This document shows positions 1 through 64,000 of a DNA stretch of 64,000 nucleotides, piece by piece. Source of the stretch: Gracilinanus agilis (Eukaryota); contig NC_058130.1 in NCBI RefSeq assembly GCF_016433145.1, positions 704,164,639 to 704,228,638 of the forward strand, in the 5' to 3' direction. How positions within the stretch are numbered: position 1 is the stretch's first letter; the number at the start of each line of letters is the position of its first letter. The notes under the pieces were generated by a model that was not told the DNA's origin, ran no database searches, and saw only the letters and a list, made by a program, of their open reading frames with translations. A program made the translations under genes and the position numbers.

Positions 1-1990
1 CCAGAGGCAAGGGTCTGGCACAAGGTCAGAGAAGATTAGAAACTCCTCATTGATCATTGTGGATAGTGACTGTTCACATGATCCAGGCAGTCTCCTGGCT
101 GGAGGCCTGTGACTCACAGAGAGGAAAATCAAAGACATGAGGGAGGTGTCCTGGGGGATTCAGAATCACTGCTTCCAACTCCTGAAAAGAACATACCTGG
201 ACATGAGGTGATGGTAGTTCTCAGGGTGGGGAAAGAGCATGTCCCTGGGATATACCAGGGCAGTGGCAATGCCTTCCCTAAAGTGGCCAAGGCTACAGGG
301 ATATCCATGGCCTGAGGCTGCCTCCAAGCTGGGTTCTCTAAGGAAGTCCCAAGGAAACCATGTCCAAAGGAGATGGAGGGCTGGGAAGCTGAGGGTCAGC
401 ACTTCAGTGTTTCTTGCCAAGTCCTTTCACCAGACTGGCCTCTCCCTGCCTCGTGCCCTTTGTGGCCTTTGCCCACCTGGTTTTATCAGGCACTATTTAG
501 CCAGCTCAGCAGGTCTGTGGGAGGAAGGGGCAAGTCAACAGGTGGGGTCAGTCTCAGCTCATGACTGTCTGGCTCCAAGAATTCAGATAGGCCAGCCAAG
601 GAAAGACCTCAAACTTCCAGGTGAAAGAGTATGTCCTGTTGCAACCATCAGCCACACTTTAGTCACTCCATTCTCTCTCCAAACACAGCCTGAGAGAAGG
701 TGCTGGGATGTGGTCTAAGTCAAGTGGAATAGCCTTCTTGCACTCCAATTTAGTCATTGTTATGGCACCATGGAGGAATCATGACACTGAGGAGTTACAG
801 CCAGATGATTTCTCTAGCAATGTATGTGACTGCAGAAACAAATCCAGGCCCAAGGCTAAGGTCAAGGCTCATTAGTTTCTACATTCATTACATCTGGGGC
901 CAGGATAGATGTAGGTAAACTTCCTGTGATTCTTTGGCATTCTGCCTCTATTCTTGAAGAGGATAAGGAGAGCGACACACCCAAAGACCTTCATAAAGAA
1001 GTCCTTTCTCTAATAATCAAAGTTGTTGGGGGAAGAGGAAACTTTCAGCATACACCAGCTTCTCCATCTCCTTGTTTGGCAGAGAAGCAGCACATCTTTC
1101 TACCTCCTAGCCAGAGGAATGGTAATTCTAGAGAGGGGGAATTCACGCCCTAGCTGTTCAGTACTTCAGCAACTCTGCTTCCCAGAATCCCACTCATTAA
1201 TAGTGAATACCCAAAGAAGCCTGAGAAAGACAGAAATGACCCATGCCAGCTGCCTTATATGGCTACTCTTTTGCTCTATATGGCAAGTCTTTTCCTTTTA
1301 CCAGCTTTCTTAGATGCCAGAGAAACTGCAAGTACACTTTCTTTTCAAAAGCCTAACCTCTAGTTGCAAATATATGGGAGAAATAAATAACCTGCTCAAA
1401 TTCCTTACCAACCCAAGAAATGCCAAGCAAGACAACCTTAACCCTACCTTTATTTGCACAAGAATGGTAACCAAAGCAAAGGACAAGATTCAACACTAGT
1501 GGGTGGGTGTGGAGGAAAAAACAGGAGTTCCATTAGGCTGTCAGCAGATCCTGCTCTTTAGAGGACAAACAAAGCAGCAATGTCACATGTAAGTTACAAA
1601 ACATTTGGTTCAATTATTCCACAGCTAAGACTTTGTAATATATAGCAAAAAGGTATTCACACAAAAATATTCATTGTTCTTTATTTGTAAAACAGGGAAA
1701 TAACTTCTGCATTCAATGGCTGATTTATGGTATGTATTCAATGGTATGATGTGGCACTATAAAAACATGGAAATAAATATGAAAGATAAAAGAAACATGG
1801 AAAGACCTGAATGAGAATTTTGCAAAGATGAATAAGAACAGAACAATACATACATAGTAACTACATAGCCAAGAATAAAGAAATATTTACTTTATTTTTA
1901 AAATATTCAATGTACCATGTTAAGGATTTTATGTAAAATTTCATTTCTTATTTTGCATGTTTTGTTAGCTCTACTGATGTTTATGACTTT

Positions 1991-2188
1991 TTTTTAAAAC
2001 CCTTCCCTGCTGCCTGAGAATCAATACTGTGTATTGGTTCCAAGACAGAAGAATGCCTAGGATTAGGCAATAGGGGTTAAGTGACTTGCCCAGGGCCACA
2101 CAACTAGGATGTGTCTGAGGCCAAATTTGAACCCAGAACCTCTGGTCTCTAGACCTGGCTCTCAATCCACTGAGCTGCCCAGCTGTCC
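1991..2188 (-). mobile_element. Opossum SINE with TSD
   Basis: TSD tgtttat(g/a)acttt at 1978-1990 / 2189-2201. Further copies of the same superfamily at about 8757-8880, 13745-13935, 18126-18330, 22090-22285, 22460-22660, 26010-26200, 38790-39000, 42450-42640, 45650-45820, 56420-56615, 57710-57910. Confidence 0.85.
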
Positions 2189-3599
2189 TGTTTATAACTT
2201 TGTAAAACATATCATTGAATATCAACTAAAGAAGAGAGAAAGAAGTAACTTATAAGCTATTAAAGATAACTTAGGCCTTTATAGGCCTGATTAAATAATT
2301 TTCTTGCTCAAAAAGAAAGCCTAAGAGATGGCTTCCTATTGCCCTTGGGATAAAATACAAATTCCTCCTGTTTGGCATTTGAAGCCTTTCACACACTGGC
2401 GCTAGCCTATTCAGAATGGGTCCATATAGGTTCTTCTCTTGCTCTCAGAAGTGGCTCTTAAATGACATTGCATCTCCTGCCTCCACAGCGCTATAAGGGC
2501 TATCCCCAAAGCTTGGAACCCTCTCCCTGACCCTGGCTCATGGAAATAGGTATCATCTCCTCTCCCAGAAAGGGGTGCTAGTTATGCACATGGGCAGGAG
2601 AGGACAGGCCACATGCTTGGGGATGGGGATAGGCAGGTGGTACTTCAGTGTGATGGAAGACAAACTGAAGGGGGCCAGGTGCTGGTGGACAGAGCTGCTT
2701 CAGGTGCCTTTTTTCTGCTTCTACTTGGAGGGTGTTATTTTAAGATTTTTGTTTTGGGTGTGAGGGTGGGGGAGGGCACAGTATTGTATAGTAAAATTAA
2801 AATAGGGATCTTTTGGAATGCAGATTCCTTTCAGATTTCCCTACCTAAAGCTGAACTTGTGTAATTTGAATTGACAAAGTGGTAACTATTATATTCACTT
2901 ATCTGTGTACTTTCTATTTTAATAGAATGCAAGCTTGAAAGTTGAAATCACTTTCTTAGTATTCCCTACACTTAGCTAAGTGTCTGGTACTTACTAGGAA
3001 CTTAAGTGCTTGGCAAACTAAATCAAAATTCACTTAAAAAAATCACACATCCACACCCACCTGTAAATCGGTTTGGGTAGCTTCCTTCTTGGTTCAAAGG
3101 GTAGAGAACTTCCACATGGCACACCCTGACTGAGCAAATCCAGAAAAAATGTCTTCCTTTCGTTGCACTCTTTTGGCATTAATGATCAACAGAAACTTTG
3201 GTTTTAGTCTGCCTCAGGTTGTTCTCCTTTTTTATCCTCTCCTTGCTCAGTCTATCTTTATATCAGAAATATCTTTATATCAGAAATAAGCCAAAACCAG
3301 TTCTATTTGTCAACATCTTCAATGTCCATTCCTGATGCCTCGCCACCTACCCCTAAATCTCTGTCCAATGAATTCTCAATGTACGATGAAAAGACACGGG
3401 AAGTACTTGAGTTCTGGAGTCACTTTGACCTAATTCTGAAACTCCTCCACCAGAATAACAATGCACCAGATGGAGCCTTGAGTGGGAAATCCAAGGGAAA
3501 AAAACAAAAACCCAATGAGTTATTTTCCAGTCCTGGTCAAAACAGGGAGACAGAGAGGTCTGTGGACAATGGTGATGAGGTCTGACCAGAAGCACATCA

Positions 3600-5900
3600 A
3601 GGGTCATTCCAGTCACATTCTGACCCCTCTGGTCTGACCACTCAGTAAACAATGAAACTTGCAAGTTCCCAGGCTGTTCTTGAGAACCTGCAAGGAACCA
3701 ACATTCCGAGAAAACAACAATAGGACCAGCCTTGACTCTCCCTCCAGAAGTGCTATAGACCTCAGGCCTAACTTCAAGTCCAAAGTCAGGAAGTAGGTGG
3801 CAGAAAGGGCACACACACACACAAAAGAATCCAACATAAAGGGCTATTACAGTGGCGAGGCAAATTTGTAACCCAAAAGCAGAAAATGACTCCAAAATGT
3901 TAACAAGAAAGACCTCAGAGGAAAACACAGATCAAGCAGAAACCCAATTAGAATTCCTGGAAGAGAATTTTAAAATGCTTTTATAAATGGAAGGAGAGAA
4001 TGAAAAATACTATCCAGTTTCCAGAGAGAAGAGAAAATATACAAGGATTACTTTATAGAGCTAGAAAACATAACAACAAAATCAAGAATGTCCTATACTA
4101 CAAAGCAGTAATGACTCAAACAATTTGGTGTGCTGGGCAAGAAACAGAGGCTGAATGGTGGAAAGGACGAGGCATACAACATATGAAGCAAATGAGCACA
4201 GTAGCCTAGTGTGTGATAAACCCCCAAATCCCAACTACTAGGGCAGGAACTCACTTCATCAAAAACTGTTGGGAAAACCAGAAAGCAGTCCAGCAGAAAC
4301 AACATCTAAACCAAGAGCTCACACTTAAAACAGAAACCATCTAAATAGGAACATGACTTAGACACGAAGGATGGCACCTTAAGTAAATTGGAGAAGCAAG
4401 GAAGAAATGACTTTTTGGATGTATGAATGACAGAAGAATTCATGAGCAAACAAAAGAAACAAAGGGTCAAGTAAGGCAAAATGAACAATTATGATGGCAT
4501 AAAATTATAGTTTTTGTAACCAACAAAACCAGTGTGCTGAAATCAGAAAAACGGGTAAATAGTGGGAGAAAATCCTTCTAACAAGTCCCTTTGATCTTAT
4601 TTAATAGTAGCTAGCTTTTATATAATCCTAGGAGGGAGATGCTATTATCCTCATTTTACAGATGAGGGAATAGAGGCTCACAGAAATAGAATGACTTGCC
4701 CAGGATCACATAATTACTGCTTGAGACTGGATTTGAACTCAATCCAAACTGAGTTCTTGTCTCCAATGCTAGTACTCTGTCCACTAGAGCACCCAACTGA
4801 GATAACATAGGGCAGAGATATCAAACTCAAGTTGTCCCAAAACTCCCCAGTGTGACCTGAACCAAATTCAAATAATTGGGAAGCGTTGAACAAAATAAAT
4901 AAAAATATAATACAACATGGATGATAGATACTGTTAACCTGTAGTTTTCTAAATCAGTATGTGACTGCTGGTAAGGACCCATTTCTACTTGAATTTAATA
5001 CCACTGGAAAAAAAAAAAAGAACTGATTCAAATTTTTAAGAAGAGGTACTCCTGAACTGGTAAGTAGTCAAATATGACTATGCCATCTGTCTTCAGGGGA
5101 AGATATTCAAACTATCATAATCATGTGAAAACATGCTTTAATTAGAGGAAGACAAATTTAAACAACTGAATTTCTAAAGATGACACAAATGGAAATTGAC
5201 AAATGCTGGAGGGGCTTTGAGAAAACAAGTCTATTAATGTCCTGTTGGTAGTCTGGCCATTCTTAAAATTTGCAATTATGCCCCAAAATTATTCAATCAT
5301 GTACATTCTTTGAGCCAGATAAATCACTACCATGTCTACCTCTTCAGAAAGATCAAAGAAAGATGGAAAAGATCCATAGGCACAAAAATAACTGTAGCCA
5401 ATTTTCTAGTATTAAAGAATTGGAAACTGGGAAGTTAACCATCATCAACAGGGGAATGATTGATCAAGTTACGGTATAGGAAATGTGATGCCATACTATT
5501 GTGGTGAAAGAACTGTTGCAGGGGATGGTTTCAGAGCAACTTCAGAAAACTTGTAAGACCTGATGCAGAGGCAAGTGGGAAGAACAAAGAGGATAGTTTA
5601 TACAGCAACAATATTGTAAAGACAAACAATTTTGAAATACTGGGGAAATCTGCTCAGCACAATGACCAACCACAATTCTACAGTATAGAAGAAGAGACAT
5701 ATTATCAGCATCCTTATAGAGAGGTGATAGACTCAGAGAGGAGGAAAATGAGGCTTTAAATAAGACCATAGCCAATGCAGGAATTTGTTTTGCTTGACTA
5801 TGTTTTTATCAGAGATTTGGTTTTGATTGCTATTTCAATCGGGAAGTGAGGAAGAGGGAATGTTCATCAGAAAAGAATGAATTAAAATAATGAATGCAAC
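3600..5900 (+). mobile_element. Fragmented L1 (5'UTR/ORF1 start, ORF2 pieces, 3' end) with nested MIR and MITE
   Basis: ORF1-like start near 3830-3930; ORF2 motif LYYKAV..QTIW near 4095-4130; DKCWRG motif near 5195-5215; L1 3' end at 5480-5850. Confidence 0.65.
4813..5006. mobile_element. Short hAT-like MITE
   Basis: TIRs cagagatatcaaactcaagt / acttgaatttaataccactg. Related pieces at ~29354-29492; another hAT-like MITE at ~47939-48133. Confidence 0.6.
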
Positions 5901-7841
5901 TATAAACTCCTTGAGATTTGGACCCATGGAGTCATTTTTCTACTCTGTATTTCCCATAGCACAAAGACTGGAGTAAATGAATGCTTGTTGATCCCTGAGA
6001 AAGGTCTGAGAGAAGAGGAAAAATATAAGAAGAAAAAGAGGGATCAAGACAGTTAGAAAGGTTTTCTGAATTACATCTATTGGTGTAGTGTGGTGGAGAC
6101 AAGGAAGGTGACATGGCGGTCAGAGAAAATTCAACCCACTTTTGCGGACATACAGTCAGTCCCCCATATGCCCACGAGGAGAATTTGTCCCATAGTAAGA
6201 CTGGGACCGACCACTCTAAAAATGTTTAACATTCAAAGATTAGTCCCATCTAGCTCTGGGCAGTTTTTCAGCCCTTAGTACTAGAAGGAAAAAATTTAGG
6301 AATATCTCAAAAGACCAAGCTGCATTGATTGACATTGTTTTGTTTTAGTCCATAAATAAGGCCAAAAAAATCAGAATAAAATTTTAATTTCAAAATAAAT
6401 TTATAATAAAGAGTTTTACATCAACTAACATTCCTGGTCTTTCTAGTGTTAATAACTTGGTGACCTCTGCTCTATCCAACTGTTCATCCATCTAATGGAG
6501 TCAGGGTTTCTTGTGTCAAAGGCTCACGTTCATTTCAAATTCAAGAATACAAGGAAGGAAGGCCAAAGCCTAACACTCATGAATCAGAGCTGGAAAAAGA
6601 CCATAGTGTCTCGTCTGGCCTGATCATTCATCTTCTACAGAACTTCTTACTAAAGTGGTTCTTGCACTGAGAATAATGCATAATAATCTGGGAGTTGGGG
6701 TACATAGTAGGTTTGGATTAAGGACAATTACCTGTGGAGAATAAGTCTCAGAGAGCCTCACCACTGCTCCCAGAGTTGTTTCTTCTTACACAGGGAGGAC
6801 TATAGCCTTATATACTGACAGAAGTGAGCAACAGAGACAGACAATGGAAATTTAGGTTGAATGGGGATTATAGACTGGAGATGGGTTTCCCCGGATATGG
6901 AAGATCTCTGGGATTATCGCACTGGATAAAGTGATTTTAGACTCTAATTCACATCATATTATGCCCCCAGACCACTCTTGCAGAGACTAGAAGGTGGGCA
7001 GGCTTGGGGTATCAAGTGACCTACCCTGTAGGCCCAGACAGTACTGGGTCCTTTGTACGTCTCTGACCTGTTCAAAGAAAGATACCTGACTTTGTAAACT
7101 GCTTTAGGGAAGTGGGGTTGACTTGATTCAGTAGAACCTTCCCTGGAAAAAGGTCTAAAATCAAAAAATCTCAAGGAGTCAGAGGAATATAAATCAAGTT
7201 CCAATAATTAATTCCACTGCAAGGATTTAAGAGAAATAAAGGAGGGGAATAAGCATTCATATAGTGCTTACCCTGCGTCAGACAAGTGCCAAGCATTTTA
7301 CAAATATCTATCATCTCAGTTGATCTTAACACAACCCTTGGAGGTGAGCACTGATATTAATGCCATTTTACAGTTGAGGAAACTGAGACTGAAAGAGTGA
7401 CTTGTCCAGGATCACATACTATTACTAGGTATCTGAGGCCACCTTTGAACTCCGGTCATCTAGAATACTTCCTCTTTAAGCCCACACCCATTCTCCCTTC
7501 TTCCAACTTACAGAGATTTAAGTGGCTAGTGGTAGATGTGGGTTATATGGAGTTGAAAAGAAGGAAAGAAGAGGAAAAAGCACTCTCCAAGGAACCCAAG
7601 AGTTCTTGATGCCTTGGCTCAGACACCATCTGTGAGCAGGAGTGACTAGTGTTAATGCACCCTGGGTTATAAGGGCTGAGGCAGCCCAAGCAGAATGCTC
7701 TGGTAGGAATGAATCCCAGCCCACCACTTCCCATCATCTCTTGGAGAAGTGGTGAAGGAAAAACATTCTCATGCAACCCTGAGACAGGTCTCCTCCCAAT
7801 TCCTACCACACTAAGCTGAAAGAAAGGGGAGAAGTAAGCAG

Positions 7842-7847
7842 TTTATT
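7842..7847 (-). terminator. Polyadenylation signal AATAAA of VPS28
   Basis: tttatt on the plus strand, about 100 nt past the VPS28 stop codon. Confidence 0.75.
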
Positions 7848-7944
7848 CTAGGCTCCTACCCACAAGTCAGGGATCCTAGCCCTATAATTCATGGTCCTGG
7901 CTCTCAAACTGCAGCCGAGTAGGATGGACCAAGAGCCTTGAGGC

Positions 7945-10900
7945 TTAGGCATGCAGAAAGCGGTTGAAGGCATTGTAGGCAGACTCCAAATCAAACAGCA
8001 TCTGTCGGACCTGAGAATCATCCAGCTCATCTGCAGCAGACATGCCACTCAGGGTCTGGAGCCTGTGGGAAAAGGAGAGGAGTCACTGGGAGGGGCAAAT
8101 CCCACACAGGCCTCAGAAACTGGACTTTCCCCCAGGATTCCTAACACTCTAGAGCTGTTAAAAATGGCCACATTTTTCTGGCTCTTCAGGATGCTGTTAA
8201 TAACTTGGAGATTCTCTGATGGCTTTCCCACAGACGGTCTTGTTTAGTCTCTCTTGCCAGTGACCAACCACTTCCAAGCCATCTCCCAGGGGGCACTCAC
8301 CACTGGCTGACTTTCTGTCGACCCTCAAAGTCAGGAGGCAAGTGGCTCATGCGGTTCATGGTCTCCATTAATTCTCGAAGATCAGGCTGGATCTGAAGGT
8401 ATTGTTCTCTTAGATTCCAGGAAGATTACTCTCCCTTACTTCCCTGCTCCCACCCAAACAGCCAAGCTTTATGAACATGTACAACACTCTGCTCAAAGTC
8501 TGTCTTGTAGAAGTGCCCTCCAGAGCCAAGCCCTCCCTCAATAAGAGCATTTCCTTCCATCACTTTCCCTCAGCCAGGAGGATAGACACCTCACCTCATC
8601 CATGGCACGGATTTCCAGACGGAGTTTATCCATCACAGTGATAAAGAGCTGAGGAGAGAATACAGACTTTAGGTATAGCTTTTCCAACCCTAACTGTCAG
8701 AGACTTGAAGGTACTCGAGGCAGAGCAGTTGTCTTCCCTCATATTAAAAACAAAGGTTCTAGCTATGTGACTCTGGGCAAGTCACTTAACCCCAATGGCC
8801 TAGCCCTCATTGCTCTTCTGCCTTAGAAGCAGTATCAATTCTAAGACAGAAGAGTTAAAATACAAAACAAAAACAAAAAGGTTAGGGATGTTCCAAATAT
8901 TTATTTCCTTTGAAAGTGCATTTGATTTTGCCATCTATTAACATATGCTTTTCCTCCCAACCTATTTGCATGTGCAGTCAATGTTTCCTTCTGGGTCTCA
9001 TCTAAACTTGTTTGTTCAAGCTCCAAGGTTTCCCCTTTGTTAAGGTTTTAATATGGTTCCTCTCCACACTTTTCATAAGCAGAGGCCTGGCTTGATCATC
9101 GTAGCCACAATCAGTATTTTTCAGGGCAGTTTTGCCAGAAGAGACAGCCTAGCTGTATCCACCCATTAAAGATTTGGAAGTGAAGAGAATCTAATGGAAA
9201 GCCAATATTTAGAAGGTGATGGAGAATCCTCTTTGTAGATGGACTGACTCATCAGTTATCTCAGCCTGAGATCAAGGATACCCCATTGTAATGCATTTTC
9301 ATATGGTTCCTGCACACTTTTCATAAGCAGAGGCCTGGCTTGATTGTCTCTGTCTTTCCAGAGCACTGCTTTGTCTTTTTGGTCTGTCCTTCTGGGTCAT
9401 CCTTCTCATGCCAGGCCCCACTTCTGATACTAGGTCCCTTGATGTACAAGGATCATAAGCCTTTTAGACTTGGAAGAAACCTGAGAGATGCTCTACTTCT
9501 ACCTCATTTATTTTAAAAGTCAGGGAACTACCAAAGTCTTTTCTCATCATTAAAATGTATGCAGGAATAAATTTTGTTTTGCCATAGGTTTACCATAACA
9601 TCATTCCAGACCAAATAATTAACATTTTAATTTTAGTAAGCATTTTCATGTTTTTTAAACAGTAACAGAATATGAAGGACATACCCTATCACTGCTAAAA
9701 GAATGTGAACTTCGAGAATTTGATGGGTAGGTCATTTTACATATGATAAATTATTATTTTAATTATGGATTATTTTGGAACTTGGACTTTTGAATACTTC
9801 CTTTAATTATTTTATCTTTACATTTATCTAGCTCTGTGAGGAGGAAGTTTGGGTTCTAAACTATTATGGTTTCACTATCTATTTCCTCCTTTCGACTCAT
9901 TTAACTTCCCAGGGAATACTACATCCACTTTTTGAGGTGAAATAACCATAAAGGAAGATTGAGCAACCAGCTGCTTAGCTATGGGAAGAAAGGGAATTCC
10001 AAAAGACATGTAGATGACTAAAGAACCTCAACATGACTATTCATCAGGTCAATGTTTCCTGAACTCATCTATTTCCTCTTCTTGGTATATATTACCTTCT
10101 ACTGACAATACTGCTTCCTCCACTAAATATCACCACATGCTCTACATGCTTCCTCCTCTGAATTCTAGACTTCTTCAGGAGAACTTTTCCTCATTTACAA
10201 CACTGTTTGGTTATTTAGTCCCATCTCCTTTTTACTTATACCTCAGTTCCTTCTGAATAAAGATTCCTCTTCCAGAATACTAGGATCTATACATAGTCAC
10301 ATTTATTTTACTCCATCACTATCTCTATGACTCCCTCCTTGTGATGCCATGCTTTGTGCTTTGTGCTTTGTAAACAGATATGAGGCCATGGGTTTTATTA
10401 CTGGTTCCTTTCCTGGAATCTCCTTTGAATTTGAAGGGATACTTCTTGTGGTCACTCTCTCTGGTCTCTAGTTGGTGGATTCATGCAAAAAGTTTTCTAC
10501 CAACCTACATGAACTGATGCAGAGTGAAATCAGAAGATCCAGGAGAACATTATACACAATAACTGAAACACTGTGGGACAATCAAATATAATTTACTTTA
10601 CTACTAAAAGCAATGCAATGATCCAGGATAATTCAGGGACTTATGAGAAAGAATGCTATCAACACCTAGAAAAAGAAATGTGGGAATAGAAATCCAGAAG
10701 AAAACATATGATTTATCACTTGACTATGTGGGTATATGATTTTGCATTTTGGTCTTAAATGATTATTACAAAAGTGAATAATATGGAAATAGATTTTGAG
10801 TGATAATATATGTATAACAAATGGAATTGCTTGTCAGCTCCCCGAGAGGGGAAGGAAAAGGGGAGAAAGACAACAAGAATCATGTAAACACAGAAAATAA

Positions 10901-10945
10901 AAAGTTTTCTACCTATCCTTTTCCTCTACAAGATGCCACATAAGG

Positions 10946-10982
<37 letters not shown>

Positions 10983-13900
10983 CGCGCGCACGTGTGTGTG
11001 TACATATATCAGCCCTAGTTAGATCTACTATTATCCCTGCAGGAAGTCTGTTAGTCCTGTATTTGTCCAGAAATCCAATCCCACTCTCAGACACTATCAT
11101 CTTAAACAGGTGATTAATTCCTAAGTCTGACGTTTTTCCTTTCCATTTATCCACAATTGGGATATAAAACTTCTTCAGTTTCTCGCATATGGCTAAAATC
11201 TTTAAAAATATTTTCTAGATCCTTTATGGTAGTATCACTTGTACTCTGAGACTTACCAGAAGTGGATAGTAGTTATCCATTTTGATAAGTCTTCAAAGGT
11301 TCTCTGGCTATGTTTGGAAGTAGCAGATATCTGTGTTTTATTATCAAGTCAAAGATAGCCACTTTAAAACCTCTCAGTAGGAAATCAGCAACTGCCACTA
11401 TTTATCTTTTCTTTCTTGGTTCTTTTCTAGAATATCCCTTATCTGGCAGCAAGCTTGGATCCAATTATCATTTCTTAAAGGGCAAATAGCTGCTTCCTCC
11501 TTGGAGAATCCAGTTTTTTCTTCTTCCAGAAAAGCTTTCCATCTGTTACTTAGATGTAAATGATCACTACTTCTCCTTCCTTTTTCCTTCTGTAGCCTGT
11601 TCTTCCTTTTAACCTCCCTCTTCAGATTCCTTTTAGTTTTCCTATTGAAATCCTTCCACTTTTAGAGAATAGTTTCTTCTCCAGAATAGCCTGGAGAATG
11701 GAGAAGAGGTCTTCCAGTTCCTTCATTTTCTCTTTTAGAAGAAAGACCAACCTGTACTTTGAACACAGGTCACTTGGCCAAGGCAGAAATATAGGTATTG
11801 CATACTTAATGCAGGGCACTAAAAAATTCTTCATGGTCTCTCAAATAACTGAAAGTTAGTACTCTTTTTTGTTCTTGCTAGAGGATTCCCCATCAGTCCT
11901 CCAGTCGAGTTCCTCTTGCCCCACTCTAATGGTGGCATATCCATGAGGCTGAGGAGATATGAGGTTCCTGTCTCTTAAGAGACCTGAGCCCATAGTGACT
12001 TGTCTTAAGGGGTAGGACTTACCGAGACAATGTCAGCAATACATCGGTTGAGGTTGCCCTTGTCATCCTTGATGGTGATTGGTCGGTCCTCCTTGATCCT
12101 CTCCATTGCTAGTGGGCAATCAAGCTGCCAGGGGAATGAGGAGATGTGAAGTTATGTCATATACCTGAAAAGAGCTCCAGCACCCAGGGGATAAAGTCCA
12201 TCCACTTGTAAAGAAAGCTCAAGAGCAGGGGCAAGGGCCAAAGTACCCTGGGGCACCCTCATCAGTGGGTGACTCACACGGAATTTTCGGCAGAACTCAT
12301 CAATGGAACTGATTTCTGAGCCTTGCACCTGCTTGAAGGCGGCTTTGTACTGGACCAAGAGTCGGGAACAGGCTGCAGTGTACCTGTGGAGAAGAAAGCC
12401 TCAGCATGAGCCATGACCTACACCTTTACCTAAGACAGAGTTACAAGAATTTCTGGCTCTCTAAGATCAGAGTCCAGTCCAGAATAGAGATGGACTTAGG
12501 TCTTAAAAGATCAAGGTACAACCAAGAGATTAATTTAAGGAAAAAGAACTTATGCCAAGGTAAGAGAAATGCATGGTTCATAGCTGGAATAACCCTTAGC
12601 AATCAGCTAGTCTCATTCCTTTATATCACAAAGGAAAAAGCAAAGTCTCAGATAAAAGATTTCCTCAAGGGTACATAGCCAGTACCATTTAGTAGGTAGC
12701 AGAGATAGGATTCAAACCCAGATTTCAAACCTTTAAGTCTCCAATGCCTATACTCCCCTACTAGCACTTTCATATTTTGTAAATCTTTTATCACATAGTG
12801 CTTTGTAATGTTATTATTTATATGGTAGGAAGAACACCAGATTTGAAGTCATAATATATGGGTTCCACTTCTGACTTTGCTACTTGACTTCGTGATCTGA
12901 ACAAGTTTAACTCTGGGCCTCAGTTTCCTCATTTGTAAAATGGGGATAAAAAGAACTATCCTACGTATTTCATTCTATTGTTTTGAAGATCAAATGAAAT
13001 AAAGGATGTAAAGACACACACACCATTAAACACTATATAAATGCCAGCCATCATCATTTTTACCCCTTTCTAGACTGTAAACCCCACTGATGATAGGGGT
13101 CATGTCATTCACCCATTCAGTAGACATAAGTGAAGACAATATGCAAAGCAGTAAAACATGATCCCTGCCCTTAAGAAGCTTTCAAAATAGTTATGTTAAA
13201 TGTAACAGAAAATAGTATAGGACAAGTACATTAGGGTGCTACAAAACCCAGTGTGAATGAAACCTGAGGGAAAAGTTCATTATTGGCCAGGAGAATCAAG
13301 GATGATTTCAAAAAAGAGGTAATGTTTAAATGGAGCTTTTTAGAGGATCAGAGTTCTCATCAGTTCACTGGTTTAGAAGTGAAAAGCATCTTATAAGCCT
13401 TCTAGTTTAACATATTCCCACTCCCAATTTTATAGAGGAAATTGAGGCTTAGAAGAATGATCTCTTAATGAAGGTCATAAGCATTGTGAGGGACAACAGC
13501 TGAAATCTAAACTGAGAACCTCCAAATGCAATAATGTCTCCACTATATCACACAGCCCAAAATAATTTTCTTCTTTCTATACTCTTCAACACAGCCTGGC
13601 AATATGGCCTTCCTTATAACAGAGACTCAAAACAGAACTGTAGAGCTGGAAGGAAACTTAAAGGGGGACATTTCAACACATGTAGCAAATTTGATCCTGC
13701 ATATAACAGCATCTTAATGGTTTTAAAAATTAGAATGTTATGGAAAGAGGGACAGCTAGGTGGCACAGGAGTTGGAGAGCCAGGCCTGGAATTAGGAGAC
13801 CTGGGTCTAAATATGGACCAAGACACTTCCTGCCTGTATGGTCCTGGGCAAATCACCTAAATCCATTTGCCTAGTCTTTGCCCTTCAGTCTTAGAGTTGT

Positions 13901-15790
13901 TACTAAGGCAGAAAAGGTTTTTTGTTGTTTTTTTTTAAAATAAATGTAAAGAAAGAAAGAAAGAATTTAATGAAAACAACAACAAAAACAACAAAACCAT
14001 CAAGTTAAGAGTTAGGAAATCTGAGTTCTACTCCCAGTTGTATCACTGACTTGGTGTTTGACTTTGGCTAGGCCCTAGCTTTGTCTGAATTTTCCCTTAT
14101 CTACAACAGTCAGGAATACTGGTCTAAGTAAGTAACCAATAGGGTCCCTTCCAATTCTAAATGTTTTAATGATTCTGTGAATCTAATAGGAACAACAGAA
14201 TAAGAATAAAAAGTAGACCAGTCTTGGAATTTGTTTGGAACATTAAAAAACCTAGTCTACTTTGACTTTAACCCTGGTATGGTTTGGAGTTAGCAATATT
14301 TCCACAACTAGAGGAGTCTTCCTAGTCACCACTTCCTAGATCTACCTTATGTCTTTATACATAGAAACAGGTAGTGATGGAGAGTATAAGTCAGCTATTC
14401 AATCACAGAATTTCAGAGTATCCAGAAAACCAAAAACTATACCTAGAAACCAAGTCAAATGTCAAAGGTACCCTTCTTCCTTGCCTTCTTTTCCACCCCC
14501 CCAACTGTCCCTTCCGTAAGGACACTCACTCATTAGGGGTGACACAGTCCTTGATGTATGCCTTCTCCAGGGCTTGCATCGTCTTCACCACAGCAAATAA
14601 CTCTGCCATGTTGTCATACCTAAAGGTGTGGACCTGGTTAATCAAGTTGGTAGTTCCCAGGTTTAAGAAGCATGTTACTCCACCCTTCTCCTATGACCAG
14701 CCATGACTACATGACCACAAGCTACCCTAGACTGCAATGCTGAAGGCTCATAAGAAAGAAATGTCCACAGATCTCCAGGTAATGGTAACCACAGAGAGCC
14801 AAGGAGATAAGAGTAGGATTAGGGGAGCAGTGATTTCTTAACATTTCAATACTACCCAACTCAAGGAATAGAGATCAGCAGTTATAGCCAAGTCCACTGA
14901 GATTCTCTCCAGGGTTCTCCAAGTACCCTTTTGTAATTGCAACCAGCCCTAGCCTTCAATGGCCTCAAGGATGCAACAGAGCATGACCCTCAGTGATTTG
15001 TCTGGAGATGACCAACAGAAGGGAAGGCTCTAATGTGGTGGGGACCCTCCCCATCCCCACCCTCCTTCAATAAGGCCTTCTTCTTTCTCCATGTTCTCTT
15101 AGGGACTCACTTCTCTCTTTCCCGGGCATTCTTGTACAGCTTCACTTCCTGCAGGAGAGAAAAGAGAACCTTTCTAAGCTCAGTCTTATTAAACAAGAGG
15201 CAAACCCAGAGCCCATTTTATTTAGGCCTACAGAAATATGTAGCTGGCAGTTGATAAGATGGCTCACTCTCAGACTCTCTCCTCTCTTCCTACCAAAGGA
15301 TGAGGGGGATGCACCTGGGGAGGAGGGGAGAGGAGGCAGGGACTGAGGCTAATGGGGACATTTGAGGAATCCCCCCAACAGAAGGTAGCACTCACCTCAT
15401 ACAGCTCGGGCTTATTCCCAGGGGCTGAAAACAAAGAAAATAGTAGACCAAGTCTCCATTCTTAGCTACTATCTCCAGCCGGCCCGCCCCCTATTCTCTG
15501 TAGGTGCTCCTTAAATAAACACGAAGTCTTCGCCTGGTACACCCTGAACTCAGCTCTCTACCTCTGGGGGTGGGGGGTGTCCACAGTAGAGGAAGCCTGA
15601 GGCAGCGCCCCACCCCCTCCCTTAGGCCCGGGTTCCAGGCGCCCCCTGCAGGTGGTCCCCCTGCAGATGGTGCCCCAGCTTCCCTCTCACTCCCCCAGCC
15701 TCTCTCGGAGAGCGCTCCCGCTTGCCTCCCCGTCTTGGCGGTAGGTCACTCACCTCCCATTCCGGGATTGGCAGGGATTCCATGAAACAT
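7945..15790 (-). CDS. VPS28: ESCRT-I subunit VPS28, complete 9-exon CDS (666 nt, 221 aa)
   Basis: Coding exons (minus): 15754-15790, 15396-15424, 15111-15148, 14530-14619, 12278-12383, 12023-12124, 8595-8648, 8301-8392, 7945-8062. All introns are GT-AG. Translation [34 protein letters not shown]...[57 protein letters not shown]...[14 protein letters not shown](TAA) is nearly identical to the mammalian VPS28 I recall. Confidence 0.98.
10947..11008. repeat. (TG)17 microsatellite plus alternating purine-pyrimidine tract
   Basis: (TG)17 at 10947-10980 followed by gcgcgcgcacgtgtgtgtgtacatatat. Confidence 0.95.
11010..11800 (-). mobile_element. CR1/L3 LINE ORF1 fossil in VPS28 intron
   Basis: Decayed frames give [30 protein letters not shown] (CR1 ORF1 zinc-finger/leucine-zipper-like), then [10 protein letters not shown]...[10 protein letters not shown] and [13 protein letters not shown]...VDLTRA (SGNH esterase-like blocks). 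Confidence 0.7.
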
Positions 15791-16160
15791 ACTTGGTGGC
15801 TGGGCCCGGGCTTCCCTTGCACTCACGACGTTGAAACCAGGGAGGGCCAGGAGAGAGCTGCCGCGAAGCCTTCCTTTCGAAGACAAGGCTCGGGGGCGCT
15901 TGAAACCTCAGCCCCGCCTCGGAGCCGAACTGTCGAGCCCCCACCTGGATCTGCTAAGCACCCCGTTCCTGGGGCTCGCTCTTCTCAGCGGCATTCGATC
16001 TGTCGAGCCAAGATGGCGCGATATCGGATCTTTCGGACGAGCGATGTTTCGGCGCTCGTCTGGGTTTGCCGAAAACCCCACGCCTGCGCAGATCCTCAGG
16101 ACTGAGAGGCTGCTGGTGACAAGAGCTTCACAAACTTCTCTGGTTGGCCGGGTCGAGGTT
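15590..16160. promoter_or_regulatory. CpG-island promoter of VPS28
   Basis: CpG-dense stretch overlapping the first coding exon. YY1-type CAAGATGGCG at 16009-16018 and NRF1-like CGCCTGCGCA at 16081-16090. Confidence 0.8.
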
Positions 16161-16529
16161 GTGCAATTCTCTAGCTGGCACACCTGCCTGAGTGGTGGTC
16201 TTGAGTCCTGGGAAGAGATCCCTTATTGTATTAAGGCCTTTCGAAGACCATTTTTTGTTGTTGTTTGTTTCCATGCACAGAACTGAGTCAGCACGTGTCC
16301 TACAGCTGGCTCTCTCTATCCCATTTTACGTGGGGCTGGTTGTACTGGGCGGGACATTAGTTTGCTCCAAAATCTTCCATCCCAGGCCAGACCCTCAGGT
16401 CCACAGCAAAGGGTGATCGGGTCTTTTGTTTCCTTCCGTTTGAAATTGGACTAGGGGCAATTCCTGCCAGCACTAAATCTAGTCTCCTGAAAAAAATTTC
16501 AAAAGGCTCTCTTAGGAGGAGGTTTCTCC

Positions 16530-17254
16530 TGTCGACATGGAATCTAGAAACCCCAAACTTGTAGCCTAGTAAGATCTGATGAACCCCAAGTTTTAGGACA
16601 AGCTTGTAAGTTGGAGACCCCAAAGCTTGTACTTGTTCCCTGTTGCCATTAGAATCCACCCTGAAGGGAATCTCAAGCTAGCAGTTTCAGACTGAATAAT
16701 GGTCCCTAGGGTAAATGACTCTCATGCTTAGGTGGAGCTAGGTGTATGCTAAATACTCTCTTTGTCTTAAGTAGTCTTCCCCAAAGTATCAGAGACCTTC
16801 TTCTTTTCCCCCCCCCCCCCAAAGACCCACTCCAGGGAGGGGACCATCCTTTTAGTGTCCATCATGGGTAGCCCCTTCCCTCACACCCTAGCTCTGGGCT
16901 ATGATTCCTTTTCCTAGCTTGATTGTATCCTGTCAATATATTTTGAACACTCCCATTTCCTTGTAGACTGACTGTAATGTCAGTCATCTTTCCCTGCCCC
17001 TGGATCTCCCCAAATGGTATATAAGTTTCTCAAATTCTTTTGTTCCTTGGAATTGTCTGATCTAGCCAGGTTGCCTTTTCCAGGGGTCCGGGACCAGAGC
17101 AACTAGAGTTCAATCCTCAAACTCTGTGTAGGGATGTGGCCATGTGGGGCACAACTCTATGTAGAGACCTAACTCAGCCCTGTTATCCATTTCCTTAATT
17201 AAAGAATGGTTTTTCTGACTATTTAATAGTTCTGTGTTTTTTTCTGAGTCAACA
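16530..17254 (+). mobile_element. Solo ERV LTR (~725 bp)
   Basis: TGTCGA...TCAACA termini, TATATAA at 17018-17024, ATTAAA at 17198-17203, no PBS after the 3' end. Same family as the arms at 27798-28219. Confidence 0.8.
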
Positions 17255-18431
17255 CTAGTTACTAAAGAACAGGAGTTGAGTAACAAACACTTTTCTAGGA
17301 ACTTGGGGAGTGTGTGAACTTCACTTTGGGCTAGGAGGCAAATAGTGGAGAAGCCAGAGAGAAAGGTGATGAGACAATTTCTTGTTAAGTCTAAATGGTT
17401 ATTTTGTGCCAAAACAAGGGGAGTTGTCCCTGAAGAGCTTTTTTTTTTCTGATGGCTGAGGTTGGGAATATAGTGAGGCTGAAGAGAACACCTTTCTTCA
17501 ACTACTAGAATCTTCCTGAGATCCTGAACAAACTAAAATGGTCAACTCTGTTCCCAGAAGTTGTCATACACAATTACAATGAGATCTGAGATGACTAATG
17601 ATTTTTATAAATGAAATAGGTAAATAATTATGCCTGTTATTAATTTCATTGTTAACAAATTATATATTTAGTAACTTGAATATTTACAAAGCCCTACATC
17701 AAGGGATTTTATATATAAATGAGTGCCTACCAGTGGGAAAGGTTTCTCATCCTATGAAATAATATTCAGGGAACTGAGGTAGGGGACTTTGGACTTAAAT
17801 GGACTTTGAGATTTTGAAATTTCATTAATGAGGAAATAAAGAAACATACTCCTGAATTACCCCAGAGCCTAGGATAACTGTGGGAACAAGTAGCAGGCTC
17901 AAGGGTTGTTCTACTAATTCTATACACTACTTGGGCAACTGAAACTTGCCTATTACTCTCCTAGATTACCAGAGAGATTTGGGTCCTAGAAACACCAGTT
18001 CCCTAACAGGCTTTGTGGCTCCTTCAATTATTGGCAGTGAGTTGGGGAATGAGCAATAAACAATTGAGACAAGGATCAGCAAGAGGGTGATGTAGATAAA
18101 TAAAACCAGAAGCAGTGATGTACTTATTTTTTTTTTTAGACCCTTACCATTTGTCTTGGAGTCAATACCGTATATTGGTTCCAAGGCAGAAGAGTGGTAA
18201 GGGCTAGGCAATGGAGGTTAAGTGACTTGCCTAGGGTCACACAGCTAGGAAGTGTCTGAGGTCAAATTTGAACCTAGGACTTCCTGTCTTTAGGCCTGGC
18301 TCTCAATCCACTGAGCTATCCAGCTGCCCCCAGAAGCAGTGATTTATTGAGGATTTTAAAAGTCTAAGTCCATGGGTGGGTTTATTGGAGCTGGTCAGGT
18401 ATATAAATAGAGGAAAGAGAAACAATGCTGT

Positions 18432-18626
18432 TCAATGGCATTCAAAGAAAAATTTATGGTGGTGATTCAGCATGAAGGGAGGCAGGATACTGTTTGTAGG
18501 CCAACTGCTGGCTTAGGACTTGATGGTCAGTAAGTCTAAGTTTGCTACAACACAGCTGTAACTCTTGAAGCTGTGAGGTGATTTTACCCTATGTGCAGCT
18601 GCCCAAGGGCCCTTCGATGGAGCATC
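18432..18626 (-). pseudogene. TONSL: TONSL last exon (exon 26) remnant, disrupted
   Basis: GCSIEGPLGSCT*GKITSQLQELQLCCSKLRLTDHQVLSQ aligns without gaps to human [40 protein letters not shown]. TAG at 18589-18591 replaces Trp. The tail (FMLNHHHKFFFECH*, cf. CTLDHGSKLFFRRL*) is in another frame, consistent with 195 nt versus the expected 194. AATAAA at 18381-18386. Confidence 0.88.
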
Positions 18627-18634
18627 CTTTAAAG

Positions 18635-18840
18635 CAGTGATGGGAAAACTTTTTAAAAAGGGGGCCAAAGGAAAGGAAATGCTCATCTGTCAGTCTGTTT
18701 CTAAGGCAACTCTTTCGAAGTTTCATTGTATTGTATCCTACTCATTGTATTCATCAGATTAGGAATAATGTCACCCACTGCTGGATAGAACATTTCAGGA
18801 GACTGCATCTGACAGGTGGGCCATAGTTTGCCTGTCACTG
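18635..18840. mobile_element. hAT/Charlie-type MITE (206 bp)
   Basis: TIRs CAGTGATGGGAAAACT / AGTTTGCCTGTCACTG (13/16 match), MER58/Charlie-like terminal pattern. Left flank is the 8-mer CTTTAAAG; the right TSD copy is not seen because L1 sequence abuts. Confidence 0.8.
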
Positions 18841-20430
18841 AACTGGAGGAATTCCATGTGAACTGGAAAGATCTCCAGGAATTGATGCAGAGTGAAAGGA
18901 GCAGAACAGGGAGAACATTGTACACAGAGACTGATACATTATGGCACAATTGAATGTAATAGACTTTTCTACTAGCAGCAATGCAATGATCAGGACAATT
19001 CTGAGGGACTTATGAGAAAGAACCCTATCAATATCCAGAGAAAGAACTGTGGGAGTTGAAACACAGAAGAAAAACATATTATTGATCACATAGTTCAATG
19101 GGAATTGTAATGCAAGGTGGCTAACAGAAACTTTTTGCTTCTGTAATTTCTAACGGTCACAAAAAGTCAGTTAAACATCTTAGAATCTTCAGAAAGTCAG
19201 CTAGAACTTAAAGCTATAAATAGAGGTGAAGTTCCAACTGAGGGGGCTTTTGCCTTCTGACTTTTGCTTTTCGCTGGAGGCTTTTGCTTTGGCCTTTCTG
19301 CTTGCCTTTGCTTCGGCCTTGGCCTGTGCTTATTTTGTCTTGGGAAATTTGGACCTATCTCATTTCTCTGGACCTCTCCCTGATTTCCCATCTCCATCCC
19401 TCCCCTTCCCTGAATTTCCTTTGGGTCCTGAGTGGAAGGGAGGGCTTGGCGATTAGACATTGTGGATTTTAGTTTCTATAGTGTAAAATTGGAATTTGGG
19501 AGACGCCATCAATAATGGCTGGGGCGGCAGTTTTGAATTCTTACCGGCACGTGGTCTAATGGTTTTACCAGCATGGCCATGGCTTTAATTAAACTACTAA
19601 TTTATATTATTATATCAGTCTTTATCATTTTTTAATCTTAACAATAGACAAGTAGAGTATCCTCAAATAAGTTACCCCTAGATTTGATAAAGACTTTACT
19701 TAAAAGGCAGTCAAATCTTCCTGACTGGGAGAGCCGGACTCTCTCTGTCTAAACCTCTCCGCAACCCATCTGCCACCATTACCCTCTCCCTATCAGCAGT
19801 TAGAAAACCCTGAACCCCTCTGCCCTTCTGACTGACTCTGGTATTAATAAATCCCCTTGTTACCTATTCAAACCCTTTGGTGAATCAGTGAATTATTGTG
19901 TCGAAAATTAAATCAAGGGCTTAAGGGGAAGGAATCATTTTTCTTTTATTTCTTGAAAGAACTGGGGGCATCCATCTTGGCAGGAAGTACCTACCTCAAG
20001 ACTTCGACCAGCCATCAGTTTGACTGGCAGGGAGGGGCCCCCTGGACTCCTCCCTCAAGAGACTTGAGAAACTAATAAGAAAAACCCTCCAGCCAAACCT
20101 AAACATTTTCTTACTGGCCCTAGTTTCCTCCCTGTATCCTCTCTGTCTCAAGCCTCTGGGAATAAACCTGTTTGAGCTGCCCTCTCCTACATACCCCATT
20201 TCCTTTATCTCCTATATACCTTCCCTTATCTTCATTCTCCTCCAATCACCTTATAATTCCCTATAACCCCATTATCCTTCCTCACACCCAAACTGCATTT
20301 GTTAACCCACTCAGATAATTTATTTACTTTTTATAACAGAATATGATTGGGGATGTTGACATTAAATGATCACTCTATTGCAAATATTAATAATATGGAA
20401 ATAGGTTTTGAACAATGATACATGTAAACA
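18841..20430 (+). mobile_element. L1 3'-end fragment split by the LTR insertion (18841-19105 and 20339-20430)
   Basis: Marsupial L1 3' motifs (gaattgatgcagagtgaaaggagcagaac...atatgattggggatgttgac...aatatggaaataggttttg). Confidence 0.75.
19106..20338 (+). mobile_element. Composite ERV LTR insertion nested in an L1 3' fragment
   Basis: TG start, CA end, 4-bp TSD GAAT (19102-19105 / 20339-20342). L1 3'-end sequence resumes across it. An internal LTR-like end (cttaaca, 19643) and TATA box (ctataaatag) suggest two LTR units. Confidence 0.7.
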
Positions 20431-22869
20431 CTTCCCTCAAAAAGGTTATAATTTTTATATTGCCAAAGCAGCAATAGCTCTCCAGCCTCTTGACAGATTA
20501 GGATCCCTTGCCTCATGTGATTCTTTTTGTTTATTATATTTACCCCCAGAACATTTTTCCTACTATTTCCCATTTATAACAAATTATACATCATCAAAGT
20601 AAAAAAAAAAAAAACCTTCATTGTTATTGTGGAAACCCAGATGGTTCCATATGCAAAGACTAAAAAAAAGTATGGAACAGAAGAATAGGAAAGATTGTAT
20701 AGAAAGCAGCTAAGAAGGAGTGGAAAGAGTTGCACTGGAAAGGCAAAGGAAAATTAAACTCAACATTATTCAGCACCTACTATGTGCAAGGTCCAGCTTT
20801 TATCTCTATAAATGCTGAAAGTCAAAGAACAGAAAACAAGAAAGAAGATAGAAGACTACTGATGACAAACTTGTGTGCACTTATCAGTCTTGAAACAAGT
20901 ATATCACTTAGCTCATCACCTCATCACACAAAAGCTCTGCAATGATGTTACTGAATTAAGTAACTTCACTAGAAAACTAAGTAAATTAAGTAACTTCACT
21001 AGAAAAACAAATTTCTTGAGGGCAGGAACAAAGCCTAGACTTTTTTTTTTTCCAGTAATTAGTCATTAAGTACTTCCTACAAAATTGAACTTTGTACTTA
21101 TACCTTGTCTGGGAGACATTTTGAAAGAGTTGGTCCAATCCTGCCAATTTCACCTCCATATTTTTTGTACTCCCCACCCTTATTCTCATTGATGTTACTC
21201 TCTAACAGGCTCACATGATTACCATGTACTTATACACTGCTGTGGTTAGCCTCCCTCTGGCTCCTGCTCTAAACATAATCTTTTTATAAGGATCCTATCA
21301 CTTCCCTGCTCAAATATCTCTAATGCTTCCTTAACTGAGTCAAGTCCAAATTCCCCTGCCTGACAAGATCCTAGAAAATTTGGTGTCCACCCAACCTTCC
21401 CAAACCCCAGCCTTTTGATCAAGCTGTTTCCTTTTCCTGGAATGTTTTCCACCCATTTCTTCATCTGTTCAATAAGTATTTATCTCAAATGCCACTTTCT
21501 CTAGGAAGCCTTTCCTGGTCACCATTAATAAGAACTTTCCTCTTTAGGGTGGATCATATCACATCATGGGTACCTTTCTAATGCTGCTTTCACAAAGCTG
21601 TCTGTTATCTATGTTTGCCCCATTCCTCCACTAAACTATATTCTATATCTCCTGTCAGCATTAGCACAGTGCTTTCCAAGTACAAAATAGGTGCTTAATA
21701 CATATGGTCAGTGAAAGCTGAATAAAACCATTTGGAACACTACATAATAGATTCCCATTGCCTGCTGACTGACCTCCAAAGATCTTTCCTTGGTTGGACT
21801 GACCCTAAAAGCAATGAGGTGAGGCCTATTCTAGCCATGATCATGATAGGGATACTGAGACCTATTCCCTCTCATATCATGTCAGAGTTGGAAATGTCTT
21901 CAGAGATGGTCTAACTCAATGAGTCCTAGAGCAGTAATCCTCTTAAATAGAGCTACATGTAGTCATCCAGTCTTAGGAGAAGATCTTGAGTGCTGAGGAG
22001 CCAACATCCACTGCATCCATGGACAGATCTAATTGCTAGGACATTTTCCCAGATACCAAGTTTTAATTTGTTGCAATGAACTCCTACATTTTTTTTTTAA
22101 ACCCTTACCTTCCATCTTAGAATCAATACTGTGTATTGGCTCCAAGGCAGAAGAGTGGTAAAGCTAGGCAATGGGGGTAAAGTGACTTGCCCAGGGTCAC
22201 ACAGCTGGGAAATGTCTGAGGCCAGATTTGAACCTAGGACCTCCCATCTCTAGGCCTGGCTCTCAATCCACTGAGCTGTCCACTCCCACATTTTTTGATA
22301 CAGTATACCTGGTTTTGCTATCTTGCAACCAGGCATAAGAAATCACTATTCATTGGCTTCGATGGAAAAGACCTCTATTACCTGAAGACAGATAAAGTGC
22401 CCCCTCACTAACCCATCTTTGCTGCAAGCTAAGACCATTCCTATTTACTTTATTGATTTATTTATAAAACCCTTTCTTTTTGTCTTAGAATTGATGCTGT
22501 GTTTTAATTCTAAAGAAGAAGAGTGGTAAGAGTTAGGCAATAAGGGATGAATGACTTACCCAGGGTCACACAGGTAGGATATATCTGAGGCCAGATTGTA
22601 ACCCAGGACCACCCATCTCCAAGCCTGGCTCTCTATCCAATGAACCACCAAGCTGCCTTCATACTTACTTTAAATAATATTCAAAAGGATGCTCTTGAGG
22701 ATCTCAACCTTCCTGGTTTTTCTGCTTTCCAGTTTGGTACCCAGAACTGACACCTTTCTTAATTTATTATGATTGTCTTGTCTTACCTTTTCTGGTTGCC
22801 ACAGTAGGCTGCTGACTGATTCATACTGGATTTGCAGTGAGATCTTTTATTTTAAAACTTCTTTATAGC

Positions 22870-23060
22870 CACATTCCCCATATTTTGTTTATGAAGATGA
22901 TATTTGAACCCAAATGTAAGACTTTATATTTATTCCAATTAAATTCAAACTTATTAGACTCAGCCCAGTGTCCTAGCCTCTTAATAAATTGTTGGAACCT
23001 GATTCTGTGAACTAATGTGCTAATTATTCCTCCCTGCTTTGAAAAGCAAACATTAAGTTG
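22870..23060 (-). mobile_element. CR1/L3 ORF2 (RT C-terminal) fragment
   Basis: RIRFQQFIKRLGHWAESNKFEFNWNKYKVLHLGSN resembles the CR1 ORF2 motif RLEHWAESNKMKFNRDKCKVLHLG. L3 3' pieces also at ~48750-48980 and ~50990-51210. Confidence 0.75.
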
Positions 23061-24585
23061 GATCTTAAATACAGATGTGCAGAATACAGAGGCATAACAA
23101 TCCATTGCCTTACCTTCTTGGTCACCTGATTTTTTTTTAAGTGAGGTCATGTGATTGGGATTAGATCAGAGATCTCCAGTTAGCCTCTGATAACTGCCTT
23201 GGCTCACATTTACTTTTAATATTTCTTACAACAGAAGCTGCTAATGAGTCAATTAGAAATATTACATGTGGCTAATGAATAGAAATTTGGTGAAACAATG
23301 ATTACTAGGTATCTCAGGAATTAATTTCAGATTCCTAACTGGCAACATTCCTCTCTCCCACTAGGCTTCAAGGAAAGGAAAGTATAATGCCAGGGCTTTT
23401 TAATGCTATCTGTGGTTGATAAGATTTCTAAGAACAAATGAAAAGCTCAGTAAAGAAGTTTACTGATGAAAATAGGACCAGGTGATCTACTTGGACAGCA
23501 AATAACTAGTTGAATAATCCTAAGGAGACAATTTCCCAACATTTGGTTCCTCATCCTAAATCCCTTCTCCTAGGAAAGGAAGGGGATGAGGAGGAATTTG
23601 TTAAAACAAGGTTAGAAACCTTGATGACCAACTCTCTCAGAATCAAATTCTGGGTATGAATCATTCCCTTTGGGCCAAGCCAAGTAGAAATGCTACGTCC
23701 TCTCCACAGAGATCATAAGAAGGGATGTTAACCCCTACTTTTCAAATTCAATAGGATACCAAGTTCATTTTATTTAAATTTTTTTTTATTTTTTAGAAAA
23801 AAATTTTCCATGGTTACATGATTCATGTTCTTGTTCTCTCTCCCCCCACCTCCCCACACACTATAGCCAACATGCCTTTCCACTGGTTTCTTTATGTGTA
23901 ATCGATCAAGACCTATTTCCATATTATTGATAATTGCTCTAGGGTGGTCATTAAGAGTCCACCTCAATCCATGTGTTCAAGCAGTTGTTTTTCTTCTGTG
24001 TTTCCATTCCTATAGTTCTTCCTCTGCACTTGATCTTAGCCAAAAGGCAGAAAAGCAATTATAGTTCTTACTCTAAATGTGGGTAGCATTCTTTTCCATA
24101 AATCCCTCAGAATTGTCCAAGGTCATTACATTGCTGCTAGTACAGAAGTCCATTACATTCGATTTTGCCACAGTTTATCCGTCTCTGTGTACAATGATCT
24201 CCTGGTTCTGCTCCTTTCACTCTGCATCAGTTCCTGGAAGTCATTCCAGTTCACATGGAATTCCTCCAGTTCATTATTCCTTTGAGCACAATAGTATTCC
24301 ATCACCAACAAGGATACCAAGTTCAGAAGGTTATAGAATAAGCATTCAGGTTCCCCAATCTGCCCAAGATAACATGTTTCCTTCCTTTGAGTCTTCCCAC
24401 AGCTCCTAAAACAAGTTTTCCTTAATAGGTGGCATTTCTTTCACTTTTCTGATAGACTGCATCATATTTCATCACAAAATGGCATTATATCCATGTTTTG
24501 ATCAAATGAAAGTCGAGACATAAAATATCCCAACTAAATTGACTTGGAGTTGAGGGTAAAAAGTCAGGGTGACCAAAATTCTCAC

Positions 24586-24719
24586 CTGCAAGACCAAGGA
24601 AGTCAAGGCCAGAATTTCTTTCCTGAAGGGTTGACAGGATCTCTTCCAGGCTGGCACGGCTAATTTTAGGATTGGCAGTCAGATCCAGTGAGATTAATGA
24701 GGGGCAGATGGGAAGACAT
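24586..24719 (-). pseudogene. TONSL: TONSL exon 25 remnant (LRR), open frame, intact AG/GT
   Basis: 134 nt; (R)[44 protein letters not shown](G) vs human [46 protein letters not shown]; tttctag acceptor, gtgaga donor. Confidence 0.92.
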
Positions 24720-25769
24720 CTAGAAAGATAAGACAAAAGGAAGTGGGGAATAGATCCAGAAGGGAGAGAATAAGGAAGAAATTGATAGCCAACAACCACT
24801 TGCCCTTTACAGCCAACACAGTGCTAGGGAATCTTTTTCCACCCAATTCAACAAACATTAAGTTCCTATTGAGGAGCAACACCCTTAAGATAAAAAGATT
24901 AAAATAATACGAGGCAGAAAAAACTAGTTTTAGTCAGTCCTTGGAATTCAGGTATAGACAAGGTAAGCCCCATCATACCAAATACATTTATAATTCAGGA
25001 TGCTAAAAGAAGCTTCACTTTGTCTCTTCAAATAACCTCAAGAAGGTGGGGTAGGAGTCTTCCCTAATACAGTCTAGTTAAAGACAAAAGCTACTGGTTC
25101 CTAGGAGTTACTATAGAATCATATAACAGTCCAAGGGACCAGAAAGAGGAAAGCTTGTCCTCGTCTTTATCTATATAGCTCCTTGAATCTCCATGCTGTA
25201 ACTGATGTGTTCTGTCATGGGATCTGGGTAAACAGAAGTGTTTATAGGTGTTAATGACTAACAGGACTGTAGACAAAAAACAGAATGGTAAGACTGAAGG
25301 ACACCAGGACTCAGGTGAACAGATAAAGGAAGAAGGGGCTTAGGAGCCTAAGCAAAGAGGAGAGAAAAGAATGAAAACGGTGTTTGGACCGAAGATGAAA
25401 AGCTAGGTAAAATGAAGAAGAGAATTTGGGACAGTCAAGTAAAACAGAGGAGAGTGTGGGCTAGCAATAATTGGAATTGCACTTGGGTGGTCAGACAGAA
25501 GCATCTAGAACCATGAATTCATTAAGGCTTGCCTGGCCCTATGTCTGCCACCCTGGATTAACTATCTTCATGTTTGTGGTAAAGGATTGTTTGTGTTTTC
25601 AAGATACCTGGTATGAGAAGTTGTTTGCCTGCTGAGAGGGACACTGTAGGAAGCAAGGAAGTTGGGCTGTATTTTCTGGACTATCCCCTCATCTTGGCTA
25701 GTGTGATACTATAGGCAGGCAGCAGAATGTTTGTCCTAGGCATGGTAGAAGCCCTGGATCCCATGTTAC

Positions 25770-25843
25770 CTGGTCAGACTTCTTATGGCTTCATCATTCA
25801 GGTGGTTGCCAGACAGGGTCAGATGTGTCAGAGCACAGCCATC
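25770..25843 (-). pseudogene. TONSL: TONSL exon 24 remnant (LRR), open frame, intact AG/GT
   Basis: 74 nt; DGCALTHLTLSGNHLNDEAIRSLT(R) vs human [25 protein letters not shown]; phases join correctly to the neighbouring exons. Confidence 0.92.
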
Positions 25844-26288
25844 CTAGACACAAATAGCAGGAACTCAAGAAGGCACAAAGGAAAGGAGAGACACCAAAGA
25901 GTTTGTGACACGTGCCCAGAGAGTCAAAGTCAGATGAAGGCTCTGATTAAATGAACATCCCTGGACAAAAAGAGTCAAGTCCATGAGGTTTAAAAATGTA
26001 TGCCCTGAGTGTAGCTTAGTGGCTCAGAGGATAGAGAGCCAGACCTGGACAGGGGAGGTTTTGGGTTCAAATCAGGCTTCTGACACTTCCTACCTGTGTA
26101 AACCTGAGTAGGTCACTCAACCCCAATTGCCTAGCCCTCAATACATAATATTGAGTCTAAGACAAAGGGTGAGTAGTTAAAAAAAAAAAAAACACAACAA
26201 CACAGACTTATGCCCTATTGAGCCTGAGTGAGCCCTTATTCCTGACCACTATCTACCATTGGACCAGGACCTCAGAAATATGGAACTC

Positions 26289-26788
26289 NNNNNNNNNNNN
26301 NNNNNNNNNNNNNNNNNNNNNNNNNNNNNNNNNNNNNNNNNNNNNNNNNNNNNNNNNNNNNNNNNNNNNNNNNNNNNNNNNNNNNNNNNNNNNNNNNNNN
26401 NNNNNNNNNNNNNNNNNNNNNNNNNNNNNNNNNNNNNNNNNNNNNNNNNNNNNNNNNNNNNNNNNNNNNNNNNNNNNNNNNNNNNNNNNNNNNNNNNNNN
26501 NNNNNNNNNNNNNNNNNNNNNNNNNNNNNNNNNNNNNNNNNNNNNNNNNNNNNNNNNNNNNNNNNNNNNNNNNNNNNNNNNNNNNNNNNNNNNNNNNNNN
26601 NNNNNNNNNNNNNNNNNNNNNNNNNNNNNNNNNNNNNNNNNNNNNNNNNNNNNNNNNNNNNNNNNNNNNNNNNNNNNNNNNNNNNNNNNNNNNNNNNNNN
26701 NNNNNNNNNNNNNNNNNNNNNNNNNNNNNNNNNNNNNNNNNNNNNNNNNNNNNNNNNNNNNNNNNNNNNNNNNNNNNNNNNNNNNNNN
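26289..26788. other. 500-N assembly gap
   Basis: Run of 500 N; the same 47-mer occurs on both sides. Confidence 0.99.
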
Positions 26789-27797
26789 CTGACCACTATC
26801 TACCATTGGACCAGGACCTCAGAAATATGGAACTCCAGGCTCCTCAGGCAAAGCCACCTCTGTGGGTAGAGCTGGCATGTAGGATTCTGAAAGACAACAG
26901 ATTGCCAGGAGCACTTGAACTTGGGAGTCATAAAACATTATGGAAAAGGAATCAGAACAGTCTGAAACAGTTGGGTCAACAAGAATCTCAGCCTTGGAAA
27001 TCTGGGAGAGCCTATAGAGCTGGAAAACAAAGAGAAGAAAATCTAGGAGAGTTTTTAGGTTGAGGTATATGTATGTGGATCCCCTTTGAGTTTAAGCCTT
27101 TCCTCATAGGATCAAATGTTTGTTAAGTGCTTATGTAGCAATCCAGGTATACATTAATTGTGATATTATTTTAAGAAGTATTCAAAAACTTAACTCTTAT
27201 ACTGCTAATGATTGATCTCTGCAATCTTGAGTCAAATTGAACATCTACCCAGCCAAATCCCTAGCCCTTCCCTAAGGCTACACCCCAGAAGACTGGTCAG
27301 TTATCTCAGTCTCCTTACTTTTCCTGCAAAGATCAATTAACATAGGTATCAAACATCAGTAGATGCCTTAGGCCATATCCACTCTGGATCCCTTAGCTCT
27401 ACCTATTGTTTTTGGTTTTGGCAGTTTGCATTTTATGATGATTACCTCATAATGTTAATGTATCAAGCCACTGAGCTCTCCCCTTCCCCCCATACTGTTG
27501 TAACCCCAATAAAGGTGACAAGAAATGAGTTGGCAGAGAAGCTCCTAACCATCAGAGCTCCTAACCATGAAGCTCTTGACCACCAGAGCTTACTTGCTGT
27601 CTGTCTACCTTATGACAAAACTTTCTGTGTCTGCGTGTCTTTGTTCTCGCCTTATGTTCTCTTTCCATTAGTCCTTAACCGGTAACCCATTTTCACTCAG
27701 TCCTTGGTTCCCCTTTCTGAGTGTCCAACCCACTAGGAATCTTCGTGGAGTCGGTAGACAGCTTCATCTTAGCACAGTGTCTGGCACATAGGAGATA

Positions 27798-28219
27798 TGT
27801 CGATGTGGAATCTAGAGACCACAAACTTATGGCCAGTGAGATTTGATGAACCCCAAGTTTTAGGAATAGCTTGTAAGTTGGAGACCCCCAAAGCTTGTGA
27901 TCTGTTCCCAGTTCCCAGGAGAACCCACCCAGAAGGGAATCTCAGGCTAGCAGTTGCAGACTGAATAATGGACCCTAGAGTAAAAGCTAGGTGACTCTTT
28001 AGTGCAGTAGGCAGCATGTTAGTCTTGTAAGCTGAAGGTCCTGAGTTCCATCCCTGAAAGGGGGATGTGGTACAATGGGAGAACCTTCTAAGGCAAAAGA
28101 ATCACTGGGAACAGATCACAAACTTTGGGGGTCTCCAACTTACAAGCTATTCCTAAAACTTGGGGTTCATCAGATCTCATTAGGCCACAAGTTTGTGGTC
28201 TCTAGATTCCACATCGACA
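27798..28219. mobile_element. 422-bp palindromic LTR-derived insertion (two inward-facing LTR 5' ends around a tRNA copy)
   Basis: Arms 27798-27912 and 28104-28219 are inverted repeats (4 substitutions + 1 indel). Termini TG...CA, GATA duplicated on both flanks, inserted in an L2-like tail. Arms match the 5' end of the solo LTR at 16530. Confidence 0.9.
27993..28065 (+). tRNA. Degenerate tRNA-Met(elongator)-derived pseudogene
   Basis: gactctttagtgcagtaggcagcatgttagtcttgtaagctgaaggtcctgagttccatccctgaaagggggA matches vertebrate tRNA-Met-CAT at about 55/73 positions by eye. A box present, B box mutated (GTTCCATCC), anticodon position now TGT, acceptor stem poorly paired. Confidence 0.75.
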
Positions 28220-28740
28220 GATACTTAATCAAATCTTGTTCTCTTCTACCTTTCCCTCATTCCTAGTTACTCTCCTCTCACGAGTGCCAAGACCTCAAGA
28301 CTTCTTGGGAGAACAGGGAAATCATAACTGCTCATTTTTGTGTGGAGATGTGACAAAATTTTAATATGTAAAATTCTCCTCAGCATTTTAATTTTCAAGT
28401 TTTAGAATCCCATCATTCACACCCTACAAAAATATGACAGACTCAAGGTATAGTAACACTGTCTTTGTTTTTCATAGGGTTTCCAATGCTCACCTTTTCA
28501 AACTCAGATAAAGAGAGCTTTTTTTTTTCTGAATCCTTTTTTTCTTTTCTGTCCTAATGACTCAGCAAGTCAACAAGCCTTATTGGAGTGAGTACTATGT
28601 GATAGGCACTGTACTAAGTGTTGGTGATACAAGGAAAGGCCTTCATCTTGGAAAACAAAAGCAAAGGTATCCTTATGATTTTGCTAGTTTCTGCCCTGCC
28701 TGTTTTCTCCTCCCCTATCCCAAAAGGTTCTACTGCATAC

Positions 28741-28848
28741 CTGAGTCAGGTATCTGATCTTAGGCTCCATGAATCCCAAGTTGTTCCTGTTGATCATCAC
28801 TGAGCCAAGCTCCAGCCAAGCTAAGACATGGCGAGGCATGCTCTGAAG
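28741..28848 (-). pseudogene. TONSL: TONSL exon 23 remnant, 5'-truncated
   Basis: 36 codons LQSMPRHVLAWLELGSVMINRNNLGFMEPKIRYLTQ colinear with human [36 protein letters not shown]; donor gtatgc intact; the 5' part is replaced by an L1 poly(A) tail. Confidence 0.85.
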
Positions 28849-30029
28849 TTTTTAAATTTTTTATAACCTTTTTTTCATGATTTACAAATCTTTAACTAAT
28901 TAATTAACTGAGAATATTTTTCCATGGTTACATGATTCGCGTTCTTTCCTTCCTCTCCTCCCATCCCCCTCCCATGGCCAACGAGCAATTCCACTGGGTT
29001 TTACATAGGCACACTGTTATTCTTGAAATGACTCCCCAACCTGTGTCTATCCCCTCTTCCCCACTCCAAAATCCCATGGGGAATTCTCAAGGCTCAAATG
29101 AAGTTCTCTCACTTCTAGCCTACTTCCTCTAGAGAACTGTTCTGGGGAAATCATGTACCACATTCAAGGAACTGGTCATTCTCAAAATTCATAATCAGAT
29201 GCAGATGTGCCCTGCTTTTAAGCAAACCTGAGCTAGGAAAGTGTCATTTCATCCAACCTCACACACAGAGATCTCTGACCTCCTCTTCAATATACCTTAT
29301 CTAAGTTATGTTATCTAGGGAGTAGGGGAAAACACATGGTACAGTCAGCTAAATCACAGGTGTCAGTAAAACACTAACATTATCTATGTCCTATTGAATT
29401 TTTATTTACTTTGTTAATTCTTTTCCAATTATACATTAATCTGGTCCAGACTACACTGAGGAGTGTTGCCTGCCATGTGTTTGACACCTCTGGCCTAAAC
29501 AATGAATCTGCAATCAAAGGACTTAAGTCTGAGACCCAGTTTTGTTATTTACTACCTGGATGACCTTGAGTAGTTTACTTGATCAAAGATTGCTTCTTCC
29601 TCTGTCAAATGATGGGTGTGTACGAGATGATCACTAATGGCCCTTACAGATCTATATGCAATGATACTATGTGGTCATGCAACCTCTTAGCAAACTGCTC
29701 TGGTGATACAGAAGTAACATTTCCTGTCCAAGTATCCCTCTCTACTTTAGAAAAGTAATAATTTAAAATTTAGACAGACAGACTTTGCACTGGCTGCCTC
29801 CCTCAAGCCCTACCTTTTTCCATCTGAAGTTTTTCCTGATACTACCAATTGCTCATGTCCTCCCTGCCTCCCTTGTATTTATTCTGACTATATTTATTCT
29901 GTATATACTTATATAGTTTCTTGTTCTCTCCCTGTTCAGATATATGTATATACTTATATAGTTTCTTGTTCTCTCCCTGTTCAGATATAAGCTCCCAGAG
30001 TTGGGATTGTTCCTTATTTGTATTTCTAT

Positions 30030-30750
30030 CTCCAGTGCTGCAGCAGAAGTAGAAACCATAGAAATAGGAAGAAGAAACGACAGAGACAGGAAGGAGGGAC
30101 CTCAGAGACAGGAAGTGAGGTAGGAAGAGGTTATAAAAGGAGTTGGGGCTGGCAGTTCTGGAGGTCAGTTGCTGACAGTTAGGGCTAGCAGTTGCAGGGA
30201 AGTTGACTGCTAGGCATGAGTTGGTGGTTGACTTTTAGTTGCTGGAATATTAAGGCAGGCCTGAGCTTACTGAGAGGGCTTTTTTGCTTTAGCCTTTAGA
30301 GAGCTTTTTGACCTTTTCTGGGTTAGGAGGTGGCTGGTCTTCGTTGACAGACCTAATTGGGGTTGGATTAAACACTGATTGGGTTGGTTTTGATAGGGCT
30401 GGATTGGGCTGGAACTTTGTGGGGTGGTTGTTATTAGCGGTAATTTTAGGCAGTTTTAGGTAGTAGTTATAGGCAGTTATAGGTAGTTATAGGATAATTA
30501 GTATACACATTAGGAAAGTTTCTTTCTCTACATCTTTCCCATATTTCCTTTACTATATTCATTTTACTATATTCTTTTACTATCTCTATTTTAATTAAAC
30601 TAAATCATTCATTGTTTAAAGCTGCTAGAAGTTTTCTTTTCTCTGGCTTAAAGGGATAATATTAATTTACAACTACTATATTCTCATTAAAACTTAAATT
30701 ATTAAAAACTGCTCTCTTATTTTGTCAAAACTCCAAATGTAACCCTTACA
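30030..30750 (+). mobile_element. ERV LTR-like element
   Basis: Repeated caggaag motifs, TATA (gttataaaagg, ~30131), attaaa signal and AT-rich LTR-like 3' part; boundaries approximate. Confidence 0.6.
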
Positions 30751-30769
30751 ATATAATCTTATAAAATCA

Positions 30770-33700
30770 AAACCTCAAAATGTATACTGAAATAAACAAG
30801 TGATAAATAAATATGTTTTCATCTACATTCCTACTCCAACAATTCTTTCTCTGGAGGTGGATAGCATTATATTTTATAAGTCCCTCAGAATTGTTCTGGA
30901 TCAATATATTGCTATTAGTAGCAAAGTCTATCATATTTGATTGTTCCACATTATTGTAGTTTCTGTGTGTAATTTCTTATTTATCTTATTTCTAATTTCT
31001 TCTTATTTCACTCTGTATCAGATCTTTTCTGCTCTTTCTGAAATCATTCTGTTAATAATTCTTCTTACAAATTTAATTAATTAATTAATTAAGGGTATTT
31101 TTCCATGGTTACATGATTCATATTCTTTTCCTCTCCTCTTTCCTCCCTTCTCCCTGAGCTGATGAGCAATTCCGCTGGATGTTACATGTATCATAGTTCA
31201 AAACCTATTACCATATTATTATTTGCAATAGAATGATCATTTAAAGTAAAAATTCCCTATTATATACTGATTGAACCATGTGATCTTCTGCATTTCTGCT
31301 TCCAGGGTTCTTTCTCTGGATGAGGATAGCATTTTTTCTCACGAGTTCCTTTGGATTGTCCTGGGTTTTTTTCACTAGAATTGCTGCTAGTAAAAAAGTC
31401 TATTAAATTCAATTTTGCCACAATGTATCAGTCTCTGTACAATGTTCTCCTGGTTCTGTTCTTTTTATTCTGCATCAATTCTTGGAGGACTTTCCAGTTC
31501 ACATGGAATTCCCCCAATTCATCATTCCTTTCAGCAGAATAGTATTCCATCACCATCAGATACTACAATTTGTTTAGCCACTCCCCAATTGATGGACACC
31601 CCCTCATTTTCCAATTTTTTGCCACCACAAAGAGCACAGCTATAAGTATTTTTGTACACATATTTTCCCCTATTGTCTCTTTGGGTTACAAACCCAGCAG
31701 TGATATGGGATCAAAGAGCAGGCAGTCTTTTAAAGCGCTTTGGGCATAATTTCAAATTGACCTCCATAAAGGTTGGATCAATTCAAAACTCCACCAGCAG
31801 TGTATTAGTGTCCCAATTTTGCCACAACCCCTTCAACAATTATTATTTTCCTTTACTGTCATATTGGCCAATCTGCTGGTGTGAGGTGCTACCTCAGAGT
31901 TGTTTTGATTTCCATAAAATGCCACTTCTGACACTTATTCCTTATCTGGGCATCCAAGGATCTCTGAAATCTTTGATGTGCTTTTTCAACTTCAATTCAC
32001 TTTATTTTCTTGCCCAACTAGATCACTAGTTGTTCCCCAAATTCTATAATCCATTGCCCATCTCTTTGCCTACTCTGCTTCATAGTCAGTGCTTTATTGT
32101 CTGTGATCATGGGTAAGTCATTTACCTTCCCTGTGTGAGAATTTACTAGGCTGAACCCCTATTCTTTTGGGGTTGCAACAGCCCCACATTTTAACTGAAG
32201 AACAAGGCCAAAGGCTTATCTGTATATATGGGGGACACAACTGCACTCTGGGAGACCAGAAGCCTCATGGCCCTTCCTCCTCTTCTGCTTTAGAACCAAT
32301 ACACAGTACTGATTCAAAGATGGAGGTAAGGGCTTAAAATAATGATATCAATTCTATTTTGCTGAGATAATCAAACTACATTTAATAAACCCTTACAGGG
32401 TTCTTCCCCTTGTAAACTTCACCCACCATCCACATCCCAGAGAAACTGACCCCAAAGTCCAGTTTTGTCTTGTAATTACCTTCATCTTTGTAACTGATGT
32501 GGGCTGCCAGTGGGCAGTGTGGGCTAGTCATAGGAATGAGACCCTCATCCTCTGAAATCTTGCATTTCTCACTAGTTGGCGCTAGTTAAACATCACCTGC
32601 AAAACCTGTAGTTTCAGCATTAGTCAAGCATGAATTGTAGACTGTTCAACTGTTCAATCCACTCTATGTACTGGATTGGCAACATTTTATGCTAGGCATC
32701 AGCTTTGCACCTTCTCTGTTTTTTTAATTGCTTATATTGTTCTTAGGAATAATTAATACCTAGAGTGGCCCTCCAGCGTGCCGTATCCCCTCCCCATGTT
32801 CCCACTCTGAAAGGCCATCAAGACCTCTCCCTGACAAATGATGACAAGGTGGACAATGGAGGAACATGGAACCTGCTCCCTGGGGACTCTGGCATTTCAG
32901 AGGAATCCCCCAATCTTGTGAGCACATTCCTTATTCCCCATGGCAACAAGCTCCCAAAACTACCTCCACCTGAGTTAGGAAAAGGAGATGCTGAGCTATC
33001 AGAACCCAACAAATAGGCCAACCCTGATCCACAGGCTGGGTTAGAGCCACTCCTCAGAGGAAGCTGCTGCCACCCTCTGGCAGAGCTACTATTCCATGCT
33101 ATCAAGTTCCAGAGGCTATTCTCCCAGGCCCTGGGCTTATCCATTGGCCCAGAGGCTACTTGGTTAGCTCCCAGACTATTCCAACTGCTAGTCCACCACC
33201 ATGCATTACCTCTTCTTCAAATCAAATTCTCTTACTTCTGCACTGAATAGAGTTTGAGTTTCCCATTTTTCCATTCTTGGGGCGAGACCCTGCCACCAAT
33301 TTGAGTATGTTTCTCCCACATCATAACTATGCCTGTCACCCACTTTCCAGAGAAAGGTCACATCTCAGCAGTTTAAACTATTGTGGCAACTCCTATCCCC
33401 TAAACACCACTCCTATTGCCTGGTCTTGTGATTCAAAAGACACATGCTGGCTGTGATGAAGGGGGTTTTGCCAGGGGAGCTTCAAATGAAGTCGTTTCAA
33501 TTCTGACAAAGCATTGATAGCCAAAGAGAAGAAGAGAACCTCTATTGCTCAAGTGTGAGACACAGGAGGCACTGAGGACTGTTCAGCATAGTGTAGGCAG
33601 GGGAAACAAAGAAGGTGCTGTGCTCTATGAGCAAAGTAGAGTCGCCAGAGCTCAAAAGCAACGGGAGAGGCACAAAGTTAGGGGCATCTCCGCCCCAAAT

Positions 33701-35540
33701 GTTCACAAGGGTCATTTGTGCTGACCTGTGGTAGCACCTTCCAAGTTTGTTTTGATCTCATCAGCTACAATCAAACATACTGTACTTTCACCCTGACATA
33801 ATAATATCATTTTGGCTCTCTTCAAGTATTAAAAACAATAAGAAACCAAGCAACTAATCTTCCACTACTTAACTGATATTCCTAAAACACAATTCTGACT
33901 TTCTCTTTTCCCTCTTTTTATTAAATGTTTGATTTTCATTTCATTTCATTTCTTAATTACATGTAAAAATTTTAATAATCATTTTTAAATATTGGAATTT
34001 GAAATTCTCTCTTACCTTCCCTGCCCACCTCCTTCCTTAAGAAGACAAGCTATTTAATAATAGATTATATATACATGTAGTCATGTAACACATTTCTATG
34101 GTAGCCATGTTGCAAAAGAAAATGGAGACCAAAAAATGTAAAGTTTAAAAAGTATGCTTCGGTCTGCATTGCTGTTACTGTGTACAATTTTCTCCTGGTT
34201 CTGCTCATTTCAATTTGCATCAGTTCATGTAAGTATTTCCAGGTTTTTCTGAAAGTATTCTGCTATCATTTGGTAGGGCACAATAATATTCCATCACAAT
34301 CATTTTTGTATCCCAACAGTTTCCAATTTGTTATTACCATAAAAAGAGTTGCTATAAATATTTTTGTATAAGGTTATAGGGTCCTTTTCCTTTTCCTTTG
34401 ATCTCTCTGGGGCATAGATCTCATAATGTTATTTCTGGGCCAAAGAGAATGCAGAATTTTATAGTCCAACAATTTCCTTCTAATATTGGCTGCCTTATTT
34501 TAAGAAAGACCTTTTTAATTGATGTTATCAAAAATTTCCATTTTACATCCTTTAGTGCTTTCTGTCTCTTGTTTGGTTATAAATTCTTCCCTTATCTATA
34601 AAATATCTATCAATTCTGGGTTCCCCTAATTGGCTTATGATATCATTCTTTATGTCTAAAGTATGTAACCATTTGACCTTATCTTGATACATTCTGTGAA
34701 ATGTTGGTCTATACCAACTTATGTTGCCAAACTGCTTTCTAATTTTCCTAGCAATTTTTGTCAAATGGCAAGTTCTTGTCCCTGAACCTTGGGTCTTTGT
34801 CTTTATGGAACACTAGATTATTCTAGTCATTTATTTCTGTGTCTTGCGTACCTCATCTATTCCAATGATTCACTATTCTATTTCTTAGCCAGTACCAGAT
34901 TGTTTTGATGATTACCTCTTTGTAATACAGTTTCAGGTCTGGAACTGATGAGCTACCTTCTTTCACTTCTTTTCCCATTAATTCCCTTGATATTCTTGAC
35001 CTTTTATTTATCCAGATGAATTTTATGAAAATAATTTCTTGGTAATTTGATTGCTATGGCACCAAATAAAGTGATTTACATAGAATTATCATTTTTAATA
35101 TACTGGCTCAGCCTATCTACGAGTAATTAATATTTCTCCAGTTGTGAAAATTGTTGTGAAATTTGTGAGAAGTATTTTGTATTTGTATTCATATAGTTAC
35201 TGGGTTTATCTTGGCAGGGAGACTCACAAGTATTTTATATTGTTTTCAGTAATAAATTAAAAATTTTTAAATTTCTATTTCTTCCTGCTGGACTTTATTT
35301 GTAATGAAATGCTGACAGTTTATGTGGGTTTCTTTTAAATTCTGCAACTTTGCAGAAGTTGTTAATTATCTCAAGTTAATTTTAACTCAAATAACTCAAA
35401 ACTAACTCAAGTTATTTTAGTTAATTCTCTAGGATTCTCTAAGTATACTATCATATTGTCTCTGAAGAGTGATAGTTTTTTCTTCTTCCTTATTCTAATT
35501 CCTTCCATTTCTTTTTCTTCTCTTATTTCCATAGTTAGTG
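30770..35540 (-). mobile_element. Cluster of antisense L1 3'/ORF2 fragments (30770-31915, 33900-35540)
   Basis: Marsupial L1 3'-end motifs (tttttccatggttacatgattc, cacatggaattcc, gtgaggtgctacctcagagttg, tgtaatacagtttcaggtctgg). Other L1 tails at 10500-10900 (+), 23770-24320 (-), 28850-29006 (-), 39590-39830 (-). Confidence 0.75.
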
Positions 35541-36145
35541 TTTATCCTTTCCTTGTTTAAAAATCTTCAGCAGTGTGATATGGTTCCCTGTCACCTCATG
35601 ACTTTGGAACCTTTGGCACATCTGCCTGTGTATTGTTGTTGTGGTTTTTAAAGAGGCAGAAAACAGGATGGGTAGAATGGAAAATTCCATGTTTATCAGG
35701 AATGGATGAAAAAAGCATTAGTTAAGTGAAGACAACACTGTGCTAAGTCATGGGGATATGATACAAAGTTGATAAAGTCCCTACTTTCAAGGATGTTATA
35801 TTCTAAAAAGGGGAGATAATTTATATATGGAAGTGCTGGCTAGGGAAGGGAGTATCAAGGAAATTATTGGGATAGTGAGTTGATCCACTGGGTTATCAGT
35901 TGACATGCTCTTTCTAGGAATAATTTTATTTTTCTTCAGGGCAGGAATGGCCCAGCTATTCTGGAGTTTTAAAACTACACTTTTTTTTTTCTTGCTTTTG
36001 CTTTAGTAAAAGTGCATTTAACCTACTTTCCAACTTAGTCATTTGGAGGTCATGTGGAGGATCTGCCTCCTTGAACCCACAGTAACTGTTATTTTCCCCA
36101 AAACCAATAGAATCAATAAACTGAATCATCATCAGTTCCAATGTG

Positions 36146-37178
36146 TGACTAATGGATCACAGCAAATAAGTCCCTTTTTTAAAGAGCTTTTCCTGGCTCC
36201 TCTACAAACATGATGTGTGTTATGGGGACACAAGAGGGGCTCTGGTCTTACTACTTAGAAATTCAGAGAAGCACTGTAGTTTAGCTAAGATATGGGAGCA
36301 GAGGTTTGCTTCCCACACCAGCCTGGCAAAGCTTCCCTGAAAGTTAGAATTCTCAAGTCTGACCTCAAACTCTAGTAACAGCTTCTTGCTATCTGTTGGC
36401 TTAGAGGTAACTAGGAGGTAGGTCTTGACTTCCTGGGACCTTAAGAATGTTTATGGGTATAGCACTCCCTTGATCTAGTTGTAATTTGATCAGCTAGGTT
36501 GTTATCATGATCTGACTGATTATCTAAAGGATGTTGTCTTCAAAAGGTAACTTGTTTAACTCTTGAATAAGACTATTAGAAGCTTGAAGATTAACTGGGT
36601 TTATTTGGATAACTAGACAGGAAGGTAAACTGGGAGATGGGAAAGGGGGAAGTAGGTGAACCCTGATTAATCTTGCCTAAAGTATAGTAAGTTCTGATAA
36701 TATTTAAATATAAAGATGTCCTAGGTGCAGAGTCCAAAGGGACTTTCAGAGTCTCACTTTGACTCTGAAATTAACATGGAATCTGTTCAATGCTGAGCCC
36801 AGAGACTATTAAGTCTCCCTGGGTCAGAGGCTGTTGTTGATTCTTGATGGTTTGATAAGATGATCTTGTCTGATAATAAAAGCTCAGTGGCTTTATCAAT
36901 ACAAAGGTGATTGATATAGTTACTAATTTAGCTTTAAACCCTACCTGGCTGCCTGCCTACAACAATCTCCCTTCTCCCAGGGCCTGGACAATAGAAACCC
37001 TCCTACCTCCCAACCCAAGAAGAAATGGGGTTGAAGGGACTGTGTACCCCAATTTATACTCCTTTCCTAACTATCAGATTGACACATGTCCAGGGCTGCT
37101 TTGCCAGGTTCTGAGTTCTAAAGGGGCAAACTGCCTTCTACACCTACAGAAAATGGCTGACTATTTCTATACATTACA
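36146..37178 (-). mobile_element. Solo LTR (copy A) inserted in the SLC25A6 retrocopy 3'UTR
   Basis: Starts TGTAATG on the minus strand directly after ANT3 3'UTR-like sequence; possible 4-bp TSD CACA; colinear homology to copy B at ~40250-41670. Confidence 0.7.
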
Positions 37179-37295
37179 TGTGGCTTGGATAAAGACAACA
37201 GGCATTTCTTGAAGGTCAATGGTCCAAAATGCTAAGTATGAGTAAGTATTCTACATGATCTATATTCACTGTTTCCATTTTTACATAGGATGTAC

Positions 37296-38147
37296 TTAGA
37301 TTACTTTCTTCAATTCCTCATACAGGACAAGTGCCAAAGCTCCACCCATGCCTCTAAGATCAGTGGACCAGGCACCCTTGAAGCAAGCTTTGCCCCCCTC
37401 ATCTTTAGCAATCTTCCTCCAGCAATGGATTATGTCAGTGTCCAAGGTATCAGCTCCTTTGTGCCCAGACTGCATCATCATTTGTCGCCTTACTGTATCA
37501 AAGGGATAGGAAACTCCACCTGCTACAGCAGTCACTCTGTGTACAATCATCCAACTTATCACAAGATGAATATTCTTAGGATCTAGAAGCATACCTTTGG
37601 CTGTATCATCAATTCCAAAGTAGGCTGCTCCATAGAAAATAATACCCTTCAAGGGACCAACAAAACTTTGATATGAGCCCCGAATTCCATCATACTTGGT
37701 GATTTTCACAAGGCAGTCCCTCAGGCCTTTGAATTCTCTCTCAGTGCCAGATTTCCCAGCATCAGTTCTTGCAAAATCCAAAGGGTAGACAAAGCAGAGA
37801 GAAGTGGCTCTGGCTGCACCACCAGAGGCAAGATTACCAGCAAAATACCCCCAAAATGTGTGTGTTTGTCCACTGCTTCCCAAAACACCTGCTTATACTT
37901 ATCCTTAAAGGCAAAGTTATGGGCCTGGATGGGGAAATATCTGATGACATTTGCTAAGTTACCCCACCAGAAGGAAAACATCTCTTGTTCCTTTAGAATT
38001 CAGACAATACAGTCCATAATGCCTTTGTACAGCTTATCTGCAGCAAGTTGTTTATTTGCATGCTGTCCCTGCAATAATAGTCTGACTCTCTGGATGGGGG
38101 CCACCAGCCAAGAAGTCCATGTCAAAGGATATGGCTTGTTCCATCAT
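37296..38147 (-). pseudogene. SLC25A6: Processed pseudogene of ADP/ATP translocase 3
   Basis: Intronless. [16 protein letters not shown]...VDKHT...[20 protein letters not shown]...LYEELKKVI* has ANT3-diagnostic termini (MTEQAISF, LKKVI). Lesions: deletion after FLAGG, TGA at 38000-38002, frameshift near 37855, loss of RLAA. 3'UTR-like sequence (ggaccattgaccttcaagaaat..gttgtcttt) continues to about 37179. Confidence 0.93.
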
Positions 38148-39866
38148 CCTTACAGAGGGGATAGATGGTGGAACTGGAAACAGAAAGCCAATGTAAGAGG
38201 GCTGAAAGCTGGGCAAGGCTTAGCTTAAAAGCATTTTAAAAAGGGGAATTATATTGTCTGGTACCCTAATGCCATACCAATATTTCTTTTCCCAAAATGG
38301 CAGTCTGTGCATATCATTCTTGGTGGAGGAGGCTACACAGTTTACTTGTAAGTAAGAAGAGGCAAGACTGAATACAGAGGAGAGGGAAAACATAAAGGCT
38401 TTATCTTTATCGACTTCTTCTTCCATTAGGCTAATTGGTCTGGTTCTGTGACTCTACACTTTGGTGACTGAGCCAGTTTACCACTTAGTAAGGTGGGGAA
38501 GGGGGTGTTAGGCAGATGGGAATAAGCATTTATATCCTATGTGCCAGGCCCTGTGCCAAGCACTTTTTACAAATATCATTACAACTGTACAACATAGGTG
38601 TTCTTCTCTCTTCCATTTTACTGTTGAGGAAAGTGAGGCACAGAGGCTAAACGATTTAGGGTCATACAGCTTAATAGTCTGAAGCCACATTTGAATTCAG
38701 GCCTTCCAGAATGCAGACTCAGAAATCACCAGCTACCTTCCTGCTAGATGGGCTGCAAAGGTGCAATCAGTCAAGAAGCCTTTATTAAGAGCCTACCATG
38801 GGGCAGGTGGTTCAGTGCATAAAGAGCCAGGCCTGGAGATGAGAGGTTGTGGGTTCAAATTTGAACTCAGATACTTTCTTGCTGTGTGATCCTGGGTAAG
38901 GCATGTAACTCCAATTAATCAGTTTTCTGCTTTGGGACCAATACTTCGTATTGATTCTAAGACAGAAGGGAAGTGTTAAAAAAAAAAAAAAAAAAAAAGA
39001 GCCTGTGATGTCCTAGGCACTATGTTCAATCAAGCCTTTTGTCTAGTACCTGACACAGAGATGTGTCTCCCCAATGTTAGGTAGGGTTAAGGGAAGACCA
39101 TTACCATCTCTCCTGGATGCTGACCTTCCTAATTGATCTTCCTAATGGGAACTCCAAATGTGATCTTGGTTGACAATGTGGGGAGGAGCAAGAAAGAAGA
39201 GAGAAAACTCCTTTTCTCTCTAATTCCTCATCACTAAATTCCACTAGGTCTAGAAGGCAGAATCAAAACAGATACTTCCTGTTTTCATCCACTGATCCAA
39301 ATCCCCTCCTGTCTTAATGTTCAGTCCTGTCTGACTCTTCTTGACCCCATTTGATGTTTTCTTGGCAAAAGATACTTGTTTGCTATTTCCTTCTCTTGCT
39401 CATTTGGCAGATGAGGAAACTAAGGAAAACAGGGTGAAATGACTTGCCCAGGATCACACAGCTGGTAACTTTTTGAGGTCTGATTTGAACTCAAGAAGAG
39501 TCTTCTTGACTCCAGTCATTCTATCCACTGTGCCCCCTAGTTGCTCCAAAGCCCATGAACTCTTTATTTTTATTTTATTTTACAAGTTGAACTTATTTAT
39601 CTTTTTAAAAAATATTTTCCATGTTTCCATGATTCATTTTCTTTCTTTCCCTTCTTCCCTCACTTATACCCATTTCTATATTATTCATTTTTGCAATAAG
39701 AACAATCTTTTAAAACCTTACCCTAATCATATGTCCATATAAACAAATGATAAGACATTTGTTTTTCTTCTGTGTTTCTACTCCCATAGTTCTTTTTCTC
39801 TCAATATGGATTAGTGTTCTTCCCTATAAGTCTCTTGAAGCCCCTAAGATCTTTCTAATTTTATTA

Positions 39867-41670
39867 TGTGAAATTGATTAGTGATGAATAATTAAGAGTT
39901 TTGATAATCACAGCAGGACTCATTGTAACCAATTTCTTTTTTTTTTTTAAGCCCTTGTACTTCGGTGTATTGTCTCATAGGTGGAAGATTGGTAAGGGTG
40001 GGCAATGGGGCTCAAGTGACTTGCCCAGGGTCACATAGCTGGGAAGTGGCTGATGCCGGGTTTGAACCTAGGACCTCCTGTCTCTAGGCCAGGCTCTCAC
40101 TCCACTGAGCTACCCAGCTGCCCCCGTGTAACCAATTTCTAAGGCTTAGATTCAGAACTATTTTATATAGGCCTTAATAGTATGATACTTGATAGAAGAA
40201 TGCAGAAACCTGAGATCAGACTCTTGAGGGAGATAAAGAAGATGAATGGAAGATGACTAATATATAGAAAATGGTCAGCCATTTTTTAGGTGCAAAAGAG
40301 GAGTTTGCCCCTTTAGAACACAGAACCTGGCAAGGCAGCCCCGGGCAATGCGCCAATCTGGTAGTTGGGAAAGGAGTATAAATTGAGGAGCAAAACCCCT
40401 CAGGGGCACTTCTTCTCTGGGTTAGGGAGGCAGGAAGTTGTCTACTGTCTGGGCCCCTGGAGGACAGTAGATTGGTATAGGCAGGCAGGCAGGATTCAGA
40501 CTACTTTGCTGGCTATATCAATCACCTTTTTATTGATAAGGCAACTGAGCCTTAATTACTAAACAAGATTATTTCATCATCAAAATATCCAAAATCTATA
40601 ACAGCTTCCCAGCCAGGGGAGACTCTCAAAGTCCCCTGGACTCAGCACCTAGGTCAACTTTCTACTTAGATATCTCCATAAATTTATTGTACTTATTATA
40701 GGTTATAAGCTTAATAGGGTTCACCTACTTCCCTCTCTCCCTCCTCCCAGTTTCCTTTTCTGACAGCCTTTACTCATAAGGTGATAGCTTACCTTAAGGA
40801 CAAAATCATTATCTCTTTGTCAACGAAGTCAGCTTGGGAATGTGTCATTTCAAATTACTTTTTGTTTGTTATGATCCATTGGGGAGACTAGTCTCCCAAA
40901 GGATCACGGGGGTGGGAGGGTTTGAGGGGGGGAGGGAATATGTCATTTAAAATTATTCTTCTACATCTCCCAGAGCTCCCTGCTACAACTTCCCACTCCA
41001 CCTCCCACTTCCTTTGTGGGAGGTGTTGGAGAAAGTATAAGAGAGAGGGTTTTGGCTCCTTTTCACTCTCTTGAGCCCAGAGGCTGGCTGATGCCCTCTA
41101 CCCTGAGCCCTGCAGAGCTTTTGGCTAGTAGCTCTCTTAGAGCCCTTTCCCCCTTCTATCTACCTCCTAGTTTTTCCTAGACCTTCCCTTTTCTAATTTA
41201 AACAAAACCTAGCTATTCCTAAGTTGCTATCTGATCTTTTATTTGAGCCCCAAAGGGCACTGCTACCTTCCTTTCCCTTCCTCTACCTTCCTCTCTCCTT
41301 TCTCCCAACCATCCTTCCTCCTATGGTCCTCTCATCCCCACACAGGAACAAAGCCTAGCTGATCCAAATACTTCAAGATCAAGCTTGTGCTTGAATAATA
41401 AACACCATTAAGGTCCCAGAAAGTTAAACAACTTCCTGGTTTTTATCAAGCCCAACTGATTCCTTAGGAACTGTTACTAGGGCATTCAGCTTTTCACAGA
41501 ATTCCATCTCCTTTCAGTGGAGCTTTCAGGCAGTAGTTTAGATCAACCTCAGACCTTCATGCTTTGATTGAATATCAGTGTTCCACTGAATTGACTAATA
41601 ACAGGACCTTAACCTACCAATAACATGACTCAATCTGGCCATGAGAAGTTTTGTTTTTTTTTCCCCCCTA
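39867..41670 (+). mobile_element. LTR copy B (same family as 36146-37178) with nested SINE and a second LTR-like insertion
   Basis: Shared blocks such as tagaaaatggtcagccatttt, gtttgcccctttagaac, ggaaaggagtataaattg, ttcacctacttccc, ttaaggtcccag. Interrupted at 39938-40125 and ~40830-41345; ends approximate. Confidence 0.65.
39938..40125 (-). mobile_element. Young SINE1_Mdo-type SINE with perfect 14-bp TSD
   Basis: Full tRNA-like head to poly(A); TSD TGTAACCAATTTCT at 39924-39937 and 40127-40140. Confidence 0.9.
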
Positions 41671-43628
41671 GTTTAGAATCTCTCTGGTACAGGGGAATGG
41701 GGTGAGGGAGTGTCTGAAGATATTTCTGGAGTATTTCTGGAGAATAATAGAGACTAAATCTGTGTTTTGCCATAATTCTCGACATGTCCCTTAGAAATGA
41801 GCAAAATGTAAGCTCAGGCTTACTTCTATAGATCAACCACAGTCTTAGTGACCCACCAAACTGTATGGAAAGCTGCTCTTAGGTGTACCTTAGATCACTG
41901 AGAAACCACTGACATCTCTTATTGGTAATTGCCAGTCTTGCCAATAAATAGATTATGCTCAGACTTTTGTGCCTCAGATTCTCTTCTTTGCAGATTTTTA
42001 TCTTGACATTAAGCACTCATTCACATCTAATTTACTTTTGAGGAAGTGATCCACTCCATGGTTACAGCTAGGTCCTGAATAACAATAATAATGATAACAC
42101 TTAACATTTATATGTGTGTCAGACATTGTGCTAAGTGCTTTATAATTATTATCTAATTTGATCCTCATAACAACTCTGAGAGGTGGGCATTATTATTCTC
42201 TCCATTTTATAGATGAGATAAACAGAGGATAAGTGAGTTGTCCAAGATCACAAAGCTAATATATGTCTCAGACCAGATTTAAACACAGGTTTTCCTCACT
42301 TCAGGCACACTACAAACCACCTAACTACCCAGTCTTCTAAAGGAGTCACGCCCTTATTTAGGAACATAAATTTGGCTACCTAGAGAGCTGAATGGGAGAG
42401 GGGAGACACTTGAAACAGGGAGACCATTTAAGAAACCATATGGGGATAGGAAGTGAGTTGCTCAGTGGATTAAGAGCCAGGCTAGGAGGTCCTAGGTTCA
42501 AATATGACTTCAGATACTTCTTAGCTGTGTCACCCTGGGCAAGTCACTTAACCTCCATTACCTAGCCCTTATTCCCTTCTGCCTTAGAACCAATAGAGAA
42601 TACTGAATTTAAGTCAGAAGGTTAAGTTTTTTTTTTTTTTAAAGAGACTTTTGAAGAAAAGGGATGAGGGTCTAAACTAAAGTTGAGGATATCTGAATCC
42701 TAACTGATGTGCTGTTCCTAAGCTGACTTTTTTGAATTTCCCAGTTTAAATGGAGAAAGGGAATGGGTGAATGAGTCTTCTGAGGTGCCATATACTCACC
42801 AGAAACACCCTCCCATAAATAGGAGGGACCTAGGATGGCTGATACCTGTGCAAAAGATTTAAGATAGACTGTCATACTGTCTGAGAAAAGTTTTTGAACA
42901 AGTGCTCCAGGAAATTTTGAGGAAGTTAAGATCACTTTCAGATGGTCATGGAGGAAGTAACTTCTAAGACACAGGAGGAGATAAGTTTGAATGCAAAAAA
43001 GCAGAGAGTAGGAAATGGCTAGTAATCCAGATGGCATGGAATTTAAAAGGCAATTAACATGAAATAAAAGGGGGTAAACCCATCAAAACCAAATTTTGTG
43101 GGCTCCTCACAAAAAGGAGTATACATTTGTAGAGATCAGGGAGTTGAGCTCAGGAAATCACCTCTTCCATGAAGTCTTATAGGATTTCCCTTTTCTTAAA
43201 CTTCGTATTTTATTCCCTCCTACATTAATCTTATTCCAGGGGAAGTTGCACTTAATTTTAATTGGGTTCTTATCTGCCTACTTTTTAGGGAGACCTGCTC
43301 TCCCACAACCTCCCATAACCTTGGCAAAGCTCAGGGCTCACACCTGCCAATTACATAAGTCAATATTTACTAAACAGGGTGTGGTAGGCACTGGGATAAG
43401 CCCTGGAGCTACAAAGAGGTGAAGGGCAGTGCCTGCCCTCAAGGAGCTCCCAGTCTAAAGGGAGAGACAACTTGTAAACAAGAGAAGCAGAAACAAGCCA
43501 CATAATAGAGGATGAGAAATAATGAACAGAGGGATGTAAGGGACCTAAGGGGATTGGGGGTGGGGAGGGCCCAGTGGGACTAGCAGGACCTGGATGAAAG
43601 GGCAGAGCACAGCTCGCTGGGGCGAGGG

Positions 43629-43629
<1 letters not shown>

Positions 43630-43673
<44 letters not shown>
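43630..43673. repeat. (TG)22 microsatellite upstream of the CPSF1 promoter
   Basis: Directly visible perfect dinucleotide run. Confidence 0.95.
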
Positions 43674-43675
<2 letters not shown>

Positions 43676-43779
43676 TGAATACCCAGAGTAGTTGGGACCT
43701 GGGAATAGTGTCAAAGGAGTTCCTTTATGCACTAAAATGGAGGGAGAGCGCCTATGAAGCTGGGGATCAGAGAGAGCAA

Positions 43780-44340
43780 GCGACTCTCCCAGAGTCACAC
43801 AGCACCAGGCTGCTGCTGAAGCGACCCCGAACCGGCCAAGGTGAGATAAGGACTTTTTCACTGAATAGTGGCGTGGAGGGAGGAGGCCGCGCCCTCCACC
43901 CACCCCCCGCCCAGGGGAGTATCCCGCACAGCGTCTTCAACAGCACGGTAACGCCAAAGCGCACGCACCGCGGGGAGGAAGTAGAAGATCTACAGCCCCG
44001 CAGTTCTCCGGTCTTTGCGCCTGCGCGCCCGCAGGGTGCTGATAGGGCGTGGATGGGAGGAGTGGAAGAGGTGGGGAGGCAGCTCCAGCGCCGGAACTCT
44101 TGAGCAGGAGGTCCGCGGTTCGACCGGAACGTTTTTTTGGCCGTCCTGGAGCCTGTTCTCTTCCACCTCCTCTCTTCTCCCCATCCTACCTCCGCGAGCC
44201 GATGTGCCGCGGCCGGTGCGCGCCGTGGGGAGAACGCGTGAGGCTGCGGGAGGAGGCGGAGGAGGTGGCGCGCGACACAGGTGGGGGAGGGCAGAGAATG
44301 TTAGGGATTAGGGGGGTCTGGGTGCGGGGAAAAAATGAGG
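43780..44340 (+). promoter_or_regulatory. CpG-island promoter and probable non-coding exon 1 of CPSF1
   Basis: CpG-rich, 2.4 kb upstream of the ATG exon. NRF1-like GCGCCTGCGC near 44016-44025 and two ETS-like CCGGAA cores. Candidate exon-1 donors at 44216 (GTGCGC) or 44238 (GTGAGG). Confidence 0.8.
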
Positions 44341-46699
44341 AGCTCTGAAGGGGGGAGGGGGAGAAGAACCCTGGAGAAGGGAAAATGTCCGGGGGGGAAA
44401 GTGAAGAGCAGGAGAGCTGGGCAGGGAGAGCGTTCCGAGGAGGGCAGTGAGGGGCAAGAGAAAGGAAAGTCCTCGGGGGCAGTGTGGGGCAAGGCAGAGA
44501 AAAGGGTTTGGAAGGATGGGAGGAGAGCCCTGGGGGAAGGAGAAAGTTAACGATCTAGGGGTTCCTGGAGAGTGTGAGCTCGCCCTGAGAGGAAAGGAAA
44601 GATGCTGAAGGAAACTTTGGGAGGAATCTGGGGGACGGGTAGGGGAGGCAGCTGAGGGAGGTCCAAGGGTACTGAGGGAAAAAATAAAGGTTGATTCTAG
44701 GGGAGAAGGCTAGGAATGAGAGAGTTTAAGGGACTATGAGGAAGGTCTGATCTAGAAGATCAATGAGAGAGGTAGGGAATTTCTCTCTTAGTCGCCCTAC
44801 ACCAAAAAGGGAAGTTAACCCCATGCCCAGTAGTAGGCATTTAATACAAATTTATTGATGGATTGATTTAATAATATAGTTTTCACATGTAGCACCTTAA
44901 GGTTTGCAAAGCACTTTTACAAATATTTGATCCCCACATCAATCCTTGGAGGTAGGTGCTGTTAGGATTCTTATTTTATAGATGAAATACACAGGATGAC
45001 AGTTACCAAGTATCTGAAGTCAAATTTGAATTCAGTTCTTCCTGACCCCAGTTCCAGTCTCTTAACTACTGTGCCACCCTGGCTACCTCATTATGTATAG
45101 TAGTATCCTGTAGGGGAAATTGGGTGCTAGAGAAGTAGCAAAGTTTAGATAAGAGAGATTTCTTAACCATAAAGAGTTTACAGTCTTATAGGGGTATGTC
45201 ACAGATACACATACCTCTAACATGTAGTATTATGCTAAATATCTTAGTTACAAAGCAAGGTAGGGAGATGAACAAGGTTAGGCTGAGGCAATAAGATACA
45301 CTGGTTACATATTTTTTATTTCATTAGGCTATATTTTTGTTAAAATTCTTAATTTTTCATCACTTTTATTAATAAAGATACTCCTTTTCTCCTACATAGT
45401 AAACCCAGTAACAAAGAATTAAAAAAAAAGGAAGACATAAATTCTGATAGGACATATAACATTCTATGCCCATAAACTCTCACCTCTTCAAAGAAGAGAG
45501 TAAGAATTAGATCATTATTTAGCAATTTAAGCATCTTTTTATGTGCAAAATACTACTTGGTATTTTTACTAAGGGTAAAAATTACCATTAGGCTCTCAAG
45601 GAAGAAATAAAGGTAATTAGGAGACTATACTTTCATGGAACTCACAGTCTTTTTTTTTTTTTTTTAAACCCTTAACTTCTTTGTATTGGCTCATAGGTGG
45701 AAGAGTGGTAAGGGTGGACAATGGGGGTCAAGTGACTTGCCCAGGGTCACACAGCTGGGAAGTGTCTGAGGCTGGCTTTGAATCTAGGACCTCCCTTCTC
45801 TAGGCCTGACTCAATCCACCGAGGTCCAAATCTAGCCCACTGCCTGATTTTGTGTTGGCTAGAACTAAGAATGATTTTATATTTTTAAGTTCAATAAAAC
45901 TGTTTTAAAATATAAAAACCATTTTTAGTTCATGAAGTATAAAAGACCATGCCTGCTTATAGACTAATTTGCAGTGGTTTGTTGACTCCTAGAATTGTTT
46001 GTAGAGAGGCTTCAAGGAATTGAGGGTGAGGGGTTCTAGCAGAGTTTGACTTTGACTTTTAAGATTCCAATTCTGATATTTTATGATTTTGTGGTAACAG
46101 TATAAGTGAGATGTGTGTAACAGAGGAATCATTAAAGTTGGGAAGGACTTTTGATTTGGCCCTTACTGGGAAGGAATACTGAGTAAAGGGAAGAAGTAAT
46201 TAAATAAGAGGGTTAGATGTTAGAAGATAATATGTATTAATACATGTATGTACTTAAGAGCATAGGATGGAGGACTGAGAAGATAGGTTGAAGAGAGAGG
46301 AGGGAGAAATGTTAGAGGAATAGTTAGGTCTTAGAGATGAGAATAGAATGGTGAGTCTTGGATATAAAAAGCATTGCAAAGAAAATTGTCAGGGTGGAAG
46401 CAATAACCATATCCCTAGGAAGCTTGGATAAAAAGGAGTTAGCTTATGGGGAAGGTGAGGCTCAGAAGGGAGTATGAGTGATTGAAAATCCTGGGGAAAG
46501 AGTGTCCAGGGTTAGGGTAGTAGAGGGTAATATGTATGTGTCAGAGAGATTTGGGAAGAGAGATGTTGCACAGCAGGGATAATCATTTATAAAAGTCAGT
46601 TAGCATCCTGTATCTCTGAGGGAATGTCTGAGCCTGGCACATAGTGGTCATTAGTACCTATTCTCAACCCTCCCATCCTTTTTCATCTATAGGTTATGA

Positions 46700-63966
<17,267 letters not shown>

Positions 63967-64000
63967 GTGAGTATAAATGACTTTTCCCCACAATATTGAC

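Follow-up and report, generated by a model that had tools for sequence, protein, structure and literature searches.

The TONSL gene of Gracilinanus agilis is divided between two gene models by a block that is inverted in the genome assembly

The 64-kb window analyzed here comes from the chromosome-scale assembly of Gracilinanus agilis (GCA_016433145.1), whose genus had itself been listed for comparison earlier. It was searched by tblastn with 14 TONSL orthologues, including those of five marsupials and the 1288-aa model of G. agilis itself. Only four TONSL exons were detected, every one on the minus strand, with per-exon E-values of 1e-8 to 1e-22 against the five marsupial proteins. These were: (i) the end of an exon 23 (28848/28845-28741); (ii) exon 24 (25843-25770), which is intact between AG and GT sites, 96% identical to Monodelphis, and encodes DGCALTHLTLSGNHLNDEAIRSLT plus the first two bases of an Arg codon finished by exon 25; (iii) exon 25 (24719-24586; CLPICPSL...GLDFLGLA), also intact between AG and GT sites; and (iv) the coding part of exon 26 (18626-18432), with an AATAAA polyadenylation signal (18381-18386, minus strand) about 50 nt past its ancestral stop. 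A GT donor (28740-28739) follows the exon-23 piece, the AG/GT sites of exons 24, 25, and 26 are all present, and the intron phases of 0, 2, and 1 join correctly across the four exons. When spliced, the exons reproduce every residue of RefSeq XP_044540637.1, a 114-aa "tonsoku-like protein" whose CDS span of 10,251 nt is the same in the window and in the G. agilis annotation, and whose ATG (28839-28837) lies inside the exon-23 piece. The open reading frame of exon 25 retrieved full-length TONSL proteins by phmmer; single exon ORFs gave no matches to PDB and Pfam, the exons being too short. The tblastn hits, splice sites, and phases confirm the initial annotation of four TONSL exons in correct order, phase, and orientation with introns, and the three introns together with the ancestral location rule out a retrocopy, as had also been stated.

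VPS28 is encoded on the same strand at 7945-15790 (ATG 15790-15788, stop 7947-7945), its start being 2,799 nt past the in-frame TAG of exon 26 described below, a spacing that is identical in the G. agilis annotation. The proposed position of the TONSL 3′ exons upstream of VPS28, at a spacing of 2.6-2.8 kb, was thus found to be correct. CPSF1 occupies the plus strand from its ATG to the window end (46724-64000) and is transcribed away from the TONSL exons. No SLC39A4 exons were identified by Pfam among 17 ORFs of positions 1-7900; either this gene is beyond the reach of the window or conservation of its first exons is too low for detection. TONSL residues 1-1205 had no match anywhere in the 64-kb window at E ≤ 10, consistent with the earlier report of no exons 1-22 between 29 kb and the CPSF1 promoter, and in the assembly these exons are not contiguous with the window exons on one strand.

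Exon 26 was examined for the two disabling changes claimed for it, a Trp-to-TAG change and a +1 frameshift, and both were found, within 115 nt of each other. The TAG at 18591-18589 replaces a conserved Trp, which at least 90% of 22 vertebrate TONSL sequences share, and one surplus C in the run 18480-18477 shifts the frame by +1 ahead of the conserved HHHKFFFECH* tail. The shifted frame ends at a TAA (18456-18454), while the ancestral-frame stop is the TGA at 18434-18432; the TAG and the surplus C together leave no open frame to the conserved ...HHKLFF... end. To our knowledge no TONSL LRR structure has been solved, and a literature search for TONSL in marsupials gave nothing relevant; the C-terminal domain of TONSL models as a ribonuclease-inhibitor-type LRR horseshoe, with a pLDDT of 86-88 up to residue 322. 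The sequence past the TAG includes the last LRR strand of this model (invariant L319, L321, and C322) as well as the conserved KLFF end. VPS28 is annotated at its full 221 aa, no lesions were seen in neighboring coding sequence, and the CPSF1 exon ORFs looked undisturbed when judged by eye rather than by orthologue alignment. Local base quality thus seems good, mainly on the strength of VPS28.

The exon-23 piece differs in kind from the exons that follow it. On tblastn evidence it is a partial and diverged second copy that keeps only the last 35-36 codons (LQSMPRH...YLTQ) of an exon whose full length, as inferred from gene-model and isoform boundaries, is 59 aa starting with "GAQHLK"; the 5′ truncation noted previously is therefore real. 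The homology ends at an interspersed-repeat fragment (28849-29006), whose A-rich tract abuts the truncated exon and which has 77% matches at 31065-31187 and 23796-23889. The missing 5′ third of exon 23 was not found beyond this repeat at 28.85-29.0 kb, at E-values of up to 50. On the other side, the intron after the exon-23 copy (26789-28740, minus strand) runs to an assembly gap and holds a 119-nt inverted pair. A complete exon 23 was found in the 1288-aa model XP_044540632.1, to which the piece is 78% identical, the two copies differing at 8 of 36 residues. Because of this complete exon, the piece in the window, and it alone among the four exons, truly is the remnant of a duplicate. Under the explanation favored below, this old partial copy is non-functional and lies reversed in the SLC39A4-CPSF1 intergenic region.

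XP_044540632.1 is located on the same 801-Mb scaffold and holds TONSL exons 1-23, ending with the full exon 23 followed by 24 residues unrelated to TONSL, and SLC39A4 lies convergent to it on the opposite strand, 3.2 kb beyond. TONSL exons 1-23 are therefore neither lost nor far away but form a separate model beside SLC39A4. In Monodelphis and wombat, TONSL is followed on the same strand by VPS28, 1.7 kb downstream. Compared with Monodelphis, wombat, and human, a block of about 50 kb composed of the remainder of intron 23, TONSL exons 24-26, VPS28, and SLC39A4 is inverted in the G. agilis assembly, and the position of XP_044540632.1 next to SLC39A4 fits an inversion of this block. It is due to the inverted block that RefSeq annotates TONSL as two genes, XP_044540632.1 and XP_044540637.1, which are probably adjacent models. 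The 24-aa terminal exon of XP_044540632.1 has a SINE-derived paralogue in the window (43784-43866, plus strand), which carries a stop and a frame difference and precedes the CPSF1 CpG island by about 1 kb, at a distance of about 15 kb from the exon-23 copy. That this terminal exon is an ordinary SINE copy is unlikely, as the other copies in the window match over only 27 nt at 85%.

One edge of the flipped block, the other being outside the window, coincides with the sole scaffold join in the window (26242-26835). This join consists of a run of exactly 500 N (26289-26788) between the exon-23 piece and exon 24, flanked on each side by an identical 47-mer (26242-26288 and 26789-26835). As the gap lies in intron 23, no reading frame crosses it, and the 47-nt identity indicates that the contig ends share a graph node and that little or nothing is missing between them. 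We take the 47 nt to be K-1 for Supernova and the 500 N to be the join size of 3D-DNA. The G. agilis assembly was generated with Supernova 2.1.1 followed by 3D-DNA, with a contig N50 of 57 kb and a BUSCO score of 88% (PMC8390783). In short-read assemblies, 3D-DNA was reported to mis-orient 4.3% of contigs, shorter contigs more often (PMC7672694).

Residue changes unique to the window lineage were compared with those of the intact Monodelphis gene. Over the 168 positions of the whole 3′ region, 15 unique changes were counted in each lineage, such that residues have not changed faster than in a functional orthologue. The changes are unevenly spread: exons 24 and 25 have a single lineage-specific change in 70 codons (none in exon 25), compared with 7 in 35 codons of the exon-23 piece (Fisher p=0.0018). 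Exon 26 has seven, one of which is the stop itself, while the other six and the frameshift fall downstream of the TAG; upstream of the TAG there is 1 unique change in about 82 codons. At a neutral rate of 2.5e-9 substitutions per site per year, and assuming all changes to be neutral, the exon-23 copy would date back at least 17 My, with exons 24 and 25 neutral for at most 12 My; the latter were thus under selection long after the exon-23 copy arose. No second copy of exons 24-26 was found among annotated G. agilis proteins, as searches with the TONSL C-terminus gave only two, the 1288-aa model that lacks these exons and the 114-aa model. The window exons 24-26 are most probably the genuine, single-copy 3′ end of G. 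agilis TONSL. The earlier description of a decaying remnant consequently suits the exon-23 piece, the complete exon 23 being elsewhere, and is not the most apt one for exons 24-26, which are the sole annotated copy, with intact splice sites and that one change in the 70 codons of exons 24 and 25. The suggestion of a relocated or duplicated functional TONSL gained no support, with no further G. agilis protein matching the C-terminus.

The explanation we favor, to which we give about an even chance, is that the animal has a contiguous gene and that the block was mis-oriented during Hi-C scaffolding. An inverted repeat, made up of the real intron 23 and its reversed copy, would flank the block and make its orientation ambiguous in the assembly graph. 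The scaffolder joined the block at that very spot with a 500-N gap and would have placed it back to front; the 47-mer is presumably also present in the real intron 23. The orientation in the assembly would then be wrong, and under this explanation the SINE-derived end of XP_044540632.1 is spurious. Points in its favor are the agreement of the spliced exons, CDS span, and VPS28 spacing with the annotation, the location of XP_044540632.1 on the same scaffold, the TONSL-VPS28 order of Monodelphis and wombat, the position of the sole scaffold join in intron 23, the reported mis-orientation by 3D-DNA, and the conservation of exons 24 and 25 and of all splice sites. A fixed break of TONSL is also unlikely a priori, since its LRR binds MMS22L (PMC9409234) and a pathogenic TONSL variant, when knocked in, is lethal to mouse embryos (PMC13418528). 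Mis-orientation leaves the TAG and the frameshift of exon 26 unexplained; it would require them to be either base errors or a genuine and tolerated loss of the final 52 residues, and two disabling changes so close together sit uneasily with local base quality that seems good. In addition, real inversions classically leave just such a reversed copy of a breakpoint sequence across the block from its original, the 47-nt overlap would be equally expected if the exon-23 copy and exon 24 were truly adjacent, and the reported rate of orientation errors is low when set against an assembly taken at face value.

A real inversion, which we regard as possible but less likely, takes the assembly at its word, including the overlap that links the exon-23 copy to exon 24. 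In this scenario, non-allelic homologous recombination between the real exon 23 and intron 23 and their old inverted duplicate would later have flipped the TONSL3′-VPS28-SLC39A4 block within roughly the last 10 My; TONSL would now end after exon 23, without four of eleven LRR strands, and the orphaned exons 24-26 would have begun to decay. The TAG and frameshift, in sequence that otherwise looks good, are the expected product of such lost constraint, the duplicates of exon 23 and of the terminal exon, which derive from the two ends of the block, attest to real rearrangement at the locus, and RefSeq has a complete 1288-aa model that does not include exons 24-26. The cost is the loss of residues 228-360 of the modeled LRR domain, the domain that binds MMS22L, in a gene essential in mouse. 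Two events are needed, as exons 24 and 25 are far better conserved than the exon-23 copy; the intact splice sites and near-perfect exons 24 and 25 limit the time available, and the block boundary falls on a Hi-C scaffold join. A single inversion with staggered breaks was rejected on the same difference in conservation and on the orientation of the terminal-exon paralogue, which is wrong for that model. We also dropped the idea that the whole block was recently duplicated in inverted form and collapsed, the divergence of the exon-23 copies being too great at its ends.

Within the scenario of a mis-oriented block, the TAG itself may be real, so that a contiguous TONSL is complete except for its final 52 residues, the frameshift being a later event in a stretch already untranslated; we consider this sub-case improbable. 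It would account for the position of the frameshift and of six of the seven exon-26 changes downstream of the TAG, and for the clean coding sequence nearby. However, it removes the confidently modeled last LRR strand and the KLFF end, and the clustered changes are not evidence of relaxed constraint, because Monodelphis has equally many in the same stretch with its frame intact. Least probable, in our view, is that the exons are what is left, in decay, of a gene that was duplicated or relocated, a complete TONSL (exons 1-26) being present elsewhere in the genome. The exon-26 lesions and the truncated exon 23 would suit such a history, and unannotated copies are conceivable; against it, the C-terminus searches gave no complete protein, the exons have kept their ancestral place, with VPS28 2.6 kb downstream, and exons 24 and 25 show no decay. 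Taken on its own, the proposition that G. agilis is without an intact TONSL C-terminus, in line with the earlier alternative of a TONSL devoid of its last LRRs, whether through a real inversion (four LRR strands) or the TAG (last strand and cap), has in our judgment a chance somewhat short of even.

It is through the TONSL LRR domain that the TONSL-MMS22L replication-fork repair complex holds together, and variants of the gene give rise to SPONASTRIME dysplasia in people. If the split is a scaffolding error, the locus serves as a practical illustration of how an inverted repeat and Hi-C scaffolding can present an essential gene as two RefSeq models in a manner that mimics gene decay, and XP_044540632.1 and XP_044540637.1 are flagged for merging. 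If instead the break or the stop is real, G. agilis is a marsupial with a naturally truncated TONSL LRR domain. It would be a mammal living with a shortened MMS22L-binding region and a natural test of how much LRR is needed, prompting one to ask whether this short-lived, semelparous species compensates for the loss.

When compared with known systems, the window shares with marsupial TONSL (Monodelphis F7FJ56 / XP_007488854.1) the last four coding exons, their intron positions and phases, a residue identity of 74-96% per exon, and a location just upstream of VPS28; it differs in the TAG at a conserved Trp, the +1 frameshift, the truncated second-copy exon 23, and the annotation of exons 1-23 as a separate gene across the inverted block. 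A premature stop and a frameshift are also found in processed pseudogenes, unlike which the window exons have introns of 1-6 kb with canonical splice sites and occupy the parental position. Orientation errors of 3D-DNA likewise produce a flipped block of about contig size with an edge at a 500-N join, and one gene split into two models (PMC7672694). In contrast to a pure error of this type, the flanking contig here has its own diverged exon-23 copy, the contig ends overlap by 47 nt, and the split-off exons bear two disabling changes, which such errors do not create. Inversions in Drosophila are known to have inverted duplications at their breakpoints, with a staggered-break or template-switch origin, and here too both ends of the block carry a piece of exon 23 and intron 23, in opposite orientation. 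Unlike in those inversions, the terminal-exon paralogue (43.8 kb) is direct and 15 kb from the junction, and the divergence of the exon-23 copy so far exceeds the decay of exons 24 and 25 that a single event does not fit.

Nine TONSL proteins, retrieved by phmmer with the exon-25 ORF, and then five marsupial TONSL proteins were used as tblastn queries and identified four matches in the window and no others. All four were collinear on the minus strand, with canonical splice sites and phases that join: a diverged, partial copy of exon 23 (28845-28741, hereafter the exon-23 piece), exon 24 (25843-25769), exon 25 (24727-24584), and exon 26 (18633-18435), the last followed 3′ by an AATAAA at 18386-18381. 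Exon 26 was found to carry two lesions: (i) an in-frame TAG at 18591-18589, at a position where Trp is present in at least 90% of 22 vertebrate sequences; and (ii) a single additional C within the run spanning 18480-18477, which places the conserved end HHHKFFFECH* in a different frame. The stop sits in the hexamer TAGGGT (18586-18591), where orthologues imply TGG GAY/GAR, such that a pair of transitions spaced by 3 nt, one turning Trp into a stop and the other Asp/Glu into Gly, forms a clustered change. In Monodelphis and in a whale, alternative gene models have exon 23 starting with GAQHLK and spanning 59 codons; the window holds only the last 35-36 of these, preceded by the A-rich end of an interspersed repeat, and the missing part was searched for elsewhere and not found. 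A search of the whole window with a cutoff of E ≤ 10 gave no match to TONSL residues 1-1205 (G. agilis 1288-aa query). The initial annotation had reported four TONSL exons in order, phase, and orientation, a Trp-to-TAG change and a +1 frameshift in exon 26, a 5′-truncated exon 23, and no exons 1-22 upstream; this description is correct on every point.

The exons are flanked by the VPS28 CDS (15790-7945, minus strand) and by CPSF1, a plus-strand gene whose ATG is at 46724 and which continues to the end of the window; a CpG-rich stretch (43.5-46 kb) precedes it. The 15 kb separating the exon-23 piece from the CPSF1 promoter are made up of repeats and, at 37.3-38.0 kb, an ADP/ATP-translocase retrocopy; this intronless minus-strand copy (37299-37999; Pfam Mito_carr, E = 2.6e-30) is split over two frames and is a frameshifted processed pseudogene. 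A 45-nt unit is exactly duplicated in tandem at 29900-29989, and (CA)n/(TG)n microsatellites were detected in a VPS28 intron (10944-11001) and bordering the CpG-rich region of CPSF1 (43627-43678).

A protein search with the exon-25 ORF returned a single entry, the 114-aa "tonsoku-like protein [Gracilinanus agilis]" (XP_044540637.1). Its exact sequence is obtained by splicing the window between the ATG at 28839 and the TAG, with exons 24 and 25 included, its annotated CDS span of 10,251 nt equals window 28839-18589, and in both window and annotation VPS28 (221 aa) begins 2,799 nt downstream; the window is, therefore, part of the 801-Mb scaffold of GCA_016433145.1. On the same scaffold RefSeq places a second G. 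agilis "tonsoku-like protein" of 1288 aa (XP_044540632.1, a member of the 90% cluster of Monodelphis TONSL), whose alignment with Monodelphis extends to the end of a complete exon 23; its remaining 24 residues are unrelated, and it does not include exons 24-26. Both pieces of TONSL are thus already annotated, one gene as two, and the SINE-derived terminal exon of the 1288-aa model and the internal-Met start of the 114-aa model within a pseudo-exon are probably annotation artefacts of the assembly layout. The two accessions are five apart, with room between them for SLC39A4 isoforms and VPS28, a spacing that hints that the models are adjacent. The initial annotation's proposal of an intact TONSL elsewhere in the genome is, in our judgement, very improbable; more complex histories take the rest of the probability left by the two readings weighed below.

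Gene order was compared with that of other mammals. In Monodelphis and wombat, VPS28 lies 1.7 kb downstream of TONSL on the same strand, and the human order is TONSL>VPS28>SLC39A4>CPSF1, all on one strand. In G. agilis, the 1288-aa model has a CDS span of 41.8 kb and is followed, after 3.2 kb, by an oppositely oriented ZIP4 (SLC39A4) gene encoding 652 aa. Two new adjacencies result, of exon 23 with the SLC39A4 3′ end and of the exon-23 piece with the CPSF1 upstream region; together these are the product expected of one inversion of a block comprising exons 24-26, VPS28, and SLC39A4.

Of 36 residues compared, 8 differ between the exon-23 piece and the full exon 23 in the 1288-aa model. With six other marsupial sequences as the reference, the window has 7 unique changes in the 35 codons of the piece, 1 in the 25 codons of exon 24, 0 in the 45 codons of exon 25, and 7 in the 63 codons of exon 26 (stop included), while the real exon 23 of the 1288-aa model had about one (alignment read by eye). 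The same four regions of Monodelphis have 6, 0, 3, and 6, and this total of 15 equals that of the window; thus, the TONSL 3′ end as a whole is not faster-evolving than in a species with a functional gene. The piece and exons 24-25 differed in their unique changes (Fisher p = 0.0018). Under neutrality throughout since one event, and at 2.5e-9 per site per year, the piece would have arisen no less than 17 My ago (36 My as the point estimate), but neutral evolution of exons 24-25 could have lasted 12 My at most; the piece is, therefore, an old duplicate, and exons 24-25 were under selection long after its origin. The term "decaying remnant" in the initial annotation accordingly holds for the exon-23 piece but not for exons 24-26, which are the gene's own 3′ end. 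A single inversion-with-duplication is excluded by the same disparity, leaving either a recent flip between the copies of exon 23/intron 23 or no flip.

A second duplicated stretch was detected at 43,784-43,866 (plus strand), where a close paralogue of the 24-residue end of the 1288-aa model (16/19 and 7/8 residues) begins in a SINE core, is interrupted by a stop, and differs in frame; it resembles that terminal exon much more closely than does any other SINE copy of the window, with matches to those limited to 27 nt at 85%. This suggests that the CPSF1-upstream stretch was duplicated next to SLC39A4. The last intron of the 1288-aa model was estimated at ~15-17 kb, from its 41.8-kb span versus 35.0 kb for the 26 exons in Monodelphis less 9.8 kb for exons 23-26 here, close to the 14.95 kb separating the exon-23 piece and the paralogue. 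These observations would all be accommodated by a fold-back that may have duplicated the 15-kb CPSF1-upstream stretch around a central 2-kb insert templated by TONSL intron 23; such an event would be neutral and intergenic, and would leave intron-23 sequence flanking the block as an inverted repeat. The intron after the exon-23 piece also holds a 119-nt inverted pair (27795-27912 and 28104-28222; 95% complementary, 191 nt apart), with a third copy (87%) at 16529-16715 between the TONSL 3′ end and VPS28.

The sole N run in the window (26289-26788, exactly 500 long) lies in this intron, with exon 24 (25.8 kb) on one side and the exon-23 piece (28.8 kb) on the other; orthologues lack any exon between these two, and the gap interrupts no reading frame. 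The 47 nt before the gap (26242-26288) are identical to the 47 nt after it (26789-26835) and occur nowhere else in the window; an exact end overlap implies that the two contigs share an assembly-graph node and that little, if any, sequence has been lost. Adjoining Supernova edges have K-1 = 47 bases in common, and 3D-DNA places 500 N between the pieces that it joins, so the junction has exactly the form expected of Supernova edges joined by 3D-DNA. The G. agilis assembly was built from stLFR reads with Supernova 2.1.1, GapCloser, and then 3D-DNA and Juicebox, and has a contig N50 of 57 kb, 8.25% N, and a BUSCO completeness of 88% (PMC8390783).

The C-terminal 360 residues of Monodelphis TONSL were predicted with AlphaFold2 from a 22-sequence alignment (mean pLDDT 85, pTM 0.86). 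The C-terminus is modeled as a ribonuclease-inhibitor-type LRR horseshoe of eleven repeat strands, with exon 23 at residues 169-227, exons 24-26 at 228-360, and the conserved Trp at 309. Ending after exon 23 would remove strands 234-236, 262-264, 290-295, and 316-322, while the TAG alone would remove the last strand (invariant L319, L321, and C322), the capping helices, and the conserved KLFF end. The exon 26 lesions are the only part able to make the finding important.

Were the block flanked by an inverted repeat, perfect 47-nt overlaps would arise in either orientation, so the graph could not decide between them. A real, recent inversion in the animal takes the assembly as given, and is favored by the signs of earlier rearrangement at the locus and above all by a TAG and a frameshift within 115 nt, next to a VPS28 (221 aa) and visible CPSF1 exon ORFs that show no damage (CPSF1 judged by eye). 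We assigned these lesions a likelihood ratio of perhaps 50 toward loss of constraint and weighed it against the high artefact prior for gene-splitting flips in such assemblies; the resulting probabilities are judgements rather than computed values. On this basis a real inversion is possible but less likely than mis-orientation of the block, to which we give roughly an even chance; the inversion is present in the assembly but probably, though not certainly, absent from the animal. Mis-orientation is favored by the coincidence of the block edge with the scaffold join and by the intact state of exons 24-25 and every splice site. What is known of the protein and of the scaffolder also favors it: the TONSL LRR domain binds MMS22L (PMC9409234), mice with a pathogenic TONSL variant knocked in die as embryos (PMC13418528), and 3D-DNA mis-orients 4.3% of short-read contigs, short ones more often, an error known to split genes (PMC7672694).

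What the first reader, a model, noticed from the sequence alone, without database searches (positions are those of the whole stretch)
27794..28223. Palindromic LTR-end / tRNA-Met / LTR-end element with retroviral-type ends and 4-bp TSD
The 422-bp unit has a left arm equal to the first ~190 bp of the LTR family seen at 16530, then a 73-nt tRNA-Met-like copy, 38 bp of unassigned DNA, and the first 116 bp of the same LTR in reverse. The arms are ~96% identical. Ends are TG...CA, and GATA is duplicated so that removing the unit restores an L2 tail (ggcacatagga-gata-cttaatcaaat). It therefore inserted as one piece, apparently via two U3 att ends. It could be an aberrant reverse-transcription product that captured a tRNA, or a member of an undescribed MITE-like family mobilised by ERV integrase and carrying a Pol III cassette (conceptually like 5S-bearing Cassandra elements of plants). 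A read-through transcript would fold into a 115-bp hairpin.
Basis: partly seen in the sequence, partly recalled or inferred. Interest (0 to 1): 0.8.

Follow-up and report, generated by a model that had tools for sequence, protein, structure and literature searches.

The report
Double-ended retroviral insert with tRNA remnant
A short insert in an opossum-family gene intron has two mirror-image copies of a retrovirus's left end around a decayed tRNA-like piece; it is probably a single retroviral accident, but it could be the first sign of a tRNA-promoter retroelement family in mammals.

Summary
The structure is real. Window 27798-28219 (422 bp) runs TG...CA between two GATA copies. Its arms are 95.7% alike over 116 columns, and both match the promoter-side (U3) end of the LTR at 16530-17254 at 87%. 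It lies in a TONSL intron of a marsupial, probably a didelphid other than Monodelphis domestica.

The tRNA-Met-like part is not a fresh primer copy: 28.5 bits in Rfam, 11 of 21 Watson-Crick pairs, no CCA, no CpG, damaged B box. It had decayed before the arms were made, unless the arms were later homogenised.

Best reading (0.5): a one-off insertion made by an ERV1-type integrase acting on two U3 ends, with an older tRNA-derived piece joined between them. Boldest live reading (0.22): the solo LTR of a Helenus-like, Pol III-driven element. Helenus is described from fish, insects, molluscs and fungi, not from mammals. A cut-and-paste MITE is unlikely.

Copy number decides between these and could not be tested: no marsupial genome was searchable. 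There is no second copy in the window.

The parts
27794..27797 (.). Left copy of the 4-bp target site duplication (GATA)
   Evidence: chance of identity 0.005
27798..27984 (+). Left arm: first 187 bp (U3, promoter-side end) of the LTR family seen at 16530; the first 115 bp pair with the right arm
   Evidence: 86.7% over 188 columns to 16530-16715; unpaired part 63 of 72 identical
27985..27998 (+). Junction made of two LTR words in swapped order (a 9-mer from 16736 and a 7-mer from 16716), overlapping tRNA positions 1-6; likely a microhomology join (inferred)
27993..28065 (+). Decayed tRNA-Met-like sequence: A box intact (28000), B box one mismatch (28045), T stem broken, anticodon TGT, no CCA, no CpG
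   Evidence: comparison by eye
28056..28067 (+). Ten-purine run followed by TG, resembling a polypurine tract and an LTR start; not significant by itself
   Evidence: 67 such sites in the window, about 1 per kb
28066..28103 (+). 38-bp spacer with a second A-box pattern at 28068; origin unassigned
   Evidence: 14 such 11-nt patterns in the window; no significant match elsewhere in the window
28104..28219 (-). Right arm: first 116 bp of the same U3 end, inverted
   Evidence: 95.7% to the left arm, 87.1% to the LTR at 16530
28220..28223 (.). Right copy of the 4-bp target site duplication (GATA)
27770..28240 (+). Target: L2-tail-like host repeat interrupted by the unit (family name recalled)
   Evidence: similar pieces elsewhere in the window; spacing test inconclusive
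16530..17254 (+). Reference LTR of the same family (725 bp): TG...CA, 6 of 7 terminal inverted bases, TATA at 17020, ATTAAA at 17198; flanking 4-mers match at only 2 of 4
25844..28740 (-). TONSL intron that hosts the unit (GT at 28740, AG at 25844)

Best explanation
A one-off insertion made by an ERV1 (gamma-like) integrase that held two U3 ends instead of one U3 and one U5 end.

Shown: both termini are nucleotide 1 of the LTR's promoter-side end, a 4-bp duplication flanks them, both arms come from one template lineage, and the middle is an already decayed tRNA-derived piece.

Inferred: in one infection or retrotransposition event, DNA primed at the polypurine tract was joined to a second, inverted U3. 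This could be a fold-back or two plus-strand intermediates priming on each other, or two cDNAs inserted in trans and then end-joined. The tRNA-like piece came from an older Pol III-type source: either an LTR variant that already carried it behind U3, or a co-packaged tRNA-derived RNA copied to its 5' end. The copy has no TATA box, polyadenylation signal, primer site or outer purine tract, so it cannot move again. Its main effect is a ~115-bp RNA duplex in TONSL pre-mRNA.
For: The ends coincide with LTR position 1, and the LTR's TATA and ATTAAA lie downstream, so these are U3 ends. The inverted repeat stops exactly at TG/CA, with a perfect 4-bp duplication. Marsupial ERV1 LTRs have 4-nt TSDs, and most opossum ERV ORFs are class I (PMC4408412, passages). 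Integrase can insert two separate oligonucleotide ends in concert and leaves 4-6 bp duplications (PMC5329712, passages). The arms share 13 differences from the window LTR and differ from each other at 5 columns. The tRNA 5' end coincides with the junction, which is built of LTR words. The unit has no TATA or polyA signal on either strand, no B-box consensus match, and no second copy in the window.
Against: A feature met in one 64-kb window is more likely to belong to a multi-copy family than to be unique (inference). Absence from 64 kb says almost nothing about a genome. The two protein searches that found nothing had no positive control for marsupial repeat translations. No paper describing a natural two-U3 insertion turned up, so the mechanism has no direct precedent that I saw. 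The model needs one to three template switches, and the source of the tRNA-like piece was not found. Two intact A-box patterns fit a promoter that was once under selection.
Confidence: 0.5

Rival explanations
1. Member of a multi-copy family, most plausibly the solo LTR of a Helenus-like non-autonomous element. The tRNA-like part replaced the Pol II promoter as a Pol III promoter, the inverted U3 serves as U5, an ERV1 helper supplies the enzymes, and LTR-LTR recombination left this copy with its 4-bp duplication.
For: It needs neither two-U3 integration nor excision. Helenus LTRs carry tRNA-like sequence with broken structure and anticodon/isotype disagreement, leave solo LTRs, and make 4-bp TSDs in animals (PMC10886601, whole text). 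Here the TATA-to-polyA part of the LTR is absent and a tRNA-like cassette sits in its place, the A box is intact, and the anticodon disagrees with the backbone. Sampling favours multi-copy elements (inference).
Against: The B box has a mismatch. The motifs that paper names as conserved, TRGCY and GGTTC, are each missed by at least one base. A T4 run in the left arm at 27858 could stop Pol III before the repeat region. At 422 bp it exceeds the longest Helenus LTR, 323 bp. That paper's main text has no inverted or palindromic case and no mammal. Reverse transcription would have to pass a 115-bp duplex. No second copy is in the window.
Confidence: 0.22
2. Post-integration rearrangement. An older solo LTR that already carried the tRNA-like piece had its right part replaced by an inverted copy of its left 116 bp, through a replication template switch at the LTR's short terminal inverted repeat, keeping the original duplication.
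For: It explains an old tRNA-like part beside young arms, and the 13 differences shared by both arms. The reference LTR has 6 of 7 complementary terminal bases.
Against: It needs a switch across hundreds of bases on 5-6 nt of homology. The unit looks no older than the reference LTR: its duplication is intact against 2 of 4 for the reference, and A/T states number 5 in the unit against 10 in the reference (P 0.15, not significant). Half of the differences are transversions (10 of 20), which suggests a subfamily difference rather than long decay in place (inference).
Confidence: 0.13
3. The tRNA-like part is the primer tRNA-Met itself, read through during plus-strand synthesis; it then aged in place while the arms were homogenised by gene conversion.
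For: On the minus strand the order is U3 piece, 38 nt ending in CA, then the antisense tRNA from its 3' end, as in LTR-end/primer-site geometry. It is 20 of 21 identical to tRNA-Met at positions 36-56 (by eye).
Against: There is no CCA, and the 3' 17 nt, which a primer site must match, are the worst part (7 of 17). There is no CpG in 73 nt while both arms and the reference LTR keep their terminal CpG. The 38 nt gave no match to the reference LTR's 3' end. P(11 or more of 38) is 2e-5 at 6.5% and 0.005 at 12.5% per site.
Confidence: 0.07
4. Non-autonomous cut-and-paste element (MITE) of a Ginger-type transposase.
For: A 116-bp terminal inverted repeat, TGTNR termini and a 4-bp duplication all fall within the Ginger description (PMC2836005, passages).
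Against: The arms are the start of a 725-bp element with TATA, ATTAAA and no long inverted repeat. GATA is not the CCGG/CCGT target of Ginger1. The passages read name only a domesticated Gin-1 gene in opossum.
Confidence: 0.04
5. Assembly fold-back artefact.
For: A 500-N gap lies 1 kb away and its flanks overlap by 47 bp, so the local assembly is imperfect. No reads were available.
Against: The arms differ at 5 columns, all four substitutions being transitions. There is a perfect 4-bp duplication, the host repeat continues in one orientation, and TONSL exons on both sides are in order on one strand.
Confidence: 0.03

Closest known systems
Helenus / TRIMp3 (Kojima 2024, PMC10886601; whole text read, supplement searched)
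   Same: tRNA-like sequence inside LTR-type DNA, broken cloverleaf with anticodon/isotype disagreement, 4-bp TSD in animals, solo LTRs occur.
   Different: Helenus has two direct LTRs with a primer site and purine tract, LTRs up to 323 bp, Gypsy helpers in animals, and no mammalian or inverted-end case. Here the arms are ERV-like, inverted, and both U3.
ERV1 solo LTRs of marsupials (PMC4408412, passages)
   Same: TG...CA ends, 4-bp duplication, 87% identity to a neighbouring LTR.
   Different: No R-U5: the TATA box and polyA signal are absent, and the right end is a second U3.
Cassandra (described in PMC10886601; other papers seen as search listing only)
   Same: A small-RNA-derived Pol III cassette inside LTR-type DNA.
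   Different: 5S rather than tRNA, plants, direct repeats; promoter activity is shown there and untested here.
Ginger1/Ginger2 DNA transposons (PMC2836005, passages)
   Same: 40-270 bp inverted repeats, TGTNR ends, 4-bp TSD.
   Different: The arms derive from an LTR; the target is not CCGG/CCGT; there is no transposase-coding partner in view.
Aberrant retroviral DNA and break repair by cDNA capture (PMC5314604 and PMC4516963, passages)
   Same: Inverted or rearranged viral DNA, and microhomology joins of several reverse-transcribed pieces.
   Different: Those are unintegrated circles, or insertions that mostly lack LTR ends and TSDs. This unit has both exact LTR ends and a TSD.
DIRS retrotransposons (abstract starts only)
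   Same: Inverted terminal repeats in a retroelement.
   Different: They use a tyrosine recombinase and are several kb long (size recalled); no sequence link was tested.

Membership tests
ERV1 solo LTR | TG...CA ends | tested here: met
ERV1 solo LTR | 4-bp target site duplication | tested here: met
   marsupial ERV1 4-nt TSD in PMC4408412
ERV1 solo LTR | U3-R-U5 order with TATA box and polyadenylation signal | tested here: not met
   none on either strand of the unit; present in the reference LTR
ERV1 solo LTR | Right end is U5, distinct from the left end | tested here: not met
   the right end is an inverted U3
ERV1 solo LTR | Link to an ERV1 internal region (pol phylogeny) | not testable with these tools
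   no internal region seen next to either copy; the class is inferred from TSD length
Helenus / TRIMp3 | tRNA-like sequence within LTR-derived DNA | tested here: met
Helenus / TRIMp3 | Conserved A and B boxes | tested here: inconclusive
   A-box pattern present, B box one mismatch; the motifs named are not matched exactly
Helenus / TRIMp3 | 4-bp TSD (animal families) | tested here: met
Helenus / TRIMp3 | Two direct LTRs around a primer site and purine tract | tested here: not met
   single unit, flanks are host repeat; a solo LTR would look the same
Helenus / TRIMp3 | Multiple dispersed copies | not testable with these tools
   no marsupial genome searchable; no second copy in 64 kb
Helenus / TRIMp3 | Pol III transcription from the cassette | not testable with these tools
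   no expression data
Ginger-type MITE | Inverted repeats of 40-270 bp, TGTNR ends, 4-bp TSD | tested here: met
Ginger-type MITE | Ginger1 target CCGG/CCGT | tested here: not met
   the target is GATA
Ginger-type MITE | Ends shared with a transposase-coding element that has the same long inverted repeats | tested here: inconclusive
   the only homologue in the window is LTR-like and has no long inverted repeat; genome not searchable
Functional tRNA gene | Intact cloverleaf and a score above the family threshold | tested here: not met
   28.5 bits against a gathering score of 29; 11 of 21 Watson-Crick, 6 wobble, 4 non-pairs
Copy of a mature primer tRNA | 3' CCA and near identity in the last 18 nt | tested here: not met
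   no CCA; 7 of 17 at positions 57-73 against a mouse Met fragment (by eye)

The most novel reading that the evidence does not exclude
This is the solo LTR of an undescribed mammalian non-autonomous retroelement family. It is driven by a tRNA-derived Pol III promoter, mobilised by an ERV1 helper, and uses an inverted copy of U3 as its U5, so every copy is a ready-made 115-bp RNA hairpin and looks like a DNA-transposon MITE although it moves by reverse transcription.
Probability: 0.22. Interest if true: 0.8.

Novelty: new variant of a known kind. Interest (0 to 1): 0.5.

Why it matters
As a one-off, it is a clear natural record that an endogenous retrovirus integrase can insert DNA with two U3 ends in a germ line. 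It also shows how an LTR end can be converted into a long terminal inverted repeat, which bears on how LTR elements and Ginger-type DNA transposons are related. As a family, it would extend tRNA-promoter LTR elements (Helenus/TRIMp3) to mammals and to ERV helpers, and it would seed double-stranded RNA hairpins in introns. Such elements would be easy to mis-annotate as two LTR fragments plus a tRNA pseudogene. One genome-wide search settles which.

Tried and rejected
Second copy in the window: blastn and local alignment of the tRNA-like part and the spacer gave nothing clearly above shuffles (the best score, 37 for tRNA plus spacer, compares with a maximum of 35 in 15 shuffles).

Translated copies elsewhere: a 110-aa frame across the spacer, tRNA and left arm gave no hit in two protein sets. 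This is uninformative without a positive control.

Rfam over the whole window: 0 matches at gathering score.

Origin of the middle from the same LTR. Three weak resemblances were tested and none is established, given several tests: antisense to 17034-17052, empirical P 0.016-0.08 by query length; sense to about 17106-17153, P 0.04; junction to 16716-16752, P 0.03.

Purine-tract reading of 28056-28067: such runs occur about once per kb.

Spacer as a second tRNA 5' half: 13 of 18 identical to a printed mouse tRNA-Ala start (by eye). This was chosen after the fact and is left open.

L2 spacing test: inconclusive; an anchor-motif search found no usable copy.

Literature: ten searches showed no description of this structure in titles or abstract starts. 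The main opossum repeat paper (Gentles 2007) is not held. Dfam and Repbase could not be queried, and the supplement of PMC11551137 could not be read, so the tRNA 5' half has no tool-given reference. The phage, plasmid, E. coli and bacterial genome collections were not searched because they cannot hold a marsupial repeat; metagenomic and viral contigs stayed unchecked.

Full report
Observation. The unit is window 27798-28219 (422 bp), starting TG and ending CA, with GATA on each side. Two random 4-mers of this window are identical with probability 0.005. The arms differ at 5 of 116 columns, four transitions and one gap: a distance of 0.036, or about 1.8% per arm (interval 0.5-4.5%). Both strands fold into a stem of about 115 bp. 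The inverted repeat ends at TG/CA, because the adjacent flank bases are not complementary. The flanks resemble other L2-tail-like pieces in the window (family name recalled), but scoring zero, one or two GATA copies against 8 such pieces split 2, 3 and 3. 'Restores the L2 tail' is therefore plausible but not shown.

Setting. Pfam finds a VPS28 exon at 14529-14621 on the minus strand. An exon at 24584-24727 is TONSL: 93% identical to Monodelphis domestica and 91-96% to four Australian marsupials over 46 residues. Over all matched exons, Monodelphis is closest (148 of 174 against 138 of 173, 130 of 173 and 127 of 159; 4 of the 5 proteins were compared). The abundant young SINE looks like SINE1_Mdo (recalled). 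I infer a didelphid other than M. domestica. The unit lies in the intron 28740-25844 on the minus strand, so TONSL pre-mRNA would carry the hairpin; editing or processing is untested. A 500-N gap 1 kb away has flanks overlapping by 47 bp. An artefact is still unlikely: the arms are not identical, the duplication is perfect, and the exons on both sides are in order.

The arms. Both match the start of a 725-bp element at 16530-17254 at 87%. That element has TG...CA ends, 6 of 7 complementary terminal bases, TATA at 17020 and ATTAAA at 17198. It reads as an LTR on the plus strand, so the arms are its U3 end. Its own flanking 4-mers match at only 2 of 4, a weakness in calling it a clean solo LTR. 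The two arms share 13 differences from it, so they come from one template lineage. A 4-bp duplication fits ERV1: marsupial ERV1 LTRs have 4-nt TSDs and most opossum ERV ORFs are class I (PMC4408412, passages). No internal region was seen, so the class is inferred.

The middle. ARAGORN calls tRNA-Thr(TGT), and Rfam scores it 28.5 bits, under the gathering score of 29. A window word from it occurs in a printed mouse tRNA-Met fragment (PMC11551137, passages). By eye the unit matches that fragment at 27 of 38 positions: 20 of 21 at positions 36-56 and 7 of 17 at 57-73. The 5' half has no tool-given reference; its Met likeness is recalled. In standard numbering, 11 of 21 stem pairs are Watson-Crick, 6 are wobble and 4 do not pair; the T stem is broken and no CCA follows. 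It has no CpG in 73 nt, while each arm keeps one. At the arms' divergence, 11 mismatches in 38 has P 5e-11, 5e-7 at the upper bound, and 0.005 even at 12.5%. The mouse reference and clustered changes inflate that count, and gene conversion between arms could make them look young. The most economical reading is still that this piece was old before the unit formed. The A box is intact at 28000, the B box has one mismatch, and a second A-box pattern opens the spacer at 28068. The 14 bases at the left junction are two LTR words, one of which overlaps tRNA positions 1-6, as expected for a microhomology join at the RNA's 5' end (inferred). Attempts to derive the spacer from the same LTR gave P values of 0.016-0.08 across several tests and are inconclusive.

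Mechanism. Integrase processes two CA ends and inserts them with a stagger, and it can do so with two separate oligonucleotide ends (PMC5329712, passages). Exact U3 termini on both sides with a 4-bp duplication point to an integrase event. I put 0.5 on a one-off with two U3 ends, formed by fold-back, by mutual priming of two plus-strand intermediates, or by insertion of two cDNAs in trans followed by end joining; these cannot be told apart here. The simplest version needs only one new join if an LTR variant already carried the tRNA-like cassette behind U3, and this is directly testable. The copy has no TATA box, polyA signal, outer purine tract or primer site, so it cannot regenerate its ends.

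Rivals. A family remains possible (0.22). Helenus elements carry decayed tRNA-like promoters in their LTRs, leave solo LTRs and make 4-bp TSDs in animals (PMC10886601, whole text), and a solo LTR would need no unusual integration. Against this stand the damaged B box, a T4 run at 27858, a length above the 323-bp maximum, and the need for an inverted U3 to act as U5. That paper lists no mammal: 0 hits for mammal, marsupial, opossum, inverted or palindrome in the text and 0 for Monodelphis, Mammalia, opossum or Didelphi in the supplement. It also notes that 'not a few' Repbase LTRs contain tRNA-like parts, so a tRNA-bearing opossum LTR could already be catalogued. Later rearrangement of an older solo LTR (0.13) explains old tRNA beside young arms but needs a long switch on 5-6 nt of homology. 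A read-through copy of the primer (0.07) fails on CCA and on the 3' end. A Ginger-type MITE (0.04) fits the geometry (PMC2836005, passages) but not the LTR origin of the arms or the Ginger1 target.

What was not settled. Copy number is decisive and could not be tested. The window has no second copy, and two protein searches with a frame across the junctions found nothing, but neither result has much power. Ten literature searches showed no description of this structure in their listings. The main opossum repeat paper is not held, and Dfam and Repbase were out of reach. Other papers seen as passages only: PMC5753468, PMC4516963, PMC5322556, PMC4558846, PMC5314604 and PMC8450103.

Verdict. A real and unusual structure: a new variant of a known kind (ERV LTR-derived insertion), most likely a single accident, with about a one-in-five chance of marking a mammalian tRNA-promoter LTR family. 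Interest 0.5.

Noticed in passing
window 26242-26835: The two sides of the 500-N gap (26289-26788) overlap by 47 identical bases, so the gap is probably not real sequence.
   Followed up: partly
window 28846-64000: Only TONSL residues 1196-1363 map to the window; no exon for residues 1-1195 was found in the 35 kb upstream even at E 10. This means either a very long intron or a scaffold join.
   Followed up: partly
window 18435-18633: The last TONSL exon changes frame at 18476-18478 relative to both reference proteins tested: an indel in this species or an assembly error.
   Followed up: no
window 16530-17254: This LTR sits about 0.5 kb upstream of the GC-rich start region of VPS28, pointing away from it, and has a perfect B-box pattern at 17108 in its transcribed part.
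   Followed up: partly
window 37296-38228: Mitochondrial-carrier coding sequence on the minus strand (Pfam PF00153), without visible introns; it looks like a processed ADP/ATP translocase pseudogene (name recalled).
   Followed up: no
window 27495-27769, 30040-30750, 40240-41300: Further LTR-like pieces by appearance, one ending about 30 bp left of the unit. Pairwise similarity is weak (best score 34, no control).
   Followed up: partly
window 28054-28057: The 3' strand of the T stem repeats the 5' strand's first four bases, the reverse complement of what pairing needs. This suggests a 4-bp micro-inversion or a template switch.
   Followed up: partly
window 43800-44300: A second CpG-rich, promoter-like region of unknown gene assignment.
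   Followed up: no
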